This document shows, piece after piece, positions 1 through 64,000 of a stretch of DNA of 64,000 nt. The stretch is taken from positions 19,395-83,394 of the forward strand of contig JBDIBI010000023.1 of assembly GCA_039812885.1 (NCBI GenBank), read 5' to 3'. Numbering within the stretch: position 1 is the stretch's first letter; every line of letters starts with the position of its first letter. Made by a program: the position numbers and the translations under genes. The notes beneath the pieces were generated by a model. That model did no database searches and was not told the origin of the DNA. It saw nothing but the letters and a program-made list of their open reading frames with translations. This DNA is from Blastocatellia bacterium (lineage in GTDB: Bacteria > Acidobacteriota > Blastocatellia > Chloracidobacteriales > JADJPF01).

Positions 1-163
1 GAACAAGACCTTCTTCAGTCATTACAGGATCGCTAACTGCCAATGGTGCTACTTGATTGGCATCAGCACGTTCTGGTAACTGAGTAGAAGAATTCATCAT
101 TGCACTGCTAGCTAATAAAGTGCTTGCTAGCAATAGTGCAAATAAAAACAAGTATTTTCTCAT
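1..163 (-). CDS. hypothetical secreted protein, N-terminal fragment (continues off the left edge)
   Basis: ATG at 163-161 is preceded by AAGGA. My translation, MRKYLFLFALLLASTLLASSAMMNSS..., looks like a signal peptide. The frame stays open to position 1. Confidence 0.4.
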   Translation of the reverse strand, partial: MRKYLFLFALLLASTLLASSAMMNSSTQLPERADANQVAPLAVSDPVMTEEGLV

Positions 164-233
164 AGATTATTCCTTTGTTTTCCTAGCAGGATTAAATTAA
201 TTTTATGAGTAGTTTTGTGACTACTCATTTTAT

Positions 234-836
234 TTATTTCATTTTGGCAACTAGACCAGTTTTAATATCAGCAGAAATTGGAGAAGCACCTAACCAAATT
301 GACCAAATACCTCTAGCCAATACAGGATCTTGGAAAGTAGCTTTGGTTTGTCCATTAGCTATAAACTCAATTTTTCCGCCTTGAGTCCAATGCAAAACAA
401 TCTCTTGATTAGTCTTCATATCTACTTGTGCAGCTAAGAAAGCATCAGCATTTTTCTTTGCAGGAGAATTTGCATAATTAGGAATGTTGCTTTGTAAACT
501 TTCACCAAAAGCTTCTCTAATTTTTCCTGCATCAACGTCACGAACAAAATGCATGGTAATTTGCTTTGCTGGGCCATCGGAAAGTAATTGTGTATAAGGA
601 TCTGCTGCTTTGTTGATCTTGCTAGCATCCATATAGGAAGCAATTGCATAAACTTTGAAAATAGCTTTCTTTCTGATACCTACGCCAGTGATGGTTGCTT
701 TTGCTCCACCTACACTAACTTCAGCAGGAAAACTAACACCGCTAGATGGTTCAGTAACTTGTGCGTAAGTTGGTGAAAAACAAAATAGTAATGCTAATAG
801 TGCGAAAAAAGAAAAAACGAAATTTCTTCTAGACAT
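234..836 (-). CDS. chalcone-isomerase-fold (CHI-like) secreted protein
   Basis: 200-aa ORF with an N-terminal signal peptide (FSPTYAQV). The segment GVGIRKKAIFKVYAIASYMD resembles the bacterial CHI-like family. Confidence 0.5.
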   Translation of the reverse strand: MSRRNFVFSFFALLALLFCFSPTYAQVTEPSSGVSFPAEVSVGGAKATITGVGIRKKAIFKVYAIASYMDASKINKAADPYTQLLSDGPAKQITMHFVRDVDAGKIREAFGESLQSNIPNYANSPAKKNADAFLAAQVDMKTNQEIVLHWTQGGKIEFIANGQTKATFQDPVLARGIWSIWLGASPISADIKTGLVAKMK

Positions 837-1183
837 CTTTAAACTTTTGCTCCTTAAATTGATTATTTTTGAGATTATATATTTGGATTAGAAGATTTTC
901 CCTCGATTAGCTCAATATAGCAAGTCTTTTTATATAATCTGCTTTCCATTGCTAGGCTATATATTTTAACTATGGATCACTACATTTTATTGATTTATTT
1001 ATGGGTTATAATACTTTTGGCTTTCTAAGATTAGTAGGAAAGTTTTTATTTTTTATTTTTTATTTCTGATTTTTACTAGTGTAATTTTGTAGGTAAAATT
1101 AGAATATTACTTTGGGAACATAAATATTTCTTTTAGAGTCTAATAATAAAAATCTATTTTTGTATAACTAAGGGTGAAACTAT

Positions 1184-4100
1184 ATGAGAAAAGCAGGCAA
1201 AAATACCTTTGCTATTTTTGTTCTAGTCTCGATTATTGCACTGTTTGCAGGTGTTTGGCTTTATTTTTATCCTCAACAAGTGAAAAAGACAATTACTAAA
1301 AATTTTATAGTCTCTACAACTAAAAAAGGTTTGCAGTTTCGCTTGAGTGAAGGTGAAATGGAAGTTCCAACAAATGTCCCTATCGCTAAAGCAACAAAAC
1401 TCTCAGATAGTGAAGCCGAAAAAGTGTTAAGTAGGCTAGAACCACTAAAAGCTGATGAAGAAGACAAACAAGATTTTGCCTTAAGAGAAAAATCTCTTCC
1501 ACCTCCTAAGACAGGAGAGGTAATAACAACAAAATTTCCTCCTGACCAAAATATCAAGGCTGAAGAAGTAGCAAAAGGCCCTTTACAGGTGTTGCGCTAT
1601 TCTCCTAAGGATGATGTACCAATAGCTCCTAATGTAAGCATTACATTTTCACAGCCAATGGTTGCATTAAGTTCTCAGGAAGAAGCAAGCAAAACTGTTC
1701 CTGCAAAAATTAGCCCTGAAGTAGCAGGACATTGGCGATGGTTAGGCACAAAAACATTAGTCTTTGAGCCTAAAGATAAACGCTTGCCAATGTCTACTGA
1801 ATACACTGTAGAAGTTCCAGCAGGGACTAAATCTGTTATAGGTCAAAGTTTAGCTTCTGCTGTAACTTGGAAGTTTAGAACTCCTACTTTGACTCTAAAA
1901 AAATATTTTCCAACGGAAAATTCTGTTAATACTAATCCATTGATTTATTTAGAGTTTGACCAAGCTATAGACAAAAATCTTTTATTAAATCATCTTTCCC
2001 TAGTAGGAGCTACTAATAAGGAATATAAACTTAGACTTGCTACAGAAAATGAAATTCAAGATGAAGCTGATAAAAATACAAATGTCAGAACTCTAATCAA
2101 TGCAGCTAAAGACAAATGCTGGTTAGCTGTAAAGGTTGACAACAAACTGTTAGGAGATGTTGTAGACCTTTTGCCCAAAGATACTAATTTTGTGGTAAGT
2201 GTTGTAAGAGGAACCCCATCAACTGAAGGCTCGCTTACAACAACTAACAAACAAGATTTTTACTTCAGAACCTATAGTCCACTGAAAATAATTTCACAAT
2301 CTTGTAAAGATTATGTATGTGATCCAACATCCAATATAGAAGTTAAGCTAAATAATAAAATTAATCCTGATTCTATAGATATTTCTAAAGTAGTAATAAA
2401 CCCTACATTGCCAGGAATGAAGTTAATAATTTCAGAAAATACAGTCTACATAGAAGGTAAACTAAGAGGAGAGGCAAATTATATTCTCAAGCTTGAAAAA
2501 GAGTTTGCCAAAGACGTTTTTGGTCAATATCTTGAGCATTCTGAGGTTTTGAATTTTCCAATATCAAAGGCAAAAAAACAGCTAAATTCTCTGGGTGCGG
2601 ATTTTTTAATCTTAGATCCTTTTGCCTCAGCTAAATTGCCTGTCTTTAGCACAAATCACAATGAGCTTAAAGTAAGCGTTTATGCTGTTTCACCTGAAGA
2701 CTGGAAAGATTTTGCTAAGATGCAGGAAAATTTTTCTGCATCTTATGACAAACCCGTTAATTATCAACGTCCTGTAGGAAAATTTCTATATTCAAAAGTG
2801 ATAACACCTGCAAATCAACCTGATGAGCAGGTGGAAACAGATATAGATCTAAGTGAAGCATTCCAAAATGGAAGAAGCCAAGCTTTTGTTTTTATTGAGC
2901 CTACAACTCAGCCCAAAAGTTATTGGGAACGACAATACATAAGAAAATGGGTTCAATATAGCCAAATAGGCTTGGATGCAGCCGTAGACAATGAAGAAAT
3001 GCTAGTTTGGGCTAATTCTATAAAAACAGGTAAACCGTTGGCTGGGGTAGAAGTTTCCTTAAGAAACTCAACTGCTGTTACTGGTGCAGATGGACTTGCT
3101 CATCTCAAGCTTGAAAATGCTAGTTCAAAGGACAAACCTAGTTTTTTAATAGCAAAAAGTAAGAACGATACAGCTATTTTACCTAAAATTAGTTATTATA
3201 ATACAGCTATTTTATCTAGGACTGAGTACTCTGATGAAACTTGGTCAACCATCACAACACCAGACACACTATCTTGGTATGTAATTGATGACAGAAAGAC
3301 TTACAAGCCAGGTGAAAAAGTAACAATAAAAGGATGGGTAAGAGTTAGCGAAAATAAAAAAGGTGGAGATATAAAACTTGCAGGTCAAATAAAAACAATC
3401 AATTACACACTTAACGATAGTCAAGGTAATAAAATATCCACAGGAACGTTACAAGTTAATCCACTAGGTGGTTTTAATGGAGAACTTGCTTTGCCTAGTA
3501 CTATGAATTTGGGTAATGCTTATTTAACATTGGAAGCTTTGCCAAAGGCATATGAAAATCAAACATACTCACATACTTTTCAGGTACAAGAATTTAGACG
3601 ACCTGAATTTGAAGTTTCAACAAAAGCTGATTCAAATGCTTATTTGATAGGTGAGTATGCAAATGTAACCGTATCAGCTAATTACTATGCTGGAGGAACC
3701 TTAAACAATGCTGATGTTAATTGGCAAGTTAGTTCTTCTCCAACTACTTACACTCCTCCAAATCGTAGTGAATACATTTTTGGCAAATGGACTCCTTGGT
3801 GGGGAAGTTTTGATTATGAAGGTTATAGTCGTAGAGGACGCTATAGTAGTTACACAACAAGCGAAGATAGTGAATATAATTCAGAGCGTTTTGCAGGAAA
3901 AACTAGCCCAACAGGAACACATAACCTAAGAATAGATTTTGATGCTGTTAATCCTATAACTCCAAGCAGCATTAATGTTCAAGCTTCAGTAAGTGATGTT
4001 AATAGACAAACTTGGACATCAACTTCTACTTTGCTAGTACATCCATCAAGTCTTTATGTAGGGCTAAAGAGTGAAAAAACTTTTGTTGGACAAAATGAAC

Positions 4101-7100
4101 CTTTCATTCTTAAATCAATAGTATGTGATATAGATGGAAAACTTATTCCTAACACTTCCATAAATTTTAAGTTAGTCAGACTTGACTATGAATATGACAG
4201 TCAAGGCAGATACAAGAGCAAAGAAGTTGATCCACAAACTCAAACAATAACATCAAAAGATGATGCAGTAGAAGTTAGGTTTGTTCCTAAAGAAGGAGGC
4301 TCTTACAAACTTACAGCAACAGTAGTTGACCAAAAAGGACGTAAAAATCAAACAGAGCTAACTCTTTGGGTTACTGGTGGTAAAGTCTTACCAAGCAGAG
4401 ATTTAACACAAGAAAAGATTCAATTAATTCCTGATAAGAAAGAATATGCTGTTGGTCAAACTGCTCAAATCTTGCTTCAAGCTCCTTTCTATCCAGCAGA
4501 AGGACTCTTAACCTTGCACCGCTTAGGCATTGTTAAAACTGAGCGATTTACTGTTGATTCAGCTACTTACATAATCAAAATTCCTATTGAAGAAAGATAT
4601 TTGCCTAATATTGAACTTCAAGTTGAATTGATAGGAGAATCAAGCAGGAAACAATCGTCTGATAACTCAAATGATCAATTATCAAAGCGACCAGCCTTTG
4701 CAGTAGGGCAGTTGAATTTATCAATTCCACCTGCTTCACGTAGTTTAACGGTAGAAGCAACACCTAGAGAAAAAGCCATTGAGCCAGCAGGAGAAACAAC
4801 TATAGACTTAAAACTTACAGATGCTTCAAAACGAGCCGTTGCAAATGCTGAAGTAGCTTTGTTTGTTGTAGATGAGGCTATTTTAGCTCTTTCTAATTAT
4901 CAAATGAGTAACCCGTTAGACGTTTTTTATGCTTCTCGACCATCTTCTGTAACAAATAGCCATTCGCGAAGTTATGTTTTTTTAGCTAATCCCAAAGATG
5001 TAGAAACACAAGGCGAGTTAGTAATAAATGCCAATACATCAGTTCCGACATCAGAGCCTCGTACAGAGAACACAGGTTCTATTGTGACAAAAGATTTAGG
5101 TGGAGTAGCAGATGGAGTAGTCGGTGGAATAGTCGGTGGAGTAGTTGGTGGAGTAGTTGGAAGTAGCTCTGCTTCTGAACCACCACCACCGCCGCCTATG
5201 AGCTATAAAGATAGGCCAGCTAATAAAGCTACTTTTTTAATAAGAAGATCTGAAGGTGTAACAAGGTCTCATTTTGCACGTGAACAACTTCAACCATCTA
5301 TAAAAGTTAGAGAAAACTTTAATGCTTTAGCAGTGTTTGAAGCAGCATTATCAACAGACAACAATGGACATGCAGAGGTAAAAGTAAAACTTCCAGATAG
5401 CTTAACCAAATACAGAATAATGGCAATAGCAGTGGCAGGTGAAAACCGCTTTGGTTCAGGAGAATCAAGCATTACAGCGCGTATGCCATTGATGGTTAGA
5501 CCATCAGCACCACGTTTTCTAAACTTTGGAGATAGATTTGAATTTCCAGTAGTAGTGCAAAATCAGACAGATAAACCAATGAGTGTAGATGTAGCAATGC
5601 GTGCTACAAATGCAACTTTGACAGAGGGGTTAGGTCGTCGAGTAGATGTTCCAGCAAATGAACGGGTAGAGGTTCGTTTTCCTGTTTCTGCTGAAATGGC
5701 AGGTAAAGCTAGATTCCAAGTAGGAGTAGTGTCAGGCAAATGGAGCGATGCAGCTCAAGTTAGTTTACCTGTTTGGACTCCAGCCACTACAGAAGCTTTT
5801 GCTACATATGGGACATTTGAAAGTAATGCCATAATTCAACCAGTTAAAGCTCCTGCTGATACATATAAACAGTTTGGAGGTTTAGAGGTATCTACTTCAT
5901 CAACACAACTTCAAGAGTTAACAGATGCAGTACTTTACATAGTGTCTTATCCTTATGAGTGTTCTGAGCAAATTTCTTCTAGAATCCTTGCAATTGCAGC
6001 ATTGAAAGATGTTTTGTCAGCATTTAAGGCAAAAGGTTTACCTAGTGAGGAAGAAATAAATGCAAGAGTTGCAAAAGACCTAGATAAGCTTAAAAACATG
6101 CAAGGCTATGACGGAGGGTTTGGTTTCTGGAGGCCAAATGATACAAATCCATTTGTGACAATTCACGTAGCACACGCACTACAACGAGCTAAACTAAAAG
6201 GCTATAACATTCCTCAAGATATGTTAGACCGTGTTCATGAATACTTAAGGAACATAGAATCACATATTAATGGCTACTCACCAGAAACCACAATGTCAGT
6301 TATTGCCTATTCACTTTACGTAAGAAATTTAATGGGTGATAAAGATGTTGCCAAAGCTAAGAGTATTCTCAATTCAGTTTCACTAGATAAAACACCAATG
6401 GAAACAATAGGTTGGTTATGGCCTGTGTTTACAGGGGATTCAAGCTCAACCAAGGAATTAGAAGCTATTAGAAAGTTTGTTAACAATAGAGCCACTGAAA
6501 CTGCTGCAACTGCTCATTTTGTAACAAATTATGCTGAATCAAACTACTTGTTATTAGCTTCTAATTTTAGAACAGATGCAATACTTCTAGATGCTTTAAT
6601 AGGGGATCAACCTAATAGCGATTTAATACCTAAGCTAGTTAGAGGGCTTCTAGATCATAGAACAGCAGGAAGATGGGAAAGCACTCAAGAAAATGCTTAT
6701 GTATTGCTAGCACTTGACCGATATTTTAGAACATATGAGAAAGTAACACCTAACTTTATAGCTAGAGTTTGGTTAGGCGATAATTATGCTGGAGAACATT
6801 CATTTGTTGGGCGAACTACTGAAAAGTACCAGGTAAATATCCCAATGAGTTATTTAACAAATAGTGAGCAAAACCTTGTAATAAGCAAAGATGGAGCAGG
6901 TAGAATTTATTATCGAGCAGCTATGAATTATGCACCAAAGAGTTTGGATTTACCTGCGGCAGATTATGGTTTTGTTGTTGAAAGGAAATATGAAGCAGTA
7001 GACAATCCTTCAGATGTAACAAAGACTTCAGATGGAACATGGCGAATCAAAGCAGGTGCTAGAGTTAGAGTTAAATTAAGTATGGTTGCACAATCAATGC

Positions 7101-7450
7101 GCTATCATGTTGCACTAGTAGATCCACTAGCAGCAGGACTAGAAGCATTAAATCCAGCACTTGCTAATACAGGTGCAGTGCCTCCAGAGAATAACCTTAG
7201 TCAGCAAAATAATGCTTCTAGATATTGGTGGTGGAGTGGATTTTGGTATCAACATGAAAACTTTAGAGATGAACGAATAGAAGCATTTACTACATTACTT
7301 TTGGATGGTGTTTACTCTTATAGCTATGTAGCAAGAGCTACTACAATAGGGAGCTTTGTTGTTGCTCCTACAAAGGCTGAAGAGATGTATCATCCTGAAA
7401 CTTTTGGTAGAAGCAAGACTGATAAGGTTGTTGTTTATGAGGCAAAATAG
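1184..7450 (+). CDS. alpha-2-macroglobulin family protein, thioester-containing, membrane-anchored (copy A)
   Basis: 2088-aa ORF with one N-terminal TM helix (FAIFVLVSIIALFAGVWLYF) and no lipobox Cys. The thioester motif YPYECSEQ has its Cys codon at 5960-5962. Size and layout fit bacterial A2M/ECAM-like proteins. GGGTGA lies upstream of the ATG. Confidence 0.85.
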   Translation: MRKAGKNTFAIFVLVSIIALFAGVWLYFYPQQVKKTITKNFIVSTTKKGLQFRLSEGEMEVPTNVPIAKATKLSDSEAEKVLSRLEPLKADEEDKQDFALREKSLPPPKTGEVITTKFPPDQNIKAEEVAKGPLQVLRYSPKDDVPIAPNVSITFSQPMVALSSQEEASKTVPAKISPEVAGHWRWLGTKTLVFEPKDKRLPMSTEYTVEVPAGTKSVIGQSLASAVTWKFRTPTLTLKKYFPTENSVNTNPLIYLEFDQAIDKNLLLNHLSLVGATNKEYKLRLATENEIQDEADKNTNVRTLINAAKDKCWLAVKVDNKLLGDVVDLLPKDTNFVVSVVRGTPSTEGSLTTTNKQDFYFRTYSPLKIISQSCKDYVCDPTSNIEVKLNNKINPDSIDISKVVINPTLPGMKLIISENTVYIEGKLRGEANYILKLEKEFAKDVFGQYLEHSEVLNFPISKAKKQLNSLGADFLILDPFASAKLPVFSTNHNELKVSVYAVSPEDWKDFAKMQENFSASYDKPVNYQRPVGKFLYSKVITPANQPDEQVETDIDLSEAFQNGRSQAFVFIEPTTQPKSYWERQYIRKWVQYSQIGLDAAVDNEEMLVWANSIKTGKPLAGVEVSLRNSTAVTGADGLAHLKLENASSKDKPSFLIAKSKNDTAILPKISYYNTAILSRTEYSDETWSTITTPDTLSWYVIDDRKTYKPGEKVTIKGWVRVSENKKGGDIKLAGQIKTINYTLNDSQGNKISTGTLQVNPLGGFNGELALPSTMNLGNAYLTLEALPKAYENQTYSHTFQVQEFRRPEFEVSTKADSNAYLIGEYANVTVSANYYAGGTLNNADVNWQVSSSPTTYTPPNRSEYIFGKWTPWWGSFDYEGYSRRGRYSSYTTSEDSEYNSERFAGKTSPTGTHNLRIDFDAVNPITPSSINVQASVSDVNRQTWTSTSTLLVHPSSLYVGLKSEKTFVGQNEPFILKSIVCDIDGKLIPNTSINFKLVRLDYEYDSQGRYKSKEVDPQTQTITSKDDAVEVRFVPKEGGSYKLTATVVDQKGRKNQTELTLWVTGGKVLPSRDLTQEKIQLIPDKKEYAVGQTAQILLQAPFYPAEGLLTLHRLGIVKTERFTVDSATYIIKIPIEERYLPNIELQVELIGESSRKQSSDNSNDQLSKRPAFAVGQLNLSIPPASRSLTVEATPREKAIEPAGETTIDLKLTDASKRAVANAEVALFVVDEAILALSNYQMSNPLDVFYASRPSSVTNSHSRSYVFLANPKDVETQGELVINANTSVPTSEPRTENTGSIVTKDLGGVADGVVGGIVGGVVGGVVGSSSASEPPPPPPMSYKDRPANKATFLIRRSEGVTRSHFAREQLQPSIKVRENFNALAVFEAALSTDNNGHAEVKVKLPDSLTKYRIMAIAVAGENRFGSGESSITARMPLMVRPSAPRFLNFGDRFEFPVVVQNQTDKPMSVDVAMRATNATLTEGLGRRVDVPANERVEVRFPVSAEMAGKARFQVGVVSGKWSDAAQVSLPVWTPATTEAFATYGTFESNAIIQPVKAPADTYKQFGGLEVSTSSTQLQELTDAVLYIVSYPYECSEQISSRILAIAALKDVLSAFKAKGLPSEEEINARVAKDLDKLKNMQGYDGGFGFWRPNDTNPFVTIHVAHALQRAKLKGYNIPQDMLDRVHEYLRNIESHINGYSPETTMSVIAYSLYVRNLMGDKDVAKAKSILNSVSLDKTPMETIGWLWPVFTGDSSSTKELEAIRKFVNNRATETAATAHFVTNYAESNYLLLASNFRTDAILLDALIGDQPNSDLIPKLVRGLLDHRTAGRWESTQENAYVLLALDRYFRTYEKVTPNFIARVWLGDNYAGEHSFVGRTTEKYQVNIPMSYLTNSEQNLVISKDGAGRIYYRAAMNYAPKSLDLPAADYGFVVERKYEAVDNPSDVTKTSDGTWRIKAGARVRVKLSMVAQSMRYHVALVDPLAAGLEALNPALANTGAVPPENNLSQQNNASRYWWWSGFWYQHENFRDERIEAFTTLLLDGVYSYSYVARATTIGSFVVAPTKAEEMYHPETFGRSKTDKVVVYEAK

Positions 7451-7667
7451 GCAAGTAAGTTTTATATACAAGGTTTTATTCAGTTAATAATTTTGAAAGC
7501 AACAAAATGTTATTTGGGAAAATATGGACTCTGTTACATGGCATGAGCTATTATTGCTTAATCAGTTTCCAGAATGTATTTAAGGTTTCAATTAAGCTGA
7601 AAGAAATCGCTCAACTCAGCTTTATTTTTAAGTTTTTGTAAGAAAAATATAGTATGTTAAGGAGTAT

Positions 7668-8393
7668 ATGATTGTGAAAGATACCAGAGTAATTTCTCAC
7701 TATTTTTATAGTCTGTTATTTACTATTGCAATGGTTCTATTTATAAGTTTACCAGCAAAAGCTGATGATCAAATTGTTACTGATCCAGTGCTTAATACTG
7801 CTCTAAATCAAATAGAGAAGCTATTTCCTACAATAATTCAGCAAGAGCCTAGCTTAACAATAGGTGCAGTACCAGAGATTGATTTAGCTGGGAGCAAAGG
7901 TTCATTGAGCTTTTCTTTTGAGCAAGATAATGGAAGCTTTGCAATTAATTTTGATAGCTTAAAATTTTCTCCTACTAATCCAATTAGTGCTAATAAATTT
8001 AACATTACCTTAACTGCTAAAAATATTACATTAGCTGGTTCTGCCACTATTATGGTTATGGCTAATGGTCAGCAATACACATTGCAATGCCAAGATAGTC
8101 AGTTTGTTATTGGCCCAATCTCTTTTACCGCAGAGGCTGAAATTACAAAAGAAGACATCAATGTAGATAATCCAAAACTAGATTTTGATCCTGCTAACTT
8201 AATGATTGATATGCCTTGTTTAATGCAATCTGTTGCTGGTCGTGATGGTAAAGCCATTCCAATGGATGTTCTTAAAAAGCTCCAAAGTGCAATAAAATCA
8301 TCTGCTAGTAAACGTAAATCATCTGTATCCAAAGCTACACGTATGAGTTTTATGTTATTAAGTTCAGCAATTACTTTTCGTGGTGCTAATTAA
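7668..8393 (+). CDS. hypothetical secreted/anchored protein between the two A2M genes
   Basis: 241-aa ORF with a strong AAGGAG RBS 5 nt upstream of the ATG. The N-terminal hydrophobic segment ends in PAKADD and the C-terminal tail is basic and Ser-rich. I recognise no domain. Confidence 0.6.
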   Translation: MIVKDTRVISHYFYSLLFTIAMVLFISLPAKADDQIVTDPVLNTALNQIEKLFPTIIQQEPSLTIGAVPEIDLAGSKGSLSFSFEQDNGSFAINFDSLKFSPTNPISANKFNITLTAKNITLAGSATIMVMANGQQYTLQCQDSQFVIGPISFTAEAEITKEDINVDNPKLDFDPANLMIDMPCLMQSVAGRDGKAIPMDVLKKLQSAIKSSASKRKSSVSKATRMSFMLLSSAITFRGAN

Positions 8394-8421
8394 CTAAATA
8401 ATTTCTAAAATTTTTTTCAGG

Positions 8422-8456
8422 ATGGCAGCCTTTTCAATTGGCTGCCATTATCTTTT
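8422..8456 (+). terminator. putative intrinsic terminator after the 241-aa gene
   Basis: Stem ATGGCAGCC (8422-8430) pairs with GGCTGCCAT (8440-8448) across a 9-nt loop, followed by TTATCTTTT. Confidence 0.5.
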
Positions 8457-8630
8457 AGCCACTTTTTAGATCTTAGATTGAAACATTTAATCTAGCGAAT
8501 TTTACAATAAACTCTTCTTTTTCTAAGGAACATTATTGGCAGTTGTGCGACTATAGGTTAAGCGCTAGAAAACTAGTGCATTTATCTAATTTTAAAAGAC
8601 TTCCAAAAGTTCTAAAAATAGGTGGAATTT

Positions 8631-11600
8631 ATGAGAAAAGCTGGAAAAAGTACGTTTGCTATTTTTGCTCTAGTCTCGATGGTTGCAAGTATTGCGGGTG
8701 TTTGGCTTTATTTTCACCCGGAACAAGTGAAAAGCCTAAAGAAGGCTATTGCAAAAAATTTTACAGTTTCTAAAAGCAAAAAAGGTTTGCAGTTTCGCTT
8801 GAGTGAAGGTGAAATGGAAGTTCCAACAAATGTCCCTATCGCTAAAGCAACAAAACTCTCAGATAGTGAAGCCGAAAAAGTGTTAAGTAGGCTAGAACCA
8901 CTAAAAGCTGATGAAGAAGACAAACAAGATTTTGCCTTAAGAGAAAAATCTCTTCCACCTCCTAAGACAGGAGAGGTAATAACAACAAAATTTCCTCCTG
9001 ACCAAAATATCAAGGCTGAAGAAGTAGCAAAAGGCCCTTTACAGGTGTTGCGCTATTCTCCTAAGGATGATGTACCAATAGCTCCTAATGTAAGCATTAC
9101 ATTTTCACAGCCAATGGTTGCATTAAGTTCTCAGGAAGAAGCAAGCAAAACTGTTCCTGCAAAAATTAGCCCTGAAGTAGCAGGACATTGGCGATGGTTA
9201 GGCACAAAAACATTAGTCTTTGAGCCTAAAGATAAACGCTTGCCAATGTCTACTGAATACACTGTAGAAGTTCCAGCAGGGACTAAATCTGTTATAGGTC
9301 AAAGTTTAGCTTCTGCTGTAACTTGGAAGTTTAGAACTCCTACTTTGACTCTAAAAAAATATTTTCCAACGGAAAATTCTGTTAATACTAATCCATTGAT
9401 TTATTTAGAGTTTGACCAAGCTATAGACAAAAATCTTTTATTAAATAGTCTTTCTTTAATAGGATATAACGAAAATGACAAGAACTATAAGCTTAGGCTT
9501 GCAACAGAAAGTGAAATCCAAGAAGAAGTAGATAAAGATATAAATTTTAAAATTCTACTCAATGAAGCTAAAGATAAATATTGGCTAGCTGTAAAAGTTG
9601 ATAACACTGTGTTAGGTAATATTGAAGAACCTTTACCTAAGGACAGTAACTTTGGTGTAATTGTAAACATTGGTGCTTCAGGGGAAGGAGCACTTAAAAC
9701 AACTAGTAAACAAGAGTTTTCCTTTAAGACTTATAGTCCACTAAGAGTGACTTGGCAATCTTGCAAGGATTATGAATGCCGACCTGTAGACTATTTGCAA
9801 TTCAGTCTAAATAATCAACTTAGACCAAATTCTTTGGATATTTCTAAAGCAACAATAGAACCTAAAATACCAGGAATGACTATGATAGTTTCTGGTACTG
9901 TTGTAACAATTAGAGGTAAGTTGAAGGGAAGAATAACTTATAAGCTAAAGCTTGAAAAAGAATTTATTAAAGATACTTTCGGTCAATATCTTGAAAAAAC
10001 TCAAGAAATTAACTTCCCAATATCAGCAGCAAAAAAACAACTCACTTCAATAGGTGGTGAATTAATAGCACTAGATCCATTTGCTCCTGCTAAATTGCCA
10101 GTTTTTAGCACAAATCACAATGAACTTAAAGTAACTATTTATTCTATTTCTGCCGAAGAATGGAAAAATTTTAGTAGAATTAAAGAGGAAATTGCTCAAG
10201 CCTACAATAACCCAACTGCTTATCAAAGACCTGTGGGAACCCTTTTATATTCAAAAGTGATAACACCTGCAAATAAACCTGATGAGCAAGTGGAAACAGA
10301 TATAGACCTAAGTGCAGCATTCCAAAATGGAAGAGGCCAAGCTTTTGTTTTTATTGAACCTACAACTCAACCTAAAAATTATTGGGAACGAGAATACATA
10401 AGAAAATGGGTTCAATATACTCAAATAGGTTTGGATGCAGCTGTAGACAATGAAGAAATGCTAGTTTGGGCTAACTCTCTAAAAACAGGTAAGCCTTTGG
10501 CTGGTGTAGAAGTTTCCTTAAAAAACTCAACTGCTGTTACTGGTGCAGATGGACTTGCTCACCTCAAGCTTGAAAATGCTGCTCCAAAAGATGTGCCTGT
10601 TTTGATTGCAAAAAGTGGTAATGATACAGCTATTTTACCTCAGTCATCTTATGGTTATTATAGTACCACTTGGGCAAAAGCTAACACCTCAGATACGTTA
10701 TCTTGGTATGTAGTTGATGATAGAAAGACTTACAAGCCAGGTGAAAAAGTAACAATAAAAGGATGGGTAAGAGTTAGCGAAAATAAAAAAGGTGGAGATA
10801 TAAAACTTGCAGGTCAAATAAAAACAGTGAGTTACACACTTAATGATAGTCAAGGCAACAAAATATCCACAGGAACATTACAAGTTAATCCGCTAGGTGG
10901 TTTTAATGGAGAACTTGCTTTGCCTGGTACTATGAATTTGGGTAATGCTTATTTAACATTGGAAGCTTTGCCAAAGGCATATGAAAATCAAACATACTCA
11001 CATACTTTTCAGGTACAAGAATTTAGACGACCTGAATTTGAAGTTTCAACAAAAGCTGATTCAAATGCTTATTTGATAGGTGAGTATGCAAATGTAACCG
11101 TATCAGCTAATTACTATGCTGGAGGAACCTTAAACAATGCTGATGTTAATTGGCAAGTTAGTTCTTCTCCAACTACTTACACTCCTCCAAATCGTAGTGA
11201 ATACATTTTTGGCAAATGGACTCCTTGGTGGGGAAGTTTTGATTATGAAGGTTATAGTCGTAGAGGACGCTATAGTAGTTACACAACAAGCGAAGATAGT
11301 GAATATAATTCAGAGCGTTTTGCAGGAAAAACTAGCCCAACAGGAACACATAACCTAAGAATAGATTTTGATGCTGTTAATCCTATAACTCCAAGCAGCA
11401 TTAATGTTCAAGCTTCAGTAAGTGATGTTAATAGACAAACTTGGACATCAACTTCTACTTTGCTAGTACATCCATCAAGTCTTTATGTAGGGCTAAAGAG
11501 TGAAAAAACTTTTGTTGGACAAAATGAACCTTTCATTCTTAAATCAATAGTATGTGATATAGATGGAAAACTTATTCCTAACACTTCCATAAATTTTAAG

Positions 11601-14600
11601 TTAGTCAGACTTGACTATGAATATGACAGTCAAGGCAGATACAAGAGCAAAGAAGTTGATCCACAAACTCAAACAATAACATCAAAAGATGATGCAGTAG
11701 AAGTTAGGTTTGTTCCTAAAGAAGGAGGCTCTTACAAACTTACAGCAACAGTAGTTGACCAAAAAGGACGTAAAAATCAAACAGAGTTAACTCTTTGGGT
11801 TACTGGTGGTAAAGTGTTACCAAGCAGAGATTTAACACAAGAAAAAATTCAATTAATTCCTGACAAGAAAGAATATGCTGTTGGTCAAACTGCTCAAATC
11901 ATGCTTCAAGCTCCTTTCTATCCAGCAGAAGGACTCTTAACCTTGCGCCGCTTAGGCATTGTTAAGACCGAGCGATTTACTGTTGATTCAGCTACTTACA
12001 CAATCAAAGTTCCTATTGAAGAAAGCTATTTACCTAATGTTGAACTTCATGTTGATTTAGTGGGTGAGTCAGAAAGAAATCCAGATTCTAGTAGCCCAGG
12101 TTCTCAACTGTTAAAACGGCCAGCCTTTGCAGTAGGGCAGTTGAATTTATCAATTCCACCAGTTTCACGTAGTTTAACGGTAGAAGCAACACCTAGAGAA
12201 AAAGCCATTGAGCCAGCAGGAGAAACAACTATAGACTTAAAGCTTACAGATGCTTCAAAACGAGCTGTTGCAAATGCTGAAGTAGCTTTGTTTGTTGTAG
12301 ATGAGGCTATTTTAGCTCTTTCTAACTATCAAATGAGTAATCCGTTAAGTGTTTTTTATGCTTCTCGGCCAGCATCAGTATCAGACCATCATTTAAGAAG
12401 TTCTGTTGTACTAGCTAATCCTGAAGATATAGAAGCACAAGAGGAACTTGCTAGAAATAAAGAGGCAGGAAAACCTAAACCAATACCTTCAGCTGATAAA
12501 CTTGCTGAAATGGATGATGTGCTTGGAGGTGTGGAAGGTGGCGTAGCTGGTGGTGCAATGAACCGAGTTGCTGCTGCTCCTGCTGCTGAACCTCCTATGG
12601 CACCAATGGAAGCTAAAAAAGCTGAAAGAGCAGATGTAGCTAATGCAGTTCCAGCTAGGTCTTTAAAGGCTTCAAAACCTCCTGCATCCAATTCTCCTAT
12701 AAAAGTTAGAGAAAACTTTAATGCCTTGGCAGTGTTTGAAGCAGCATTATCAACAGACAGCAATGGACATGCAGAGGTAAAAGTAAAACTTCCAGATAGC
12801 TTAACCAAATACAGAATAATGGCAATAGCAGTAGCAGGTGAAAACCGCTTTGGTTCAGGAGAATCAAGCATTACAGCGCGTATGCCATTGATGGTTAGAC
12901 CATCAGCACCACGTTTTCTAAACTTTGGAGATAAGTTTGAATTTCCAGTAGTAGTGCAAAATCAGACAAATAAACCAATGAGTGTAGATGTAGCAATGCG
13001 TGCTACAAATGCAACTTTGACAGAGGGGTTAGGTCGTCGAGTAGATGTTCCAGCAAATGAACGGGTAGAGGTTCGTTTTCCTGTTTCTGCTGAAATGGCA
13101 GGTAAAGCTAGATTCCAAGTAGGAGTAGTGTCAGGCAAATGGAGCGATGCAGCTCAAGTTAGTTTACCTGTTTGGACTCCAGCCACTACAGAAGCTTTTG
13201 CTACATATGGGACATTTGAAAGTAATGCCATAATTCAACCAGTTAAAGCTCCTGCTGATACATATAAACAGTTTGGAGGTTTAGAGGTATCTACTTCATC
13301 AACACAACTTCAAGAGTTAACAGATGCAGTACTTTACATAGTGTCTTATCCTTATGAGTGTTCTGAGCAAATTTCTTCTAGAATCCTTGCAATTGCAGCA
13401 TTGAAAGATGTTTTGTCAGCATTTAAGGCAAAAGGTTTACCTAGTGAGGAAGAAATAAATGCAAGAGTTGCAAAAGACCTAGATAAGCTTAAAAACATGC
13501 AAGGCTATGACGGAGGGTTTGGTTTCTGGAGGCCAAATGATACAAATCCATTTGTGACAATTCACGTAGCACACGCACTACAACGAGCTAAACTAAAAGG
13601 CTATAACATTCCTCAAGATATGTTAGACCGTGTTCATGAATACTTAAGGAACATAGAATCACATATTAATGGCTACTCACCAGAAACCACAATGTCAGTT
13701 ATTGCCTATTCACTTTACGTAAGAAATTTAATGGGTGATAAAGATGTTGCCAAAGCTAAGAGTATTCTCAATTCAGTTTCACTAGATAAAACACCAATGG
13801 AAACAATAGGTTGGTTATGGCCTGTGTTTACAGGGGATTCAAGCTCAACCAAGGAATTAGAAGCTATTAGAAAGTTTGTTAACAATAGAGCCACTGAAAC
13901 TGCTGCAACTGCTCATTTTGTAACAAATTATGCTGAATCAAACTACTTGTTATTAGCTTCTAATTTTAGAACAGATGCAATACTTCTAGATGCTTTAATA
14001 GGGGATCAACCTAATAGCGATTTAATACCTAAGCTAGTTAGAGGGCTTCTAGATCATAGAACAGCAGGAAGATGGGAAAGCACTCAAGAAAATGCTTATG
14101 TATTGCTAGCACTTGACCGATATTTTAGAACATATGAGAAAGTAACACCTAACTTTATAGCTAGAGTTTGGTTAGGCGATAATTATGCTGGAGAACATTC
14201 ATTTGTTGGGCGAACTACTGAAAAGTACCAGGTAAATATCCCAATGAGTTATTTAACAAATAGTGAGCAAAACCTTGTAATAAGCAAAGATGGAGCAGGT
14301 AGAATTTATTATCGAGCAGCTATGAATTATGCACCAAAGAGTTTGGATTTACCTGCGGCAGATTATGGTTTTGTTGTTGAAAGGAAATATGAAGCAGTAG
14401 ACAATCCTTCAGATGTAACAAAGACTTCAGATGGAACATGGCGAATCAAAGCAGGTGCTAGAGTTAGAGTTAAATTAAGTATGGTTGCACAATCAATGCG
14501 CTATCATGTTGCACTAGTAGATCCACTAGCAGCAGGACTAGAAGCATTAAATCCAGCACTTGCTAATACAGGTGCAGTGCCTCCAGAGAATAACCTTAGT

Positions 14601-14852
14601 CAGCAAAATAATGCTTCTAGATATTGGTGGTGGAGTGGATTTTGGTATCAACATGAAAACTTTAGAGATGAACGAATAGAAGCATTTACTACATTACTTT
14701 TGGATGGTGTTTACTCTTATAGCTATGTAGCAAGAGCTACTACAATAGGGAGCTTTGTTGTTGCTCCTACAAAGGCTGAAGAGATGTATCATCCTGAAAC
14801 TTTTGGTAGAAGCAAGACTGATAAGGTTGTTGTTTATGAGGCAGGAAAATAA
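8631..14852 (+). CDS. alpha-2-macroglobulin family protein, thioester-containing, membrane-anchored (copy B)
   Basis: The ORF track starts at a GTG (8622). The ATG at 8631 is homologous to the copy A start (MRKAGK) and has an AGGTGG RBS. The same YPYECSEQ motif is present (Cys codon 13359-13361). The C-terminal ~715 residues match copy A except for 3 substitutions and the last residues. Confidence 0.85.
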   Translation: MRKAGKSTFAIFALVSMVASIAGVWLYFHPEQVKSLKKAIAKNFTVSKSKKGLQFRLSEGEMEVPTNVPIAKATKLSDSEAEKVLSRLEPLKADEEDKQDFALREKSLPPPKTGEVITTKFPPDQNIKAEEVAKGPLQVLRYSPKDDVPIAPNVSITFSQPMVALSSQEEASKTVPAKISPEVAGHWRWLGTKTLVFEPKDKRLPMSTEYTVEVPAGTKSVIGQSLASAVTWKFRTPTLTLKKYFPTENSVNTNPLIYLEFDQAIDKNLLLNSLSLIGYNENDKNYKLRLATESEIQEEVDKDINFKILLNEAKDKYWLAVKVDNTVLGNIEEPLPKDSNFGVIVNIGASGEGALKTTSKQEFSFKTYSPLRVTWQSCKDYECRPVDYLQFSLNNQLRPNSLDISKATIEPKIPGMTMIVSGTVVTIRGKLKGRITYKLKLEKEFIKDTFGQYLEKTQEINFPISAAKKQLTSIGGELIALDPFAPAKLPVFSTNHNELKVTIYSISAEEWKNFSRIKEEIAQAYNNPTAYQRPVGTLLYSKVITPANKPDEQVETDIDLSAAFQNGRGQAFVFIEPTTQPKNYWEREYIRKWVQYTQIGLDAAVDNEEMLVWANSLKTGKPLAGVEVSLKNSTAVTGADGLAHLKLENAAPKDVPVLIAKSGNDTAILPQSSYGYYSTTWAKANTSDTLSWYVVDDRKTYKPGEKVTIKGWVRVSENKKGGDIKLAGQIKTVSYTLNDSQGNKISTGTLQVNPLGGFNGELALPGTMNLGNAYLTLEALPKAYENQTYSHTFQVQEFRRPEFEVSTKADSNAYLIGEYANVTVSANYYAGGTLNNADVNWQVSSSPTTYTPPNRSEYIFGKWTPWWGSFDYEGYSRRGRYSSYTTSEDSEYNSERFAGKTSPTGTHNLRIDFDAVNPITPSSINVQASVSDVNRQTWTSTSTLLVHPSSLYVGLKSEKTFVGQNEPFILKSIVCDIDGKLIPNTSINFKLVRLDYEYDSQGRYKSKEVDPQTQTITSKDDAVEVRFVPKEGGSYKLTATVVDQKGRKNQTELTLWVTGGKVLPSRDLTQEKIQLIPDKKEYAVGQTAQIMLQAPFYPAEGLLTLRRLGIVKTERFTVDSATYTIKVPIEESYLPNVELHVDLVGESERNPDSSSPGSQLLKRPAFAVGQLNLSIPPVSRSLTVEATPREKAIEPAGETTIDLKLTDASKRAVANAEVALFVVDEAILALSNYQMSNPLSVFYASRPASVSDHHLRSSVVLANPEDIEAQEELARNKEAGKPKPIPSADKLAEMDDVLGGVEGGVAGGAMNRVAAAPAAEPPMAPMEAKKAERADVANAVPARSLKASKPPASNSPIKVRENFNALAVFEAALSTDSNGHAEVKVKLPDSLTKYRIMAIAVAGENRFGSGESSITARMPLMVRPSAPRFLNFGDKFEFPVVVQNQTNKPMSVDVAMRATNATLTEGLGRRVDVPANERVEVRFPVSAEMAGKARFQVGVVSGKWSDAAQVSLPVWTPATTEAFATYGTFESNAIIQPVKAPADTYKQFGGLEVSTSSTQLQELTDAVLYIVSYPYECSEQISSRILAIAALKDVLSAFKAKGLPSEEEINARVAKDLDKLKNMQGYDGGFGFWRPNDTNPFVTIHVAHALQRAKLKGYNIPQDMLDRVHEYLRNIESHINGYSPETTMSVIAYSLYVRNLMGDKDVAKAKSILNSVSLDKTPMETIGWLWPVFTGDSSSTKELEAIRKFVNNRATETAATAHFVTNYAESNYLLLASNFRTDAILLDALIGDQPNSDLIPKLVRGLLDHRTAGRWESTQENAYVLLALDRYFRTYEKVTPNFIARVWLGDNYAGEHSFVGRTTEKYQVNIPMSYLTNSEQNLVISKDGAGRIYYRAAMNYAPKSLDLPAADYGFVVERKYEAVDNPSDVTKTSDGTWRIKAGARVRVKLSMVAQSMRYHVALVDPLAAGLEALNPALANTGAVPPENNLSQQNNASRYWWWSGFWYQHENFRDERIEAFTTLLLDGVYSYSYVARATTIGSFVVAPTKAEEMYHPETFGRSKTDKVVVYEAGK

Positions 14853-15190
14853 AGGATATTTCCAACAAATAGCTGTGAAGTTTATCTAGGGGGAATTTCA
14901 CCTTTTGCCTGTGGATAACTGCGCAAATTTTATTCTACAGAAAGGCATTCTTGGCAAGTTAGAATAAAGACAAGTAGATTATTAGAAATAAGTGGAGTGT
15001 TGTGTTAGGTTAGATTTTAAATACAGAGTTTTATGATTTTCTATTAGCTTCCTATAACAAGTTATTTAAGAACTAGTTACTAAAAACTCAATTTAGCTGT
15101 AACTAGGATAAAAAGATGCAACTATGGAACAAAAGTTGCGAGTTATTTATTGCTATTATGCCCCACTATTTAATTGTTTAGGAGGTTATT

Positions 15191-15724
15191 ATGAAATCTG
15201 AAGCAACAGTAAAGGCAAAAGTAGAGAATCTGCTAAAACCAATATTTGTCGAAGCAAAAGAACTTTTTGGTGAGATAAAGAAGCTAGAAGAAGCCATTGC
15301 AAAACGTGCTTATGAGTTTTTTGAAAAACGTGGAGGCAAGCATGGAAATGACTTAAATGATTGGTTTTTAGCTGAATCTGAATTACTAAAACCTGTACCA
15401 ATAGAGATCAAAGATACAGAAGACATTGTAACTGTAATAGCTGAAGTCCCAGGATTTGCAGCAGAAGATATAAAAGTTAGTGTAGAAGATAACGTACTTA
15501 TGATTAATGGGAAATTCACAAAGACTGAGGAAAAGAAAGAAGAAGGCAAAGTTGTCTTTTCAGAAATTAAATCTACTCAGTTCTTGCGCGAGTTAGTACT
15601 TCCAGCAATAGTAGATATGTCAAAGGCCGAAGCAGTTCTAAAAGACGGTGTTTTGACTCTTACTTTACCTAAGCTAGTTATTGCAGAAAAGGAAAAAAAG
15701 GAAATAGAGGTAAAGATTGTTTAG
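15191..15724 (+). CDS. Hsp20/alpha-crystallin small heat-shock protein with an N-terminal DUF2934-like extension
   Basis: The alpha-crystallin-like core runs IEIKDTEDIVTVIAEVPGFAAEDIKVSVEDNVLMINGK...LKDGVLTLTLPK. The N-terminal segment IAKRAYEFFEKRGGKHGNDLNDWFLAE looks like DUF2934. A GGAGG RBS is present. Confidence 0.8.
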   Translation: MKSEATVKAKVENLLKPIFVEAKELFGEIKKLEEAIAKRAYEFFEKRGGKHGNDLNDWFLAESELLKPVPIEIKDTEDIVTVIAEVPGFAAEDIKVSVEDNVLMINGKFTKTEEKKEEGKVVFSEIKSTQFLRELVLPAIVDMSKAEAVLKDGVLTLTLPKLVIAEKEKKEIEVKIV

Positions 15725-15761
15725 TAAAAACCACTGTGTAAGGGTAAATTTAGCAAAAAAA

Positions 15762-15800
15762 TAAGCCGCAAGTGGTAGGGCTACTTGTGGCTTATTTTAT
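15762..15800. terminator. bidirectional intrinsic terminator between convergent hsp20 and the NHL gene
   Basis: AAGCCGCAAGT ... ACTTGTGGCTT stem with an A-run on one side and TTATTTTATTTT on the other. Confidence 0.6.
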
Positions 15801-15880
15801 TTTGTTAAATGAGCTAGAAATATAAGTTAAGAGAGCTAATTTAGGGTTAAGTAAGTCTTAACCCTAGTATTATGCGTTGT

Positions 15881-17947
15881 TTAGCGTACACCAGAAGGTT
15901 GGTTAAATTGACCAACTTTAAGTCCAGCAGGGCCAACTACAGTTGCAGTACCACCCATAGCAGGTTTCTTTTGAATACGGTTGTTTCCTGTGTCACCAAT
16001 GAAAACATTGCCTGACAATGCATATACTATACCTTGAGGAGCATTAACTGAACCTGCTGCGGTTCCTGGCCCCATAAAGAGTGAGAAAGTTAAACTAGGA
16101 ACGGCAGGAGCGATGCCAACATTGTTAGTTGTCACTTGAACACGATTGTTAAGAGTATCAGCAATATAGATATGGTTTGAGCCATCAACATAAATACCTG
16201 TTGCACCGTTAACTGAACCTAGAGCTGTACCTGCACTTGCTATAGTAGTCCAGCTAGTAGTAAACATTTGAACACGATTGTTTCCTGTATCTGCTACATA
16301 GACATTGCCTGTGCTATCTACAGCAATTCCACGAGGTTGATTAAATTGACCAACTGCTGTTCCTACTGTTGCCATTATTGAGAAACTAGGAGTTGAACTT
16401 GCGTTGGTAACTTTCAAGATACGGTTATTTCCTGTATCTGCAATATATAAAATATTGTTTGTTTGATCATAAGCTAAGGCTTGAGGTCTATTTACTTGGC
16501 TAGAAGAAGTTCCAGCAGAAGCAATTACTGACCAAGTTGTTCCACCATTTGTAGAGCGTTGAACCCGGTTGTTGTTGGTATCTGCAACAAAGATTAATGT
16601 ATCAGTAGAATCAGCAGTTACACCTTTAGGAGCATTAAATTGACCTAAACCAACACCAGCACCAAAGCCTACTGTTTGCCAGCTTAGTCCATCATTTGTA
16701 GAGCGTTGAATACGATTGTTTAGCGTATCAGCTACATAAATTGTGTTGTGGTCTAAAGTAGCTTGAATTCCACGAGGTGCAGGAGGATAAGTTGCTCCAT
16801 ACAGAACTGTACTATTAGGAACGCTTGTTGTGTTCAAAAATGTTAAAGCACCGGTTGTTTGGTTAATTTGATAAACATCTAAATTAGGAGATCCATCTTC
16901 GTTAAAGATGAAAAGCAAGTTACCTTTTTGGTTAATGATTCCATTGTTAGGATCAACTGAACCTCCAAAAAATGGTGAACCAGTAATTTCAGTAAGACTA
17001 CCACTAGAGTTTATGGTAGCTACAATAATTTGCTCATTGTCTTCGTCAAAAATATAAAGGAATTTATTATCAGCGCTGACTAAAACATTTGCCAGACTAT
17101 TTCCATTAGTGAAAGTAAAAGGGGCGCCAGATAATTCTGTTAAAGTACCTGTTGGGCTAACGCTATAAGCGTCAACTTGGTTTGTATCTGACAAACCAAG
17201 GTATAGAAACTTGCTATCTTGAGTAAAATCTAACCCTACATTGCCATCACTACTGAAACTAACTTCAAAAGGTGAGCCAGTAACTTCGCTGAGACTACCA
17301 CTTGATGCAATATTTAGCATATGGACAGTGCCCATCCAGCCATCAGAAAAAGCTAAAAATTTTCCATTTGGAGATATTACAAATCCATCTAGTTGAGCAG
17401 CAGTAGAGCTAAAATCAAAAGGTGAACCAGTAACTTCAGATAATATTCCATTAGAAGCTATAGAGAAGACTGTGATTTTACGGCTATCAGTACCACCTAT
17501 AAACAAAAATTTTCCATCAGGAGATACTGCCATAGTTATATCAAAATTGGTTGATATTCCTGTGGAAAAAGGTGAATTAGTGAGGGCAGTCAAAGCTCCA
17601 GTTGATGGGTTTATAGAGAAAGCACTAACTGAACCAATACCAGTTCCACCAAAAGAGTTTGATTCAGAATTACCAACATATAGAAAATTTCCTACAGTGA
17701 TTATACCTTTTACAGGGGTTTCATCAAAAGCCGCAAAACCAGTACCATTGCCGCCTGTAGAAAAAGGTGAGCCTGTAACAGTAGTAAGTGTTCCTGTAGG
17801 GCTTACAGAAAAAGCTGATACTGTGTTTGGAACTTGGTTGTCTTGAATGTATATATAGTTATTTTGTGTTTGCGCATATGCAAATAAATTACACAAAAGC
17901 ATTGCGCAAATAGCAAAGAGTAATTTCTTTACTGAAAAGTGAGGCAT
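15881..17947 (-). CDS. secreted beta-propeller protein (lactonase-like propeller fused to NHL repeats)
   Basis: 688 aa with a signal peptide. The N-terminal half carries repeated S(V/I)SP(T/N)G.L..(V/I)TGSPF blades. The C-terminal half carries repeated (Y/F)(V/I)ADT.NNR(V/I)Q NHL-type motifs. Confidence 0.7.
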   Translation of the reverse strand: MPHFSVKKLLFAICAMLLCNLFAYAQTQNNYIYIQDNQVPNTVSAFSVSPTGTLTTVTGSPFSTGGNGTGFAAFDETPVKGIITVGNFLYVGNSESNSFGGTGIGSVSAFSINPSTGALTALTNSPFSTGISTNFDITMAVSPDGKFLFIGGTDSRKITVFSIASNGILSEVTGSPFDFSSTAAQLDGFVISPNGKFLAFSDGWMGTVHMLNIASSGSLSEVTGSPFEVSFSSDGNVGLDFTQDSKFLYLGLSDTNQVDAYSVSPTGTLTELSGAPFTFTNGNSLANVLVSADNKFLYIFDEDNEQIIVATINSSGSLTEITGSPFFGGSVDPNNGIINQKGNLLFIFNEDGSPNLDVYQINQTTGALTFLNTTSVPNSTVLYGATYPPAPRGIQATLDHNTIYVADTLNNRIQRSTNDGLSWQTVGFGAGVGLGQFNAPKGVTADSTDTLIFVADTNNNRVQRSTNGGTTWSVIASAGTSSSQVNRPQALAYDQTNNILYIADTGNNRILKVTNASSTPSFSIMATVGTAVGQFNQPRGIAVDSTGNVYVADTGNNRVQMFTTSWTTIASAGTALGSVNGATGIYVDGSNHIYIADTLNNRVQVTTNNVGIAPAVPSLTFSLFMGPGTAAGSVNAPQGIVYALSGNVFIGDTGNNRIQKKPAMGGTATVVGPAGLKVGQFNQPSGVR

Positions 17948-18195
17948 AGTTTGTTCTCCTGAGAAATGAAGTACTAATAGTTTTTACTTGCTAAAAGACT
18001 TTAAAAGAACTCTGTCATTTTACTCTAGGTTAGTATTAAGCCAAAGAATTATTAGCAATTTTAACAAATATTTAATAATCAAAGAGTTAAACTAATAGTA
18101 TGTATCTGAGTAATACGTTAGATAAATAAAGCTAGCTGTATTTATTAGGTAGGTTTTTAACAGGATAATAAAGTAAAGCTAAAAATCTGTCAAAA

Positions 18196-18232
18196 TAAAA
18201 AACCTTGCAGATAATCTACAAGGTTTTATTTT
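18196..18232 (-). terminator. intrinsic terminator after the glucosidase gene
   Basis: AACCTTG (18201-18207) pairs with CAAGGTT (18219-18225). On the minus strand it is followed by TTTTTTATTTT. Confidence 0.55.
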
Positions 18233-18250
18233 GAATTTGTTTGTTTAGTG

Positions 18251-20920
18251 CTACTTACGCCATTCATCAATTAAGGAAGCTATCAAACCTGTCCAACCAG
18301 TTTGATGAGCTGCTCCTAAGCCTGCCCCTGTGTCACCGTGGAAATATTCATAGAAATGTAAGTAGTCGCGCCAATGTGGATCTTCTTGGAATTTTTTGAT
18401 TTTGCCATAGATTTGACGATTACCTTGATCATTGCGAGAAAACATTCTAATCATACGATTTGCAATTTCTTCAGCCATTTTATCCAAAGAATAATCAGAA
18501 CCATCTGGGCCTTTTACCGTAAAGTCTGTTCCATAAGCTTTTCCAAGCTTGCGTAATGATTCAATTAAAAGGAAAGAAGTTGGGAACCAAATAGGGCCAC
18601 GCCAGTTAGAGTTTCCACCTTTAATCTTACAATCTGCTTCAGCTGGCTCATAACGCACTTCACTTCGACCAAATACAAATGGGTGTTTCTCATGTACTTT
18701 AGAAAGACTACGTATACCCCAGTCTGATAAAAACTCTTCAGGATCAAGTATGCGTTGTAGTAGTCCTCTTAATTGGTCTTCATTAACTATAGCTAGAACG
18801 TGAACTTGTTTACCTTCACGTTCAACTGTGTAACAACAACGTTGGACTACGTCTTGACGATTTTCTAAGAACCAGTTTAAGTTAGTGTTAAACTCTTTAA
18901 ATGGTTGAATCCAATCAACTTCTATACGTTCAATTGCATAAATTGGAATAACTCCAACTAGTGAACGAACGCGGAATTTGTGGAAAGAACCATCAGGGTA
19001 GCGCAAGACATCATAGAAGAATCCATCTTTTTCATCCCAAAGTGAATAGTTCTTGCCGCCCATTTTCTTCATTGCTGCACCAACATAAATGTAGTGTTGG
19101 AAGAACTTAGTTGCTAGGCTCTCATAAACATGGTTTTCTTTAGCTAGTTCTAGGGCAATGCGCATTAGATTTAAGCAATACATACCCATCCAACCTGTAG
19201 CATCAGATTGTTCTAGGACTACGCCACCTGGCAATTTTTCACTACGATCAATAACAGTAATGTTATCTAGACCAAGGAATCCACCTTCAAAAACGTTGTT
19301 TCCTTCAGAGTCAACTTTGTTAATCCACCAAGCAAAATTAATTAACAGTTTATGGAAGCATTTTTCTAGAAAAGCTCTATCTCCTACGCCTGTTCTGACA
19401 CGTTCCATATTGTAAACACGCCAACAAGCCCAAGCTAAAACAGGTGGGTTAAGATCAGAAAACTCCCATTCATAAGCTGGAATTTGACCGTTAGGATGTT
19501 GAAATTGCTCAAAGAGCATTAACCAAAGCTGTTCTTTTGCAAATTCTGGATCTACTAACGCTAAAGCAATACAGTGGAAAGCTAAATCCCAAGCAGCAAA
19601 CCAAGGATATTCCCATTTATCAGGCATAGAAAGAATACGCATTGAATTTAAGTGCATCCAATGTTGATTACGAATCTTCCATCTGGAATCTGGTGGTGGA
19701 CAGTTAGGATTATCACCTTCTAGCCAACGATGTATATCAAATAGATATATTTGCTTAGTCCAAAGCATACCTGCTAGAGCTTGACGTTGAATTAGTTTTT
19801 CATCTTCTGAGGCATTTTTAGGATGGACTACATTGTAAAAATCATCAGCATCAGTTTTACGTTGAGTGACTAACTTGTCAAAATCTTTTAATGGATTATC
19901 AAGTTTTTCTGGAGTTAAACGCAGCCGTAAAACAACAGATTTTCCAGCAGGAACATTTAATTCATAATGCAAACAGCTTTTAGTTCCTTTGTTATCAGGT
20001 CTAATAGCTGCTTCGTTGCCATAAACAACATACTCATGAAAAGCATCCTTAAAATACTTTCTTTCTGTATGTGAATGTGGGCCATAAACCCGTTTCATAT
20101 TGGTTTCATTGTCAGTAAAAAGTACTTTAGCTGTTGATTCTGCATAAAGATAACGTGGCCCAAGACGATAAGTAAAAGGTAGGTTCTTAAGCATATCTGC
20201 TGAAGTGTCATCAGCTACAATACAAGTAAAATCTTTTCCAGACTGTCCAAGTTGAATAACAGGTTCAGACTTATATTGTTCACCCCAAGCCCAAGTGTTT
20301 CTAAACCATAGATGAGGGAGTACATGAAGAGGAGCATCTTCAGTGCCTCTATTAAAAGCTTCTATGCGGATATAAATATCTTCTGGACTAGCTTTGGCAT
20401 ATTCAACAAAAACATCAAAATATTTGTTTTGATCAAAAATTCCTGTATCTAAGAGTTCATATTCTTCACCACGTCCATGGCGGCTTTGATTTTCTTGGAT
20501 TAACTCCCAATAAGGATAGGTAGCTTGTGGATATTTATAAAGATACTTCATGTAAGAATGTGTAGGTGTACTATCTAGGTAAAAATAATATTCCTTAACA
20601 TCTTCACCATGGTTACCTTCACTAGGTACAACGCCAAAAGCGCGCTCTTTAAGAATAGGATCATGGCCATTCCAAAGAGCAAGAGCAAAAACTAGAAGTT
20701 GATAACGATCACAAATACCTGCTAGACCGTCTTCTCCCCAACGATAAGCTTTGCTACGTGCTTTATCGTGAGGTAAATATTCCCAAGCATTGCCATCAGG
20801 ACTATAATCTTCTCTTACTGTTCCCCAAGCACGCTCGCTTACATATGGTCCCCAGCGTCGCCAAGACGACTGGCCTTCAGCTTTAGCTTTTAATCTGTTA
20901 TGTTCAGCAGTGGTTGACAT
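18251..20920 (-). CDS. GH63-like (MGH1-like) glucosidase
   Basis: 889 aa. The N-terminus [29 protein letters not shown] and the overall length match the widespread ~890-aa bacterial glucosidase family, recalled from memory. Confidence 0.6.
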
Positions 20921-21116
20921 AATGGTTTGCCCTCTTAAGATTTTTAGGAGTTTCCCAAAGTACGGGGGGGAGTGCGATTATACACACAATCGCCTAATAT
21001 AAGATAGGCCAAAGTTTATGGCAAGTCGCTAAGGCTATGTTCTAAGATAAATTTTGTATTTGTTAATATAACCTAGATAGTCATATTTACGTTATTTATC
21101 TTGCTATTTTGTTTAC

Positions 21117-21224
21117 ATATTAATAACCCCAGGTTACGCTCGTTTATTAATAACCCCAGGTTGCGCTCGTTTATTAATAACCCTAGGTTACGCTCGTTTA
21201 TTAATAACCCCAGGTTGCGCTCGT
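21117..21224 (+). repeat. 4 tandem 27-bp units, consensus TTATTAATAACCCCAGGTTRCGCTCGT (left-arm-only half hairpins)
   Basis: The CCCC cores sit at 21127, 21154, 21181 and 21208, read directly from the sequence. Confidence 0.95.
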
Positions 21225-21245
21225 TACACTCGCTAAAACCTGGGG
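21208..21245 (+). repeat. conserved hairpin, variant 1
   Basis: CCCCAGGTT (21208-21216) pairs with AACCTGGGG (21237-21245). The loop is GCGCTCGTTACACTCGCTAA, followed by CTAATATGGGTTGAGCG. Confidence 0.9.
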
Positions 21246-21313
21246 CTAATATGGGTTGAGCGAATTATAATTTGAACTAATTTAATAAATGAGTTTGTTT
21301 CCAACAGAGTCAT

Positions 21314-21422
21314 TTATTAGTAACTCCCAGGTTGCGCTCGTTTATTAATAACCCCAGGTTACGCTCGTTTATTAATAACCCCAGGTTGCGCTCGTTTATT
21401 AATAACCCCAGGTTGCGCTCGT
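21314..21422 (+). repeat. second block of 4 tandem 27-bp units (first unit 28 bp)
   Basis: Cores sit at 21325, 21352, 21379 and 21406. With the following hairpin and spacer this forms a ~198-bp higher-order repeat of 21117-21313. Confidence 0.95.
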
Positions 21423-21443
21423 TACACTCGCTAAAACCTGGGG
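21406..21443 (+). repeat. conserved hairpin, variant 1 (second copy)
   Basis: CCCCAGGTT (21406-21414) pairs with AACCTGGGG (21435-21443). The sequence is identical to 21208-21245. Confidence 0.9.
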
Positions 21444-21519
21444 CTAATATGGGTTGAGCGAATTATAATTTGAACTAATTCAAATAATTAGATTCGTTTC
21501 CAACAGAGTCATATATTAG

Positions 21520-21645
21520 CCCGGGGTTTTAGCGAAGCGCAACCCCGGGTTCAAGGGGTTTTAGCGAAGCGCAACCCCGGGTTCAAGGGGTTTTAGCGAA
21601 GCGCAACCCTGGGTTCAAGGGGTTTTAGCAAAGCGCAACCCTGGG
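21520..21645 (-). repeat. 4 tandem 32-bp hairpin units (GGGGTTTTAGCGAAGCGCAACCCCGGGTTCAA), family hairpin variant 2 in inverted orientation
   Basis: GGGG starts at 21523, 21555, 21587 and 21619. The first unit pairs CCCGGGGTT (21520-21528) with AACCCCGGG (21541-21549). On the minus strand it continues CTAATATATGAC like the canonical element. Confidence 0.9.
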
Positions 21646-21663
21646 AATGGAGTGCAAGGAAAA

Positions 21664-22806
21664 TCAATGAAAATGAGGCATAACTTCTTTTGCAAACATT
21701 TCCATATTTTTGTTTACTAAATCTTCTGGCATATCTCCAGCATGTGCGCCACCTATGAGTATTCCAGCTTTCATTTCCTCAGTGTATATACTAAGTTTTT
21801 CTATTACTGTAGCAGGGCTTCCAACAATAATATAACCTTGATCAATTAATTCTTGGAAAGTAAGTTTATGGAAAGGTTTAATACCTGAGCCAAGTAATGA
21901 GGCTAAGGATTTTTCTGTTACATAACCTGGTGGAAAGTTAAAATGTTGAGGAACATGCAAGCCTTTATGGAAAAGCCACATAACATGGGGTTCAGCTTCT
22001 TTTCTTGCAATTTCGTCTGTTTCTGCAACAAAGGTTGGTATAGCAAAAGCTAATTGATTGGGTTGGGCTTGATAGCCAAATTTTTCTTCTGCTATTTGTC
22101 TATAAAGCGCATAGGCTTTACGTTGGTAAGTTTGAGGAGAAAAAACCATCATAAATGGATAGCGGTGTTTAGCTGCAAACTCAATAGTTTCAAGACTTCC
22201 AGTGCCAGGGAGCCAAATTGGAGGATGAGGTTTTTGCAAAGGTCGAGGCCAAATATTTACATAGCGATAGTTATAATGTTGTCCTTCAAATGCAAAAGGC
22301 CCGGCTTTAGTCCAAGCTTGAATTATTAAATCATGTGCTTCATAAAAACGATCACGAGAATGAGCAGGATTAATATTATAAGAAAAATATTCCATTCCTG
22401 TTCCACGAACAAAGCCAGAAATGATTCTGCCTCCGCTAATTACATCTAGCATAGCTATTTCTTCTGCTACTCTTAGTGGATCATCATGCAAAGGTAAGGC
22501 GTTACCAACAATTGCAATTTTGGCCTTTTGAATTCTATGTACAAGCATTGCTGCAATAATATTAGGTGAAGGCATAGTTCCATATGCAGTTTGATGATGT
22601 TCATTAACGCATACTCCATCCCAGCCTAATTCTGCTGCTTTAACTAGCTCGTCTATATAGCGGTTATAAAGCTTATGACCTTTTTCTGGATCATATAAAC
22701 TATTAGGTAATGTAATCCAAGTTGAATCATATTGTTTATGAAAATCTGGTGGCAAGTAAGGATATGGCATTAAGTGAAAGTAATAAAACTCCATCTTTTT
22801 TGTCAT
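21664..22806 (-). CDS. LLM-class (luciferase-like) flavin-dependent oxidoreductase
   Basis: 380 aa. WDGVCVNEHHQTAYGTMPSP and RVAEEIAMLDVISGGR are typical of luciferase-like monooxygenases. Confidence 0.75.
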   Translation of the reverse strand: MTKKMEFYYFHLMPYPYLPPDFHKQYDSTWITLPNSLYDPEKGHKLYNRYIDELVKAAELGWDGVCVNEHHQTAYGTMPSPNIIAAMLVHRIQKAKIAIVGNALPLHDDPLRVAEEIAMLDVISGGRIISGFVRGTGMEYFSYNINPAHSRDRFYEAHDLIIQAWTKAGPFAFEGQHYNYRYVNIWPRPLQKPHPPIWLPGTGSLETIEFAAKHRYPFMMVFSPQTYQRKAYALYRQIAEEKFGYQAQPNQLAFAIPTFVAETDEIARKEAEPHVMWLFHKGLHVPQHFNFPPGYVTEKSLASLLGSGIKPFHKLTFQELIDQGYIIVGSPATVIEKLSIYTEEMKAGILIGGAHAGDMPEDLVNKNMEMFAKEVMPHFH

Positions 22807-22819
22807 TGATTTTCTGCTC

Positions 22820-23602
22820 CTATTGGTTGAGAAACTCTAAAATCAAGTTAGTAGTTTGTTCGCTTTGTTCCACTATAGGTACATGACCGCATTCATCTAT
22901 TATAGCTAGTTTAGCATTAGGAATTAAATTGCAGTATTGTTGTGCATGAGCAGTAGAAACTATTTTGTCATTTTTTCCCCAAACTATCAAAGTTGGCATA
23001 CAAGCACGGCGCAATCTTCTAGCTAATTTAGGATTATACCCTAATTTCCAAGCCAGTTTGGCTGCCATAGTTCGTTCTCGGTAATCTTGTAAGATTAGTT
23101 TTTGTATATTTGACATATCACGCTGACTTGCAATTACCATAGCTTTGTTAGGGTCTTCAAAGCAAACCATTGGGAGTAGTTCAGGAGAAAGTGCAAAAAT
23201 GTCTGTTATAGGCGAACCTGCTACACGTAAACCGCCTGCTGCAATAAGAACAAGCTTATTTATTCTATCAGGAAAAAACGATGCTATTTCTGCTGCAATC
23301 CAACCTCCTAGAGAATGACCAACTAAGTTTATAGAGCTAAGATTTAATACGTCTAGGAGTTCCACATAATGGATGATAAAATCTTCCATAGAGTCAAACC
23401 AATCTGGATTAGAAGAAAGTCCAAACCCAGGATGATCAGGAGCATAAACTTTATAATGTTCAGCTAAAGCTTGATGAAAAGGTAACCAAAGGTTTGATAG
23501 TCCTAGACCATGCAGATAAAGCAATGGGCTACCTTGACCAGCAATTTTTAGGTGAGTCTCTACATTAGATATAGAGATAAATTCCTCTATTACATTGCTC
23601 AC
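22820..23602 (-). CDS. alpha/beta-fold hydrolase (MhpC/BphD-like)
   Basis: 260 aa with an HGLG oxyanion region, a GHSLGG nucleophile elbow and a C-terminal CGHVP histidine. It ends 13 nt upstream of the LLM gene on the same strand. Confidence 0.75.
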   Translation of the reverse strand: MSNVIEEFISISNVETHLKIAGQGSPLLYLHGLGLSNLWLPFHQALAEHYKVYAPDHPGFGLSSNPDWFDSMEDFIIHYVELLDVLNLSSINLVGHSLGGWIAAEIASFFPDRINKLVLIAAGGLRVAGSPITDIFALSPELLPMVCFEDPNKAMVIASQRDMSNIQKLILQDYRERTMAAKLAWKLGYNPKLARRLRRACMPTLIVWGKNDKIVSTAHAQQYCNLIPNAKLAIIDECGHVPIVEQSEQTTNLILEFLNQ

Positions 23603-23963
23603 AAAATTGTTCCTCCTGTGAATTAATCAGATGGTTAATTTAGCATATAAAAAATTTTTTTTAGCATTAAAATAAAACTAAAAAGATCTAGCTAAAAAAC
23701 TAAAGCTATTTTGTAGGCAAAATTCAGTAAGTCCAGTAAAAGAAACAAAGTAGTAGAAATCTCAGGTAGTTATTTAGAATAATAAATTTTGTTAAATCTA
23801 GGTTTATCAAAAAGATAGATGAGAGAAAATTTCTATAGAGTTTTTTGATAGAAAATGCTAGTAAATAAATAGTTAATTTCTTATTTGGGGAAAGTTATCT
23901 TTATTGTTGCCAGATAATAAATATTCTCTTACACTTGAGCAGATAATGCTTAGAGGCAAAAGT

Positions 23964-25049
23964 ATGTCCGAAAAATATGAGACTTTAACCAGAATGTCAA
24001 CTTATCGTAGTCATTTAGAAGATTTTCAACTATTTTCTACGATACATCGGTTTTTTGCTTCTCTTTCTCAGGTTAGCGATCAACTACAAGATGAACTAGA
24101 TTTTGATGTTAATGGGCTAGAATCTGATATTTTATCCTGCAAAGAGGGTGAAAATCTTAATGAGCAAGAAATAGAGATTGCATCTCGTCTTTCTCTTTGG
24201 CGGCAAGCTTTAGAGAAATTTGATAGTGATCTTTCTGCTAGCTCTTTGCGCCAATATTTTGAACAAGTTGCTATCCCAGATGCTGATACTTTAGAAATTA
24301 TACTTTCTTTTTATCTTAGCAAATCAGTAAAAACTGGCAATGATCGCGATAAAATAGATCTAATTGCTACTTGGTGGGGACAACTTCTATTAAAACAGGA
24401 TGAAATTGAAATTATTTCTCTTTCACAACTCCCAATTCTAAGGGAAAGACTAGAGAGAATTTACTTAAGCTTTGGCTTAAAACCAATGCCAGTCAATGAA
24501 GCAAAAGATGCTATTGAAATATTAGAATTTGAACGTAAACGCCTTCTTACTGTACGTTCTCTAAGAGAATTAATTGAAAAACAAGTATTGTTACGACTGC
24601 GTAAGCTAAAAAGCGGTTTAGGAGATTTGTTATTTCAACCAGCAATTTTAACTGAGATAGTAGCTTTAAATATAGATATAAGAACAACTTTTAGATCTTT
24701 ATTTTTAGCAGAGCAATCCCGCTTAGCAAACTTTTTCCATCCTATGCCTAAGACTTACACTATTGAAGCAGTGGAAAAGACATTAGATGAAATCCCAATA
24801 GAGCCTCTAGATAAAGATACAAATGAATACGATGAAGAGAGCTTTGGAGAAATTCCCAGAATAAGCCAGGAAAGAATAAGCAAAATAGGGGCAGAAGTTT
24901 TAGCGCAACACTTATCAACTATTTCACAACCCGAAAACAATATAACTTTGGATAAAAGAGAACTTCTAAAAGCTATTCAAAGTATTCGTGCTGCAATACA
25001 GATTCTAGATAAAAACCTAGAGCCATTACTAAAAAAACTTAATGAATAA
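23964..25049 (+). CDS. hypothetical protein
   Basis: The track ORF starts at a TTG (23904). I prefer the ATG at 23964 (MSEKYE), which has AGAGG upstream. The sequence looks helical and I recognise no domain. Confidence 0.5.
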   Translation: MSEKYETLTRMSTYRSHLEDFQLFSTIHRFFASLSQVSDQLQDELDFDVNGLESDILSCKEGENLNEQEIEIASRLSLWRQALEKFDSDLSASSLRQYFEQVAIPDADTLEIILSFYLSKSVKTGNDRDKIDLIATWWGQLLLKQDEIEIISLSQLPILRERLERIYLSFGLKPMPVNEAKDAIEILEFERKRLLTVRSLRELIEKQVLLRLRKLKSGLGDLLFQPAILTEIVALNIDIRTTFRSLFLAEQSRLANFFHPMPKTYTIEAVEKTLDEIPIEPLDKDTNEYDEESFGEIPRISQERISKIGAEVLAQHLSTISQPENNITLDKRELLKAIQSIRAAIQILDKNLEPLLKKLNE

Positions 25050-25186
25050 AAATGTAAGTTTACTTTTCACAAAAAATTATTTTCAACAAGCGCTTTTTCA
25101 TTTGCTCTGTTATAATTATCCTATTTTCAATAACACAAAAATTTTTAAGGTTTAATCCTACCCTATTTTGGGCTGGGAGGCTTTTG

Positions 25187-26722
25187 ATGAAAGAAATTCA
25201 GCCAAACTTAGATTTGCAACCCACCAACAAAAAAGTAATAAGCTTTAACCAACTATTTCCTGAAAAAGTGGTAACAATTAAATTAACAGGCCCAGGTTTA
25301 ATCATAAGCCTTGTCTTTGTTTTACTTACAGGTGTTGGAATAGGGTCGTTAGTTGTTAACCATGCTAGTGCTACTCCACAAACACCTGCTCAAATACGTA
25401 TGAATGTGGAAAGTAGCTCAGCTTTTTCTCTTTCTGCGGCCTTTGCTAATGCTACAAAAGCTGTAGAAAGCAGTGTGGTGTATATTACTACGGTAGATAT
25501 TGATGGTGATAGAGATGCATTTTTAAGTCAGAGTAGTGGATCTGGTTTTGTTGTTGACTCTACAGGCTATATTTTAACTAATTATCATGTGGTAAAAGAC
25601 GCTAGTAAGATCAAAGTAAGATTTATAGATGGTTTAATCTTAACTGGTGTTATGATTGGTTTTGATGAAGAAACCGATTTAGCCGTAGTTAAAGTAAATG
25701 CAGGTAAGAGTCTAAAAGCTGCCCATATTGGAGATTCAGAGCATGTAATAGTAGGGGATTGGGTTTTGGCTATTGGAAGCCCATTTGGTTTAGAGCAAAC
25801 TGTTACAGCAGGAATTATTAGTGCTAAAGAACGTGTTACAGATCAAAGTCGTAATTTTCAGCAATTTTTACAAACTGATGCTGCTATTAATCCAGGAAAC
25901 TCTGGTGGGCCTTTAATTAATTTATCTGGTGAGGTTATTGGGGTTAACTCTCAAATAGCTACACGTAAAGGAAGTTTTGAAGGTATAGGTTTTGCGGTTC
26001 CTTCAGCAATTTTTACTGATGTTTATAATCAACTAATTACTAGTGGAAGGGTTTCAAGAGGTTATCTAGGAGTTTATCCTAGTAAGGTAACAAGTCAATT
26101 TGCACAAGTTTATGGCTTAAAAGAGCCTATTGGAGCACTAGTTAATGATCTTACAGAAGTAGATGGGCCTGCTGCTAAAGCTGGGTTAAAGAGTGGAGAT
26201 GTAATTTTAGAGTTTGATGGCCATTCTGTTAAAGATGATAGAGATTTGGTTCGTTATATTGTTTCTACTAGAATAAATAAACCAACACCAGTAAAATACT
26301 TAAGAAATGGCTTAATGCAATCAACTATGGTAACTTTAGTAGAAAGACAAGCTAAGCCAACTCCTAATGTACTTCGCAACATTCAAGAAACTAAGCCTAA
26401 ACTAGCTAGATCTGAAAAAGATATAGTTACAAAATTAGGTTTATCAATAGCTTCCTTAACAGAAGTTCGAGCTCAACAACTAGGTGCTAAATCGACAAGC
26501 GGAGTTGTTGTAAGAACGGTCAATGTAGATAATATTGCTTATGATTCAGGGCTTCGAGATGGAGATATAATCAAAGAAATCAACAAGTTACCTGTAAGTA
26601 AGGAAGAAGATTTTACACAAGTAATTAACAAATTAAAAACAGGGGATTCATTAGTACTTTTTGTTGAAAGGACTTCTCGTTTAAGTGCCTCTCATCGTTA
26701 TATATCGCTTACGATTCCATAA
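25187..26722 (+). CDS. htrA: HtrA/DegP-family periplasmic serine protease with two PDZ domains
   Basis: TNYHVV (His), DLAVVKV (Asp) and GNSGGPL (Ser) are present, plus two PDZ-like C-terminal segments and an N-terminal TM anchor. A GGGAGG RBS precedes the ATG at 25187. Confidence 0.85.
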   Translation: MKEIQPNLDLQPTNKKVISFNQLFPEKVVTIKLTGPGLIISLVFVLLTGVGIGSLVVNHASATPQTPAQIRMNVESSSAFSLSAAFANATKAVESSVVYITTVDIDGDRDAFLSQSSGSGFVVDSTGYILTNYHVVKDASKIKVRFIDGLILTGVMIGFDEETDLAVVKVNAGKSLKAAHIGDSEHVIVGDWVLAIGSPFGLEQTVTAGIISAKERVTDQSRNFQQFLQTDAAINPGNSGGPLINLSGEVIGVNSQIATRKGSFEGIGFAVPSAIFTDVYNQLITSGRVSRGYLGVYPSKVTSQFAQVYGLKEPIGALVNDLTEVDGPAAKAGLKSGDVILEFDGHSVKDDRDLVRYIVSTRINKPTPVKYLRNGLMQSTMVTLVERQAKPTPNVLRNIQETKPKLARSEKDIVTKLGLSIASLTEVRAQQLGAKSTSGVVVRTVNVDNIAYDSGLRDGDIIKEINKLPVSKEEDFTQVINKLKTGDSLVLFVERTSRLSASHRYISLTIP

Positions 26723-26725
26723 ATT

Positions 26726-27673
26726 ATGCAAATTCACAAAATAGTAGTTCCTACACCTTTTTATGTTGGGCCAGTTAATGTTTATTTAGTTCGTCATGAT
26801 CCATTAACATTAATTGATGTTGGGCCTAACACAGAAGAAGCCTACCAAGCTTTATCCAAAGGAGTTGAAGAGTTTGGAGTAAAGCTAAAAGATATTAAAC
26901 GCATAATAATTTCACATGCTCATGAAGATCATTATGGTTTAGCTTCAAGAGTACAAGAAGTTTCTGGTGCAGAAATCTTTTTACATTCTTGGGAAGAGAA
27001 AAAAGTTCAAAATAATCAAGATTACTCTGAACACAAAAAATTGCTAAATCGTGCTGGAGTTCCTAAAGATATAATTGAGCGGTTTGAGGAAGGGTACTTG
27101 CGTTTTGCTCCTTTAGGTGGAGACAGTCTTTCAACTACTCCTCTTGAAGATGAGCAAGAAATAGTTTTTGAAAAAGGTTCTTTAAAAGTCTTACACACTC
27201 CTGGACATACTCCTGGAAGCATATGTTTACTTCGTGAAAGTAATAGAGAACTAATAGCTGCCGACACAGTAATTAAACATATCAGTCCTAACCCTATGTT
27301 GCATGTTGATCCATTGGATTGTCATAGGCGTTTTCCTTCACTTTCAGAGTATCTTTGTTCAGTAGCTAGAATTAAGGAAATAGCTCCTACTTTTATTCAC
27401 TCAGGACATGGTCATCCTATATTGGATTATGGGGAACATTTTCACCGTTTAGTAATACGTACTCAAGAACGGCAAATGAAGGTAATTTCTCTATTGCCTA
27501 AGAGAGGAACTACAGCTTGGGAAGTTTCTGGGCTTCTTTTTCCAACAGTTCAAGGTGTTCATAGGTATTTAGCTGTATCTGAAGCTCAAGCTCATTTGGA
27601 TATGGCTGTTGCAGATGGACGATTGATATTAGAAAAACATGATGAAACAGAATATTTTCGAGTCAAGGATTAA
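26726..27673 (+). CDS. MBL-fold metallo-hydrolase
   Basis: 315 aa with the HAHEDH (HxHxDH) motif, a downstream HTPGHT and SGHG. It starts 4 nt after the htrA stop. Confidence 0.75.
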   Translation: MQIHKIVVPTPFYVGPVNVYLVRHDPLTLIDVGPNTEEAYQALSKGVEEFGVKLKDIKRIIISHAHEDHYGLASRVQEVSGAEIFLHSWEEKKVQNNQDYSEHKKLLNRAGVPKDIIERFEEGYLRFAPLGGDSLSTTPLEDEQEIVFEKGSLKVLHTPGHTPGSICLLRESNRELIAADTVIKHISPNPMLHVDPLDCHRRFPSLSEYLCSVARIKEIAPTFIHSGHGHPILDYGEHFHRLVIRTQERQMKVISLLPKRGTTAWEVSGLLFPTVQGVHRYLAVSEAQAHLDMAVADGRLILEKHDETEYFRVKD

Positions 27674-27680
27674 TAAACTT

Positions 27681-27706
27681 ATGGGGGAAGCAGTTGCAAC
27701 CCCCAT
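27681..27706. terminator. hairpin between convergent genes (possible terminator)
   Basis: ATGGGGG (27681-27687) pairs with CCCCCAT (27700-27706). The flanking T-runs are weak. Confidence 0.3.
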
Positions 27707-27737
27707 TATGAACTTCTTATGAATTGTTGCTTATCAG

Positions 27738-28109
27738 CTATTTCCACCCTTTTTGTGCTTTATCCCAAACATACTTTGATACAGCATCAATTTCGGCAGG
27801 TTTTAAGCTGTCTTTGAAAGCTGGCATAACACCTGCACCTTCCATAACTCGTTTCTTTACATCATCAGCACTGTTAAACCCAAACTTCTTAAGTGCATCT
27901 AGTTTTAGGGTTTTTTCATTTTCTATAGAGTTATCACCTTTAGCATGACAGGCTGTACATTCTCTATCAAAAATGGTTGCACCTATGTTTGCAGTACCCT
28001 TAGATTTTCCTTTTGAACGTTTTTTTTGTGTGCCTAAAACAGGGCTAATTAAAGTTAGAGATAGGATAAAAATAAAAGTAAACAGCGCTAGAATTTTAGC
28101 TTTTTTCAT
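27738..28109 (-). CDS. class I c-type cytochrome (c6/c553-like), secreted
   Basis: CTACH haem motif, GVMPAF Met ligand region and a C-terminal WDKAQKGWK. I prefer the ATG at 28109 (MKKAKIL), which has an AAGGAG RBS, over the track start at 28142. Confidence 0.75.
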   Translation of the reverse strand: MKKAKILALFTFIFILSLTLISPVLGTQKKRSKGKSKGTANIGATIFDRECTACHAKGDNSIENEKTLKLDALKKFGFNSADDVKKRVMEGAGVMPAFKDSLKPAEIDAVSKYVWDKAQKGWK

Positions 28110-28223
28110 CCAAAATAGCTCCTTAGTGTAAAATTTTGGCAATTATAACATAGCAATCTATAAATAGAAGTACGCTAAAACGGTAGCAGTTGGATGGTAT
28201 TAGCTAGGTTAAAAGATGTATTT

Positions 28224-29084
28224 TTATACAAAACTTTGCCTCCAAAGTTTTAACTTTTCAATTAACTCTGGATAATAGTTTATATTAGGAATAATTCTAT
28301 TAGATATTGGTAAAGATGGTAAATCAAGAGGTAAATTTTGGACTAATCGGTTACAAGCTAGCTCTAACAAAGGCTTAAGCCCTACAATATCTTCTGCATT
28401 ATACCTAAGTAAAGTAGGAAGTGCACGAGAATCACCTTGCTTATGTAGTCGCCATAAGAAAACAGCATCATAGCCATCTAATTGACCTAATTCATCTTGC
28501 TCACGAGCTAAATTGGTTTGGCGCTCTATATATTTAAGTCCACCTTTTAGATTGACTTGTCTTAGAACAAAACGTAGGTCAATATGAGCTTTAGGAAGTC
28601 GTATTTTATAAAATGCTGATTCTATAACTGGAATATCAAAAAGCTTTCCATTAAAAGTTACTAGTAAATCATATTCTTCTATATCATCTGCAAAATCTTT
28701 TAGGTTATATCCTTGTATGTATTGTTTTACATTTATACCATCAAAGACACCTATTACAGTAATGCTATCTAGACCAATATTTGAACCATCTGTTTCAATG
28801 TCTAGATAAGCAACTCGCAAGTTGCTAGTGTAGGAAAATTGAGGGTAAAGTCTCCAAGTTTCAGAAGTTGGCAGAAGTTTATTAAAAAAGGCAAAGTCAC
28901 GATTTTCTAGTGCTTTAAATGAATCATCTAAATAAGACTGTAAAAGTAACTCTGGAATCCCAAAGCTTTTATAGCTTGAAATTTCTTGAGCTTCTTCCCA
29001 AGTTCTTATTCCAGATTGCCAGATTTTTGATTCTGTAAGTTTCCCTATTCTTGGTATATGTATAAAACTATGTTTTAGCATCAA
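28224..29084 (-). CDS. RNase-H-fold 3'-5' exonuclease-like protein (YprB-like)
   Basis: 286 aa. AYLDIETDG and TFNGKLFDIPV resemble the DEDD/RNase_H_2 (YprB) family. Confidence 0.5.
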   Translation of the reverse strand: MMLKHSFIHIPRIGKLTESKIWQSGIRTWEEAQEISSYKSFGIPELLLQSYLDDSFKALENRDFAFFNKLLPTSETWRLYPQFSYTSNLRVAYLDIETDGSNIGLDSITVIGVFDGINVKQYIQGYNLKDFADDIEEYDLLVTFNGKLFDIPVIESAFYKIRLPKAHIDLRFVLRQVNLKGGLKYIERQTNLAREQDELGQLDGYDAVFLWRLHKQGDSRALPTLLRYNAEDIVGLKPLLELACNRLVQNLPLDLPSLPISNRIIPNINYYPELIEKLKLWRQSFV

Positions 29085-29213
29085 GCAATAAAAGCATATT
29101 TATTAGTAAGTTGTCAAAAGATTTTGGTTATACCAGTGTTAGGTTTTACTTTGTAGACAAGCCAACTTCATGCTAAAATCCTTAACCAAAATAGTAAAAA
29201 TCTATGGAATTTA

Positions 29214-30317
29214 ATGGGCAGATTTATGCAAAAAATAAAAAATAAACGTTTTTTCTTACTTATTATTACAGTCCTCTTTAGTTTTAATTTAACACCTTCT
29301 CAATCTGTTAGAAATATTTTAAGACCTTCTAGTTTATTAACTCAACAATCACCTCAGCAATCAAATACTCAATCAAAACAAGAAACACAAAATTCTCAAA
29401 ATCCACAACCCTCTCAAAATGAAGAAGAAGATCAATCAGTTGATCCTATCAAAATAGGTGGGGAAATAGTGTTACTTAATGTATTAGTAACAGATATAAA
29501 AAACCGCTATGTGGAAAGTATAACAAAGGGAGAATTTGAGCTATTTGAAGATGGAAAAAAACAAGAAATAAGTTTTTTCTCTAGACAAAATGAACCTATA
29601 AGTATTTGTATTTTAATAGATGCTTCTACTTCTATGATAGATAACGGAAAATTGATAGAAGCACTTAAAGCTGCTAAAGCATTGATTGCTAATAGCAACC
29701 CAAAAGATGAAGTATGTTTAATGAAGTTTGATGATCGTGTTACTTTAATTCAAGATTTTACTACAGATGCAAATTTACTAAATGAGCAAACTCAACGTAT
29801 TAAGCCTTTTGGCGGTACGGCAATGTATGATGCATTAACAAGAGCAATGACTCATACTAATAAGAACTCTAAAAAACTACGTCAAGCTATTGTTATGATT
29901 ACTGATGGTATAGACCAACATAGCCGCAAAAAGTTTACAGATGTTATTCCAATTGCCCAATTAACAGGTATTCCATGTTATGTAATAGGTGTTTATACTC
30001 CTGAAGAAAAACAAGCTTTTGCTACAGGTCAGCAAAAACTTAAACTTGATAATGGAGAATATGTTGATAACCCAGAGAATATATTACGTAATTTAGCAGA
30101 AGAAACAGCAGGAAGAGCTTTCTTTCCAAATAGTGAAAGAGAACTTGTTCCAATAGCTCTACAGATAGCTAGTGAGTTAAGAAGCGGATATGCTGTAGGT
30201 TATTACCCACCAAGTAATTCTTTAGATGGAAAATATCACTCAATCTCTGTAGTATCAAAATCCAAGAAATATACTGTTAGAGCACGCCGCGGTTATATTT
30301 CCAAACTACCAGAATAA
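29214..30317 (+). CDS. VWA-domain protein (acidobacterial VWFA-related type)
   Basis: Signal peptide, Q-rich linker and MIDAS motif DASTSM, plus GGTAMYDAL and MITDGID. The layout resembles the TIGR03436 family. The start may be the ATG at 29226. Confidence 0.7.
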   Translation: MGRFMQKIKNKRFFLLIITVLFSFNLTPSQSVRNILRPSSLLTQQSPQQSNTQSKQETQNSQNPQPSQNEEEDQSVDPIKIGGEIVLLNVLVTDIKNRYVESITKGEFELFEDGKKQEISFFSRQNEPISICILIDASTSMIDNGKLIEALKAAKALIANSNPKDEVCLMKFDDRVTLIQDFTTDANLLNEQTQRIKPFGGTAMYDALTRAMTHTNKNSKKLRQAIVMITDGIDQHSRKKFTDVIPIAQLTGIPCYVIGVYTPEEKQAFATGQQKLKLDNGEYVDNPENILRNLAEETAGRAFFPNSERELVPIALQIASELRSGYAVGYYPPSNSLDGKYHSISVVSKSKKYTVRARRGYISKLPE

Positions 30318-30331
30318 ATAGTTAAAAGAAC

Positions 30332-30371
30332 AAATCTATAAACTGTTGCTTTTGCAACAGTTTATAGATTT
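30332..30371. terminator. bidirectional hairpin terminator between convergent genes
   Basis: An 18-bp perfect palindrome, AAATCTATAAACTGTTGC tttt GCAACAGTTTATAGATTT. Confidence 0.5.
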
Positions 30372-30408
30372 AGAATTAAAAATAGAAGTTAGTTTCTAGA
30401 AGTTAATT

Positions 30409-30753
30409 CTATTTCCAATCATCTTGGGCTTTTGTCCAAACAAATTCGCTTACTGCCTCTATATCTTCAATTTCTAGACTATCTTTATATGAAGGCATAA
30501 CACCTTTGCCTCCTTTAACAATTTTCTTTATATGTGTAGAACTTACATAACCATTCTTTTTAAGATCAGCCAATTTTAATGTTTTAGATGGTTCAATAGT
30601 GTTATCTCCTCCTTTATGGCAATTTACACATTGACTTTGAAATACTTTATTGCCTTTTTTTAGCTGAGCTTCTTTATCATCAATATGACCACTAGTTTCA
30701 GATAAACAGATAAACAGAATTAGAAAAGAAAAAAATATGGCTTTTTGCATCAT
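30409..30753 (-). CDS. class I c-type cytochrome (c6/c553-like), secreted
   Basis: CVNCH motif, GVMPSY and a C-terminal WTKAQDDWK. It is a paralogue of 27738-28109. Confidence 0.75.
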   Translation of the reverse strand: MMQKAIFFSFLILFICLSETSGHIDDKEAQLKKGNKVFQSQCVNCHKGGDNTIEPSKTLKLADLKKNGYVSSTHIKKIVKGGKGVMPSYKDSLEIEDIEAVSEFVWTKAQDDWK

Positions 30754-30814
30754 GCTTTAATTCCCTTTGCATAAAAAATATTTCTAAACCATCTCAAAAG
30801 ATGGAGTTATAAAT

Positions 30815-32230
30815 TTAGTTCAAACTTAATATCCAACTAGAAAGATCTTCATAATCTTTTTCTTTTAAATCTGTAAATGCAGGCATTACATTGTTTAACC
30901 CAAAATCAGAAGGTTTTTTTATTAGATTGATTAGGTCATTATGAGTTCGTTTTGGTTTATTATTTAAGTTATGTAAATTAGGGCCAATTACTCCTTCTCC
31001 AGAATTTCCATGACAACCAGCACATTTTTCAATGTAAATAGCTGGAGATTTTGTTGTTTGGGCTATTGTTTGAGCATTTACAGATTGTGCAACAAAAGGT
31101 TTATGTAAAAATTCTTTAGCTTCTTCTGATTGTTGAGCAAGGCGTTTGCTAACAAGAGGATCATTTTTATCATCTAACTTGGCAATAACCATTAAGCCTA
31201 TAATTGCAAGTAGTAAAAGAGATGCTATAACACTGCAAATAGGCCGTTTAAAGGGATTACGCTCTTGCTTTCTATCAAAAAATGGTAAAACACCAAGCAC
31301 TGTAAAGATAAGACCAGGAATAATCATTGTTGGAAGTAAAACAAGACGACCATTAAAATACTTAAGTAGCTGGAAAAGTGGAAGAAAATACCACTCTGGT
31401 CTAGCTATATAGTTAACATCAGCCGGATTTGCTTGTGGTTCAAGCGAAGCAGGCATATACAAACTTATAGATAGTAGTACGATAAATATTAGTGATGAAA
31501 AAACTGCATTAAGGAAAAATTGTTTGGGGTAAAAAGTTTCAGTTTTTTCTTCTAAATTCTTTGAAGTATATGCTCCAGCAGGTTTTGCATACCAGAAAAG
31601 TAATATATGAACTATTGAAGATATTCCTAAAATTAATGGTAGAACTACTACATGAATAACAAAAAACCTTGAAAGTGTAAGAGTTGAAAGGTTACTTCCC
31701 CCTAAAACAATTCTTTCAATAGTTGAGCCTATAATAGGTATAGTTGACATTATGCTAACACCTACTTTAGTTCCGAAATAAGCTTTTTGATCCCAAGGTA
31801 GCAAATAGCCAGTAAAAGAAAACCCAAGTACTAATAAAAACAATAGGATACCAACTAACCAAAGTAATTCACGTTTCTTTTTATAAGCTCCCCATAGAAA
31901 TGTTTGTAAAAAATGCAAGACTACTAAAATCACCATTGCACTTGAGCCATAATGGTGAATACCTCTTATTATTGCACCACAAAGCACTTCTTTTTGAATA
32001 TAGGCTACACTAGTATGAGCATGATCAGAAGTAGGTACATAATAAAGCAACAATAGAATGCCTGTAAATAACTGTAAAACAAAGACAAACAGTAATGCAC
32101 TTCCAAAAACATAAGAAAACTTAGCACCGCCTGGAATTTCTTCCTCTTGTACTCTAGGTAAAAGGCTTTTTATTCCTGTCCTATCATCTATCCAATTTCC
32201 TGTTGCTACTAAATGACTATGTATAGACAT
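30815..32230 (-). CDS. cytochrome b fused to a subunit-IV-like region and a C-terminal monohaem cytochrome c
   Basis: 471 aa and multi-TM, with conserved His pairs in helices (HHYGSS, VVLHFL, FFVIHV), the PEWYFLPLF motif and a C-terminal CAGCH domain. Confidence 0.8.
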   Translation of the reverse strand: MSIHSHLVATGNWIDDRTGIKSLLPRVQEEEIPGGAKFSYVFGSALLFVFVLQLFTGILLLLYYVPTSDHAHTSVAYIQKEVLCGAIIRGIHHYGSSAMVILVVLHFLQTFLWGAYKKKRELLWLVGILLFLLVLGFSFTGYLLPWDQKAYFGTKVGVSIMSTIPIIGSTIERIVLGGSNLSTLTLSRFFVIHVVVLPLILGISSIVHILLFWYAKPAGAYTSKNLEEKTETFYPKQFFLNAVFSSLIFIVLLSISLYMPASLEPQANPADVNYIARPEWYFLPLFQLLKYFNGRLVLLPTMIIPGLIFTVLGVLPFFDRKQERNPFKRPICSVIASLLLLAIIGLMVIAKLDDKNDPLVSKRLAQQSEEAKEFLHKPFVAQSVNAQTIAQTTKSPAIYIEKCAGCHGNSGEGVIGPNLHNLNNKPKRTHNDLINLIKKPSDFGLNNVMPAFTDLKEKDYEDLSSWILSLN

Positions 32231-32244
32231 AAAAAATCCATAGA

Positions 32245-32766
32245 CTAAGTTAATGGAACCTTTTGTTCAAGGCCATGGGTGAAGGATTCATACTTGATTT
32301 CAAGATTATTGTTATTAACTCGATGGTCTAATGTATCTAGGCTTCTAGGTGTAGGGCCTGATATTTTTGCTCCATCATCTTGCCATTTACTCATATGACA
32401 AAGACAAGCAAAGCAATCTCCTTGACGTGTAACTGTACAGCCTTCATGCGGACAAACAGCAGAATAAACATCTATTTGTTGGCCTTTACGAGCAATCCAA
32501 ACAGCTTGGCAACTGCTAGATTCTTGCCAACCATTTTGCTCAGTAATATTTACTGTAAATTGTGTAAAACCTTCTGGAATTTGCTCTAGTTTACCTATTG
32601 TTTGCCAGGATAAATCTTTTTTACTCTTGCCAAAAAAAGCAGGAAATGTTGCATAAATACCAGATACTACTCCCATTACAAGTCCAATAAAACCTAGAAA
32701 AATAGCTCCAAGTATACCAAGAAAGCTACGTCTTGAATTTTGTGGTTCTGAGTTTGTTGTTGACAT
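32245..32766 (-). CDS. Rieske 2Fe-2S subunit of the cytochrome bc complex
   Basis: Twin-arginine-like SRRSFLG, plus CPHEGC and CLCH cluster-binding boxes. I prefer the ATG at 32766, which has an AAGGAAG RBS. Confidence 0.8.
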   Translation of the reverse strand: MSTTNSEPQNSRRSFLGILGAIFLGFIGLVMGVVSGIYATFPAFFGKSKKDLSWQTIGKLEQIPEGFTQFTVNITEQNGWQESSSCQAVWIARKGQQIDVYSAVCPHEGCTVTRQGDCFACLCHMSKWQDDGAKISGPTPRSLDTLDHRVNNNNLEIKYESFTHGLEQKVPLT

Positions 32767-32839
32767 CTCTTCCTTTTTAATAGCTAGTAGTCGCAACTAC
32801 TAGCTATTATGACATTGTAATCTAGTATAAGATTATAAA

Positions 32840-33157
32840 TTAAGGTTTATCACTAGATGATTCAGCCTCATTATGAATTACAAGAGGTTGAACTTGTTTT
32901 TTCATAAAGGCTAAAACAGAACTTGCTTCATTTTTTGTAAGATGGGCACGAACTCTCATATGTAACATAATTGTTTGCCAGCCTGCACTTGAGCGTTGAG
33001 TTGGTTCTGGCGCTCTGTGACAACGAACACAAACACTTCCATAGATTTTTGCACCATCAGTTTCTTGTTTTTCTGTTTTACCATTTGCTACTTGCCCAAA
33101 AATTAGACTAGCTAGCATGGTAAATAATATAAGAGAAATTTTAAGGTTTTTCTTCAT
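32840..33157 (-). CDS. small secreted monohaem c-type cytochrome
   Basis: Signal peptide and a single CVRCH motif. I prefer the ATG at 33157, which has an AAGGAA RBS. Confidence 0.55.
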   Translation of the reverse strand: MKKNLKISLILFTMLASLIFGQVANGKTEKQETDGAKIYGSVCVRCHRAPEPTQRSSAGWQTIMLHMRVRAHLTKNEASSVLAFMKKQVQPLVIHNEAESSSDKP

Positions 33158-33193
33158 TGTATTATTCCTTATAAGCACTGTATTTTGAATATG

Positions 33194-34654
33194 TTAGAAA
33201 GCATATGCTAGTTGTAAATGGGCTCCATTTGTATAAGGGCCAGCAACAAGCCGTTCACGGGTATATTCCATTTTCCAAACAACTGATGGAGTAAGCCAAT
33301 AATCTAGACCTATTGAATGTTGACGTTCATGAACTCCAGCTTGCTCTTGTGCGCTAAAGCGATATATTGGCTCTAAATTCTTGAGAAATGGTTTATCAAT
33401 ATTCTTAAAAGCATAGGACATTTCAGCATACCACCCAGATCTTCTATCTAAACCAAAAGGAGTTTCTCGTTGTAAATTGATATATTCTCCACGAAAATCT
33501 AAGGATTTCTTTTGATACTCAAAATCTACTCCAGTAGCTCTTAAATTATGTGTGCCGGTCTTGTCCCATTTACCTTTTAGTACTGAGGCTCCAATTCTTA
33601 ATTGACCAATTTTGGAATCATAGGAAAAAGGTCTAATACCAACTCTTGTTATAAGAGTTTTGTTTCCATTGATATCTGGGAAATTATCTGCTGTGCCAGC
33701 TCCAATTTCATCAGATTCATAAGACTGTCCATTTGAAATAGCTATAGAGTAATCAAGCACTTGTCCTCGATCACCAAAAGGAATAGCGCTTCTTACCTGT
33801 AATCCAACATCGGAGAAATTAAGTAAGCCTCCTTCATCTCCTTCACGTAGCGGTAAAGGATTGCTTACAAGCTTGTTAATCCAAGGCATATGACGATGCT
33901 CAACAAAATCTCCAAATGGAGTTAAATACTTGCCAAAAATTACAGTAGCATATTTATGAGCAATCCAATCAATTTGAGCTGTTTCAAGGTTAGTTTCTAC
34001 AGTACTTTGACCAGTTACATCATCGCGTGAGAGTTTAATTTCTAATTCACCCTCAAAAAGAAGATTAGGACGTATTCCAAAGAGGAATATAGGGTTAAAT
34101 GAAGCTAAAAAGCTGTTGCCTTGAGGACTTGCGTCATAACGACCTGTACCATAACCGCCAAATATAAAATTATGAGTTCCATGTGGTAATTCAGATTGAA
34201 GAGCTGTTTCAATGTTTTTAGTTCGTTCAGCTAGACTATCAATTTCTCGTCTAGTTTCTTCTCTTTCTGAAGATTTGTTAGGTGCTATAGTAGTAGTGAC
34301 TACAGTGTTATTAGCAGCATTTTCAACAGGTTGTGATGCTTTAACTTCTGTTGGTTGTGCTGTTAAAGCAGTTTTTTCAGTAAGTAGTTTTTCCATCTGC
34401 TTTACTTTTTCATCTAGGTATTTTAGCTTGTTAACTTGATCTTCTAACTCAGACACTCTTTTTTTAAGAATTTCAACTGTTTCTGCATCACTGTTTTTAG
34501 CAGGTTTATCTGATGTTGTTGGGTCAGAATAAGCTACTTTTTCTACAATTTTTTTATTAACAATAGGAGTCAGATTTTGACCGTAAGTCGTTTTTATTGT
34601 TAGTACAAAAAATAAAACTATACTAACAAATATGATGAATTTGTTTTTAGACAT
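33194..34654 (-). CDS. outer-membrane porin-like beta-barrel protein with an N-terminal coiled coil
   Basis: Signal peptide, a coiled-coil stretch (VSELEDQVNKLKYLDEKVKQMEKLL), alternating beta-strand patterns and a C-terminal aromatic ending LQLAYAF. Confidence 0.45.
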   Translation of the reverse strand: MSKNKFIIFVSIVLFFVLTIKTTYGQNLTPIVNKKIVEKVAYSDPTTSDKPAKNSDAETVEILKKRVSELEDQVNKLKYLDEKVKQMEKLLTEKTALTAQPTEVKASQPVENAANNTVVTTTIAPNKSSEREETRREIDSLAERTKNIETALQSELPHGTHNFIFGGYGTGRYDASPQGNSFLASFNPIFLFGIRPNLLFEGELEIKLSRDDVTGQSTVETNLETAQIDWIAHKYATVIFGKYLTPFGDFVEHRHMPWINKLVSNPLPLREGDEGGLLNFSDVGLQVRSAIPFGDRGQVLDYSIAISNGQSYESDEIGAGTADNFPDINGNKTLITRVGIRPFSYDSKIGQLRIGASVLKGKWDKTGTHNLRATGVDFEYQKKSLDFRGEYINLQRETPFGLDRRSGWYAEMSYAFKNIDKPFLKNLEPIYRFSAQEQAGVHERQHSIGLDYWLTPSVVWKMEYTRERLVAGPYTNGAHLQLAYAF

Positions 34655-34868
34655 TGTTCCTCCTAAAAATATATAAGCCCAATTTTATGAATAAGTTTAG
34701 TATTAGTTACTAACTGTTTGATAGCTATTCGCTTACGTATATCTAGCTGTTAAAGCGCTTTTCTATTTTTAGCCAAAACTTTGAAAGGGGGGAGTTTTAG
34801 CTTTTAGTCGTTAGCAAATTTGTATTCTTATTAAACTATATTTTTTTGTCCTGTAACGTAGTGAGATG

Positions 34869-34911
34869 GTTAATAAACTGTAAAGAATTGTTATTTACTG
34901 TTAATAAACTG
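34869..34911. promoter_or_regulatory. candidate operator: direct repeats GTTAATAAACTG (34869, 34900) plus the related GTTATTTACTG (34890)
   Basis: Read from the sequence. The repeats lie in the 458-bp gap between the two-component genes and the porin/cytochrome cluster. Confidence 0.2.
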
Positions 34912-35112
34912 GTAAAGTTATTGAAAAATACCTATAAAAAAGTAACTAATAAAATAAGTAATAAATAAAAAGAACTTCTTAGATAAAACTAGTAAGTCCA
35001 AATTCTACAATTAATAACCTTGCTAAAAAGCTTTCAATCCCTAACAATTTAATTTTAACCAATGGTAGATGAATAGAAGATTAACGCGGTTTAGTTTTGA
35101 CGGGTTATAAGG

Positions 35113-36507
35113 TTATAAGGGTAAGGACACTATAAATTTACTTCCTTTATTGAGAAGACTTTCAACTTCTATAGAACCTTGATGTGCTTCTACAATGCAT
35201 TTTGCTATTGCTAGACCTAATCCGCTTCCACCCTCAGAGCGAGAACGGGCTTTGTCTACTCTATAAAAGCGCTCAAAGATTTTTTTTAGTGAATCTTCTG
35301 CAATTCCAACACCATTATCTGAAACAACTATTTTCACTTTTTTAGCTTCGTTAATTAGCTCTAATGTTACAGTTCCTTCATTAAGAGTATATTTAATTGC
35401 ATTATCTAGAAGGTTTAGTATTAACCTTTTAAGCATTTCTTCATCACCCTTAAAAGGAGTTTCAGATAATGGGCTAAGTATTAAATTAATATGTTTACGA
35501 CTAGCCAATACTTTAGAGGTTTTATAGCAACTTTCTATAAGATCATTAAGGTAGAACAGTTCTACTTTAGGTTTATATTGACCAGCATCAGCCGAAGCTA
35601 AGGCCAGTAAATCATTTACCATTTTAGATAAACGAACTGTTTCATCATTGATTATTGATAAGGTTTCTTGGTACTCAACAGGCTCTCTAGCTTGGAGTAG
35701 AGCTACATCAATTTCTCCTTTTATTATTGTTAGTGGAGTGCGCAACTCATGAGAGGCATCTGCTATAAATCGTTTCATATTTTCAAATGAATTGTTAAGT
35801 CTTAAGAGAAGTTCATTAAATGTTTCTGCTAGTTGGCCAAGTTCATCATTACGGTTTTTGACTGTAAGTCTTTCATAAAGATTATTTGCACTAATATGTT
35901 TGACTTGGTTTGACATAGCAACAACAGGCGATAAGCTTTTTTTAGCTAAAAGAAATCCTCCTAGTGCAGCTATTATTAAGGTAGAAGGTAGGGTAATGGC
36001 AAAGATTTCTTTTATAGGTTGAATTTGTTCTCTAGCACTTTCAAGAGGTTCTGCCAAAATAACAAAAAATTCTTTTCCTTCTGCTTCAACTAACAATGAA
36101 GCAATTCTTACTTCTTCTTTGCCAGCATATCTAGTAGACAAAACTACTTGCCCATTTGATTTTTTTGCAGAATCAGTAATTTCTTTAACTAATACATCAT
36201 CAAGGTTTTCTGTAAAATTTGAAGCTAAGAGATTTGTACCTGAAAATATTCCTATGGGTGAGTTTAAAGACATTTCACTTAAAGCCTCTAGAGCCGCTGC
36301 TCGATTATTTCCAGGATTTTCTTTAAGCTCACTTAACATTGTTGCAATAGCATGATGAGAGTCTTTAACTAGATAGTTATCAAGTCGATCATGTATATCT
36401 TTTTTTATAAGAAAGTAGGTAAAAGCACAAAATCCTGCTAATAAAATTCCAAAAAAGAATAAATACCACAAAGTTAAACGGAAACGAACACTACTAAACA
36501 AGCTCAT
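35113..36507 (-). CDS. sensor histidine kinase (TM-HAMP-HisKA-HATPase)
   Basis: H-box ADASHELRTPL, N-box LLDNAIKYT, G-boxes DNGVGI and GSGLGLAI, and two TM segments. The ATG at 36507 overlaps the regulator stop by 14 nt. Confidence 0.85.
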   Translation of the reverse strand: MSLFSSVRFRLTLWYLFFFGILLAGFCAFTYFLIKKDIHDRLDNYLVKDSHHAIATMLSELKENPGNNRAAALEALSEMSLNSPIGIFSGTNLLASNFTENLDDVLVKEITDSAKKSNGQVVLSTRYAGKEEVRIASLLVEAEGKEFFVILAEPLESAREQIQPIKEIFAITLPSTLIIAALGGFLLAKKSLSPVVAMSNQVKHISANNLYERLTVKNRNDELGQLAETFNELLLRLNNSFENMKRFIADASHELRTPLTIIKGEIDVALLQAREPVEYQETLSIINDETVRLSKMVNDLLALASADAGQYKPKVELFYLNDLIESCYKTSKVLASRKHINLILSPLSETPFKGDEEMLKRLILNLLDNAIKYTLNEGTVTLELINEAKKVKIVVSDNGVGIAEDSLKKIFERFYRVDKARSRSEGGSGLGLAIAKCIVEAHQGSIEVESLLNKGSKFIVSLPL

Positions 36508-37183
36508 TATTTGCACCAATGGTTAAAATATAACCTTCACCCCGGCGTGTATGGATTAGATTTTTATTAAACTCGTCATCAATTTTCTTTCTCAAGCGCC
36601 TAATATAAACATCTACAATATTTGAAAATGGGTCAAAATGTTCATCCCAAACATGTTCTGCTATTTCTTCACGACTTACAACTTTATCTTTTCTTAATAA
36701 AAGAAATTCAAGCAGTGCATATTCTTTAGCCGTTAATATAATACTTTGACCTGCACGAGAAACTTCATGGCTTACAGTATTAAGACTTAAATCTGCTATT
36801 GTTAGAATTTCTGGCCGGATTTCTGCTTGTCTCCTAAAAAGTGCACGCAGATGAGCAAGTAACTCCTTAAATTCAAATGGCTTAGATAAATAATCATCTG
36901 CCCCTGAATCTAACCCTGTAATACGATCATCAACTGTATTGCGTGCAGAAAGCATCATAATTGGAATTTTGAAACCACGACCACGTAGTTCTTTGCAAGT
37001 AAGAAACCCATCTTTTTTAGGAATCATAATATCTAAAATAATTAGATCATAACTATTTATACTGGCTTTATATAAAGCATCATCTCCATCTGATGATATG
37101 TCTACTGCATAACTTTGCTCACGTAACCCTCTAGCAATAAAACTTGCAACTCGTGGTTCATCTTCAACTAATAAAATTCTCAT
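36494..37183 (-). CDS. OmpR-family response regulator
   Basis: MRILLVEDE, the phospho-acceptor DLIILDIMIP and a winged-helix C-terminus (LTAKEYALLEFLL ... RGEGY). I prefer the ATG at 37183 over the TTG at 37198. Confidence 0.85.
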   Translation of the reverse strand: MRILLVEDEPRVASFIARGLREQSYAVDISSDGDDALYKASINSYDLIILDIMIPKKDGFLTCKELRGRGFKIPIMMLSARNTVDDRITGLDSGADDYLSKPFEFKELLAHLRALFRRQAEIRPEILTIADLSLNTVSHEVSRAGQSIILTAKEYALLEFLLLRKDKVVSREEIAEHVWDEHFDPFSNIVDVYIRRLRKKIDDEFNKNLIHTRRGEGYILTIGANNELV

Positions 37184-37375
37184 GCTTATAAATACCAATT
37201 TTTCTGTGTAGAAATAAAAATTATCTTAACATTCTGCTTGGCTTAAAGATAACTTGAACTTACCCTCATTTTCTATATTTTGAAGCTTTTACCTGCCTCC
37301 TGAATTGACTTAGGTAACTTCCTTTTGCTATGCTCTTTTATCCTCCACACAAATAAAAATTTTCAAGGTATATTT

Positions 37376-38740
37376 ATGGGCAAAAACTTACGTAACACTC
37401 CTAGTAGAGTTGTTGTTATTGGTGGTGGACTTGCTGGAATGACTGCTGCAAAAAGGCTTTTAGATGCTGGTTATGAAGTTAAACTTTATGAAGGTAGACG
37501 GCTACTTGGAGGTAAAGTTTCTGCTTGGCAAGACCAGGATGGGGATTGGATAGAAAGTGGATTACATGTATTTTTTGGAGCTTATGAAGAAATTTATGAG
37601 CTAATGAAAGAACTTAACCTTTATGATCAAATCATTTGGAAAGAACATGTTCTAACTTACACTTTAGATCAAGGTGAACGTTTTGAGTTTCGCACAATAA
37701 ATCTACCTAGTCCTTTTCATTTGCTGCCTGCTGTTTTTCAAAACCAATTTTTTAACTGGTCTGAAAAACTTTCTTTGGCTAAAGCGCTTTATCCAATGCT
37801 ATTTGGCACACCTGAATATTTTTCTAGTCAAGATATAAAAAGCTATAGTGAATGGCATAGAGAATTTGGCATTAGTGATAGAATGCTAAAAAAAATGTTC
37901 CTACCTATGTCCCTAGCACTTAAATTCCTCCCACCAGAAGAACTTTCTGCTAAAATTGTTTTAGATGTATCAGGTACTTTCTTGCGTACTCCTACGGCTT
38001 CAAAAATGGGATTTCTAAATGGCTCACCAGCTGAAAAGCTTACAAAACCATTAGCTGACTATATAACCAAAAAAGGTGGGCAAATTTTTTTAAATTCTCC
38101 TGTAGAACGCTTAGAGTTTGAATCAAACCATATCAAAGCTGCTATATTAAAAACAGGTGAAAAAATTGAGGCTGATTATTATCTATTAGCTTTGCCTATT
38201 CATAAGCTTCAACAGATTCTGCCTAAAGAACTTAGGAAAGATAAATTCTTTGATAATTTATATGAATTTGAAGGTGTTCCTGTAATTACTGTACAACTTT
38301 GGTTTGACCGACAAGTTACTGAAGTAGATAACATTTTATTTTCTCCTGATGGAATAATTCCTGTGTATGCTGACTTAGGCAATACTACGAAAGATTATTC
38401 TTGTAATGGTAAATCTAGAATTGAAGCAGTAGTTGCACCAGCCCGTAAAATATGGGATTGGGATGATAAAAAAATTGTGGATGAAGTAGTTGCTAATATT
38501 AAAAGCTATTTTCCTAAACTTTCAGTTAATGCTAAGATGGTAAAATCTACTATAGTTAGAATCCCTAGGTCTGTTTATTGGCCAAAACCTGGAACTGATA
38601 AGTTCAGGCCAACACAAACAACACCTATTGGAAATCTATTTTTAGCAGGAGGTTACACCCAACAGCGGTTTTATGACAGTATGGAAGGGGCTGTAAGTAG
38701 TGGTAACAAAGCAGCAAAAGCTATTTTAGCAGCTAAATAA
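37376..38740 (+). CDS. plant/cyanobacterial-type carotene desaturase (CrtP/CrtQ, PDS/ZDS family)
   Basis: FAD fingerprint VVVIGGGLAGMTAAK. The segment LGGKVSAWQDQDGDWIESGLHVFFGAYEE closely parallels cyanobacterial PDS (recalled sequence). ATG at 37376. Confidence 0.75.
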   Translation: MGKNLRNTPSRVVVIGGGLAGMTAAKRLLDAGYEVKLYEGRRLLGGKVSAWQDQDGDWIESGLHVFFGAYEEIYELMKELNLYDQIIWKEHVLTYTLDQGERFEFRTINLPSPFHLLPAVFQNQFFNWSEKLSLAKALYPMLFGTPEYFSSQDIKSYSEWHREFGISDRMLKKMFLPMSLALKFLPPEELSAKIVLDVSGTFLRTPTASKMGFLNGSPAEKLTKPLADYITKKGGQIFLNSPVERLEFESNHIKAAILKTGEKIEADYYLLALPIHKLQQILPKELRKDKFFDNLYEFEGVPVITVQLWFDRQVTEVDNILFSPDGIIPVYADLGNTTKDYSCNGKSRIEAVVAPARKIWDWDDKKIVDEVVANIKSYFPKLSVNAKMVKSTIVRIPRSVYWPKPGTDKFRPTQTTPIGNLFLAGGYTQQRFYDSMEGAVSSGNKAAKAILAAK

Positions 38741-38762
38741 TTTTGATTTACAGAATAACAAA

Positions 38763-39647
38763 ATGAGCCAAGATCTCTTTAACAAGGCTAAAGAAGCTTT
38801 TAATCATTGTGAGAAAATCGTTTCTCATCACGCAAAAAGTTTTTATTTTTGTAGTCATTTTTTGCCATTTCAGAAGCGTATTGCAATGTTTGCTATTTAT
38901 GCTTTATGTAGAACTTTAGATGATATTGTAGATGAATGTCCTAAAGAAAATAAGTCTTTAGCTAAAGAAGCTTTAGTTAAATGGCAGGAAAAGATAGAAC
39001 TTTTATATAGCGGAAAGCACCCTAAAGAACCTATTTTAGAGGCAATGAACGCAGTCATTAGTGTTTATCCAGTAGATAAAAAGCCTTTTTTGGATTTGAT
39101 TGCTGGTGTTGAAATGGATTTAGAAGAATGCTCATATAAGACATTTTCTGATTTAAGGCTTTATTGTTATAGAGTAGCTGCTACAGTTGGATTAATGGGT
39201 TCAGAAGTCTTTGGATATAGCAGTAAAGACGCTTTACCCTATGCTGAAAGCCTAGGTATAGCCATGCAACTTACTAATATCTTACGAGATGTTGGTGAGG
39301 ATTTATATTTAGGACGTATTTACTTGCCAACAGAAGACTTAGAAAAATTTAACTATAGCCAAACTGACTTAAGAGCAAAAAGGATAAATGAAAATTTTAT
39401 TGAGTTAATGAAATTTGAAATTGCTCGTGCTAGAAGCTTTTATAAACAAGCAGATGAAGGAATAAAAATGCTTAGTCCTGACAGCCGACTTACAGTTTTA
39501 GCTGCTAGCCGACTTTATGGAGCAATACTAGACCAAATAGAACGCAATTGCTACGATGTTTTTTCACGTCGGGCAAGTCTGAGTTTAAGTGCTAAATTAA
39601 TGTATTTACCTAAGATTTGGTTTATTCGCCAAATGCAATTTGCTTAA
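38763..39647 (+). CDS. crtB: phytoene synthase
   Basis: 294 aa. YALCRTLDDIVDE and NILRDVGEDLYLGRIYLP are the two Asp-rich squalene/phytoene synthase signatures. Confidence 0.85.
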   Translation: MSQDLFNKAKEAFNHCEKIVSHHAKSFYFCSHFLPFQKRIAMFAIYALCRTLDDIVDECPKENKSLAKEALVKWQEKIELLYSGKHPKEPILEAMNAVISVYPVDKKPFLDLIAGVEMDLEECSYKTFSDLRLYCYRVAATVGLMGSEVFGYSSKDALPYAESLGIAMQLTNILRDVGEDLYLGRIYLPTEDLEKFNYSQTDLRAKRINENFIELMKFEIARARSFYKQADEGIKMLSPDSRLTVLAASRLYGAILDQIERNCYDVFSRRASLSLSAKLMYLPKIWFIRQMQFA

Positions 39648-39670
39648 GTTTTTATTCTTGAGAGGATTAA

Positions 39671-40660
39671 ATGTTTAGTATTTCAAATAGCAACGCTTTT
39701 CAATTGTTGGCTCAAAGATGGAGTCCGGTTATTGAGAAAAAATTGCAAGACGAACTACCTAGCTTTGAATACTCTGTTGATCCAATTTGGCAAAAAGCTG
39801 TAACTGCTGCTGTTTTTGATGGTGGTAAAAGAACTAGGCCGTTTTTGACTATTTTGGGCTGGCAAACCTTTGTAAATGAGCCAATTAACCCTCAACATAC
39901 TCTGGAAATTGAAGCTGTCTTAAATATAGCGGTTGCTGTAGAGCTAATTCACTCTAGCTCATTGATTTTTGATGATTTACCTTGTATGGATAATGCTACT
40001 TTAAGACGTGGCAATCAAGCCTTGCATTTAGAAATTGGCGAAGACAAAGCTATTTTAGTTGCTTTAGCACTGCTAATGAAAGGAATTCAGTTAGTAATAC
40101 TGGCTACTAATACCCTTTCTTCAAAACTCATCAGAGATAAAATTTCAATCCAATTACTTGATTGTATTGGTACTAAAGGCTTAATTTGTGGTCAATGGTT
40201 TGACTTATCTAGTAAACAAAGTGTTAGGGATAATCATAATGATAGTAACCTATTAGCCTTACGTAATTTAAAGACTATGCCGCTAATTAGATTTGCTTTG
40301 CTTAGTGGAGCAATTTTAGCTAATGCAACAGAAAATCAACAAAACATATTAGCTAATTTTGCTGAACAAATAGGAGAAGCTTACCAACAACTTGATGACT
40401 TATTAGATTTGACTACAGATTCTAACTTGTTAGGAAAAGACTTAGCTTTAGATAAAAAAAATGACCGTATAAATGATGCTTATGTAAGTTTAGATAGTGC
40501 AATTATGGAAATTGAAAGAAAATTTACTAAAGCACATAGCTTAATAGAAGAAAACTTCCCAAATAATACTAATATAAAACCATTAATAGGCTTTGTAGAC
40601 AGTCTTTATGCTCGCTTTAAAGAAGTGCTAGAAAGCTTTTCTAATACAAAAGTAGACTGA
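39671..40660 (+). CDS. polyprenyl (probably geranylgeranyl) diphosphate synthase
   Basis: First Asp-rich motif LIFDDLPCMDNATLRRG and second motif YQQLDDLLD. Confidence 0.75.
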   Translation: MFSISNSNAFQLLAQRWSPVIEKKLQDELPSFEYSVDPIWQKAVTAAVFDGGKRTRPFLTILGWQTFVNEPINPQHTLEIEAVLNIAVAVELIHSSSLIFDDLPCMDNATLRRGNQALHLEIGEDKAILVALALLMKGIQLVILATNTLSSKLIRDKISIQLLDCIGTKGLICGQWFDLSSKQSVRDNHNDSNLLALRNLKTMPLIRFALLSGAILANATENQQNILANFAEQIGEAYQQLDDLLDLTTDSNLLGKDLALDKKNDRINDAYVSLDSAIMEIERKFTKAHSLIEENFPNNTNIKPLIGFVDSLYARFKEVLESFSNTKVD

Positions 40661-40699
40661 ATTTTAGAAAATACTTATCATTTCTCTAGGTTATAAATT

Positions 40700-41701
40700 A
40701 TGGAAGATATAAAAACACTACTTTTAGATAAAGACAAAAATAATAATTTAATTGCACTTAAAATCTTAAGAAAACAAGTAATTAAAGGAACTACATTAGT
40801 TGACTATGTGCAAGAAATACTTTCTTTATTTGCTACCTCAAATGACTTAGAAATAAAAAACCTAATTTTAAAGGTACTAGAAAACTACTTAAATTATAAT
40901 TCTTACTCAAATAAAGCTTGTAAGGTAAAACAACACCAAAACTTATTTGTCTCTATATGTTTGTTAGGAGTTTGTGATAAAACCGCTAGCATTCGCAAAA
41001 GTGCTATATATTTGATGGAGAAAGTGTGTAATTTTTTTGGTGGCTCGGAGCCCTCAGTAGTGCTTGACAAGGCTGCTTTGAAGACAATCGCTCCTTTAGT
41101 TGCTGATACTGGTTCTAACTTGAGTGATTTAGGGGAGCCGCTAGAAACTAGAGGAACTTTAACTATTGCAGAAAAAGCTTATAGAATAATTAGTGAATTT
41201 CCTAGCAAAACAGATTTCACAGATGTTTTTCATGTTTTAATACCTGCTTTAGAAAAAATGCACTACTACATATCAAATGGTATTATCGATAATGCTTATG
41301 GACAAAAAGTTATTGAAAAAATAATAAATGTTTTTGAATTATTGCTAGCATTTAGACGTGTTGAGCTTCCTGTTTCTAAATTCCCTGAAATTTATCCAAA
41401 CTATCTAGTAGAGTTAATTTGTTTTATCAATGATCCTAAATTTCATACTATTTCTGACACTTCTATGAATCGATTACGTAGACAGTTAATTGTTTCTAAA
41501 AATTACTTTAAAGATATGATTAAAGTATTGGAACTTGATGATTATACAGAAGTTAAAATTTCAGTGCTTTATCTTATTGCTAGAGCTGTTGAAAGAGGGC
41601 ATTCCATCAATTACTTTATTCCTCAAATTAAACAGGCCATCTTAGATGGAAAGATAGAACAAAATTCAATTCCTGATTTGTTATTACCACTAATTGCTTA
41701 A
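40700..41701 (+). CDS. hypothetical helical-repeat (HEAT/ARM-like) protein
   Basis: 333-aa ORF directly after the carotenoid genes. It has a repetitive helical Leu/Ile-rich pattern and I recognise no motif. Confidence 0.35.
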   Translation: MEDIKTLLLDKDKNNNLIALKILRKQVIKGTTLVDYVQEILSLFATSNDLEIKNLILKVLENYLNYNSYSNKACKVKQHQNLFVSICLLGVCDKTASIRKSAIYLMEKVCNFFGGSEPSVVLDKAALKTIAPLVADTGSNLSDLGEPLETRGTLTIAEKAYRIISEFPSKTDFTDVFHVLIPALEKMHYYISNGIIDNAYGQKVIEKIINVFELLLAFRRVELPVSKFPEIYPNYLVELICFINDPKFHTISDTSMNRLRRQLIVSKNYFKDMIKVLELDDYTEVKISVLYLIARAVERGHSINYFIPQIKQAILDGKIEQNSIPDLLLPLIA

Positions 41702-41971
41702 ATATTGTTGTTCTATCTGCGGGCTTTTCTATTAGGTTTATTTATTATCGTCTTTATTACTGCCATAATATTATTTCTGTGGTTAATATTCGCTTAGTAT
41801 TGTACTTTATTATATTAACAGATTTTATTTTACTGATATTTTGGGTTAAAGCCTAAGAGAAACCTGCCTGTACACTCGTTAAAATGCGGTAGCTTGCGGC
41901 AGGTTTAAGATTTGTTAGTTTGGAATAAAAGTTTCTTCTAGTGATATAACTCGAGTAATATAACTAGGAAA

Positions 41972-42637
41972 TTATCTTTTCTTAGATAACCTTTCTTTTA
42001 GTACAGATTCAACAAATAACATACTTTCTTTATCATCCATATTTCCAATTAAACGAATACGTTTTCCGCTCTTTAGAATGAGATTTAAGCGATCTTCATT
42101 GCCAATTCTTTCATATGCAAAGTCGCTTATATCATCAATGTTTATAACCTTTTTGGGTATGATGTTAATAGGTTTGCTTATTTTACAAATTTGATTATCA
42201 GAAATAGTTATATAAGTTTTGTTTAGTATTACTGATAAAATAAGTAAAAAGTAAATTGGAAATATAAAAAGAAATATCCAATTTGAAAAACTTCCATTAA
42301 ATCCTGATCTAGTAAAAGCTGTAATAAAAGAAGGGAAAGCTGTAGACATTAGCAAAAATATAAAACCTAATCTTTTGGTTGAAAACCATTTATAAACAAT
42401 TGTAAATGAATGACCTAACTCTTCAAGGCTTACAGCACTGGGGATTACTATTTGTCTATTAGGAGAATTAATAGCTGCTAACACATTGCTTAGTTTAGTA
42501 TTTGTTTTTAAGGCAGGAAGATTTTTAACATCACCACATCTTGAACATGAATTTGTTTTTGGATCAAAATAGTCAGATTGGTGACAAATTTCACATCTAT
42601 AAGGTGTTGATTCTTTTAGAATAGTTAGTTTACTCAT
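41972..42637 (-). CDS. hypothetical membrane protein with an N-terminal zinc ribbon
   Basis: CEICH...CSRCG (two CxxC pairs), followed by 2-3 TM helices and a small C-terminal domain. Confidence 0.4.
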   Translation of the reverse strand: MSKLTILKESTPYRCEICHQSDYFDPKTNSCSRCGDVKNLPALKTNTKLSNVLAAINSPNRQIVIPSAVSLEELGHSFTIVYKWFSTKRLGFIFLLMSTAFPSFITAFTRSGFNGSFSNWIFLFIFPIYFLLILSVILNKTYITISDNQICKISKPINIIPKKVINIDDISDFAYERIGNEDRLNLILKSGKRIRLIGNMDDKESMLFVESVLKERLSKKR

Positions 42638-42972
42638 ATATGTTTAGTAGAAACTCGCAAGGTATCCACTTTAAGCAAATATTAACAAGGTAAAGTGGAA
42701 ATAAATATATCAGCTTTTTTATTTTACGATTTATTTTATCTAAAGTTTTTAATTTTCCTCGATCAAAGGCAAGAAAAACAACATAAACCTGATTTTTAGT
42801 TAGTCTATAAACTTTCTTATGGATTATTGTAATTGCTAAGATTTATATCAAGACTAACTAATTTCTAGTATGCTAAAATACCTTTGTGAAAAGCTTTATA
42901 AAAATAGATAATAGTATTATAAGCAGTGAAAGTCTACTATACATAAACTAACTATGGAGACAAAGAAATAGT

Positions 42973-43779
42973 ATGGATTTCAAAGGTAAAAGTATCATTA
43001 TTACAGGAGCTTCTCTTGGTATAGGAAAAGTTTTAGCTATTGAACTAGCTAAAAAAGGGGCTAATTTGACTCTAGCTGCTCGTGACAGAAAAAATTTAGG
43101 AGAGACTGTTGAGCAATGTCTTAAAGTAGGTGGGAAAGCGATTGCTGTTATTACAGATGTAGCAGAAATCAAAGATTGTCAAAATCTAATTGAACAAGCC
43201 GTTAAAGCTTATGGTCAAATTGATGTATTAGTTAATAATGCAGGTATTTCTATGTGGGCTAGATTTGAAGATATTAAAGATCTATCTATGTTTGAAAAGA
43301 TGATAAAAATCAATTATTTAGGAGCTGTTTATTGTACATATTATGCCTTACCATACATTAAAAAAACAAAGGGTTTAATTGTTGGGGTTTCTTCTGTAAC
43401 TGGTAAAACAGGTGTTCCAACACGTTCTGGTTATGCTGCTAGTAAACATGCTATGCATGGTTTTTTTGATTCACTAAGAATAGAATTACGTGGTACGGGT
43501 GTTGGTATTTCATTGATTTGTCCAGGGTTTGTTGCTACTGGTATCAGAGATAGAGCTTTAGGTGTAGAAGGTCGCTCTATTGGTCAAAGCCCTCGTGATG
43601 AAAACCAAAATAATATGAGTGTGGAAGAATGTGTCCAACTAATGATAGATGCTATGGAAAAAAGAAAAAGAGAGTTAATTATGACAACTAAAGCTAGATT
43701 AGGCCAATGGATAAAGCTACTTGCCCCAGAAATTGTTGACACTATTGCAGAAAAAGCTGTTAAAGAAAAGGGTTCATAA
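42973..43779 (+). CDS. short-chain dehydrogenase/reductase (classical SDR)
   Basis: TGASLGIGK, NNAG and the catalytic YAASKHA motif. Confidence 0.85.
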   Translation: MDFKGKSIIITGASLGIGKVLAIELAKKGANLTLAARDRKNLGETVEQCLKVGGKAIAVITDVAEIKDCQNLIEQAVKAYGQIDVLVNNAGISMWARFEDIKDLSMFEKMIKINYLGAVYCTYYALPYIKKTKGLIVGVSSVTGKTGVPTRSGYAASKHAMHGFFDSLRIELRGTGVGISLICPGFVATGIRDRALGVEGRSIGQSPRDENQNNMSVEECVQLMIDAMEKRKRELIMTTKARLGQWIKLLAPEIVDTIAEKAVKEKGS

Positions 43780-44020
43780 AAACTCTTAAAAATTTTAGTT
43801 GCTAAAACCTTAAACATAATCTCAGTGATCCAACCTATATTTGCTTACCAAAAAAGCTACTCAAACACCATAACCTACTATAAGGAAATTTATGTAGGGA
43901 ATGTGTAGATAATAATCTGCAAAAATTTTTCCAGTATTCTGTATGTATTTTTCTTTCAAGTACGTCTTAAAAACTAACACTCAATAAAAATAATCAAATT
44001 AAATTTTGTGAGGAAGTCGT

Positions 44021-45316
44021 ATGAGAAACCATCGCCACAATCTAGAAAACACCTTAGCAGATTGTCTTACAGAGACAGACATTATTGCTGGCGGAACAGT
44101 TGTATTAGGAAAATATGAAGTCATTGGTTTGTTAGGGCAAGGTGGAATGGGACAAGTATACTTAGCTCAAGATTTACAACTTAAGCGTCTAGTAGCAGTA
44201 AAGACCATTTCATTAACAAATAGCTACAATGAAGAGCACTGTGCTCGTTTCTTACGCGAAGCTCAAATGGCATCTTCAATCAACCATCCTAATGTGTTAA
44301 CTGTTTACGAAATTGGCTCACAAGATAATAGACCTTTTTTAGTAATGGAATATGTAGAAGGAAATACTCTTAGAGATTTACTAAAAAATAATCAAATGGA
44401 TTTACCATTAGCTATAAATTTAGCTATCCAATTAGCTCAAGGTTTACAAGCAATACACCAATTAGGCATCATTCATCGTGACCTTAAATTGGATAACTTT
44501 ATTCTACGTAAAGATGGATATTTAAAAATATTAGATTTTGGTTTAGCTAAAAATACTAGTGAAGTACAAAACAACAACAAGTTTGAAACAAGAGTAGGTA
44601 TGGTTTTAGGCACTCCTCGTTATATGTCTCCAGAACAAGCTAGAGGCCGTGAATTAGATGCTCGTTCAGATATTTTCTCTTTTGGAACAGTGCTTTATGA
44701 ACTTTTAACACATCACCTAGCTTTTGATGATGAAGATGATATGCAAGCTGTTTACCAAGTAGTCTTTCATCAACCAGAACCAATGTCTGAAGAAATTCCA
44801 GAAAGATTACGTAAATTAGTAGAAAGAATAATGCAAAAATCCTTAAAAGCTCGCCCAGAATCTATGCAAGAAGTTTTAGATGAACTCTTAGCTATTCGCG
44901 AAGAACTTTCACTAGTAACTAATAAAGTTAAAGTTGATTATTTATTTGCTAGCACTTTTATTGTTCCTGTAAATAGAAAAAGTGAAACAAAACAAGAAGT
45001 AGTTTTTGAAAAAAAAGTTGAAGTGACAATTAGTACTAATGAAAAACTACTGCTCGATTTAGCAAATGGGAATTTATCACAAGATTCATTGCAATCATGG
45101 TCAATGGATTCTCTCATCGCTCCTGTTGGAGTTAGAAATTTTTCTAGCTCCAACAATTTTTCTAGCTCAAAAGGTAATGTTTTAAGTATGGTTTTTCAAG
45201 AACCTTTTAAAAAGTTACAAACTCATTCACTAGTTAATATTAATAACATTGGACAAAATGTTTATCAAAAGAAAAGAAATGTTCCTAAGTTTGCTACTAT
45301 AAGAGGGTATAGCTAG
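44021..45316 (+). CDS. Hanks-type Ser/Thr protein kinase
   Basis: GQGGMGQVY, VAVK, HRDLKLDN, DFGLAK and GTPRYMSPEQ. The C-terminal ~140 aa has no recognisable domain or TM segment. Confidence 0.85.
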   Translation: MRNHRHNLENTLADCLTETDIIAGGTVVLGKYEVIGLLGQGGMGQVYLAQDLQLKRLVAVKTISLTNSYNEEHCARFLREAQMASSINHPNVLTVYEIGSQDNRPFLVMEYVEGNTLRDLLKNNQMDLPLAINLAIQLAQGLQAIHQLGIIHRDLKLDNFILRKDGYLKILDFGLAKNTSEVQNNNKFETRVGMVLGTPRYMSPEQARGRELDARSDIFSFGTVLYELLTHHLAFDDEDDMQAVYQVVFHQPEPMSEEIPERLRKLVERIMQKSLKARPESMQEVLDELLAIREELSLVTNKVKVDYLFASTFIVPVNRKSETKQEVVFEKKVEVTISTNEKLLLDLANGNLSQDSLQSWSMDSLIAPVGVRNFSSSNNFSSSKGNVLSMVFQEPFKKLQTHSLVNINNIGQNVYQKKRNVPKFATIRGYS

Positions 45317-45360
45317 GAGCAATAGTAAGCAAAACTCCTAGCTAGAGATTAGAGGAGAAG

Positions 45361-46425
45361 TTATTTTTCGGTTAGTCTTGTGTAAGTACGATCGATTGCC
45401 GATTCTGAAGAGCGCTCAAATCCATTAAATTTCTTTGAATATTTTTCTGATAAAGCAGCTTTAACTAATTTTTTAGTTTCTTCTTTACTTTTACCAGCAG
45501 CGATTTGTTCTTTTACCCCAGCTACCATATCAAGCATAAAATCTTTGAGTAAAGTTAATCGTTCTTTACTTTCTTGTACTGCTCCATGTCCAGGAATAAT
45601 ACGAGAAATATTTAGCTTTTCTATTCCAGCTAGAGTTTGCCCCCAATCTTGAGGATAAGCATCTCTCATAAAAGGAATACCTCCAGTAAGCAAGTCGCCA
45701 GTAACTAAAATGCCTTCTTTAGGCAAAAAAACTACAACATCACCAGCCGTATGACCTCGGCCAAAATAAAGTACTTGAACTTCACGATCTCCAGCTTGCA
45801 AAAAGAGACTGCGGTCAAAAGTAAGGTTAGGCAAAGTTATTTGTAAGTTTTCTAAATCAGTTTGTAATACCTTGGTTTCTTTAAGGTCTTTTTCTAGTTC
45901 TTGACGCTTTTCTGCTGTTAAGTCTTTCCCATCCTCAGCTTTTCCAGAAGTTAATTGTTTTTCTATATTTTTTATATCTTCTTCAAACTCTTTTTTTATG
46001 TCTTTTAAACTAGGGATTTCCTTGTCTATAATGTCTTGTCTTGTGTTGACATGAGCAATTATGTCTAAGGCTTCAGGGAAATTAGATGAATAAGTGCTAT
46101 TGCCTTGTACATGATCTGGATGCCAATGAGTATTAATTAAATAGTGAATTGGCTTATTTCCTACAGTAGCTTTGATTAAGCGTGTTGCCTCACGTGCCGC
46201 AGCAGGGGTAAAGTGGGAATCTACAATAGCAACCCTATCTCCTACTATAAAAAAAGCAGAATTAGAGACTGCTTGAATTGGAGAGTTAGGCTTAACTATC
46301 AGTGCCCAAACTTGTGGAGCTACTTCTTGGACTGTAAAAACATTTGACTCAACTCCTTTGTCTTGAGCTTGTGCTACTTGAACTAAAGCTATTAACATAA
46401 TTATCAAAATTAAAAATTTACGCAT
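45361..46425 (-). CDS. secreted MBL-fold metallo-hydrolase with a charged coiled insertion
   Basis: Signal peptide MRKFLILIIMLIALVQVAQA, THWHPDH motif and GHTAGD. I prefer the ATG at 46425, which has an AAAGGA RBS, over the TTG at 46431. Confidence 0.7.
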   Translation of the reverse strand: MRKFLILIIMLIALVQVAQAQDKGVESNVFTVQEVAPQVWALIVKPNSPIQAVSNSAFFIVGDRVAIVDSHFTPAAAREATRLIKATVGNKPIHYLINTHWHPDHVQGNSTYSSNFPEALDIIAHVNTRQDIIDKEIPSLKDIKKEFEEDIKNIEKQLTSGKAEDGKDLTAEKRQELEKDLKETKVLQTDLENLQITLPNLTFDRSLFLQAGDREVQVLYFGRGHTAGDVVVFLPKEGILVTGDLLTGGIPFMRDAYPQDWGQTLAGIEKLNISRIIPGHGAVQESKERLTLLKDFMLDMVAGVKEQIAAGKSKEETKKLVKAALSEKYSKKFNGFERSSESAIDRTYTRLTEK

Positions 46426-46442
46426 TCTCAATCCTTTCGCAA

Positions 46443-46481
46443 CCTGGGGTTGCGCTCGCTAACGCTCGCTAAAACCCCAGG
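46443..46481 (+). repeat. conserved hairpin, variant 3
   Basis: CCTGGGGTT (46443-46451) pairs with AACCCCAGG (46473-46481). The loop is GCGCTCGCTAACGCTCGCTAA, followed by CTAATATATATA. It begins 18 nt from the MBL gene ATG. Confidence 0.9.
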
Positions 46482-46577
46482 CTAATATATATATCCTAAA
46501 ATTTGAGTTTGGCTAAATCCCGAAAACTTAATATTTTATTAGCTAAACTCTTGAATTTAATATGCTTATAATAAGTC

Positions 46578-46900
46578 CAACTCATATTAGCCCAGACTAA
46601 AAAACCTCTTGAGTTAGAAATGCTCTTATTTGTTGAAATAAATCTAATTTAATTAGCTCAACTCATATTAGCCCAGACTAAAAAACCTCTTGAGTTAGAA
46701 ACGCTCTTATTTGTTGAAATAAATCTAATTTAATTAGTTCAACCCATATTAGCCCAGACTAAAAACCTCTTGAGTTAGAAACGCTCTTATTTGTTGAAAT
46801 AAATCTAATTTAATTAGCTCAACTCATATTAGCCCAGACTAAAAAACCTCTTGAGTTAGAAACGCTCTTATTTGTTGAAATGAATCTAATTTAATTAGTT
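46578..46900 (-). repeat. 4 tandem 81-bp units (one is 80 bp), degenerate copies of the hairpin-plus-tail element
   Basis: Unit starts (CAAC[TC]CATATTAGCCC) are at 46578, 46659, 46740, 46820 and 46901. The reverse complement contains GGGCTAATATGRGTTGARCTAATT, shared with locus 1. Confidence 0.95.
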
Positions 46901-46913
46901 CAACCCATATTAG

Positions 46914-46951
46914 CCCCAGGTTTTAGCGAGTGAAACGAGCGCAACCTGGGG
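46914..46951 (-). repeat. conserved hairpin, variant 1, inverted relative to locus 1
   Basis: CCCCAGGTT (46914-46922) pairs with AACCTGGGG (46943-46951). The reverse complement reads CCCCAGGTTGCGCTCGTTTCACTCGCTAAAACCTGGGGCTAATATGGGTTGAACTAATT. Confidence 0.9.
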
Positions 46952-47031
46952 ATTACAAAAAACGAGCGCAACCTGGGGATTACAAAAAACGAGCGCAACC
47001 TGGGGATTACAAAAAACGAGCGCAACCTGGG
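46934..47031 (-). repeat. 4 tandem 27-bp units AACGAGCGCAACCTGGGGATTACAAAA (last unit truncated), half-hairpin arms
   Basis: Units start at 46934, 46961, 46988 and 47015. The reverse-complement core CCCCAGGTTGCGCTCGTT is identical to the locus 1 core, but the 9-nt linker differs. Confidence 0.95.
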
Positions 47032-47036
47032 TCAAA

Positions 47037-49124
47037 TTATTTTTTTCCTTCTAATTCATCTGCTAGTGCTCCGGCATTATATACCTTACGTAGAGCTTCT
47101 AGTATGCCAGCACTATGTACAGCCATTGCTCGTCCTTTGTCCTCTGTATAAATGTAACGAGAAACAAAACGATGAACATTACTATCAAAGTTTACGCCTA
47201 CGATTTCTCCCTTACGGTTAATTACAGGGCTACCAGAATTACCTCCAATTGTGTCTGCTGTGTAGACAAAATCCATTGCTACATTTTGATCAACGGCTGA
47301 TTTATTAGCTGCTAGTTTTGGAGCTAAGTCAAAAGGAGGTTTGTTATCAAAGCTAGCTGCACGATCATAAAGACCTGCAAAAGTTGTTTTATAAGGTACT
47401 AAAGTTGTTCCTAGTTCATACCCTTTTACTACTCCATAACTAAAACGTAAGGTAAAATTAGCATCAGGAGCTATACTGCGACCATAGACGGCAAAACGAG
47501 CTTTAGCTACTTTTTCTCCTGCTGCGGCTCTTTGTCCATCAAAGTTTTCTTTAACAAATTTATCTATTTCTCTAATTATAGGATCTATTTTAAGTGAAGC
47601 TTCAATTAAAGGATCTCCAGACTTTTCTAATGTAGCTAAATCGCCTTCTAATAAAGCTTTTCTATAGTTTACGTCAGACAATTTAGTTTTTGAAATCCAT
47701 TCTTTAGCAACTTCTGCTGGGTTACGGCCGTTTAGAGTGGCTTTAACAAAAGGATCCGCCTTTCCAAGTTCTTCTTGAATTTCTTGTAACCGGTCAGCTA
47801 ACAAAACTTCTTCCATATCTGAATAAATTGGGGCAGGGGAAAGAAGTTGGTATTTTAATGACTCTAAATTTGAATCCCGAAAAGCTGGCAAGCGTTCTGA
47901 ATTAGGCTTTTTAACTTCCACTACATATTGAGCAATAGTAAAAGCTATTCTAGCAAGTTGTGAAGAATTTAAGTTTGAGTAAACTAAGCGTTTATACATT
48001 GGACGTAAGTTTTGGTAAGCTTTAGCCATTTCATCCCAAGCTGAGCCATAAGCTTTTTGTAATTCTGGATTTTCTGCTACACGTTGACGAAGCTCTTTTT
48101 CTTCATTAACTTTTTGTTGCATTAATTTTTCTGTGAGTAAGCCTTCTTGCTGCCCAGTTAAACGCTTTAACCCATTATTTATTCCAGAAATTGTATCTGA
48201 TGCACGACGTTCTGATTCAGTACTTTGCCCAGAGTATTTTACTAGCAAATCTCTTTGACGAGTAGAGCTTTTTAGTTGAATTGCATTAGATACATCTCTT
48301 TGAAACTCAATTTGTGCAAGGGTTCTTAGCCTATCAGTTGATCCAGGATTACCAATAACAAAAATTAATTCATTATCTTCTGGGCCATGACTACTCCAAC
48401 GAAAATAATGTTCAAGCTTAGCAGGCTTACCATTTTCATAGACTCTAACAAATGCAAAATCTAGAGCATAACGAGGATAGGTGAAATTATCATAATCTCC
48501 ACCAAATTCAGCTGCTTGTGCTTCAGGAGCAAATACCATACGTACGTCAGTATATTTTTTGTATTGATAAAGCCAATACTCTCCACCTTCATAAAGTGAA
48601 ATTACTGTAGATTTAAAACCTGTTTTTTCTAAAGATTCTTTTTCAATTTTAGCAACTTCAGCTCGTCTTTTTTCTTCAGCTAGTTTTAAGTCATTTGCTG
48701 TTTGAGTTACAGCACGAATTTGTTCAGTAACATTTTCCATTCCAACAAGCACATTTAGTTCTAAATCTGGACACTTTAGCTCATCAGCATAAGTAGGAGC
48801 ATAAAAACCTGTTTTTAACAAATTACGCTCAGATGTAGAGAGTTTTGCTAGAGTAGAACGTACAATATGGTGATTAGTCAAAGCTAGCCCATCAGCAGAT
48901 ACAAATGAGCCTGAACCATTGTTAAATCGGACTGCTGAAAGCCTTGCATGATCTAACCATTGTTGATCAGGAGAGAAATTATATTTTTCCTTAAGCTGTT
49001 TTAGTGGAGGATTCCCAAAAATCCACATACCTTCATCTGCTTTTACCGCTTTTAATGAAGTAGCAAGAAAACAAAAAAGTAAAACTAAAACAAAAGCTCG
49101 GCTTAAAGTTTTGGTTGTATGCAT
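47037..49124 (-). CDS. S46-family dipeptidyl-peptidase (DPP7/DPP11-like), secreted
   Basis: 695 aa. A signal peptide is followed by ADEGMW. TNHHIV (His) and GGNSGSPVINRKGEIVGVNFD (Ser) are present. Confidence 0.8.
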   Translation of the reverse strand: MHTTKTLSRAFVLVLLFCFLATSLKAVKADEGMWIFGNPPLKQLKEKYNFSPDQQWLDHARLSAVRFNNGSGSFVSADGLALTNHHIVRSTLAKLSTSERNLLKTGFYAPTYADELKCPDLELNVLVGMENVTEQIRAVTQTANDLKLAEEKRRAEVAKIEKESLEKTGFKSTVISLYEGGEYWLYQYKKYTDVRMVFAPEAQAAEFGGDYDNFTYPRYALDFAFVRVYENGKPAKLEHYFRWSSHGPEDNELIFVIGNPGSTDRLRTLAQIEFQRDVSNAIQLKSSTRQRDLLVKYSGQSTESERRASDTISGINNGLKRLTGQQEGLLTEKLMQQKVNEEKELRQRVAENPELQKAYGSAWDEMAKAYQNLRPMYKRLVYSNLNSSQLARIAFTIAQYVVEVKKPNSERLPAFRDSNLESLKYQLLSPAPIYSDMEEVLLADRLQEIQEELGKADPFVKATLNGRNPAEVAKEWISKTKLSDVNYRKALLEGDLATLEKSGDPLIEASLKIDPIIREIDKFVKENFDGQRAAAGEKVAKARFAVYGRSIAPDANFTLRFSYGVVKGYELGTTLVPYKTTFAGLYDRAASFDNKPPFDLAPKLAANKSAVDQNVAMDFVYTADTIGGNSGSPVINRKGEIVGVNFDSNVHRFVSRYIYTEDKGRAMAVHSAGILEALRKVYNAGALADELEGKK

Positions 49125-49349
49125 AAAGACACCTACGCTATGTAAATTAAGTATTAGAAATTTTAATTTGTAAACGACAATACTAACATTCTTTTGATGC
49201 TTTTGGGAGGCAGATGGAAAGGTTCCAGCTCTATTTTAAGCTGGTTAAGATAAACTATAATAGTAAGTAGTTATAAGTATTTTTGTTATATACTAATCAA
49301 AGCTATAAGATCTATCCAAAAAATTTTTCCTAGAAAAGTTTTTGGTAAT

Positions 49350-50585
49350 TTATTTTGACATTTCACTTCTATCATCAATAAATAGCAAAGTTGAACTCAT
49401 GTCAAAATCTAGGAGAGCTTGTCCAACCAGTTCATAGTTAAAAGGTGCAACACATACATGCTGACCAGCAGTGCGTATATCTCTTAAACAACGCTCAAGT
49501 GGATTACCTGTATAAAGTGCTGAAGCTCCTCCAGCATTAAACATAAGATCAACAGCTTGTGTAGCCATTGTTGTAGCTTGTGTAGCTGCAAGCCACAATA
49601 TTGAGCGTTGTTTAACTGAAAGTGTATTTCCTTTACTAACTTCTTGCCAGGCATCAGTGAGACTTTCATATAGGAATGCTCGTGCTGATCTTAGAAGCGC
49701 TTCAGCTCGTGCTATATCTATTTGTACTGTAGCATGATGACGTAATGTATATTTTGTACGAGTTGGAGTTTTAACGTCTGTTAATTTAATAAGGGTATTA
49801 ATAGCGTTTCTGGCAATTCCTAATGGAACAGCCGCAATACATAGACCAAAAAGTGCAATGGTGGGAAAAGAATATAACGATCCTGAATTGATAGGAGATT
49901 CTCTAAAGGATAACGACCAAGTTTTAGGAATAAATAATTCTGATACAGTAAAATCATTGCTTCCTGTTCCACGTAAGCCGGTTGAATGCCAGGTATCTAT
50001 AATCTTACAGGAACTAGCAGGGAAAAACATAATACGTGTAACAGGATTACCACTATTTAAAGATTGCTCTTGACCATCAAAAATACGGCAGCCTCCTACA
50101 AGCCAAGTGCAATGCTGACAACCACTAGCAAAAGGCCAGCGACCAGTAACATAGTATCCTTCATCTGTAGCTACTGCTTGACCAGTTGGACGAAATGATC
50201 CGCCTGTTATAACATTTGGATCGCTACCATATATTTCACCAGCTATTTTTATAGGTAAAAGCCCTGCAAATAAACCATAAGCTCCTCCTATCATTAAACA
50301 CCAACCTGTAGCGCTATCTATGGTAGAAATCTCTTCTACAACACGAACAAAAGTTATTGGGTCAGATTCTAGTCCACCTAAATCTTTAGGGATAAATAGT
50401 TGAAAAAGTCTTTCTTTTAAAAGGATTTTAATTAATTGTATAGGGAGTTGTCTTGTAAGTTCTATTTCTTCGGTATAAGTTTGTATAATTGGGGCAAGCG
50501 ATTGCGCTATCTCAAGAAAGTGTTTTGAAAAAGCTGTGGTCATAACTTGTTCTCGAAACATTGATTTATAAAATACTTTCGCCAT
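49350..50585 (-). CDS. acyl-CoA-dehydrogenase-fold flavoprotein (possibly a group D flavin monooxygenase)
   Basis: 411 aa. WHSTGLRGTGSNDFTVSELFIP and the C-terminal helical domain are typical of the ACAD type 2 / DszC-like family. The start is uncertain, with in-frame Met at codons 9 and 15. Confidence 0.6.
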   Translation of the reverse strand: MAKVFYKSMFREQVMTTAFSKHFLEIAQSLAPIIQTYTEEIELTRQLPIQLIKILLKERLFQLFIPKDLGGLESDPITFVRVVEEISTIDSATGWCLMIGGAYGLFAGLLPIKIAGEIYGSDPNVITGGSFRPTGQAVATDEGYYVTGRWPFASGCQHCTWLVGGCRIFDGQEQSLNSGNPVTRIMFFPASSCKIIDTWHSTGLRGTGSNDFTVSELFIPKTWSLSFRESPINSGSLYSFPTIALFGLCIAAVPLGIARNAINTLIKLTDVKTPTRTKYTLRHHATVQIDIARAEALLRSARAFLYESLTDAWQEVSKGNTLSVKQRSILWLAATQATTMATQAVDLMFNAGGASALYTGNPLERCLRDIRTAGQHVCVAPFNYELVGQALLDFDMSSTLLFIDDRSEMSK

Positions 50586-50829
50586 GAAAAGTGTTTAACT
50601 TATCTCTTCTAAAGTAACTCTGCATTTGTTTTAAATTTGCAATAGATTTAAGGTCATGACGTGGATAAATATAAAGACGTATTTTTTTTGCAAAAATATA
50701 CAACTTATAAAAATTTTTAGATTAATTTTTTCTGAATATTTAGTAAAAAACAAAGATAAGGCAAAAATTTTCTATAAACTTTTTAGGAAATACCTATCAA
50801 AAATTAAGCAAAGTTATAGAAACTACTAA

Positions 50830-50979
50830 AGAAGAGTAGAAGGTTATTTAGATAAATTGATAGCTATCTTTGATAAAGAAGTTAGCATTGGTGAGACAGC
50901 TTTTTATTATGGTATCATTCAAAAAAACAAGTATCATTATGGTCAAATTGCTTTGCTAAAAGGGCATTGTAGTTGTTGA
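50830..50979 (+). pseudogene. possible remnant of a DinB-family gene (C-terminal fragment only)
   Basis: A 49-codon open stretch with no ATG ends ...GETAFYYGIIQKNKYHYGQIALLKGHCSC*. The YHYGQI segment resembles the C-terminal H-x-x-x-H-x-G-Q motif of the DinB superfamily. It lies 57 nt upstream of an intact DinB-like gene. Confidence 0.25.
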
Positions 50980-51035
50980 AACTTTTAAAATTTAAGTGAT
51001 AGAAAACAGAAAATAGTAATATTGGGAGTATTAAG

Positions 51036-51509
51036 ATGGCAGAACTAAGTAACTATAAATATAGAGGGGCACGTGCTCTTATACTTTTACATGAATCACA
51101 CATGAAAATTTGGTTTGAAACTTGGAAAAAGGCAAAAGAATTAGGAGTTTCTTTACCCATAACAGAAGATCCCAATTACCAATCACTTGATACGTTGCTT
51201 TATCACACATTAAGAGCTGCAAGAGGTTATATGCAATGGATGTGTGAGAAATTAGAGTTACCTGATCCTAAAATTGAAAATCCTCCTGCATTAGAAGAAA
51301 TAGAAAAAACCGCTAATGATTATCTTGAACATTTGCTTAAACAGTGGCGATTACCACTACAAGATATAGAAGAAGAACGTTTTTATAATCCTTCTTATAA
51401 ATCACGTTGGGGTGTAGATTATTGTATTGATGCAATGCTTGAACATGCTGTAATGCATCCTATTAGGCATTATTTCCAGCTTCAGGAATTAATAGAGAAT
51501 AAAAAGTAA
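51036..51509 (+). CDS. DinB/YfiT-like four-helix-bundle protein
   Basis: 157 aa. The conserved His positions (LLHESH, LYHTLRAARGY, LEHAVMHPIRH) fit the DinB superfamily pattern. Confidence 0.5.
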   Translation: MAELSNYKYRGARALILLHESHMKIWFETWKKAKELGVSLPITEDPNYQSLDTLLYHTLRAARGYMQWMCEKLELPDPKIENPPALEEIEKTANDYLEHLLKQWRLPLQDIEEERFYNPSYKSRWGVDYCIDAMLEHAVMHPIRHYFQLQELIENKK

Positions 51510-51536
51510 TGATTTTTGAAGCAATAAAGTGAATTT

Positions 51537-53306
51537 TTAGGTCAAAATATATAAGTCATCTACATTTAACTGGGGTTTTTGTGAGCCATTCCATTCATTG
51601 ATTTCTATTTTGCCTAGTAGGGCAATATTAGTCCCTACTTTTAGTTGGTCATAAAAATCTGAATGGTGCCACCAAATAGCTTCTAGTGAAGGGCCACGGC
51701 CTGCAAGTCTCAATCGCAAATGCTTGTTGGCAATTATTCTTACTTCAATTAAGCGGCCTCTAACAATAAAAGATGGACGAGGATTGTCTATTCCATGAGG
51801 CTCAAGTAATGCAAGTGTTTTGATTAAGTCTACAGTAACTTCTGTGGGTATTAATTCTCCCTCATAAGTTCTAGTATGAATTAAATCTTCAGAAGTTAAA
51901 TTTTTCTGTGCATAAGCATTAATACGACGGCGTAATTCTCCTATACGACTGGCTTCTAATGAAAATCCTGCTGCTGCTGTGTGACCACCAAATTTATTTA
52001 GTAGCCCATCTGAAATAGCTTCTAAGGCTTGGACAATATTAAACTGTTTGATGCTTCGTGCTGAGCCATGAGCTATGCCATTACGAATTGAACAAACTAA
52101 AGCTGGACGACCATAACGCTCAACTATTTTAGCAGCTGCAATTCCAACTACACCTTGATGCCAACCTTCTTCATGCTCGCCACCAAAAACATAAACTAAA
52201 TCTTGACAACCTTCCTGTTCAATTTTTTTAAGTATTTGTTCAATTAACCATTGTTGAACAGCTTGACGTTGGCGGTTAAGTTCATCAATTTGTGTAGCAA
52301 TAGACCAAGCATCTTCTTTATTTGTAGAATCTAGCAGGCTAATTACTTGTAGTGTAGTTCCATCCATACGACCTGCTGCATTAATTCTTGGGCCTAACTT
52401 AAAGCCTAGATCATAGCTGGTAATTTTATGATTATGCAGCCCAGAAATGCCTAACAATGCATCTAACCCTTTGTTAGGAGAACCACTATTAAGACCACGT
52501 AATCCAGCTTGAACAATAGCCCGATTGGAATAGCTACTTAGCGGTACCATATCAGAAATAGTGCCTATAGCAACTAACTTACATAAAGATTGTAAAATAG
52601 CATCTCGATTTTTGTGCTCATTAAGTAAAACTCTGGAGAGTTGTAAAGAAATTCCACAAGCAGCTAAGTCTTTTTCAGGATACTGACAACCTGCTTGTTT
52701 AGGGCAAAGTACTATGGCATCTTCTGGAGCACGGCTACCTAAAACTGTATGATGGTCAATACAAATTCCTGTAAGCCCTTTTTCTTTGGCCATTGTCCAT
52801 TCTGAGTGCGCTGTAATGCCAATGTCTACAGAAATTAAAATCTTGACCCCATCAGAAGCGGCTTTCTCTATAATTCCTGGATTCAGCCCATATCCATCTT
52901 TTTCACGATCTGGAACATGATAGGAAATATTTTTTGTAGCAGCAGGATTTATTAAGCGAAACGCCTGTAGTAATGTAATTAGCCCTGTTGTTCCATCACA
53001 ATCATAATCTCCAACTATGCGAATAGGCGTGCCTTTTTGAAGTGCATCAATCAAAATGCTTTGGGCTTTATCCATATTTAGCATTTTTTGTGGGTCAGGG
53101 ATATTACTTAAGGATGCTGAGATAAAGCTTTGAGCCTTAGTAAAATCATTTAATCCACGCCAAGTAAGGGCTCTGGCAACGATTGGGTGAATATGAAGCT
53201 TATTGCTTAATTCCTGGGTTTTCTCTGGATCAACTTCTGCAGCAACCCAACGACAATTAGTAATAGAAAGCCCGGAAAATTCTGCTGTATTTTGCATACT
53301 AGCCAT
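51537..53306 (-). CDS. recJ: single-stranded-DNA-specific exonuclease RecJ
   Basis: 589 aa with the DHH-family motifs GDYDCDGTTG, SVDIG, CIDHH and GGHTAAAG. Confidence 0.9.
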   Translation of the reverse strand: MASMQNTAEFSGLSITNCRWVAAEVDPEKTQELSNKLHIHPIVARALTWRGLNDFTKAQSFISASLSNIPDPQKMLNMDKAQSILIDALQKGTPIRIVGDYDCDGTTGLITLLQAFRLINPAATKNISYHVPDREKDGYGLNPGIIEKAASDGVKILISVDIGITAHSEWTMAKEKGLTGICIDHHTVLGSRAPEDAIVLCPKQAGCQYPEKDLAACGISLQLSRVLLNEHKNRDAILQSLCKLVAIGTISDMVPLSSYSNRAIVQAGLRGLNSGSPNKGLDALLGISGLHNHKITSYDLGFKLGPRINAAGRMDGTTLQVISLLDSTNKEDAWSIATQIDELNRQRQAVQQWLIEQILKKIEQEGCQDLVYVFGGEHEEGWHQGVVGIAAAKIVERYGRPALVCSIRNGIAHGSARSIKQFNIVQALEAISDGLLNKFGGHTAAAGFSLEASRIGELRRRINAYAQKNLTSEDLIHTRTYEGELIPTEVTVDLIKTLALLEPHGIDNPRPSFIVRGRLIEVRIIANKHLRLRLAGRGPSLEAIWWHHSDFYDQLKVGTNIALLGKIEINEWNGSQKPQLNVDDLYILT

Positions 53307-53485
53307 TCTAGCGGAAAAATCTTATTAAAGATAGCATCAGAGGTAATTAAGAACCAGATTTTAACTTTTGTGTCTGCTCTAGCCTTTAACTGTGGTTTGC
53401 CACAATGTTAGAAACTAATAAAAAAACTAGAATGGCTTAAAGTTAAAATGAACTAAATTTTTGTAGAATCCATAAGGAGCAAGAA

Positions 53486-54778
53486 ATGGTTAAAAGAATT
53501 ATTGCCATAGTGATTATTTATATATTTACTACAATTGCTTGGATGATTTTAGGTGCAACTATATTTTCCCGCACTTATAATCTAGATAACCGATTAGATG
53601 ACAAAGTTGCTTCTACTTGGGGATCAGAGCAAAATCAATCTCCTCCCAATGCTATTACAGGAAAAACTATCACTAAGGAAACAACTACAGTAGAAGATGG
53701 TAAAGTAATAACCCGTAGTGCAAATGAATTTGTTTCAACACCATTACCTCTAGAGAGCAGTGATATTGATGTAAGTTTTGAATTAGAACATCGTCAAAAA
53801 GGATTACTTTGGTATAGCACTTATAAAGTTAATTTTAGTGGTACTTATACTTTTGTTAATAATACAGATAGTGAGAAGGCTACATTTACTTTTAACTTTC
53901 CTTCCTCAAATGCTATTTATGCAGACTTAATCTTTACAGTAAATGATGCAGTTGTAAATCTAACAAATAAAGAAAATGTAGCAACAGCTAATGCTCAAAT
54001 ACCTATTGGAAAACCAGCTACATTAAAAATAGCTTATCGTTCTCAAGGTTTAAATGAATGGCGTTATAATTTTGGGAATGAAGTAGCTCAAGTTAAAAAC
54101 TTTTCAATGAGAATGAAAACAAACTTTTCAGACATAGATTTTCCTGAAAACACGCTTTCTCCTAGTGAGAAACGGGAAACAGGTCAAGGATGGGAATTAA
54201 TTTGGTCTTATAAGAGTTTAGTTTCAGGTTTTAAGATTGGAATGGTAATGCCTGAAAAACTTCAGCCTGGCCCATTAGCAGGAAAAATAAGTTTTTTTGC
54301 TCCTGTGTCTTTGTTTTTCTTCTTCTTTATAATGTTTATCATTACTACAATGCGCAATATAGAATTACATCCAATGAATTATTTCTTTATTGCTACAGGG
54401 TTTTTTGCTTTCCACTTGTTGATGGCTTACCTAGTAGATCATTTATCAATCCATAGTTCATTTATAATTAGCTCAGCTGTTTCTATCTTCTTGGTTGTGA
54501 GTTATTTACGATTAGTGGTAGGAATGCAGTTTGCTGCTCGTGAAGCTATGCTAGCTCAATTTGTTTATTTAGTGTTATTTTCTTATGCATTCTTCTTTAA
54601 GGGATTTACTGGTTTAACAATAACCATAGGTTCAATTTTAACATTATTTGTTGTAATGCAGCTTACAGGTCGTATTCGTTGGGAAGAAAAATTTGCCACT
54701 AAGATGGTTTACATTCCAAAAGATGATAAAGCTCAAGAAACAAAGGCTCAAGAAGTAAAAGTTGATTCTCAAATGTAG
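53486..54778 (+). CDS. creD: CreD-family inner membrane protein
   Basis: 430 aa: an N-terminal TM, a large periplasmic domain and a C-terminal multi-TM block. ELHPMNYFFIATGFFAFHLLMAYLVDH parallels E. coli CreD RLHPMQYLLVGLSL... (recalled sequence). Confidence 0.65.
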   Translation: MVKRIIAIVIIYIFTTIAWMILGATIFSRTYNLDNRLDDKVASTWGSEQNQSPPNAITGKTITKETTTVEDGKVITRSANEFVSTPLPLESSDIDVSFELEHRQKGLLWYSTYKVNFSGTYTFVNNTDSEKATFTFNFPSSNAIYADLIFTVNDAVVNLTNKENVATANAQIPIGKPATLKIAYRSQGLNEWRYNFGNEVAQVKNFSMRMKTNFSDIDFPENTLSPSEKRETGQGWELIWSYKSLVSGFKIGMVMPEKLQPGPLAGKISFFAPVSLFFFFFIMFIITTMRNIELHPMNYFFIATGFFAFHLLMAYLVDHLSIHSSFIISSAVSIFLVVSYLRLVVGMQFAAREAMLAQFVYLVLFSYAFFFKGFTGLTITIGSILTLFVVMQLTGRIRWEEKFATKMVYIPKDDKAQETKAQEVKVDSQM

Positions 54779-55074
54779 AAGTTCTTATATTTTACTTTTA
54801 AGTGTTATTCTAGTTAAGTAGTTTACACCCAAATTATTTAATTATGTAATAACACTTATAATTATTTAATTAGCTTTATGTCGCTTACGTATAATAGCTC
54901 TATAATAACATATTGTTGTACATGTATTTATTAGTGGATTTTTAAGTTAGTATTTTCCCTGGATCGAAATGTTTATCCGAGTAGATTAGATTTCTCCAAG
55001 TCTATATATTACAATAAATGCTTCTTTTTAAAGCCAAAATTTTAGTTTGTTAGAAGTTTATTAAGGAAGCAATT

Positions 55075-57357
55075 ATGTCTGTTAATTTTAATAAAGAATT
55101 AACTTTAAAACGCGCAGAACTTTACTTACAACAAAACCAGATAAATTCTGCTATTGATGAATATAAAAAAATAGTAGAAACGACAAAAGATATAAATCTG
55201 ATGAACCTTTTAGGAGATTTATATATTCGAATTGGAGACAATGAAAAGGCAATAAATTGTTTTATTCCTGTTGCAGAAGAATACTCTGCAATGGATTTTA
55301 ACCTTAAAGCCATTGCAATGTATAAAAAAATCTACAAGCTTGATACTAATAACAAAGTAATACTGCTAAAAATAGCAGATCTACATGTAAAAAATAAACA
55401 TCCAATGGAGGCTATTAATCTTTATAATCAAGTATTAGAGAGTTATAAAAGCATAGAAAATCGCCAAGGAATTATTAAAGTACTTAAGCGAATTGTAAAA
55501 TTAGAGCCTGAAAATATAAGTAAAAAGCAAGAGTTAGCTTCAAATTATCAACTAGAAGGGCTATTTTCAGAAGCTGAAAATATTTACCTAGAAATAGGTG
55601 AAAAACTATTAGGACAACAAAAATTAGAAGAAGCTATAAAAATTTTTGACAAAATTCTTTTTCATAATCCTATTCACAAAACTGCTCTAAAAAATCAAGT
55701 AAACGCACTCTTACAAGCTAAACAAGTAGAAAGAAGTTTAGAAATTATCAAAAAAGCCATTGAAAAAAATTTTGAAGATATGGATTTCTTTGTTCTTTTA
55801 GGAAAAACTTACTTATCTTTAAATAAACTAGATGAAGCCGAAAAAACATTTATTGACTTAGTTACTAAAGATAGCTCACGTTATGCTTATTTACTAGAAA
55901 TAGCAAAAGTATTTTTGGTAGAAAAAGAATTTGATAGAACTGTGGGACTTATAGAACTTTTTATTGATGTTATTTTAGAAAAAAAGCAAAAGAGAAAAAT
56001 TACAAATCTACTAACAGAAATTCTTAAGCAAGATCCTAATCATCTTAAAACTATCAAATGTTTGGCTTATATTTATAGGAAGTTACAAGAAAAAGGTAGT
56101 TTAATATCTACTTTAAAAATGTTAGTCAAAACAGCCCTTAGCCATGGTGAAGAAAAAGAAGCAATTGAAGCACTTAATTCTTTAATAGAACTAGAATCTG
56201 ATAATGAATCTTATAAAAAAGAACTGGAAAATATAAAGAATAGTTCTATAAGTTCAAAAAACTTTACCAATCTATTGCAATCAACTGTAAAGGATTCAAA
56301 AAGTCAACTAACAAATAAATTTCTTAAAACAGAATCAGAAATAAATGCTGATCCTACTTCTACACAGGAATTGTTAGAAGGCATGATGGCAGGAAATATC
56401 TCTTATTTGGATGCTCAGCAAAATTTGCTGGAAGCTATGGTGGCAGCATATCCAGATTATTTAGAAGCTAGAATTAAACTAAAAAATATTTATCTACAGA
56501 AAGATTTAAAGCAAAAAGCAGCACAAGAGTGTTTAGAAATAGCGAAAATTTATAAAGAGTTAAATCAAAAAGAGAAAGCTAAAAAGACATTAAAAGAAGC
56601 TTATGAAAATGATCCAACTTTAAGGAAAGATGCAATAGACTCACAAGAAACTTTTGGTGATAGTGATGAAAAGATAGTTTCTAAAGAAACAGAGTTGCTT
56701 ACTGATCCCAAAATAAGTAATATTACCGCTCAACAAAGTAAATTACCCTCAGAAGTTATAAGCTGTCACAATAAAAATAACACTGAAGTAGATTTAACTA
56801 GTATATTTTCAAATCAAGTGGTAACTAATCCACCTATTTCCAACAAAATAGCTGCTCAAAAATTACCTAATGAGAGTCTTTCACCTTTATCTTTTGTAGA
56901 TATAACCTTTTTACAAGAGAAAAATGCTTTGCTTGATAGAGAATGGCGTAGAGCTGTTCGTAGTAATGAAGAAATCTCACTAGTAGCTGTTAAGATTGAT
57001 GGTTTTATGGATTATTTATGGAATTTGGGAGAAGCGTTTATAGAAGAGTGTAGAACTAAAATTTTAAAAGCAATTCAAGATACATTATTTCGAGGGGGTG
57101 ATCAGGTAGTTAATTGCATTAGAAAAGATATACTTATACTTATATTACCTGATACTTCAAGAGAAGGAGCAATATTAATTGTTGAGCGAATTAACTCTTC
57201 TATTGCTAAAATAAAACTTGATCAATTAAATTCGTCTTTGACTTTGAGTCAAGTTATTGCTAGCGCAAAGCCAAAACGTAATAATAACCCTTCTATATTA
57301 TTAGAACAGTTGGTAAATAATTACTCTAAACTAACAACAAACAATCAAATTATTTAA
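55075..57357 (+). CDS. TPR-repeat protein with a C-terminal degenerate GGDEF-like domain
   Basis: 760 aa. The N-terminal ~500 aa are TPR-like helical repeats. The C-terminus (LVAVKIDGFMDY ... RGGDQVVNCIRKDILILILPDTSREGAILIVERI) follows the GGDEF-domain pattern but has no GG(D/E)EF signature. Confidence 0.5.
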   Translation: MSVNFNKELTLKRAELYLQQNQINSAIDEYKKIVETTKDINLMNLLGDLYIRIGDNEKAINCFIPVAEEYSAMDFNLKAIAMYKKIYKLDTNNKVILLKIADLHVKNKHPMEAINLYNQVLESYKSIENRQGIIKVLKRIVKLEPENISKKQELASNYQLEGLFSEAENIYLEIGEKLLGQQKLEEAIKIFDKILFHNPIHKTALKNQVNALLQAKQVERSLEIIKKAIEKNFEDMDFFVLLGKTYLSLNKLDEAEKTFIDLVTKDSSRYAYLLEIAKVFLVEKEFDRTVGLIELFIDVILEKKQKRKITNLLTEILKQDPNHLKTIKCLAYIYRKLQEKGSLISTLKMLVKTALSHGEEKEAIEALNSLIELESDNESYKKELENIKNSSISSKNFTNLLQSTVKDSKSQLTNKFLKTESEINADPTSTQELLEGMMAGNISYLDAQQNLLEAMVAAYPDYLEARIKLKNIYLQKDLKQKAAQECLEIAKIYKELNQKEKAKKTLKEAYENDPTLRKDAIDSQETFGDSDEKIVSKETELLTDPKISNITAQQSKLPSEVISCHNKNNTEVDLTSIFSNQVVTNPPISNKIAAQKLPNESLSPLSFVDITFLQEKNALLDREWRRAVRSNEEISLVAVKIDGFMDYLWNLGEAFIEECRTKILKAIQDTLFRGGDQVVNCIRKDILILILPDTSREGAILIVERINSSIAKIKLDQLNSSLTLSQVIASAKPKRNNNPSILLEQLVNNYSKLTTNNQII

Positions 57358-57382
57358 GCTTAAATTTAGAAACATAACAACT

Positions 57383-58417
57383 ATGCAACAGTATGCTAAA
57401 TTAATTGATGTATCAAAATGTGTAGGATGTAGGGCTTGTGAGGTAGCTTGCAAAGAATGGAATGAAACAGGAATAGACGATCCAGCAGAACATCCCTTTG
57501 GCTATCAAAGTCATGAAGATTTAACCCATCGCACTTGGAATGTTGTGAAGTTCTATGAGTTAGGTAACAAGAAAAAAGAGCTAGCAAATGAAAACTTACT
57601 AACTAAAGAACCACATCATCAACCACATCATCAAGAAACACACAAAGACAAGGTTTTAGCTCAATATGAAGCATTGTTAGGGCCAGAGCCTGGGGATTTA
57701 GTTGTAAATGATTTGCCAGAAGAAGAGCTAAATTATAGTGTTTGGCAAGTCACAGAATTCTTTAAGCAAGATAACAGTGTTACCCATAATGATTTGCCTC
57801 GCTGGGCGTTTCGTAAGCATGGTTGTATGCATTGTAGTGATGCTGCTTGTGTAAAGAGTTGTCCTGTAGATGCCTTAGAGAGAAATGATATTTTAGGCTA
57901 TGTACGCTTAAATGTATCTACTTGTACTGGTTGCGGCTATTGTGTAGATGCTTGTCCTTTTGATGTGCCTAAACTAGCGTCAGGTGCAGTTTTTGGGTTT
58001 GGTAAAGTAAGTAAATGCCGTTTATGTTCAGACCGTATTCAGCATGATAAGCAACCAGCTTGTGTTCAATCTTGCCCGCCAAATGCTCTTGAATTTGGAA
58101 TTAGAGAAGAAATGATTAAACTAGGACAAAATAGAATTGAAGACTTAAAATCACGTGGCTATAAAGATGCTTATCTTTATGGTGAAAGTGAGTTAGGCGG
58201 ACTAAATGTATTGACAGTTTTACCTAGTAAACCAGAGGATTTTGACTTACCTTCGGATCCAAAAGTTCCTAGCTATCTAACTACATGGAAAGAAGTTGTT
58301 AAACCTTTAGGTGCTTTAGCTATTGCAGGAACAGCATTAATGTTAGGATTTAGCTTTATTAACAGCACTTTCTTTAGTTCAAATAAAGGAAAAGGTCATA
58401 ATGACTCAAGAGACTGA
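57383..58417 (+). CDS. FdnH-like four-cluster [4Fe-4S] ferredoxin subunit with a C-terminal TM anchor
   Basis: AKLIDVSKCVGCRACEVAC, RKHGCMHCSDAACVKSCP, CTGCGYCVDACP and CRLCSDR...PACVQSCP closely parallel E. coli FdnH (recalled sequence). The hydrophobic C-terminal helix is LGALAIAGTALMLGFSFI. Confidence 0.8.
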   Translation: MQQYAKLIDVSKCVGCRACEVACKEWNETGIDDPAEHPFGYQSHEDLTHRTWNVVKFYELGNKKKELANENLLTKEPHHQPHHQETHKDKVLAQYEALLGPEPGDLVVNDLPEEELNYSVWQVTEFFKQDNSVTHNDLPRWAFRKHGCMHCSDAACVKSCPVDALERNDILGYVRLNVSTCTGCGYCVDACPFDVPKLASGAVFGFGKVSKCRLCSDRIQHDKQPACVQSCPPNALEFGIREEMIKLGQNRIEDLKSRGYKDAYLYGESELGGLNVLTVLPSKPEDFDLPSDPKVPSYLTTWKEVVKPLGALAIAGTALMLGFSFINSTFFSSNKGKGHNDSRD

Positions 58418-59090
58418 TAATACTGCCTTAGCTAAAACTACAGAGCAACGAGTAGAAAGAATTAAGCCGCATGAACGACTAGCCCATGCTGTAAATGCAA
58501 TAGGTTTTCTTTTGGCTGCTGGCACAGGATTAGTACTTTTCTTTAAGGGACTAAAAAAACTTAGTGGAGGGACTCGCTCACGCCAGTTACACAGAGTTGG
58601 AGCAGCTTTAATGATTGCTGCACCATTTTTTGTTTGGGGTAAGGATTGGCAAGGCTGGAAAAAAACTTGGCGCGAAATAGTTTATTTTTCTAAAGAGGAT
58701 AGAGAATTTCTAAAACGCATTCCGCTCTATATGTTAGGCTTTTCAGTAAAAATGCCTCCTCAAGGTAAGTTTAATGCTGGGCAGAAAATGAATTTTTTAA
58801 TGGTGACACTTAATGGTGCAGGATTTGTTTTAACTGGTGGGCTTTTAATGGCACGTAGACATTTACCTGAAAAAGTTTTCCCCTATTTAATTATTGCCCA
58901 TGACATTCAAGCAATTGTTGGGATTTGTGGATTTATGGCACATGCTTACTTAGCACTTCTTCATCCAGACACAAAACCCTCACTTAGTGCAATTATTGAT
59001 GGCACTGTACCTTTAGAATATGCAATGGGTCATCATGCTTTGTGGTACAAAGAAGAATTTGAAAAAGATATTAAACAACTAAAAGAATAA
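58401..59090 (+). CDS. FdnI-like membrane di-haem cytochrome b subunit
   Basis: 229 aa with four TM helices and conserved His residues (ERLAHAVNA, IIAHDIQ, AHAYLALLH). It overlaps the upstream gene by 17 nt, which suggests translational coupling. Confidence 0.7.
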   Translation: MTQETDNTALAKTTEQRVERIKPHERLAHAVNAIGFLLAAGTGLVLFFKGLKKLSGGTRSRQLHRVGAALMIAAPFFVWGKDWQGWKKTWREIVYFSKEDREFLKRIPLYMLGFSVKMPPQGKFNAGQKMNFLMVTLNGAGFVLTGGLLMARRHLPEKVFPYLIIAHDIQAIVGICGFMAHAYLALLHPDTKPSLSAIIDGTVPLEYAMGHHALWYKEEFEKDIKQLKE

Positions 59091-59110
59091 CATTAGTTAG
59101 TATAACTATG

Positions 59111-60097
59111 CTAATACTTATTTATTATGTTGCTTAAGCGAGATAAATCAATGTTTCTCCCTGATACTATTACACCTATGTTACTATACTGATCTAAGTT
59201 TACTGTATTAGCTAATAATGCAGCACTAGCGACAGCCCCAGAGCCTTCTACAACAAAATGATCATAATGTAGAAAATTAAAAATTGTTTGTTCAATTTCT
59301 TCTTCTGTTACAGTAAAAATATCTTTTACATACTTTTTAACAATAGGGAAGGTACAGGTGTTATCTTCTAAATTTCCTGCTAATCCATCAGCACAAGTTG
59401 AAGATTCTTCTACTTTTACAATTTCACCAGCCCGAAAAGAGTTTTGCATAGCTGTTGAATTGGCTGGTTGAACTCCAATAACATCTATTTGGCGAGTGGG
59501 GTTAAGTTTTGCAACTAATCCTGTTCCTGAAAGCAAACCTCCGCCACCAACAGGACTAATTAATAAATCTAGATTAGTTTTTTGTAACATTTCTAAGGCT
59601 ACTGTTGCTTGACCAACTATAATTTCTGGATCGTTATATGGAGAAACAAATTCAATATTTTTTTCATTGGCTAACTGACGAGCTATTAACTCTGCTTCAT
59701 CATAACTATCACCTTTAGCTAAAAGTTTTGCCCCTAGTTGTTCTATAGCCCTTACTTTTGTAACAGCAGCTGTTTTAGGCACAATTACCGTAGCTTTCAT
59801 TGAAAGTAACTGTGCTGCATAAGCTATACCTAGGCCATGATTTCCTGCTGAAACAGCTAAAACTTCCTCTACTCCTTGTTCTTTTAGACGAAGCATTTTA
59901 TAAAGTGCTCCACGCAATTTAAAAGAACCTGTTAATTGCAGATTCTCCCATTTAACCCAAATTTTCTTTGGATTGGTAGGATAATGGTTGTTAACTACAT
60001 CTGATAACCAATGATTAATTAACATTGGAGTTTGAAATATATAAGGAGTTATAAGTTGAGAAGCTTGCTCAATAGTTTGAAAGTCTATTTCTATCAT
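59111..60097 (-). CDS. PLP-dependent threonine/serine dehydratase (threonine ammonia-lyase family, no regulatory domain)
   Basis: 328 aa with the PLP-lysine motif TGSFKLRGA, SAGNHG and the glycine loop VGGGGLLSG. Confidence 0.8.
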   Translation of the reverse strand: MIEIDFQTIEQASQLITPYIFQTPMLINHWLSDVVNNHYPTNPKKIWVKWENLQLTGSFKLRGALYKMLRLKEQGVEEVLAVSAGNHGLGIAYAAQLLSMKATVIVPKTAAVTKVRAIEQLGAKLLAKGDSYDEAELIARQLANEKNIEFVSPYNDPEIIVGQATVALEMLQKTNLDLLISPVGGGGLLSGTGLVAKLNPTRQIDVIGVQPANSTAMQNSFRAGEIVKVEESSTCADGLAGNLEDNTCTFPIVKKYVKDIFTVTEEEIEQTIFNFLHYDHFVVEGSGAVASAALLANTVNLDQYSNIGVIVSGRNIDLSRLSNIINKY

Positions 60098-60417
60098 AAA
60101 AGTTCTTTCTTAATTATTTTGTGAATTGCTATTTGGTATGCCTACTACACTAAATGGTATCTAAAAAAACAATAAATTCAGACCATTGTGGACGAAAAGC
60201 ATTTGTTTAGTGCAAGATAAACTTTTCGTTAAAATTTCATTAACATGGCATAAATTTTGCGGAAGGTGTCTATCAACAAACCCGGTCTAAAATAAAATTT
60301 AAAGAGAGCCTTATGATAGACAATTCACCACATATAAAAAATATCAGTGTATTTATAGCATTTATATTATTTTGGATAACTCTAAGTTTTTTAATAAAAT
60401 AATAGTCACTAATTAAG

Positions 60418-60759
60418 TCATTTTTTCCCAGCTTTTTCTAGTTCTTTTTTGATTTCTTCTGCTCTAGCAGGTGTGGTATATCCTCTATTACACCATTTAC
60501 AAGGAACTTTTCTTTCTTTACGTGCGCCTAAATTAGTATTTTGAGGTTGGCTGGTTTGCATTTGGCCATTTTCATCAAGTGTTGCACTAGGACCAGTTTC
60601 TATTTTTATACCTGGTAACACTGGATCTGTTGTGATCATTTCTCCAGTTCCATGACAGGCTGGGCATTCTGCTGTAAGTAACATATAACGAGCTATACCA
60701 TAACTATAGATACCATATACAGCAAGAACTAGTAGAACTACAAAAATAATTTTTTTCAT
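60418..60759 (-). CDS. hypothetical membrane-anchored small protein with a DnaJ-type CxxCxGxG zinc-finger motif
   Basis: 113 aa with an N-terminal TM, CPACHGTG, a second CKWC pair and a Lys-rich tail. Confidence 0.45.
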   Translation of the reverse strand: MKKIIFVVLLVLAVYGIYSYGIARYMLLTAECPACHGTGEMITTDPVLPGIKIETGPSATLDENGQMQTSQPQNTNLGARKERKVPCKWCNRGYTTPARAEEIKKELEKAGKK

Positions 60760-60860
60760 ATTGTCTCCTACAAAAGGGGAAATTAGTCTAAATAATAAAA
60801 TCTTCTAACTTTATTTTCCAAAACCTTTTTCTACAACTAAAATGCTAGCTTTTATTTTAA

Positions 60861-62015
<1,155 letters not shown>

Positions 62016-62091
62016 TTATTCTATGAATAATTAATTGGCAGTTGGAAAGACATATCAAGGCTTAAATTTAATAATACCACGAAGTTAAACA

Positions 62092-62433
62092 ATGGAACCC
62101 TTAGTAATATTTTTCCTTCAAGGCTCACAAGGCATTAGCCAAACAATTGTATTTCTAATGCCAATGCTCTTTATTATTCTGCTTTATCAATTTATGATAG
62201 CTAAACCTCAAAAAGAGCAAAGGCGTCTTCATGAAGAAATGCTAAAAAACCTTAAGCCAGGAGATAAAATTATTACTACTGGTGGAATTTATGGTTCTAT
62301 AACAGAAATTAATGAAAAAGACCCAAATGTAGTGCAACTACGTATTGCTGAAGCAGTAAAAATTAATATTGCTCGCAGTGCGATTGCTTCTCTACAAGAA
62401 ACCAAAACTGCTAAGGAAAGTGAAAAGAAGTAA
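62092..62433 (+). CDS. yajC: preprotein translocase subunit YajC
   Basis: A single TM, then KPQKEQRR ... LKPGDKIITTGGIYGSI, which is the typical YajC pattern. It lies directly upstream of secD. Confidence 0.85.
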   Translation: MEPLVIFFLQGSQGISQTIVFLMPMLFIILLYQFMIAKPQKEQRRLHEEMLKNLKPGDKIITTGGIYGSITEINEKDPNVVQLRIAEAVKINIARSAIASLQETKTAKESEKK

Positions 62434-62435
62434 TA

Positions 62436-64000
62436 ATGCGTAAGAATTTAAGATCAAGAGTATTTGTTATTGCTATTACTACTTTAATTAGTTTATTGCT
62501 GATTTTTTACCCTCGTACAACTGATGAACAAGGACACAAACGCACTGCTGGAGAAATGATAAAAGACTTTACTTCTTTATCAGCAATCAAAGCTAATGTT
62601 ACATCTCATATTAAACTAGGTTTGGATCTTAAAGGTGGTTCTCACTTAGTGATGCAAGTAAAAACTGAAGATGTGCTTAGGAAAATTACAGATAATGCTG
62701 CTGCTCAGTGTGGAGACTCGTTAAAGAAAGGAAATTTTCCTTTAAAAAGCTCAACTAGCCCAGGCGTAGGCCAAATAATCATTGAACTAAATGATGCTGG
62801 TCGTTATGACGAAGTTCGTACGAAGATACAAAATGAGTTAGGACGGGATTGGGAGTTTAGCAAGGGTGGCGCAACGATATTAAATTATACTCTTAATGCA
62901 ACTGCTGCTGATCAACGTCGTTCACAAGCTTTTCACCAAGCAATGGAAATTATTGAAAATCGCGTTAATGCTTTTGGTGTTGCTGAACCTACTATTCAAA
63001 GTCATGGCCCAGAAAAATCTTACCAAATCTTACTCCAACTTCCTGGTGTAGATGATCCAGAGCGTGTTAAAAAACTAATTCAAGCTGAGTCTACTTTAGA
63101 ATTAAAACCTGTAGCTGGCTCTCCTGTAGTTTCAAATACAAAAGAACAAGCTCTTCAAGCTGGTGGTGGTGGCCCAAATATTGAAGCACTAGAGTTGGTA
63201 GCTAAAGAATCAAACACTGGTGGAACACCACCAGAAACAGGCTTTATTGCTGTAGAAAAAAAACCTGTTATTAGTGGTGAAGATTTACGAGATGCTGCTG
63301 CTGTTCCCTCTCGTTATGGTGTTAGGGATTATGAAATTCATTTCACTTTAAATAGTGAAGGCGCTAAAAAATTTGAAGCTTGGACTGGAGCAAATATTGG
63401 AAAATATTTAGCTATCGTTCTGGATGGTAAGGTCAAATCTTTTCCTAGAATAAATGGTAAAATAAGCGATCGTGGACAAATAGAAGGTGATTTCACTAAA
63501 GAAAGTGGAGAAGACTTAGCCTTAGCTCTGCGTTCAGGTGCCTTACCTGCCAAGATTATTTACTTAGAAGAACGTACGGTAGGTCCTTCTTTAGGTGCTG
63601 ACTCTATTCGTCAAGGTATAGTTGCTTCTTTAGTAGGTTTAGCAATGGTAGTAGTTTTTATGTTATTTTACTATCGACTTTCTGGGCTAAACGCTATTAT
63701 TGCTTTGATACTAAACCTAGTTTTACTAGTAGCTGGTTTAGCTTTGTTTAAGGCAACTTTAACCTTACCAGGAATTGCAGGATTTATTCTTTTGATAGGT
63801 ATGGCAGTAGATTCTAACGTGTTGATTTTTGAACGTATCAGAGAAGAATTAAGACATGGAAAAATAGTTCCTTCTGCTGTAGAAAGTGGTTTTAACAAAG
63901 CATTTTTAACAATCATTGACACTCACGTTACTACAGTTGTTTCTGCGGTCTTTCTTTTTATTTTTGGTACAGGCCCAATAAGAGGTTTTGCTGTATCACT
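62436..64000 (+). CDS. secD: protein translocase subunit SecD (3' end outside the window)
   Basis: This gene is not in the ORF track because there is no stop inside the window. The ATG at 62436 opens MRKNLRSRVFVIAITT...LGLDLKGGSHLVMQV...LAIVLDGKV...TLPGIAGFILLIGMAVDSNVLIFERIREE, and the frame is open to 64000. Confidence 0.9.
   Translation, partial: MRKNLRSRVFVIAITTLISLLLIFYPRTTDEQGHKRTAGEMIKDFTSLSAIKANVTSHIKLGLDLKGGSHLVMQVKTEDVLRKITDNAAAQCGDSLKKGNFPLKSSTSPGVGQIIIELNDAGRYDEVRTKIQNELGRDWEFSKGGATILNYTLNATAADQRRSQAFHQAMEIIENRVNAFGVAEPTIQSHGPEKSYQILLQLPGVDDPERVKKLIQAESTLELKPVAGSPVVSNTKEQALQAGGGGPNIEALELVAKESNTGGTPPETGFIAVEKKPVISGEDLRDAAAVPSRYGVRDYEIHFTLNSEGAKKFEAWTGANIGKYLAIVLDGKVKSFPRINGKISDRGQIEGDFTKESGEDLALALRSGALPAKIIYLEERTVGPSLGADSIRQGIVASLVGLAMVVVFMLFYYRLSGLNAIIALILNLVLLVAGLALFKATLTLPGIAGFILLIGMAVDSNVLIFERIREELRHGKIVPSAVESGFNKAFLTIIDTHVTTVVSAVFLFIFGTGPIRGFAVS

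Follow-up and report, generated by a model that had tools for sequence, protein, structure and literature searches.

Tandem alpha-2-macroglobulin genes with a predicted thioester and a mosaic of identical and diverged segments in a Blastocatellia bacterium

Layout of the locus and the encoded proteins

The window, that is, the whole stretch of 64,000 nucleotides analyzed here, derives from a Blastocatellia bacterium and carries two large genes, A2M-A and A2M-B, arranged on the same strand as a head-to-tail tandem. The syntenic locus of a related species (L081) was used for comparison. The following features were annotated at the tandem and around it:

234-836, minus strand: chalcone-isomerase-like gene (Pfam Chalcone_3), 84% nucleotide match to L081 1889-2791; upstream syntenic anchor
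1184-7450, plus strand: A2M-A, 2088-aa thioester alpha-2-macroglobulin with a predicted N-terminal transmembrane anchor
7668-8393, plus strand: orf241, orphan gene between the copies, product with a predicted N-terminal signal peptide
8622/8631-14852, plus strand: A2M-B, the paralogue, 2076 aa from a GTG or 2073 aa from the ATG matching the start of A
5960-5971 in A and 13359-13370 in B, plus strand: CSEQ, thioester predicted by motif
15191-15724, plus strand: HSP20 gene (Pfam HSP20), missing from the single-copy locus L081
15881-17947, minus strand: NHL-repeat/lactonase gene (Pfam), 78% aa match to the end of L081; downstream syntenic anchor

A preliminary description of this DNA had reported two same-strand ORFs of about 2080 codons, about 1.2 kb apart, both keeping YPYECSEQ. 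The lengths listed above and the measured intergenic distance of 1.17 kb agree with it, and the motif was found at residues 1589-1596 of A (Cys 1593) and 1573-1580 of B (counted from the ATG). An exact-sequence look-up of A and B returned no record. The gene between the copies, orf241, matched no Pfam or NCBIfam model, and its sole homologue, P0132 (60%), lies at another place in the genome of a relative. Since this homologue does not adjoin an A2M gene, orf241 was ruled out as a conserved A2M partner. The promoter and terminator scan gave counts not above those of shuffled sequence, and the Rfam scan of the 64-kb window gave zero matches. Transcription of both copies can be proposed only tentatively. 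A group of high-depth 31-mers at 1043-1075 was just a T-rich low-complexity stretch.

Pfam domains Big_5, bMG3, MG2, A2M_BRD, A2M and bMG10 were detected in A2M-A, the MG-series domains above their cut-offs, while no NCBIfam model matched it. A sequence match to ECAM/YfhM was obtained (E 6.5e-35), in which YPYECSEQ aligns with YPYGCLEQ of ECAM, giving the CxEQ thioester motif. Foldseek ranked Salmonella A2M and ECAM first, followed by C3, C5 and human A2M. By these features both copies are full-length members of the thioester-containing alpha-2-macroglobulin superfamily. A hydrophobic 19-mer occupies residues 8-26 of A (Kyte-Doolittle 2.1-2.6) and no Cys, hence no ECAM-type lipobox, occurs in the first 60 residues, which suggests a signal-anchor transmembrane helix in place of the lipobox. 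The AF2 model of residues 201-769 (pLDDT 85) had as its best PDB match 4zjg, the MG0-NIE-MG1 part of ECAM (E 4.9e-16, TM 0.62 on target), and the bacterial-specific N-terminal domains of MG0-NIE-MG1 type are thus modelled as present.

Bacterial alpha-2-macroglobulins are thought to guard the periplasm against foreign proteases. To our knowledge, their target range and its evolution have barely been studied beyond E. coli and Salmonella. Closest to the present pair are the bacterial thioester members ECAM (YfhM) and Salmonella Sa-A2M (PDB 5a42, 4ziq, 4rtd, 4u48; PMC4498604). By sequence and predicted fold, the proteins described here share with them the CxEQ thioester motif, the ring of MG domains, a disordered bait between the BRD and the next MG domain, the RD(D/E)R and ExMY motifs of a C-terminal MG domain, the MG0-NIE-MG1-type N-terminal domains and, by implication, inner-membrane anchoring. 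By contrast, they are about 440 residues longer, carry an extra Big_5 Ig-like domain and a predicted transmembrane helix anchor instead of a lipobox cysteine, are encoded as a tandem pair, and show 13-16% identity to ECAM and Sa-A2M in structural alignments. Operon linkage of type-1 A2M genes with pbpC (PBP1C) is frequent although not universal (PMC4498604); in the 64-kb window, which starts 1.2 kb before A, none of the ORFs of at least 150 aa (at least 100 aa up to 20 kb) had a transglycosylase or transpeptidase domain, and no pbpC/PBP1C gene was found.

The identity mosaic and the bait region

Homology between A and B begins a few bases upstream of the ATG and stops at the final codons, and the flanks are unrelated. 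Within these limits, the alignment consists of the following segments, all on the plus strand:

1184-1321: anchor and linker, diverged; dS 0.52, 71% aa identity
1322-1990 = 8778-9446: identical tract 1, exact 669-nt run; spans the Big_5 Ig-like domain
1991-2770 = 9447-10229: diverged block 1, 55-88% nucleotide identity; dS 0.93, dN 0.29; folded N-terminal domains of MG0-NIE-MG1 type
2771-3130: intermediate block, 88-95% nucleotide identity; dS 0.24
3131-3292 = 10590-10721: diverged block 2, 40-80% nucleotide identity with a 30-nt indel; dS 1.04; surface loop carrying 10 extra residues in A
3498-4357 = 10927-11786: identical tract 2, exact 860-nt run; middle MG domains
4601-4690 = 12030-12119: diverged block 3, 56% nucleotide identity; dS 0.88; low-complexity loop in Pfam A2M_BRD
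4921-5300 = 12350-12699: diverged block 4, the bait region, 31-71% nucleotide identity with indels; 39% aa identity
5571-7444 = 12970-14843: identical tract 3, exact 1874-nt run; end of the A2M domain (aa 1463) to the C-terminus

The three identical tracts together make up 54% of the gene, and tract 3 contains the thioester domain, the bMG10/CTMG domain and the RDER and EEMY motifs. The assignment of the diverged blocks to one copy or the other (internal phase) was taken from the window assembly alone. The preliminary description, which had read the two genes side by side, placed identity at 1322-1990 = 8778-9446, over most of 3500-4370 and at about 5600-7447 = about 12999-14846; the exact runs bear it out, the first of them to the base. 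The diverged segments that it placed at about 4560-4700 and at 4921-5299 were confirmed as well. Its claim of divergence from 1991 to about 3270 stood for 1991-2770 and 3131-3292, but not for the intermediate block between them, which is here read as an older conversion. In the C-terminal half, the three amino-acid differences (N/S, R/K, D/N) and the ends EAK versus EAGK were found as described.

Low-confidence positions of the AF2 model (pLDDT <50) coincide with diverged block 2 (residues 670-683) and diverged block 3 (residues 1155-1165), and also with residues 1256-1269 and 1281-1379 in diverged block 4. This last block sits between Pfam A2M_BRD and A2M (PF00207), contains VVGG repeats and showed zero invariant columns between residues 1267 and 1376 among 46 homologues. 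It aligns to the gap at chain positions 883-936 of ECAM, where the ECAM bait is expected, a gap reported to contain Arg923-Leu942. By alignment and model, block 4 is therefore predicted to be a disordered, hypervariable bait ahead of the A2M domain. In the bait of A, S, V and G are abundant and aromatic residues occur, whereas the bait of B abounds in A, K, E and P and lacks aromatics; by analogy with ECAM and Salmonella A2M, we infer that the two baits differ in specificity.

Tests for exchange, relatives and independent metagenomes

The divergence between A and B fell into classes: dS was 0 over all three identical tracts, rose to 0.07-0.24 where identity was intermediate and reached 0.88-1.04 over the four internal diverged blocks. 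Against the orthologue of the related species (O1), the same identical tracts gave dS of 0.73-0.92. Therefore, constraint cannot explain the identity of A and B, and a non-reciprocal exchange between the copies is needed. This agrees with the core of the preliminary description, which had attributed the pattern to gene conversion or else to cassette-like import and had proposed a profile of synonymous divergence, here not uniform along the pair, and a recombination test. A GENECONV-style analysis found A=B at 610, 299 and 251 polymorphic sites in a row, whereas the longest such run in 10,000 permutations was 61 (p < 1e-4 for every tract). Four-point quartet bootstraps grouped A with B in 500/500 replicates for the converted parts and gave no settled grouping for the diverged parts. 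Raw identities over the diverged blocks had suggested that A branches outside (B, O1), which these bootstraps did not uphold; for this reason, the duplication is not claimed to predate speciation. Conversion had been proposed for the thioester/receptor half, which was indeed converted, but it is not confined there, since the Big_5 region and the middle MG domains were converted as well.

In the comparison with related genomes that had been proposed, L081 proved to hold a single, B-like A2M copy. B was the copy closer to O1 in every diverged block, and A the copy farther from every relative. Among the best full-length matches (P0002-P0012), the nearest to the diverged blocks of A were B and O1 (57-58%), and all others reached at most 46%. 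The diverged blocks date back about as far as the separation from the related species. The least conserved parts across the family (bait, two loops, N-terminal domains and anchor) coincide with the unconverted blocks, and the same parts are the least similar in three other tandem A2M pairs of the same subfamily and the same head-to-tail arrangement, from Blastocatellia (L041), Kofleriaceae (L060) and Deltaproteobacteria MAGs (L067). Like A and B, these pairs are least alike at the bait (41-45%) and over residues 300-500. Unlike A and B, they show 62-67% aa identity overall and no identical tracts and, judging from their sequences, they would be old duplicates without recent conversion.

The position of A raises the question of foreign DNA. 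According to this explanation, a recent tandem duplication was followed by replacement of blocks of copy A with DNA from a related species, or a whole foreign homologue was inserted and partly converted back. The distance of A from every relative and the single B-like copy of L081 are in keeping with it, and the only homologue of orf241 lies at a different locus in another genome, so the insertion brought in non-local DNA; copy A may itself have originated by transfer from a sister lineage. However, no donor appeared among P0002-P0012, where none was closer to the diverged blocks of A than B and O1, and the cassette-like import considered in the preliminary description found no support in them. 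A fragment search with the diverged N-terminal blocks of A retrieved only distant partial proteins (29-36% identity) and missed even the protein of the query itself, so it carries no weight on donors. Moreover, at least four separate imports would be required, the dS classes of 0.07-0.24 are easier to reconcile with copies that have long existed together and were converted again and again than with a single recent event, and conversion would still be required for the identical tracts. Import is therefore regarded as unlikely.

The window is a metagenome-type contig and its exact repeats of 0.7-1.9 kb exceed the length of short reads, so that the assembler, strain collapse or multi-mapped polishing reads might have created copy B or made the tracts perfectly identical. 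Against this, all four gene-end junctions (both 5' and both 3') were recovered in contigs of four independent metagenomes from different studies, with the spacer between the copies at single depth. In the two deepest runs, X5 and X6, contigs broke 30 nt (k-1 bases) inside the identical tracts, and depth was 23-30 in the shared tracts and 9-13 in the unique parts, about twofold for tract 1 in X5 and for tract 3 in X5 and X6. The assembly also kept apart segments with 88-97% identity, which shows that it did not collapse near-identical sequence. The concern, already raised in the preliminary description, that the second copy is an artefact is thus answered by independent metagenomes with two copies and truly identical tracts, and such an origin is very improbable.

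The least probable explanation is a recent duplication with fast adaptive divergence of the bait and N-terminal blocks and no gene conversion: the bait is hypervariable across the family and its dN is high (0.58), but the dS profile contradicts it, since dS of 0.88-1.04 in the diverged blocks, as large as that to the orthologue, beside 0 in the tracts is not produced by positive selection, and omega nowhere reaches 1.

In one hot-spring sample, tract 1 differed between its A-linked and B-linked copies at about 8 sites in low-depth Logan contigs, a source in which bubble popping and strain mixtures can mislead such strain comparisons; this suggests that conversion of tract 1 is recent and not fixed. 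A 12-nt repeat-unit indel was present in the bait region of other strains. A four-gamete pattern among tract-1 haplotypes across runs was also present, but it was discounted because Logan bubble popping can create chimeras.

Probable recurrent conversion and two putative protease traps

Altogether, we consider it probable (about 80%) that A and B are paralogues of long standing between which gene conversion recurs, and that they encode two periplasmic, membrane-anchored traps whose main difference is the bait. A and B would have parted at about the time when the nearest sampled species branched off. Homologous, non-reciprocal recombination between the copies would since then have repeatedly overwritten the better-conserved segments, three tracts so recently as to be identical and the neighboring segments (dS 0.07-0.24) earlier, and it is probably ongoing. 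The fastest-evolving segments, namely the anchor, the MG0-NIE-MG1-like domains, two surface loops and the disordered bait of about 100 residues, would have escaped and kept their original divergence. Because the bait, two surface loops and the N-terminal domains were spared, the outcome would be two traps that share the thioester/CUB/C-terminal machinery and have different baits, and the cell probably makes both. As in ECAM and Salmonella A2M, cleavage of the bait would cause a conformational change exposing the Cys-Gln thioester, which would then bond covalently with the protease. Which proteases set off capture probably differs between A and B, and the pair may thereby widen that range.

The preliminary description had also claimed that selected segments were kept different, which goes beyond what the data show. 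Omega was 0.3-0.6, without sign of positive selection, and the unconverted blocks are the fastest-evolving parts of the family. A homology barrier to conversion accounts for them equally well. It is rather doubtful, if slightly less so than foreign import, that the pair is a bacterial counterpart of the metazoan A2M/TEP strategy, in which selection would maintain a few distinct baits and membrane-proximal domains and conversion would keep the costly trap machinery the same in both copies and free of mutations. If that were true, changes in bait repeat units would tune specificity between strains, an arms race with the proteases of predators or competitors in sludge and mat communities would be expected, and the unconverted blocks would be actively protected, not merely too diverged to convert.

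Gene conversion among thioester-protein genes has been described for TEP1, TEP5 and TEP6 of Anopheles (PMC2576239). There, too, adjoining paralogues of the same superfamily swap segments, giving chimeras with sharply uneven divergence along the gene (PMC2576239). That system, however, is eukaryotic, with meiotic recombination, and conversion creates divergent alleles of one locus, whereas here it would homogenize two bacterial paralogues and spare the bait. Among prokaryotes, duplicated mtrA genes of methanogens undergo concerted evolution by gene conversion (PMC4632066).

Bacterial tufA/tufB duplicates likewise evolve in concert by gene conversion. As in these pairs and in mtrA, exchange at the present locus would be of RecA type and non-reciprocal, with tracts of hundreds of bases to a few kilobases and some parts identical while others diverge. 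The protein family is different, and here the unconverted parts coincide with the bait that would determine the specificity of a protease trap. Both the protein family and the evolutionary process are known, and their combination was not found described for bacteria, making this a solid but not a revolutionary finding.

The locus represents a natural experiment in which the thioester and the closing machinery are identical and essentially the bait, two loops and the anchor-proximal domains differ, and the pair would suit a direct test of the way in which the bait sequence of a monomeric bacterial trap dictates its specificity. It also provides, from an uncultured environmental bacterium, a clean and datable case of concerted evolution that is only partial, with hints of conversion still under way between strains. 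Finally, the locus calls for care in assembly and annotation, since its exact repeats of 0.7-1.9 kb split the gene in every short-read assembly examined.

A tandem gene pair with a mosaic of identity

The two neighbouring thioester alpha-2-macroglobulin (A2M) genes, named A and B, were compared with each other and with their surroundings. The tracts were delimited by nucleotide alignment with flanks.

1184-7450, same strand as B: gene A, ORF of 2088 aa
8622-14852, or 8631-14852 from the ATG, same strand as A: gene B, ATG product of 2073 aa
1322-1990 = 8778-9446: tract 1, exact repeat of 669 nt
3498-4357 = 10927-11786: tract 2, exact repeat of 860 nt
5571-7444 = 12970-14843: tract 3, exact repeat of 1874 nt
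1991-2770: block 1, strongly diverged between A and B
3131-3292: block 2, strongly diverged, with a 30-nt indel
4601-4690: block 3, strongly diverged
4921-5300: block 4, strongly diverged, with several indels
7668-8393: orf241, an orphan spacer gene; an N-terminal signal peptide is predicted for its product
15191-15724: HSP20 gene, an insertion in the interval (14853-15880) that separates B from the NHL gene

Read from the ATG at 8631, the B protein begins with MRKAGK, as does that of A. The three exact tracts account for 54% of the gene, the alignment outside tracts and diverged blocks is 88–98% identical, and the amino-acid identity of the two proteins is 88% overall. Homology sets in a few bases 5' of the start codon and runs as far as the last codons, where EAK stands against EAGK; the sequences flanking the two genes are unrelated. 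The tracts and diverged blocks of the preliminary description were reproduced at the right coordinates, and only one point had to be corrected: 2771-3130, inside its first diverged block, is not strongly diverged.

A GENECONV-style test was carried out on the sites variable among A, B and two orthologues, with 10,000 permutations. In the three tracts, 610, 299 and 251 variable sites in a row had A equal to B, against a permuted maximum run of 61. Block by block, the Nei-Gojobori dS between A and B was 0 in the three identical tracts, 0.07–0.24 in the intermediate blocks and 0.88–1.04 in the diverged blocks (omega 0.3–0.6). Both the recombination and the non-uniform divergence proposed for the pair were thus borne out. 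The identity of the tracts is not explicable by purifying selection, because the same tracts reach a dS of 0.73–0.92 to O1, the orthologue of a related species. At least three age classes along a single gene pair are the signature of repeated non-reciprocal exchange; the conversion tracts of the tandem pair measure 0.7–1.9 kb.

Metagenome evidence for two copies and for possible recent exchange

About 20 public metagenome runs contained the sequence; they came from several studies and covered activated sludge, sludge, wastewater and hot-spring mats. Logan contigs from four runs belonging to four studies were mapped onto 1-17000 as a check for artefacts. In runs X5 and X6, contigs ended at 1351, 1961, 7415, 8807, 9417 and 14814, in each case exactly k-1 bases past the border of an identical tract. 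Each junction was recovered: Chalcone gene with A (5' end), A (3' end) with the spacer and B (5' end), and B (3' end) with HSP20 and the NHL gene. The depth of the unique parts was 10.5–13.4 in X5 and 9.3–12.2 in X6, and that of the shared tracts 25.9–29.9 and 23.5–27.2, respectively. Junctions and depth are as expected if two copies in tandem have tracts that are truly identical, and they contradict a second copy arising as an assembly artefact, a case raised in the preliminary description. Short contigs are blind to internal phase; the phase of the diverged blocks as in the window is consistent with the observation that every diverged block of B is the copy nearer to the orthologue.

Possible signs of recent exchange were also seen in these data. 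In the hot-spring sample S7, a contig joining the unique upstream sequence of A to tract 1 had 9 differences from the window and a contig joining tract 1 to the unique block 1 of B had 1, so that the tract 1 copies differ there at about 8 of 669 sites. A further tract 1 haplotype, common to both copies and at double depth, was present in X5. The haplotypes would fit independent recent conversions in different strains, albeit weakly, given a depth of only 5–7x, possible strain mixture and bubble popping by the contig builder. Additionally, SNP clusters in tract 1 differ between metagenomes X5, X7, X10 and X12, and all four combinations occur, a pattern that would point to recombination inside the tract but may have been created when the contig builder popped bubbles.

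The protein family and the segments spared by conversion

Both proteins contain the Pfam domains Big_5, bMG3, MG2, A2M_BRD, A2M and bMG10, the thioester box YPYECSEQ and, in the C-terminal MG domain, the motifs RDER and EEMY, whose equivalents in ECAM, the E. coli A2M, are RDDR and ExMY (PMC4498604). The top sequence matches among solved relatives were ECAM/YfhM (E 6.5e-35) and Salmonella A2M. The N-terminus has one hydrophobic helix and no cysteine, which points to a signal anchor and not to a lipobox; no PBP1C-like gene was found within the 64-kb window, and the neighbourhood consists of ordinary chromosomal genes. A and B share the defining features of the superfamily but have neither a lipobox nor linkage to pbpC, two features that are typical of the ECAM type. 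By analogy, they would function in the manner of ECAM. Short RNA-seq contigs overlap B-specific and possibly A-specific blocks, a faint hint that both genes are transcribed.

Members of the subfamily measure about 2000–2100 aa and are frequent in MAGs that bear the labels Acidobacteriota, Chloroflexota, Armatimonadota and Myxococcota. In one Acidobacteriota MAG (L057 9710-16028) the homologue is split between overlapping ORFs of 595 and 1559 aa, possibly through a frameshift or assembly error. Other tandem pairs of this subfamily were seen in MAGs labelled Blastocatellia (L041 9842-23054), Kofleriaceae (L060 1-12196) and Deltaproteobacteria (L067 6029-18405), with 62–67% aa identity and zero identical tracts; their least similar part is the bait, in ECAM and Salmonella A2M the segment whose cleavage by a protease triggers the molecule.

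Block 4 corresponds to A residues ~1246–1375, between Pfam A2M_BRD and A2M, and when aligned to ECAM it occupies a gap, bounded by chain positions 883 and 936, which is the expected place of the ECAM bait. The disordered residues of ECAM are Arg923-Leu942 in the numbering of the paper (PMC4498604), whose offset to chain positions was inferred here. Residues 1267–1376 hold no invariant column in a 46-sequence family alignment, with nearly invariant flanks. In an AlphaFold model of residues 1001–1539, whose top structural matches were Salmonella A2M and ECAM, pLDDT was below 50 at 1256–1269 and 1281–1379. Pfam position, ECAM gap, family variability and predicted disorder together identify block 4 as the bait region. 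The two baits are unlike in length and composition: that of A abounds in S, V and G and also contains F, Y and a (V/I)VGG repeat, and that of B abounds in A, K, E and P and lacks aromatic residues. The repeats of the A bait are encoded in 12-nt units at 5100-5160, and the X5, X6 and X7 populations carry one additional in-frame 12-nt VVGG unit behind 5129.

Block 3 (residues ~1140–1170) and the block 2 insertion (residues 670–683) are predicted disordered loops. Block 1 (residues 270–529) is predicted to be well folded (pLDDT 85); the best PDB match of its region was 4zjg, the MG0-NIE-MG1 fragment of ECAM, which comprises bacterial-specific domains adjoining the membrane anchor. Unconverted sequence coincides with the bait, with these two loops, with the N-terminal domains and with the anchor. 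Diverged segments show 19–53% identity to relatives beyond the orthologue, compared with 50–75% for the converted parts; no other parts are less conserved in the family, or less similar in old tandem pairs of other lineages.

By analogy with ECAM and Salmonella A2M (PMC4498604), A and B would each be anchored in the inner membrane, facing the periplasm. Cutting of the bait would set free a conformational change that exposes the thioester, which would then bind the protease covalently and trap it. Different baits on the same machinery could make the trigger proteases differ and may widen their set. The window also encodes possible endogenous periplasmic proteases: an HtrA/DegP-like serine protease with PDZ domains (25184-26722) and an S46 dipeptidyl-peptidase (47037-49124).

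The differences between A and B may be kept by selection; alternatively, the segments may by now be too dissimilar for a conversion to begin or be completed. No sign of positive selection came from omega, and the unconverted segments are the fastest-evolving parts of the family, a coincidence that a homology barrier alone would produce. Exchange of segments between adjacent thioester-protein genes is known for TEP1, TEP5 and TEP6 of Anopheles (PMC2576239), and concerted evolution of duplicated prokaryotic genes is well known (e.g., PMC4632066); neither tandem bacterial A2M paralogues nor bait-sparing conversion was found described in the literature searched. The well-supported case combines a known family with a known process; it offers a natural experiment in bait swapping and an example of partial concerted evolution that can be dated.

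Origin of the pair

The nearest relative of the pair was P0002 (74% identity), on the 9.8-kb contig L081, where a Chalcone-like gene upstream and an NHL gene downstream are placed as in the window. This locus has a single A2M gene and neither orf241 nor HSP20; the A2M and NHL stop codons are only 38 nt apart, versus the HSP20 insertion in the window. In the converted parts, A and B grouped against the relative in 500/500 bootstraps, and in the diverged parts the quartet gave no resolved grouping of A, B and the relative. The dS values of the diverged parts were about equal (A and B 0.93, B and O1 0.85, A and O1 0.79), which makes the A/B split there about as old as the speciation from the relative. 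Two histories fit: the relative lost one copy, easily through recombination between tandem repeats, or the lineage of the window acquired the A sequence from a sister lineage. No donor for the diverged blocks of A was found, B and O1 being the closest among the best full-length matches.

No Pfam or NCBIfam match was obtained for orf241. Its sole homologue among 5.8 billion proteins (L083 3103-3816; 60% identity) lies in another genome after two M16 peptidase genes, next to parB/parA and not beside an A2M gene; simple duplication of a single segment therefore does not account for the arrangement. A strong terminator-like hairpin follows the HSP20 gene at 15758-15798. The NHL-repeat/lactonase gene (15881-17947, minus strand) contains internal direct repeats, and metagenome contigs skip 508, 118 or 67 nt of it, which suggests that its repeat number varies between strains.

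Follow-up and report, generated by a model that had tools for sequence, protein, structure and literature searches.

The window, i.e., the whole 64,000-nucleotide stretch of DNA analyzed in this study, contains two tandem genes of the alpha-2-macroglobulin (A2M) family that differ most in a segment located where a protease bait is expected. With a probability of roughly 0.7, this segment is the bait of two membrane-anchored, thioester-containing bacterial A2Ms, whose different baits would widen or split the range of proteases met by the pair.

Tandem A2M genes and their surroundings

Copy A (1184..7450, forward strand) encodes a polypeptide of 2088 amino acid residues, and its paralog copy B (8631..14852, forward strand) encodes one of 2073 residues when translated from ATG 8631. 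The mechanically called ORF of copy B begins with GTG 8622. ATG 8631 was preferred; it has AGGTGG 7–8 nt upstream, and the resulting N-terminus, MRKAGK, is the same as that of copy A. The Pfam domains of copy A were Big_5, bMG3, MG2, A2M_BRD (residues 1079–1236), A2M (1384–1472), and bMG10 (1929–2072), and the architecture of copy B was identical in kind. In both copies, bMG3, MG2, A2M_BRD, A2M, and bMG10 exceeded their gathering scores, while no NCBIfam model matched copy A. The best PDB matches of copy A were ECAM/SaA2M, both by sequence (6.5e-35) and by fold (4e-47). The Foldseek fold matches included 4u48 (4e-47) and 5a42 (1e-46), and the top 50 were without exception A2M, C3, C5, TEP, or CD109 structures. 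Both proteins are members of the alpha-2-macroglobulin/thioester-containing protein superfamily, consisting of a chain of MG beta-sandwich domains with A2M signatures.

Both copies contain the sequence YPYECSEQ. As read from the translations, the thioester motif C-S-E-Q lies at 5960..5971 in copy A (Cys1593) and at 13359..13370 in copy B, both on the forward strand, and its C, E, and Q were invariant in a 69-sequence alignment. In the AlphaFold2 model of copy A, the CxEQ motif opens a helical region (residues 1574–1869), which is consistent with a helical thioester domain like that of other superfamily members. The C-terminal MG domain contains NFRDERIEAF and AEEMYHPE, of which R1029, D1030, R1032, E1067, E1068, M1069, and Y1070 (fragment numbering) were also invariant in the 69-sequence alignment. 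The YPYxC, RDER, and EEMY of these proteins match the Tyr, RDDR, and EXMY elements of ECAM/SaA2M (PMC4498604), except that the second D of RDDR is replaced by E. The window proteins therefore have the RDDR/EXMY-type motifs of class-1 bacterial A2Ms, which contact the TED or the cleaved bait.

Near its N-terminus, the translation of copy A has a hydrophobic segment (FAIFVLVSIIALFAGVWLYFY; 1208..1270, forward strand) that is a probable membrane anchor. A lipobox Cys was sought in the N-terminus MRKAGKNTFAIFVLVSIIALFAGVWLYFYPQQ, in which no Cys was present; thus, a signal anchor is probable. The Myxococcota homologs have a lipobox-like Cys at the corresponding place (...AGCS/...TGCR).

Between the two copies is an ORF of 241 residues with a hydrophobic N-terminus (7668..8393, forward strand). 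It matched no Pfam or NCBIfam family, a comparison with 82 related loci revealed no relative, and it occurs only once in the window. It was therefore rejected as a conserved partner and is not counted in the system. A GC-rich hairpin (GGCAGCC-9 nt-GGCTGCC) followed by ATTATCTTTT is found 3' of this ORF (8424..8446, forward strand) and is possibly a terminator that sets apart the transcription of copy B. A consensus scan for promoters and terminators between the copies yielded only near-chance matches (10 vs. 5.3 ± 2.4 expected), from which the hairpin was absent because its loop is 9 nt long. The upstream DNA and the neighbors also differ between copy A and copy B. The neighboring genes are a chalcone-isomerase-like gene, an orphan ORF, and genes for HSP20 and an NHL protein. 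In a search for a nearby pbpC, Pfam was run on 35 of the remaining 37 ORFs with 120 or more codons, and none contained a transglycosylase or transpeptidase domain. The host is a low-GC acidobacterium of activated sludge, and its genome is not among the GTDB representatives, where its closest relative is 76% identical.

Position and predicted disorder of the bait region

The initial annotation placed the bait at the diverged block, and three lines of evidence agree with this placement. Firstly, in a phmmer comparison with PDB sequences, residues 1253–1388 of copy A fell in an unaligned gap between ECAM segments. Secondly, a family HMM aligned with native-numbered E. coli YfhM paired "...FYAQRGADVSDYH" with ECAM residues 918–930, and the alignment restarted at residue 974. 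By this family profile, the block corresponds approximately to ECAM residues 931–973, inside the published bait-region domain. In ECAM, residues Arg923–Leu942 of this domain are disordered once cleaved by elastase, and Arg956 is in the cleaved bait (PMC4498604). Thirdly, the block was predicted to be disordered by AlphaFold2. The pLDDT was about 30–47 over residues 1252–1381 of copy A and below 50 over residues 1279–1368 of copy B (numbered from the GTG), with blocks of about 27–43, while that of the flanking beta-sandwich domains was mostly 75–90. The models were moderate overall (mean pLDDT 71 and 68, pTM 0.39). Global superposition on ECAM/SaA2M gave TM-scores of 0.17–0.30, which are low because the relative domain placement is uncertain in these models, and the residue-level mapping was based on the sequence-profile alignment rather than on global superposition.

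In each model, the block forms a disordered insert of about 90–130 residues that is rich in G, A, P, and M and sits between the MG domain under Pfam A2M_BRD and the MG domain under Pfam A2M. As the annotation had it, the insert lies upstream of the thioester Cys1593, at a measured distance of 221–340 residues. The profile mapping and low pLDDT therefore argue against a position within a folded MG or CUB domain, which would be at odds with a bait loop. [quoted passage not shown]

Based on divergence, family consensus, and model, the bait domain can be divided into a head and a core. In copy A, the head (residues 1253–1282; 4940..5029, forward strand) is moderately diverged and has a predicted helix at residues 1270–1283, while the core (5013..5297, forward strand), identified by blastn and AlphaFold2, has no blastn match to copy B and is predicted to be disordered. 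In copy B, head and core together span 12369..12698 (forward strand), of which the core, 12442–12696, is not similar to copy A at the DNA level, and the predicted helix covers residues 1267–1282. The interval originally assigned to the block in copy A, 4921–5299, covers the unalignable core; it also includes about 90 nt (residues 1253–1282) that are only moderately diverged and encode the head, which is conserved across the family.

Divergence between the two copies

The blastn comparison of copies A and B showed 99.67% identity between 5298–7444 and 12697–14843 (7 mismatches in 2147 nt) and 95.1% identity between 3256–5012 and 10683–12441, with no alignment between 5013–5297 and 12442–12696. 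The description of the flanks as near-identical thus holds on the 3' side but is too strong for the 5' side, which is 95–98% identical. The protein identity of the bait core (residues 1283–1371 of copy A) was 38% over 61 alignable columns, while those of the other diverged blocks were 57–74% and those of the remaining blocks 91–100%. The bait core is therefore the most diverged block, in agreement with the initial annotation, whose peptides quoted for both copies were found at the positions given. The bait head was 57% identical, with a dS of 1.10 and a dN of 0.28.

Outside the bait, the copies differ in four further blocks, with an identity of 59% over 275 residues of the N-terminal part. The suggestion that the two proteins are the same trap is therefore an overstatement, and a functional difference between them need not reside in the bait. 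The dS values were 0–0.045 across three large near-identical blocks, 0.11–0.26 in three short transition blocks, and 0.4–1.1 in the bait and the four other diverged blocks. Next to the bait, which has a dS of about 1.0, are 687 codons with a dS of 0.004. Given dS values near 0 in the identical blocks vs. 0.4–1.1 in the diverged ones, the gene pair is a mosaic, i.e., an old pair mostly homogenized, probably by gene conversion. In every diverged block, the closest relative, P0002, was nearer to copy B than to copy A. The dN/dS of the bait core was about 0.86 (dN close to dS, from a poor alignment), a value that near-neutral drift could also produce.

The two baits are not as unrelated as first thought. 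Their cores have a homologous middle, D-x-V-x-GG-x-x-GGV-x-GG ... EPP, i.e., (GGV)n-EPP, for which the Smith-Waterman score was 78, with a z of about 8–9 against shuffles. A frameshift origin of the divergence was considered and rejected; local nucleotide alignment of the two baits recovered only the GGT-GGA-GTA repeat (score 25 vs. a shuffle maximum of 24). Within bait A, TRF identified a 12-nt tandem repeat (GGTGGAGTAGTC, 4.9 copies; 5099..5157, forward strand) that encodes (GGVV)n. The family consensus of the bait head is SDYHLRxxVxLxNPxD, from which copy A deviates (TNSHSRSYVFLANPKD). In residue classes, the two baits were similar, with 10 tryptic sites each, 11 vs. 10 bulky hydrophobic residues, and 51 vs. 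48 small residues in A and B, respectively. By this content, both baits look broad-spectrum. Given the similar numbers of the main classes of cleavable residues, the sequences give no ground for predicting the two-specificity pair of the initial annotation, and any difference in specificity would be at the subsite level.

The initial annotation had called for a survey of bait diversity among orthologs. Among 120 homologs, the bait was the least conserved internal segment and was hypervariable. Its length ranged from 67 to 128 residues, and its mean pairwise identity was 24%, compared with 75% for the C-terminal part. Tandem arrays of 2–3 copies were also found at four loci of Myxococcota MAGs. 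In 5 of the 6 paralog pairs of these arrays, no window was less similar than the bait, and in the remaining pair, the signal peptide was the only window to rank below it. The bait identities of the Myxococcota paralogs were 0.10–0.25, compared with 0.49–0.65 overall.

Both baits were also detected in metagenomes. A unitig bubble with the two baits was present in three runs from two studies, in which the depths of the shared flank (22, 25, and 7) approximated the sums of those of bait A (8.8, 10.7, and 3.7) and bait B (10.9, 13.1, and 4.6). The depth ratio of bait A to bait B was about 0.8:1 and constant across the three runs. Between populations, each bait changed by 1 SNP, with one additional repeat-unit indel in A, and the flanks changed by several SNPs. 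The indel is an in-frame 12-nt insertion after 5129 in the unitigs of runs X5, X6, and X10, equal to one extra GGVV unit. In an RNA-labeled run that may contain DNA, two low-depth contigs mapped to bait B and none to bait A.

Explanations of the bait difference and comparison with known systems

The difference between the two baits could be neutral, although we regard this as rather unlikely. Length, exposure, and cleavability would then be all that a bait requires, and it would drift freely, repeat slippage included. The proteases caught by the two copies would be one and the same broad set, and any effect of the duplication would come via dosage or regulation. The copies would differ at the bait because non-homologous sequence resists gene conversion. 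The family-wide hypervariability in length and sequence, the similar dN and dS of the core, and the copy-number polymorphism of the 12-nt repeat are all as expected from such drift, as is the similar residue-class content of the two baits. The different upstream regions would also permit separate regulation. However, a heterology of 285 nt could have been erased by conversion tracts anchored in the near-identical flanks, but independent populations still contain the two baits at a ratio of about 0.8:1. Moreover, each bait type has recognizable relatives in other species (P0004 and P0003 for bait A, z 12–14), so some constraint must act on the bait sequences. The composition of the bait follows a family-wide order, from Gly-rich to Pro-rich to basic to acidic, which argues for selection on the bait layout. 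Finally, bait-centered divergence repeats in four independent tandem arrays.

It is very improbable that copy A is a diverging or neofunctionalized paralog with a non-working bait domain, leaving copy B as the only trap. Such a loss would explain why copy A has TNSHSRSYVFL in place of the family SDYHLRxxVxL, is, throughout the diverged blocks, more distant from each outgroup than copy B is, and lacks contigs in the RNA-labeled run. However, the frame of copy A is open and full-length, its thioester domain and C-terminal half have been kept identical to those of copy B, the AlphaFold2 model shows its bait as disordered and accessible to proteases, and copy A is conserved between populations, while the RNA support consists of two low-depth contigs of one run possibly containing DNA. 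Although assemblers mishandle repeats such as long near-identical stretches, an artifact in which two strain alleles of a single gene were misplaced in tandem was ruled out from the unitig depths, i.e., from the presence of both baits at about 0.8:1 in three metagenomes with flank depths near the sum of bait depths, and the distinct upstream DNA and neighbors, the ORF between the copies, and the tandem arrays of other phyla also speak against it.

If the two proteins are protease traps with different baits, as we favor, they would probably work like other members of the ECAM/SaA2M family. A foreign endopeptidase reaching the periplasmic side would cleave the exposed bait, the freed bait would push the C-terminal MG domain off the thioester domain, and the thioester would couple to a lysine of the protease, which would thus be trapped. 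By this analogy, bait cleavage, thioester formation, and trapping may all take place in the window proteins, and two baits on one scaffold would widen, or divide between them, the range of proteases by which the trap is sprung.

Similar to the window proteins, ECAM (YfhM) and SaA2M of class 1 possess a multi-MG scaffold, a disordered bait-region domain at the homologous position, a YPYxCxEQ thioester in a helical TED, a C-terminal MG domain with RD(D/E)R and ExMY (PMC4498604), and an N-terminal membrane attachment, which is probable for the window proteins. Different from the 1653 residues of ECAM/SaA2M, however, the window proteins are about 2080 residues long, with an extra N-terminal part containing Big_5, and the identity over the aligned fold is about 19%. 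ECAM/SaA2M have a lipoprotein signal, whereas the window proteins have a hydrophobic anchor without a lipobox Cys. The bait insert of about 120 residues is 2–3 times longer than the approximately 50 unaligned residues of ECAM. In addition, yfhM abuts pbpC in E. coli, whereas the window genes have no adjacent pbpC, and there are two tandem copies in the window instead of the single one of ECAM/SaA2M.

The combination of a conserved trap scaffold with alternative hypervariable baits follows the same logic as that of eukaryotic alpha-macroglobulin paralogs and bait splice variants. Four bait-region variants are described for soft-tick TAM in PMC5438962, which cites Saravanan et al. (2003), and a conserved trap with hypervariable baits is described for mammalian A2M family paralogs (Sottrup-Jensen et al., 1989, as cited in PMC3735191). 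Unlike these, the alternatives in the window are neither splice variants nor long-diverged vertebrate paralogs but two whole tandem bacterial genes, whose scaffolds are alike by apparent gene conversion. Tentatively, the tandem A2M arrays of Acidobacteriota and of the four Myxococcota loci may constitute an anti-protease repertoire of bacteria with multiple baits, comparable to the animal bait splice variants, in which conversion keeps the scaffold uniform and selection and slippage diversify the bait, tuned to the proteases of competitors or predators in dense communities, of which activated sludge is an example. The pair, together with the arrays of myxobacteria, suggests that bacteria living freely in crowded communities turn such traps on each other's proteases. 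The hypervariable bait on a conserved trap, a design long established in animals, is thereby extended to a new bacterial setting rather than overturned. With mainly the bait differing on a nearly constant scaffold, the pair and the arrays are also a natural experiment that could be used to probe how bait sequence relates to protease range, and the family might provide scaffolds for methods of protease capture such as those of PMC9918453.

Class 2 is represented by MagD of P. aeruginosa and YfaS of E. coli, which belong to the same superfamily and are likewise large MG-domain proteins of the periplasm. MagD lacks both Cys and CxEQ, and its gene is part of a six-gene mag operon (PMC3735191). In the window proteins, by contrast, CxEQ is invariant, and their genes are not in an operon of this kind. 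Many of the homologs are labeled "YfaS" in the JGI annotation, a name derived from COG.

Probable position of the bait region in the two A2M proteins

Two long open reading frames (ORFs) for alpha-2-macroglobulin (A2M) proteins are arranged in tandem on the + strand of the window, whose GC content is low (~35%). Copy A spans 1184-7450 and encodes 2088 amino acid residues; copy B, as a mechanical ORF, spans 8622-14852 with GTG 8622 as its first codon. The true start of copy B is most likely ATG 8631, as it is preceded by an AGGTGG box and gives a polypeptide start, MRKAGK, identical to that of copy A. The DNA similarity between the copies starts only ~10 nt 5' of the ATG, and the upstream regions of the two copies are therefore different. 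The Pfam series Big_5, bMG3, MG2, A2M_BRD, A2M and bMG10 and the thioester motif YPYECSEQ (Cys1593 in copy A) were identified in both proteins. CxEQ was invariant and preceded by YPY, and the last domain contained RDER and EEMY motifs. The nearest relatives of the large proteins of the window were from Acidobacteriota MAGs of Blastocatellia/Pyrinomonadaceae type, and the metagenomes with matching sequence were mainly from activated sludge and wastewater.

The block that differs most between the copies (4921-5299 in A and 12350-12698 in B) is very probably the A2M bait region (probability about 0.9). This assignment, already proposed in the initial annotation, is based on four independent lines: phmmer searches, profile alignment, AlphaFold2 models and variability within the family. 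In phmmer comparison with PDB sequences, residues 1007-1252 and 1389-2075 of copy A aligned to the A2Ms of E. coli (ECAM) and Salmonella (SaA2M), leaving 1253-1388 unaligned. When E. coli K-12 yfhM, the ECAM gene adjoining pbpC, was aligned to a profile built from 121 family sequences, the family's '...DPLSVFYAQRGADVSDYH' was opposite ECAM 918-930, and the alignment restarted at ECAM 974 with 'SVPTDANG...', upstream of the ECAM thioester Cys at 1187. On this alignment, the hypervariable block is the counterpart of the ECAM bait-region domain. The AlphaFold2 model of residues 1000-2088 of copy A, built with 68 homologs, had pLDDT of ~30-47 over 1252-1381, a stretch of coil almost throughout, interrupted by a single helix (1270-1283), versus mostly 75-90 in the neighboring beta-sandwich domains and 85-96 in the helical thioester domain. 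The copy B model was similar, with pLDDT <50 over B 1279-1368 and a helix at 1267-1282. The top structural matches were SaA2M 4u48 (4e-47) and ECAM 5a42 (1e-46). Thus, the block is bracketed by the ECAM/SaA2M alignment, is predicted to be disordered in both models and does not lie inside a folded MG/CUB domain. In the alignment of 120 homologs, no other internal segment along the 2000 residues of the protein was as poorly conserved as the bait, with lengths ranging from 67 to 128 residues and a mean pairwise identity of 24% versus 75% for the C-terminal part. At the level of sequence and predicted structure, the domain order and a disordered insert at the right place are shown. In the same alignment, two further gap-rich loops varied family-wide: residues 661-680 (window ~3164-3223) in the bMG3 region, and residues 881-900 (window ~3824-3883), a Tyr/Ser/Arg-rich insert YSRRGRYSSYTTSEDSEYNS with the same sequence in both copies.

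Divergence and history of the two copies

The bait peptides quoted in the initial annotation are correct, and the block is the most diverged part of the two genes. By blastn, the identities between copies A and B were 84.7% (1173-3184 vs. 8621-10640), 95.1% (3256-5012 vs. 10683-12441) and 99.67% (5298-7444 vs. 12697-14843; 7 mismatches in 2147 nt). No blastn alignment was found for 5013-5297 and 12442-12696, and the 3' boundary of the block was sharp, at 5297/5298. The bait core (residues 1283-1371) was 38% identical over 61 alignable columns, with dS of 1.00 and dN of 0.86, and the bait head (1253-1282) was 57% identical (dS 1.10, dN 0.28). The baits, described initially as unrelated-looking, are not wholly unrelated, since their cores share a middle part, D-x-V-x-GG-x-x-GGV-x-GG ... 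EPP (Smith-Waterman score 78, z ~8-9 against shuffles).

Four further blocks were also diverged between copy A and its counterpart in copy B, with dN/dS of ~0.3-0.5, within sequence of 98-100% identity: window 1184-1345 (residues 1-54; 74% identity, dS 0.43, dN 0.12), 1994-2818 (271-545; 59%, 0.86, 0.27), 3134-3283 (651-700; 62%, 0.90, 0.33) and 4574-4693 (1131-1170; 60%, 0.57, 0.29). Residues 55-270 (100%; dS 0.00, dN 0.004), 701-1130 (98%; 0.045, 0.008) and 1401-2087 (100%; 0.004, 0.001) were near-identical. The copies thus differ outside the bait as well, notably over the 275 residues of the second diverged block in the N-terminal part, and to call them the same trap is not exact. The divergence of this N-terminal block could mean that A and B also differ in partners or anchoring. 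Diverged blocks amid near-identical sequence look like a mosaic of gene-conversion type.

The closest relative, P0002, is 74% identical and is encoded by a single A2M gene (locus L001, 1-9778, compared with window 1-17947). As in the window, the gene upstream is chalcone-isomerase-like and the one downstream encodes an NHL-repeat protein. Between these two neighbors, the window contains copy A, an orphan ORF, copy B and an HSP20 gene (15191-15724). The orphan ORF (7668-8393; 241 residues, hydrophobic N-terminus) matched nothing in Pfam or NCBIfam, was without relatives among 82 related loci, and was not in L001. Either the window gained its additional A2M gene together with the orphan ORF and the HSP20 gene, or the relative lost these three. 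The near-identical blocks were 98-100% identical between A and B and 76-85% identical to P0002. Copy B was closer than copy A to P0002 in every diverged block; for residues 271-545, the identities were 59% (A-B), 60% (A-P0002) and 68% (B-P0002). The closest baits to that of copy A were those of the more distant homologs P0004 and P0003 (z 12-14). With the diverged blocks at dS 0.4-1.1, the pattern fits a duplication of long standing or the import of a second allele, with recent gene conversion having homogenized most of the length. It is at odds with a young duplicate that changed rapidly at the bait.

An assembly artefact is ruled out by the assembly graphs of three metagenome runs from two studies, in which the bait formed a bubble: a shared unitig (depth 22.3/25.4/7.1) split into bait A (8.8/10.7/3.7) and bait B (10.9/13.1/4.6) unitigs that rejoined in another shared unitig (27.2/29.9/6.8). 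The A:B depth ratio was ~0.8 in each run, as expected of two copies in one genome.

Composition and variation of the bait

The bait head, with its predicted helix, is conserved in the family as SDYHLRxxVxLxNPxD. Among the 121 sequences, Met (3.3-fold), Ala, Gly and Pro were over-represented in the variable core, whereas Trp, His, Tyr, Phe, Leu and Ile were scarce. Its composition followed an order, from Gly-rich through Ala/Met, Pro-rich and Lys/Arg-rich to acidic, that was kept across the family though the sequence itself was unconserved. The first four steps were present in baits A and B.

Bait A contains (GGVV)n, encoded by 4.9 copies of a tandem repeat of 12 nt, GGTGGAGTAGTC (window 5099-5157). 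The populations of runs X5, X6 and X10 had one extra in-frame repeat unit, and the length of bait A thus varies within the species. Besides this indel, only one SNP per bait was found between these populations, synonymous in A (5146 T>C) and Asp to Asn in B (12633 G>A), versus several in the bait flanks; thus, the baits are not unusually unstable over short time scales. A 160-residue reverse-strand ORF (12389-12871) overlaps bait B and is most likely a by-product of its GCT/GCA-rich Ala/Pro coding, not a gene.

Specificity, known systems and tandem arrays

By homology with ECAM and SaA2M, the protein would be tethered to the cytoplasmic membrane by its N-terminal hydrophobic segment and would face the periplasm. 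Cleavage of the exposed bait by an endopeptidase would release it to compete with the contact that the C-terminal MG domain makes with the thioester domain; the thioester would then react with the protease and trap it (PMC4498604). Similar to class-1 bacterial A2Ms, the window proteins possess both mechanistic marks, bait and CxEQ (PMC3735191), but lack the usual lipobox and adjacent pbpC. They do not belong to class 2 (MagD/YfaS), which has no Cys and is encoded in a six-gene operon (PMC3735191).

A hypervariable bait on a conserved scaffold is a principle long known in animals: mammalian alpha-macroglobulin paralogs differ mainly at the bait, and soft-tick TAM has four bait-region variants, supposedly originating from alternative splicing (PMC5438962). 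Within the literature searched, no paper was found on bacterial tandem A2M paralogs with different baits. The gene-conversion mosaics and recurrent tandem arrays are a modest twist beyond what is known.

In a scan of GTDB representative genomes, the family was found in Acidobacteriota, Chloroflexota and Myxococcota. Tandem arrays were present in 4 of 82 loci, all four from Myxococcota-type MAGs, with three copies in L047 (6020-22168) and L082 (2-18371) and two in L065 (3-12157) and L068 (3-12145). The bait was the least similar 40-column window in five of their six paralog pairs; in the sixth, the signal-peptide window alone scored lower. Among internal parts, the bait was lowest in similarity in all pairs. 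Bait identities were 0.10-0.25 versus 0.49-0.65 overall. All array copies kept CxEQ, and their N-termini were lipobox-like.

The stock of cleavable residues is much alike in baits A and B, respectively: Lys/Arg not before Pro (10 and 10), bulky hydrophobic (11 and 10), small (51 and 48) and Pro (11 and 12). Bait B contains more Lys, Met and Ala and is more acidic; bait A contains more Gly, Val, Ser and Arg. From composition, both baits look broad. Four points speak for a selected difference between them: both persist despite near-identical flanks, each bait type has relatives elsewhere among species, the family keeps the compositional order and the pattern is repeated in other tandem arrays. 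A functional split into two specificities, the weak element of the initial interpretation, is possible, at somewhat less than even odds; the interpretation is supported for the position of the bait and only partly for its function.

Two peptidase genes also occur in the window, one for a PDZ-containing serine protease of DegP/HtrA type (25184-26722) and one for a dipeptidyl-peptidase 7-like peptidase S46 (47037-49124), without evident link to the A2M genes. In the RNA-labelled public run X29, no contig covered bait A-specific sequence, and two low-depth contigs on the copy B bait region (12313-12484 and 12658-12850) hint weakly at transcription of copy B.

Follow-up and report, generated by a model that had tools for sequence, protein, structure and literature searches.

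The two repeat loci described here lie in intergenic regions of a 64-kb stretch of DNA (the window, to which all coordinates refer) from an uncultured acidobacterium of ~35% G+C, probably of the class Blastocatellia. Locus 1 (21117-21645) is situated in a gap of 743 bp between the start of a gene for a GH63-like glucosidase (20920) and the stop of a gene for a luciferase-like monooxygenase (21664), while locus 2 (46441-47031) follows the same plan in the opposite orientation within a gap of 605 bp. A preliminary description had recognised the gap at locus 1, which is borne out by the ORF list, and an ordered anatomy of direct and inverted repeats, all of which were recovered at the same positions by Tandem Repeats Finder (TRF) and by folding. 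TRF reports a 27-mer in 4.0 copies at 21118-21225 (93% matches) and in 4.1 copies at 21313-21423 (95%), a 198-bp module in 2.0 copies at 21117-21519 (93%), and a 32-mer in 3.8 copies at 21523-21645 (97%). CRISPR had already been dismissed in that description and can be discarded, as all linkers of an array have the same sequence and measure just 9-10 nt, and no cas-like domains are encoded in the window. The component features of both loci are listed in the table.

Features of the two repeat loci (positions in the window; the term REP denotes the probable assignment argued for in the text)
Feature	Positions	Strand	Structure	Basis
Half-REP array 1	21117-21225	-	four 27-nt units	TRF, pattern matches
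Type-1 REP, copy a	21208-21252	-	hairpin 21208-21245, foot CTAATAT 21246-21252 (TTAG on - strand)	
Linker/tail 1	21253-21314	.		depth profile, loose ends at 21265/21267
Half-REP array 2	21315-21423	-	four 27-nt units, inside second copy of the 198-bp module	TRF, repeat search
Type-1 REP, copy b	21406-21450	-	identical to copy a	motif, fold
Linker between the inverted REPs of doublet 21406-21549	21451-21512	.		fold, contig joints
Type-2 REP, short loop	21513-21549	+	foot ATATTAG 21513-21519, hairpin 21520-21549	
Three further 32-nt short-loop REP copies	21550-21645	+	head-to-tail	TRF, repeat search
Type-2 REP, long loop	46443-46488	-	hairpin 46443-46481, foot CTAATAT 46482-46488	motif, fold
81-nt linker unit, 4.2 copies	46578-46916	.	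between the inverted REPs of locus 2	TRF
Type-1 REP, copy c	46907-46951	+	foot ATATTAG 46907-46913, hairpin 46914-46951	motif, fold
Half-REP array 3	46933-47031	+	3.7 units of 27 nt (AAACGAGCGCAACCTGGGGATTACAAA)	TRF

Each unit of half-REP array 1 consists of an 18-nt left arm with the start of the loop (CCCCAGGTTRCGCTCGTT), followed by an A/T linker of 9-10 nt (TATTAATAA), and the last 27-mer forms a hairpin with a single right arm (CCCCAGGTT...AACCTGGGG; -11.5 kcal/mol, z -3.6). It had been proposed that four alternative left arms compete for this one right arm; the folds give no support to such a reading, because only the proximal arms are paired in the MFE and centroid structures of 21117-21260, and the stretch as a whole folds little better than shuffled sequences (z -2.3). 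In copy a, the lower stem is of 9 bp and is separated by a TAA bulge from the GCG/CGC upper stem, which closes a loop of 11 nt. Further downstream, the short-loop type-2 hairpin (CCCGGGGTT-TTA-GCG-AAG-CGC-AACCCCGGG; -13.1 kcal/mol, z -5.3) is followed by the 32-nt copies, in which the stem is of 6 bp and the TTAG foot is missing. In locus 2, the long-loop type-2 hairpin (CCTGGGGTT...AACCCCAGG; -13.4 kcal/mol, z -4.1) owes its larger loop to a tandem duplication of CGCTCGCTAA (TRF, 46453-46472), each of the 81-nt units begins with a remnant of a REP foot (reverse complement GGGCTAATATGAGTTGAGC), and half-REP array 3 ends only 5 nt from the stop codon of a gene for an S46 peptidase.

The hairpins are 30-39 nt long with folding energies of about -11 to -13 kcal/mol (z -3.5 to -5.3 against shuffles), and in every copy a conserved 3-nt bulge (TAA/TTA) separates the lower stem from the GCG/CGC upper stem, while the loop varies. 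The stem sequences (CCCCAGG/CCTGGGG, CCTGGGG/CCCCAGG and CCCGGGG/CCCCGGG) covary: in an alignment that includes the related elements described below, 89% of the cells are paired and six pairs have changed on both sides. The covariation score of 0.179 compares with 0.065 in shuffled alignments, of which none in 500 reached the observed value, and slid controls also scored lower. At each locus, a type-1 and a type-2 element have their feet facing inward. The facing hairpins at 21406 and 21520, which bear inverted CTAATAT/ATATTAG feet, do indeed resemble the ends of a miniature mobile element, as had been noted, and the doublet 21404-21551 forms a single long hairpin when folded (-42.2 kcal/mol, z -9.2). 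TTAG adjoins the stem in all five footed copies, and the piece containing the foot is the one with the highest copy number. The window contains 12 matches to a 17-nt core (0.07 expected) and five to a hairpin-foot motif (0.01 expected); an HMM search of the window revealed no diverged copies beyond the two loci.

Sequencing depth in four metagenome runs from activated sludge and hot-spring mats (X1, X2, X3 and X6) indicates that the hairpin is highly repeated. The hairpin with its CTAATAT foot was covered ~150-380 times as deeply as the flanking genes, depth being taken as a proxy for copy number, and the ratios of repeat to flank were similar across the four runs. The family thus comprises roughly 150-380 copies in the genome of this organism, and more than 100 distinct contigs carry pieces of the repeat. 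The possibility raised in the preliminary description that the elements are unique to these two loci does not hold, because the family is highly repeated. In X1, where unique flanks have a depth of ~11, the piece CTCGCTAAAACCTGGGGCTAATATGGGT sums to 3450-4220 and the type-2 hairpin to 1490-1890, and the fine-scale depth in the region of copy b is 640-4220.

The depth is distributed unevenly along the two loci. Relative to single-copy sequence it amounts to ~120x for copy a, ~135-170x for the short-loop type-2 REP, falling to ~25-35x in the 32-nt copies behind it, ~27-50x for the long-loop type-2 REP and ~220-330x for copy c (summed over the bin 46896-46929). Half-REP array 1 has a depth of only ~1.5-4x and array 3 of ~10-17x, several other contigs ending in arrays similar to the latter. 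The 81-nt array is local and not dispersed; its depth is only ~2-4 times that of single-copy sequence, which is what the collapse of a local array would give. Within linker 1, the dispersed element takes in the first ~15 nt (GGGTTGAGCGAATTA) and the remainder is of low copy, the depth in X1 declining from ~1378 to ~169 and then to ~15. Contig joints show that the other copies are mostly inverted doublets of ~90 nt, in which the linker from a type-1 foot to a type-2 foot is 35-58 nt shorter than that of the doublet 21406-21549.

A 23-nt hairpin-foot motif had no match in the JGI metagenome contigs, and therefore the family of this organism is absent from them. The 17-nt core occurs at at least 117 loci in genome contigs; among the matches listed, all were single and in genomes of at least 49% G+C. 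Viral contigs gave four single matches, none with extended stems, and the plasmid collection gave no match to the 148-nt doublet. A protein search for other arrays, using a spurious 52-aa ORF that runs through an array and hairpin, yielded nothing useful. In the RNA runs, which are low-depth fragments from 'random PCR' libraries, enrichment of the repeat was no higher than its DNA copy number, and these data are uninformative on transcription.

At the sites that correspond to the 743- and 605-bp gaps of the window, a relative with the same gene order (92% and 88% identity at the protein level) has 148 and 36 bp, respectively, in a comparison that covers ~29 kb of this closest relative. Copies of the repeat modules were found neither by BLASTN in the relatives' loci L119-L125 nor by HMM search in loci L126-L129.

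Elements related to those of the window occur on a metagenome contig from another organism (Ga0315910_10045884, L157). There, hairpins of the form GTAG-GCTGGGTT-TTA-GCG-AAG-CGC-AACCCAGC, which share an identical 22-nt core (GGGTTGCGCTTCGCTAAAACCC) with the short-loop REP of the window, are arranged as inward-facing doublets, as in the window, on both sides of an ORF of 176 aa. The ORF matches the model of REP-associated tyrosine transposases (NF047646, E 7.5e-62), scoring 207 bits with this RAYT model and 22 bits with the IS200 model, matches the E. coli TnpA-REP structure 4ER8 (E 2e-51), and is ~51% identical to E. coli rayT. This arrangement is a REPtron with a RayT-like transposase, and the earlier suggestion to look for a RAYT or an IS200/IS605-type Y1 transposase has proved a good one. 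Part of the sequence identity is present by construction, because the link began from a pattern search with 54 matches, about the number expected by chance. The weight of the link rests on the extended complementary stems, the presence of several copies, the identical position of the foot and the adjacent RayT.

A third organism of 62-65% G+C (Ga0207639 contigs L161 and L154) has the same core with a GTGG foot; its loop CTCGTGCCT resembles CTCGTTACACT of the window, and both have a common GGTTGCGCTCG...CTCGCTAAAACC frame. The elements on all three contigs have the same fold as those of the window and feet at the same position, and their outer stems differ in sequence from the window's, yet stay complementary. 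They differ from the window in having GTAG or GTGG feet and 55-65% G+C, as opposed to TTAG and ~35% G+C, and in the L161 doublet the feet face outward. The short stretches compared from these contigs contain no half-REP arrays.

We consider it probable that locus 1 is a locally enlarged cluster of TTAG-footed REP/BIME (REPIN-like) elements and represents a new family of a known kind. This reading is favoured because of the hundreds of copies, the bulged and covarying hairpins, the doublets, the compact sites in the relative and the REPtron on L157. REPs are palindromes of 20-50 nt that follow a conserved tetranucleotide and often occur as inverted pairs in tandem copies (PMC8266576). The preliminary description had been unable to match the elements to REP/BIME; we find the defining REP architecture, with a foot that departs in its first base, hundreds of copies and, on L157, the same core flanking a RayT-like gene. 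On the strand of the foot, a unit reads (ATA)TTAG, a 9-bp stem, the TTA bulge, GCG, a variable loop and CGC, and closes with the other strand of the stem. Its type-1 and type-2 stem variants are placed in inverse orientation with inward feet and a linker between them, and on one strand the pair can fold as a single long hairpin. Dispersal would be brought about by a RAYT (TnpA-REP), a Y1 HUH enzyme encoded elsewhere in the genome, which would recognise the folded single-stranded hairpin with its bulge and foot; the 64-kb window itself has no gene for any type of transposase. The arrays look like the outcome of local tandem duplication, by replication slippage or unequal exchange, of parts of REPs together with adjacent linker, and the likely products of this are the 27-nt half-REP arrays, the 32-nt REP array, the 81-nt linker array and the 198-bp module. 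REP clusters are known to reiterate in tandem together with flanking DNA (PMC3733652).

The closest parallel in structure is with the REP/BIME elements of E. coli, which has a group-2 RAYT: these share the long, imperfect, bulged palindrome with a G+C upper stem and variable loop, the conserved tetranucleotide directly at the foot, and a number of extragenic copies in the hundreds (PMC8266576). Their y and z REPs correspond to the two stem variants of the window in being inverted, in having a linker between them and in their tandem reiteration. Group-2 RAYTs need the stem bulge (PMC8266576). The window differs from the E. coli system in its AT-rich acidobacterial host, in the half-REP arrays, and in that any RAYT of its own would lie outside the 64-kb window. 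Its foot also differs, as TTAG begins with T whereas GTAG and all of its reported variants keep the first G (PMC3733652). The REPINs of Pseudomonas fluorescens likewise are inverted doublets (~90-150 nt in the present family) that fold into one long hairpin, and their insertion state differs between close relatives; Pseudomonas REPs are, however, short perfect palindromes with group-3 RAYTs, while those of the window are long and bulged. Within the Acidobacteria, Y1 transposases have been associated with high-copy hairpins, and about 600 copies of hairpins associated with class-3 Y1/TIRYT are reported for Solibacter usitatus (PMC6006769, PMC3733652). These share the phylum, the high copy number, the arrangement in dimers or clusters and the tie to a Y1 HUH enzyme (PMC6006769, PMC3733652). 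Their structures are atypical, with a CnGA foot or long TIRs, whereas the hairpins of the window resemble group-2 REPs and no CnGA foot was found in the window repeats.

The facing hairpin-foot ends could alternatively be the terminal inverted repeats of a MITE, a non-autonomous derivative of a DDE-type IS that moves by cut-and-paste. Inverted ends that face each other over a linker, doublets of ~90-150 nt, a high copy number and compact orthologous sites in the relative would all suit such an element. We nevertheless regard it as unlikely. No direct repeat was seen at the loose-end edges of the two loci (21208/21406, 21549, 46441-46443 and 46951), although the arrays make their outer limits indistinct; a conserved bulged hairpin with covarying stems, for which terminal inverted repeats have no need, makes up each end; and the same hairpin flanks RayT on L157. 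A further alternative is a PATE derived from IS200/IS605, which would be moved in single-stranded form by the TnpA of an IS and not by a domesticated single-copy RAYT. The enzyme superfamily would be the same, subterminal hairpins with a tetranucleotide adjoining the stem suit the chemistry of IS200/IS605, and acidobacterial class-3 Y1 genes have been assigned an intermediate position between the IS and the REPtron (PMC6006769). Such an origin appears improbable to us, given the strong preference of the L157 ORF for the RAYT model and the inverted doublet hairpins with feet on opposite strands, in contrast to the left- and right-end hairpins of IS200/IS605, which are on the same strand.

That the repeats are selected RNA or DNA signals at gene ends (terminators, stabilisers of mRNA 3' ends or protein-binding sites) and not mobile DNA would be in keeping with their location, as both loci begin 5-19 nt past a stop codon and lie between co-oriented genes, and REPs are known to be co-opted in this manner (PMC8266576, PMC3733652). 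Intrinsic terminators can be rejected, as a terminator scan of the repeats found no stem with a T-run, and none of the stems is followed by a U-run. In Rfam, where the preliminary description had advised a search, no described ncRNA family was matched: there was nothing at the gathering threshold, and at E ≤ 1 only a chance match to a miRNA (E 0.84). Relative to the genes, the composite has an antisense orientation at locus 1 and a sense orientation at locus 2, and the close relative manages without repeats at both sites, so that we judge this explanation very unlikely. There is hardly any likelihood that the tandem copies are spurious products of the assembly of a long-read metagenome-assembled genome. 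The numbers of 27-, 32- and 81-nt units are beyond 31-mer contigs, and runs X1-X3 differ in length by 23 nt at 47009-47031; short-read contigs from four runs nevertheless reproduce, at 99-100% identity, the junctions between flank and array, array-internal pieces of 57 nt, the 81-nt piece 21436-21516 and the 32-mer junctions.

If the REP/BIME assignment is correct, ~1.1 kb of repeats in the window and, by extrapolation, a few hundred sites in the genome can be annotated as REP/BIME-type rather than as a new class, and the family would account for the breaks of short-read assemblies at these sites in this organism. To the known REPs it would add a family with a bulge and a TTAG foot, from an AT-rich acidobacterium, whose hairpin core is common to the GTAG and GTGG REPs of two other organisms. 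With little confidence we also consider that a REP/RAYT system of group-2 type may be active in Acidobacteriota and have its core in common with organisms of very different G+C, which, if true, would imply horizontal spread of a REPtron. The TTAG, GTAG and GTGG feet form a set of natural variants for the question of how RAYTs read foot, bulge and loop.

The recurrent half-REP arrays are the one feature without explanation in current accounts, and may bear on how REPs multiply. A half-REP unit comprises the 3' arm, part of the loop and an A/T linker; its period is exactly 27 nt at two loci with different linkers, and the same ...CTCGTT register is found at further loci, in contig ends. To our knowledge, half-REP arrays of a fixed 27-nt period have not been described for REP/BIME elements, the BIME arrays on record consisting of whole REP pairs, and simple slippage is not obviously a source of arrays in the same register. 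The composition of the unit, the exact period despite different linkers and the shared CTCGTT register lead us to suggest, tentatively and with little confidence, that these arrays are footprints of a Y1 transposase, left when the enzyme repeatedly cleaves at one fixed site in the loop and at a constant distance beyond the stem and then transfers the strand. If so, half-REP arrays would be an in vivo record of the copying of REPs.

All of the repeats listed in the preliminary description are present in the sequence, as judged by Tandem Repeats Finder and gene coordinates, and at locus 1 they lie in a gap of 743 bp between the start of the glucosidase gene and the stop of the luciferase-like monooxygenase (LLM) gene. 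Within the window a 17-nt core is found at 12 places (0.07 expected), and TCGCTAAAACCNNNGGCTAATAT, a motif for the 3' arm of the hairpin plus its foot, at five (0.01 expected). Locus 2 follows the plan of locus 1 in the opposite orientation, and either locus contains a doublet of one type-1 and one type-2 hairpin (the two stem variants), inverted and with their feet inward.

Features of the two repeat loci in the window and of the metagenome contigs that carry similar hairpins
Feature	Sequence	Position	Remark
GH63/MGH1-like glucosidase gene	window	18251-20920	- strand
27-mer x4.0, locus 1	window	21118-21225	Tandem Repeats Finder
198-bp module x2.0, locus 1	window	21117-21519	Tandem Repeats Finder
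27-mer x4.1, locus 1	window	21313-21423	Tandem Repeats Finder
32-mer x3.8, locus 1	window	21523-21645	Tandem Repeats Finder
LLM gene	window	21664-22806	- strand
Locus 2	window	46441-47031	between S46 (Dpp7-like) peptidase gene and metallo-beta-lactamase-fold (MBL) gene; 27-mer x3.7 array, type-1 hairpin, 81-mer x4.2 array, second hairpin
TCGCTAAAACCNNNGGCTAATAT matches	window	21230+, 21428+, 21513-, 46466+, 46907-	
Region of REPtron	L157	846-1797	
176-aa ORF	L157	1037-1564	
Doublet	L157	1590-1696	fold -35 kcal/mol, z -7.6
REP doublet	L161	3874-4072	57-nt arms, 93% complementary, 85 nt apart
Singleton REP	L154	~1640-1682	

All hairpins of the window share one single-strand fold, in which a TAA bulge of 3 nt separates a lower stem of 9 bp from an upper stem of 3 bp (GCG/CGC), and the loop has 3, 11 or 12 nt; CTAATAT follows, which on the opposite strand reads (ATA)TTAG immediately at the stem foot. 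Complementarity is kept in the type-1 stem (CCCCAGGTT/AACCTGGGG) and in the type-2 stems (CCTGGGGTT/AACCCCAGG and CCCGGGGTT/AACCCCGGG), and the doublet at 21404-21551 is predicted to fold into one long hairpin (-42.2 kcal/mol, z -9.2). In a long-loop hairpin the loop (46453-46472) is a perfect tandem duplication (CGCTCGCTAA x2, Tandem Repeats Finder), and the long-loop forms seem to derive from short-loop ones via a 10-nt duplication.

REPs have been described as palindromes of 20-50 nt that follow a conserved tetranucleotide, are often paired in inverse orientation with a linker between them and occur as tandem copies; long REPs with a bulge are served by group-2 RAYTs (REP-associated tyrosine transposases), the bulge being required for activity (PMC8266576). 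Y1 transposases tied to high-copy hairpins are already known in Acidobacteria (PMC6006769, PMC3733652). Hairpin, doublet and bulge match this definition and there is an acidobacterial precedent; on our reading, then, the locus is a REP/BIME (REPIN-like) cluster. The preliminary description, which had found no match to REP/BIME, stands in its observations and in part of its interpretation. The foot, also a tetranucleotide directly at the stem, is TTAG in the window, whereas the reported REP variants always keep the first G. The REP family of the window is new, while REP/BIME is a kind of element already known.

No transposase gene is encoded within the 64-kb window. JGI metagenome contigs scanned with the pattern GGTTGCGCTN{1,14}CGCTAAAACC gave 54 matches, by estimate about the number expected by chance and mostly without an extended stem, among which three contigs stand out. 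One, L157 (Ga0315910_10045884, 55% G+C), has several hairpins of the form GTAG-GCTGGGTT-TTA-GCG-AAG-CGC-AACCCAGC, besides a variant with another stem; these are arranged as inward-facing doublets on either side of an ORF. The ORF product scores 207 bits (cut-off 80; E 7.5e-62) with NF047646, the model for REP-associated tyrosine transposases, also matches 4ER8, the solved structure of TnpA-REP from E. coli (E 2e-51), and is about 51% identical to annotated rayT genes; ORF and doublets form a complete REPtron, a RAYT gene flanked by its own REPs. The L157 REPs fold exactly as the short-loop REP of the window, have a core of 22 nt in common with it and bear their foot at the corresponding position (CTAC vs CTAA). 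The two others, L161 and L154 (JGI Ga0207639 contigs, 62-65% G+C), have a GTGG foot, the frame GGTTGCGCTCG...CTCGCTAAAACC of the window's long-loop REPs, and a loop (CTCGTGCCT) close to the window's CTCGTTACACT. When the three sets were aligned, 89% of stem cells pair and 6 pairs change on both sides, with a covariation score above 500 of 500 shuffles and every slid control. Given the parallel in L157, a RAYT would be the agent that disperses the REP family of the window.

The window sequence is present in activated-sludge and hot-spring-mat metagenomes, and contigs of four runs (X1, X2, X3 and X6) were aligned to both loci and their depths summed per piece. Unique flanks have a depth of about 11 (X1), 10 (X2), 4-5 (X3) and 4-6 (X6), and summed depths in X1 are 3450-4220 for CTCGCTAAAACCTGGGGCTAATATGGGT, 1490-1890 for the type-2 hairpin, 640-1300 for left arm plus loop and 65-140 for one 27-mer unit. 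As the ratios are similar in all four runs, the data argue that flanks and dispersed copies belong to one genome. The 81-mer reaches only 2-4x and is therefore a local repeat. Loose contig ends place element edges at 21208/21406, 21549, 46441-46443 and 46951, and contig joints show that copies elsewhere are doublets with much shorter linkers (~90 nt in total); in some hairpins either side bears the ATATTAG foot.

The flanking proteins have named homologues, at 74-81% identity, in Blastocatellia and Acidobacteriota MAGs. The closest relative (glucosidase 92%, peptidase 88%, both proteins from one Logan sample) has the same gene order at both sites, with an LLM-glucosidase gap of 148 bp vs 743 bp in the window and a peptidase-MBL gap of 36 bp vs 605 bp. 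Directly beside the repeat blocks are a conserved glucosidase leader of ~115 bp and the MBL gene's ribosome-binding region. No copy of the hairpin family was found in the relatives' loci examined, which for the closest relative comprise ~29 kb and do not imply genome-wide absence.

A DDE-type MITE is unlikely, as target duplications are not seen at the two window loci (where the arrays blur the outer edges), the element ends consist of conserved hairpins with a bulge, and the RayT in L157 is flanked by the same hairpin. An element derived from IS200/IS605 would share the chemistry, but in IS200/IS605 the end hairpins lie on a single strand. A terminator or RNA element as the primary role is not supported: a terminator scan of the repeats found no T-runs after the stems, the Rfam check named in the preliminary description gave no match to a described RNA family, orientation relative to transcription is opposite at the two loci, and the repeats are missing at both sites in the closest relative. 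The hairpins may have been co-opted secondarily for such a role. The architecture, as distinct from the exact unit counts, is no assembly artefact, since contigs of four runs reproduce it.

Half-REP tandem arrays are not described in the cited REP/BIME accounts. Each of their 27-mers has just one arm, followed by the first part of the loop and an A/T linker of 9-10 nt. Four left arms had been proposed to compete for one right arm; the predicted fold of 21117-21260 uses the proximal arm pair alone and so lends this no support. The arrays recur in one register, both in the window, where the two have different linkers and an identical period of 27 nt, and at the ends of several other contigs, again with differing linkers (e.g. 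ATCAAAAAA). Either the array belongs to the copied unit and each was homogenised later, or the arrays are produced by a site-specific reaction. In X1-X3, a contig running from the peptidase gene into locus 2 lacks 23 nt at 47009-47031, so that the array beside the peptidase stop codon varies in length between populations, and X6 has base changes in the repeat units. Because of these unit-level differences and the nested periods (27, 54, 198; 32; 81), the clusters probably grew locally by tandem duplication.

Some further observations concern the surroundings. In the glucosidase leader (20921-21035), conserved with the 92% relative (L124, 9886-10000), a C-run and a promoter-like site (21024-20996) accompany a small hairpin (GCCTATCTTATATTAGGC), and the leader may be regulatory. 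At two other relatives' loci (L119 and L122, 88-89% glucosidase identity) the glucosidase gene adjoins type IV pilus/type II secretion genes and not the monooxygenase gene; gene order in this clade changes quickly. The closest relative's 36-bp spacer (L126, 9279-9314; AAATTAGCTCAACTATAGTCATTTTG) has ATTAGCTCAACT in common, in inverted orientation, with the 81-nt unit (also 46500-46525) and AGTCATTT with the locus-1 linker, matches that may be accidental, may be relics or may point to the target site. Elsewhere in the window, two tandem alpha-2-macroglobulin-like genes (1184-7450 and 8622-14852, ~2080 aa each) form a 7.4-kb direct duplication with 92-100% identity in some stretches and only ~70% in others, a mixture which suggests, at the sequence level, recent partial gene conversion; the first gene contains a 12-nt tandem repeat (GGTGGAGTAGTC x4.9, 5099-5157, Tandem Repeats Finder).

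Follow-up and report, generated by a model that had tools for sequence, protein, structure and literature searches.

A high-copy, lineage-specific family of tailed hairpins resembling REP elements in an uncultured Blastocatellia-like acidobacterium

REPs are palindromes of 20-50 nt that carry a conserved tag and occur singly, as head-to-head, tail-to-tail or tandem dimers, or in clusters that are reiterated together with flanking DNA (PMC8266576, PMC3733652). They are recognised as folded single-stranded DNA by the Y1 transposase TnpA-REP, for which the tag at the foot of the stem and a bulge within the stem are the recognition determinants (PMC8266576). In REPINs, compensatory stem changes are common and selection is thought to act on the element's own replication (PMC3116915). 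As for the Acidobacteria, the RAYT-like genes of four species are flanked by long terminal inverted repeats, not by REPs (PMC3733652). Here we describe a family of hairpin repeats from an uncultured Blastocatellia-like acidobacterium, found in a 64-kb stretch of DNA (the whole of which we call the window), and ask how it compares with these systems.

The window holds two repeat clusters, A and B, each filling the gap that separates the stop codon of a minus-strand gene from the start region of the gene after it (Table 1). Genes for a luciferase-like monooxygenase and a GH63-like glucosidase flank cluster A, and genes for an S46 peptidase and a metallo-beta-lactamase-fold protein flank cluster B, all of them on the minus strand. 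Both clusters belong to a repeat family that is abundant in the genome, has a recognisable organisation and has an empty counterpart at each of the two loci in a relative. The hairpins can be described in a common orientation as a 9-nt left arm, GCG, a loop, CGC, TAA, a 9-nt right arm and CTAATAT. Upon re-reading the window, we found all hairpin sequences and coordinates given in the initial annotation to be correct; the span in which it had placed its hairpin variants, 21208-21549, does contain hairpins but covers just part of a larger repeat cluster.

The 9-bp arms are perfectly complementary in all five hairpins. Identical in all five, and hence across three stem versions, are the inner GCG/CGC pairs, a 3-nt TAA bulge on the 3' side and the 7-nt CTAATAT tail; the outer stems come in three versions (V1, V2 and V3, every one of them itself multi-copy) that differ by fully compensated changes alone, and the loops vary by substitution as well as by indels. 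This bears out the earlier description of a constant core and tail combined with arms that change in pairs. Hairpin length is 30-39 nt, within the 20-50 nt range of the imperfect palindromes of REPs, and the full unit of ~46-60 nt comprises the stem, bulge, inner stem, variable loop, 7-nt single-stranded tag and, often, GGGTTGA. Folding of the single hairpins yields -11 to -14 kcal/mol (z -3.8 to -6), whichever strand is taken. The pattern CGCTAAAACCNNNGGCTAATAT, which joins the right arm to the tail, matches five times against 0.01 expected, and a covariance model built from the five copies recovers those five with E-values of 1e-16 to 1e-23; a search of the 64-kb window with this model returned no complete copy beyond them.

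Table 1. Positions of the repeat features in the window, with hairpin arms and loops given in the common orientation.
Feature	Positions	Strand	Tail	Arms (left / right)	Loop	Basis or remark
Cluster A, whole intergenic region	20921-21663					repeats ~21118-21645; conserved promoter-proximal part 20921-21044
Tandem array 1, 27-nt half-units, 4 units	21118-21225	+				TRF period 27, 4.0 copies, 93% matches
Hairpin V1a	21208-21245	+	21246-21252	CCCCAGGTT / AACCTGGGG	CTCGTTACACT	loop between GCG and CGC
Module + spacer after V1a tail (GGGTTGAGCGAAT...)	21253-21312	+				depth profile
Tandem array 2, 27-nt half-units, 4.1 units	21313-21423	+				TRF period 27; inside 198-bp duplication
Tail-to-tail inverted doublet, V1b / 62-nt spacer / inverted V2	21404-21551					fold of 21400-21560
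Hairpin V1b	21406-21443	+	21444-21450	CCCCAGGTT / AACCTGGGG	CTCGTTACACT	duplicate of V1a
Hairpin V2	21520-21549	-	21513-21519 (ATATTAG on + strand)	CCCGGGGTT / AACCCCGGG	CTT	short loop
Array of 32-nt units, 3.8-3.9 units	21520-21645	-				shortened tail-less V2 hairpins; tandem-repeat listing, covariance model
Cluster B, whole intergenic region	46432-47036					repeats 46443-47031
Hairpin V3	46443-46481	+	46482-46488	CCTGGGGTT / AACCCCAGG	CTCGCTAACGCT	
Array of 81-nt units, 4.2 units	46578-46916					each unit: tail, module, degenerate right-arm relic; weak covariance-model matches
Hairpin V1c	46914-46951	-	46907-46913 (+ strand)	CCCCAGGTT / AACCTGGGG	CTCGTTTCACT	
Array of 27-nt half-units, 3.7 units	46933-47031	-				100% identical; tandem-repeat listing

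Cluster A runs from four half-units to a V1 hairpin with its tail and a ~60-nt spacer, continues with the same block again and closes with an inverted V2 hairpin and the 32-nt array that V2 heads. The repeated block is a 198-bp tandem duplication (21117-21519; period 198, 2.0 copies, 93% by TRF). Each 27-nt half-unit consists of TATTAATAA, the V1 left arm CCCCAGGTT and RCGCTCGTT, with the last unit of array 1 providing the left arm of V1a. Of the stretch that follows the V1a tail, the first ~13 nt lie within the high-copy unit, the GGGTTG core having the same depth as the tail, and the remainder is low-copy. V1b and the inverted V2 can be folded together into one long REPIN-like hairpin (-42.7 kcal/mol, z -9.1, for 21400-21560), and 18 nt separate the 32-nt array from the stop codon of the adjacent gene (21664-22806). 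Cluster B opens with V3 and its tail, located 11 nt upstream of a start codon (gene at 45361-46431), and proceeds through a ~90-nt spacer, the 81-nt array and an inverted V1 hairpin to a series of identical 27-nt half-units, with 5 nt left before the S46 peptidase stop codon (gene at 47037-49124). Neither cluster contains promoter-like or terminator-like sites, and Rfam yielded no match at gathering score and chance-level matches only below it. No transposase gene, Y1 included, is found in the 64-kb window, which otherwise encodes ordinary chromosomal functions.

What do the compensated changes tell us about selection? The initial annotation had treated them as the sign of a functional hairpin that would not be expected from a neutral palindrome. 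The changes themselves are real: when pairs are counted on the five-copy alignment, 100% of cells are paired and three pairs have changed on both sides, the covariation score of the alignment is reached by 2 of 500 shuffles, and sliding the register leaves zero pairs changed on both sides and scores of at most 0.097, compared with 0.306 observed. However, V1a and V1b both stem from a single 198-bp tandem duplication, so that the five hairpins reduce to four distinct sequences and three stem versions only. Note also that the three variable stem pairs adjoin one another and that V3 carries the arms of V1 in exchanged positions: its left arm is identical to the V1 right arm, since CCTGGGG and CCCCAGG are reverse complements. 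The argument from covariation to a selected structure is thin and only partly supported, given three stem versions, three adjacent base pairs and a tiny sample, and the appeal to a neutral palindrome was too strong, since template switching during replication yields multi-base compensatory hairpin changes in a single event (PMC8794818) and can mimic the pattern.

A constraint beyond simple palindromy is suggested by other observations. The bulge, inner stem and tail are invariant, indels among other genomic copies are confined to the loop (as seen in metagenome contig alignments), and units that are orphaned or lack the tail decay. Among orphan half-units, 4 of 84 would-be stem positions are substituted and one unit has an indel, whereas in tailed hairpins 0 of 120 stem positions are unpaired (one-sided p = 0.03, from units that are not wholly independent). 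The distal tail-less units of the 32-nt array likewise show uncompensated C>T (21609, 21641) and G>A (21630) changes. Contig pieces of other copies show 1-7 differences from the window sequence. One contig with the left arm CCTGCGGTT, which is lost at 100% likeness, is compatible with, but no proof of, a matching change in the right arm.

To gauge abundance, assembled contigs of public metagenome runs were aligned to the clusters, with contig depth representing an assembler average. In run X1, the unique flanks have a depth of ~11.6, compared to ~4400 for the right arm, tail and GGGTTG, ~1680 for the V2 core and 200-300 for V3-type sequence. The corresponding values are ~10.3 for the flanks and ~3200 for the right arm, tail and GGGTTG in run X2, and ~6 for the flanks and ~840 for the V2 core in run X11. 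Relative to the depth of the organism, the right arm and tail thus reach ~380 (X1) and ~310 (X2) and the V2 core ~140, nearly equal in X1 and X11; X2 and X6 give ratios of the same order as X1. Because the ratios are similar across runs, we estimate roughly 100-400 copies per genome, a rough figure since contig depth is averaged by the assembler. The 27-mer array is single-copy by depth, and the unit that the copies do share is too short for a peptide query.

These copies are dispersed. Many V3-type copies are located inside contigs of 2-12 kb with unrelated flanks, and their boundaries are sharp, falling at 46441/46443 (the foot of the stem) and 46488/46490 (the end of the tail). The short-read contigs retrieved for the organism all stop at the cluster, for A as well as for B, and contig joints reveal many further tail-to-tail doublets with differing short spacers, so that the arrangements seen include solitary units, tail-to-tail inverted doublets and tandem arrays. 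Loose-end consensuses show that a T-rich stretch ending in TGAT often precedes V1-type copies, but not those of the window.

Both clusters are lineage-specific insertions, missing from the same gene pairs in the closest relative. This relative, with 92% and 88% protein identity over the two proteins compared, keeps both gene pairs without the repeats. At the site of cluster A (relative L080/L081), the spacer between monooxygenase and glucosidase genes measures 148 bp as opposed to 743 bp in the window: its promoter-proximal 124 bp can be aligned, but it has no repeat block. At the site of cluster B (relative L087), the spacer between the S46 peptidase and metallo-beta-lactamase-fold genes is 36 bp compared with 605 bp, and the stop codon and ribosome-binding region are conserved on either side of the empty site. 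A 13-nt match between the empty-site spacer of the relative and the 81-mer was considered and set aside as probably due to chance, for it is also found in a coding region of the relative. Neither BLAST nor the covariance model found a copy in ~28 kb of the nearest relative or in ~70 kb of relatives at 80-89% identity. Ordinary terminator hairpins are present in the relatives in place of the repeat.

The sequence occurs in activated-sludge runs and a few mat or hot-spring metagenome runs, and the closest named homologues of two window proteins come from metagenome-assembled genomes of Blastocatellia/Acidobacteriota. Exact-pattern searches for the repeat in sequence collections gave no real copy among the matches listed. 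The pattern of right arm and tail had 0 matches in 185,579 species-representative genomes, 0 in viral contigs (IMG/VR) and three in JGI metagenome contigs, which are chance matches with no hairpin. A loop-anchored pattern gave at least 72 matches in the species-representative genomes, all attributable to chance among the matches listed, and 12 in viral contigs (IMG/VR), again all chance; a plasmid collection held no match to the repeat.

We interpret the hairpins, with reasonable though far from complete confidence, as units of a lineage-specific family of dispersed palindromic repeats of the REP/REPIN/BIME kind, whose spread we infer to have been driven by a Y1 transposase. The earlier suggestion of a recombinase or transposase recognition structure fits best with these data, because the hairpin forms the core of a high-copy dispersed repeat, although the 64-kb window itself encodes no transposase. 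Since the tag and the stem irregularity that TnpA-REP recognises are the very parts that are invariant here, the best-supported route is one in which the repeat probably spread as a folded single-stranded DNA hairpin, by means of a Y1 transposase (RAYT- or IS200-type) encoded elsewhere. Imagine a folded single strand whose bulge and tag would be recognised, cut or joined in trans by such an HUH enzyme, be it RAYT-like or IS200/IS605-like. Copies that keep the stem paired would then be the only ones able to spread, so that, as we propose, stem changes would survive only if compensated and would give rise to sub-families with different perfect stems. Individual loci would subsequently have grown as units or half-units were duplicated in tandem along with adjoining DNA. 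With both clusters situated inside transcription units, the mRNA probably contains the hairpins too, as a secondary effect. In REPINs, selection has been argued to act on the ability of the element to replicate (PMC3116915), and "function" in the present case may accordingly mean mobility and not a role for the host: any selection on the hairpins may act on the element's own spread.

Several explanations compete with this one. An unselected origin would have template switching or arm-to-arm conversion in quasi-palindromes keep the stems perfect, with the three versions representing amplified lineages. The creation and upkeep of perfect stems by such events, including multi-base compensatory changes that leave the loop intact, is documented (PMC8794818, PMC7202029), and it would suit both the restriction of changes to three adjacent stem positions and the swapped arms of V3 relative to V1. 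Yet neither the asymmetric TAA bulge nor the inequality of the loop flanks should survive homogenisation, and both are as invariant as the unpaired tail; swapping both arms, in addition, takes at least two events via an unpaired intermediate. Decay is seen, moreover, in tail-less array units and in orphan arms, and copy number and dispersal are left unexplained, so that on balance we regard this scenario as unlikely. Comparably doubtful is the idea that we are looking at host-selected RNA elements, that is, stem-loops located between cistrons or at 3' ends, with stems kept by selection on RNA structure and a role in the stabilisation, processing or attenuation of the neighbouring minus-strand mRNAs. 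It would account for clusters that start 5-18 nt past a stop codon between co-directional genes, where read-through transcription is likely given that the same genes are just 36 bp (B) and 148 bp (A) apart in the relative, and effects of REPs on mRNA stability and termination have been reported (PMC3733652). Related copies are also present in contigs of two RNA libraries, one with V1 arms and a short loop, but these libraries are known at contig level, are very shallow and may contain DNA. The same gene pairs work without the elements in close relatives, both hairpin orientations occur within one transcript, there is no terminator-type T tract on either strand, tailed copies have no G-U intermediate pairs, and a host RNA element would hardly predict at least 100 near-identical copies whose boundaries are sharp.

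We give almost no credence to the proposal that the arrays are degenerate CRISPRs, integron attC sites, repeat-encoded short peptides or intrinsic terminators. The 81-nt units do produce matches to CRISPR-DR40, but at 28.6 bits these remain below the gathering score of 42, the would-be spacers between the CRISPR-like stretches are identical (whole 81-nt units being 96% identical) and no cas domains or genes are found in the window; a CRISPR array was rejected on these grounds. For attC sites, the 64-kb window offers neither an integrase nor cassette genes, and the units are back-to-back repeats in intergenic DNA. Some reading frames stay open across the 27-nt arrays, but the 32- and 81-nt periods are not multiples of three and the small ORFs, where they do not terminate inside the element, overlap real genes, which led us to discard a coding reading. 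Intrinsic terminators were likewise dismissed, there being no terminator-like site in either cluster, no Rfam match at gathering score and no T tract in the tail, CTAATAT. Of a different kind are the observations that speak against our preferred reading itself. The tag is ATATTAG, with TTAG next to the stem, and not GTAG or CGTC (3 of 4 positions match GTAG), direct half-hairpin arrays (27-mers) are not a feature of classical BIMEs, and the 64-kb window is without a Y1 or other transposase. The long terminal inverted repeats around the RAYT-like genes reported in four Acidobacteria species (PMC3733652) also count against it, and neither excision nor insertion of a copy was seen within the species. 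It is conceivable, but to our minds rather improbable, that the repeat is not RAYT-driven at all and that its own tag, ATATTAG, and bulge are spread or used by an undescribed partner, such as another HUH enzyme, a recombinase or an RNA-binding or -processing protein in Acidobacteriota. The half-hairpin arrays would then record an unusual copy mechanism, for example repeated partial strand transfer at the loop. On the REP-like reading that we favour, the burst would represent a new member of its class with unusual traits (the tag and the half-hairpin arrays), considering that the acidobacterial Y1 transposases described in one survey are flanked by long inverted repeats and not by REPs (PMC3733652).

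REP-like repeats shape bacterial genomes: they break assemblies, insert between the genes of operons and can alter the fate of mRNAs. The present family, absent from the sequence collections searched (among the matches listed) and with a tag that differs from those of both described super-families, points to a recent burst at the species level within a phylum about which little is known. Given a complete genome, the family would make a clean system in which to ask which enzyme drove the burst, and whether perfect stems owe their upkeep to selection for mobility or to template switching.

How, then, does the family compare with known systems? Pneumococcal BOX and Neisseria NIME/dRS3 elements are intergenic and modular, with variable tandem internal modules between conserved end modules. 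The repeat described here is alike in this respect, but the modules of BOX and NIME/dRS3 differ in structure and sequence, and neither has a single tagged and bulged hairpin as its core. The ends of IS200/IS605 elements and their miniature derivatives resemble it in having a sub-terminal hairpin with an unpaired base that would be recognised on single-stranded DNA. In addition, the TTTGAT that precedes many V1-type copies recalls the target of ISDra2, which is TTGAT, a likeness we treat as a lead only. Unlike IS200/IS605, however, the family has one hairpin type only and no distinct left and right ends enclosing cargo, its hairpin starts right at the junction, and neither tnpA nor tnpB is nearby.

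Closer parallels exist with palindromic repeats proper. The GTAG/CGTC super-families (PMC3733652) share the architecture, the head-to-head, tail-to-tail and tandem dimers and the clusters that include flanking DNA, but our repeat belongs to neither tag class: it does possess an invariant tag, only a different one (ATATTAG). With the REPINs of Pseudomonas fluorescens SBW25 (PMC3116915) it has in common two inverted units that form one long hairpin with their spacer, tandem clusters of up to ~700 bp, compensatory changes that maintain pairing and sharp differences in abundance between close relatives. In contrast to SBW25, tags face inward (tail-to-tail), spacer lengths vary widely, no excision intermediates were seen and solitary units seem to be frequent, for the V3 type at any rate. 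Relative to the REPs and BIMEs of Enterobacteria and Pseudomonas, substrates of TnpA-REP/RAYT, the differences concern the tag (ATATTAG/TTAG and not GTAG), the acidobacterial host, the lack of a RAYT in the 64-kb window and the direct arrays of half-hairpins, which are unusual. The likenesses include an imperfect palindrome of 38-39 nt that has a conserved irregularity in its stem and a conserved, unpaired tag at one foot, at least 100 copies, those of the window being extragenic and placed just past stop codons, and a repertoire of singletons, inverted dimers and clusters amplified in tandem with flanking DNA. High copy number and dispersal, as known from REPs, are seen here in the depth ratios and the diverse flanks, with both window loci being intergenic; the inverted doublets and tandem clusters typical of REPs are seen in the doublet at 21404-21551, in those at contig joints and in the tandem arrays. 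Taken together, by our analysis, the family matches the REP/REPIN/BIME class in its anatomy, copy number, dispersal, doublets, clusters, position after stop codons and restriction to one lineage.

The sigma-70-like promoter match (see the table) falls in that portion of the spacer which is conserved with the closest relative, so that cluster A, the group of REP-like hairpin repeats at this locus, lies upstream of the match and the predicted promoter is intact. At the counterpart of cluster B, the second such group, the relative has an empty site with a 36-bp spacer (L087 9279-9314), and this spacer contains AAATTAGCTCAAC, which is also present where the 81-nt units of the tandem array inside cluster B join. 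One might take this likeness for a footprint. The same 13-mer is, however, also found in a coding region of the relative (L080), and we therefore regard the likeness as probably due to chance.

Features in the window
Feature	Position	Strand	Description
Tandem segmental duplication	1184-14852		~7.4 kb; contains a pair of alpha-2-macroglobulin-like genes (products of 2088 and 2076 aa)
Sigma-70-like promoter match	20996-21024	minus	TTGCCA, 17 nt, TATATT; upstream of glucosidase gene
Extra sequence versus L080	~30300-37300		about 7 kb; cytochrome b/c fusion, Rieske protein, 486-aa protein, histidine kinase/response regulator pair
Hairpin, 9-bp stem	41860-41906		flanked by convergent genes
CRISPR-DR40-like stretch	46632-46823	minus	portion of every 81-nt unit, GTTGAAC...TTTCAAC

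Related, partly diverged copies of the hairpin family occur on contigs from two public sequencing runs, X29 and X38 (both RNA libraries, one of them a root metatranscriptome), which aligned to 21381-21546 and 46868-47031. This suggests that the family, or a sister family, is present in another habitat, and it may be transcribed. Within the window, the loop of the hairpin between the convergent genes includes TACACTCGTTAAAA, identical to the loop and bulge of stem version V1 at 13 of 14 positions; the covariance model built from five hairpins of the family gives it no score. It may be a decayed member of the family, or the resemblance may be fortuitous.

The extra sequence separates the VWA and amine-oxidase genes, which are neighbours in the closest relative (L080 1-2159). 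Identity between the copies of the tandem duplication is uneven, at 92-100% in some stretches and about 70% in others.

As for known repeat systems, the match of the 81-nt array to Rfam CRISPR-DR40 is below threshold (28.6 bits versus 42), there are no cas genes in the 64-kb window, and the intervening sequences between the matches are identical.
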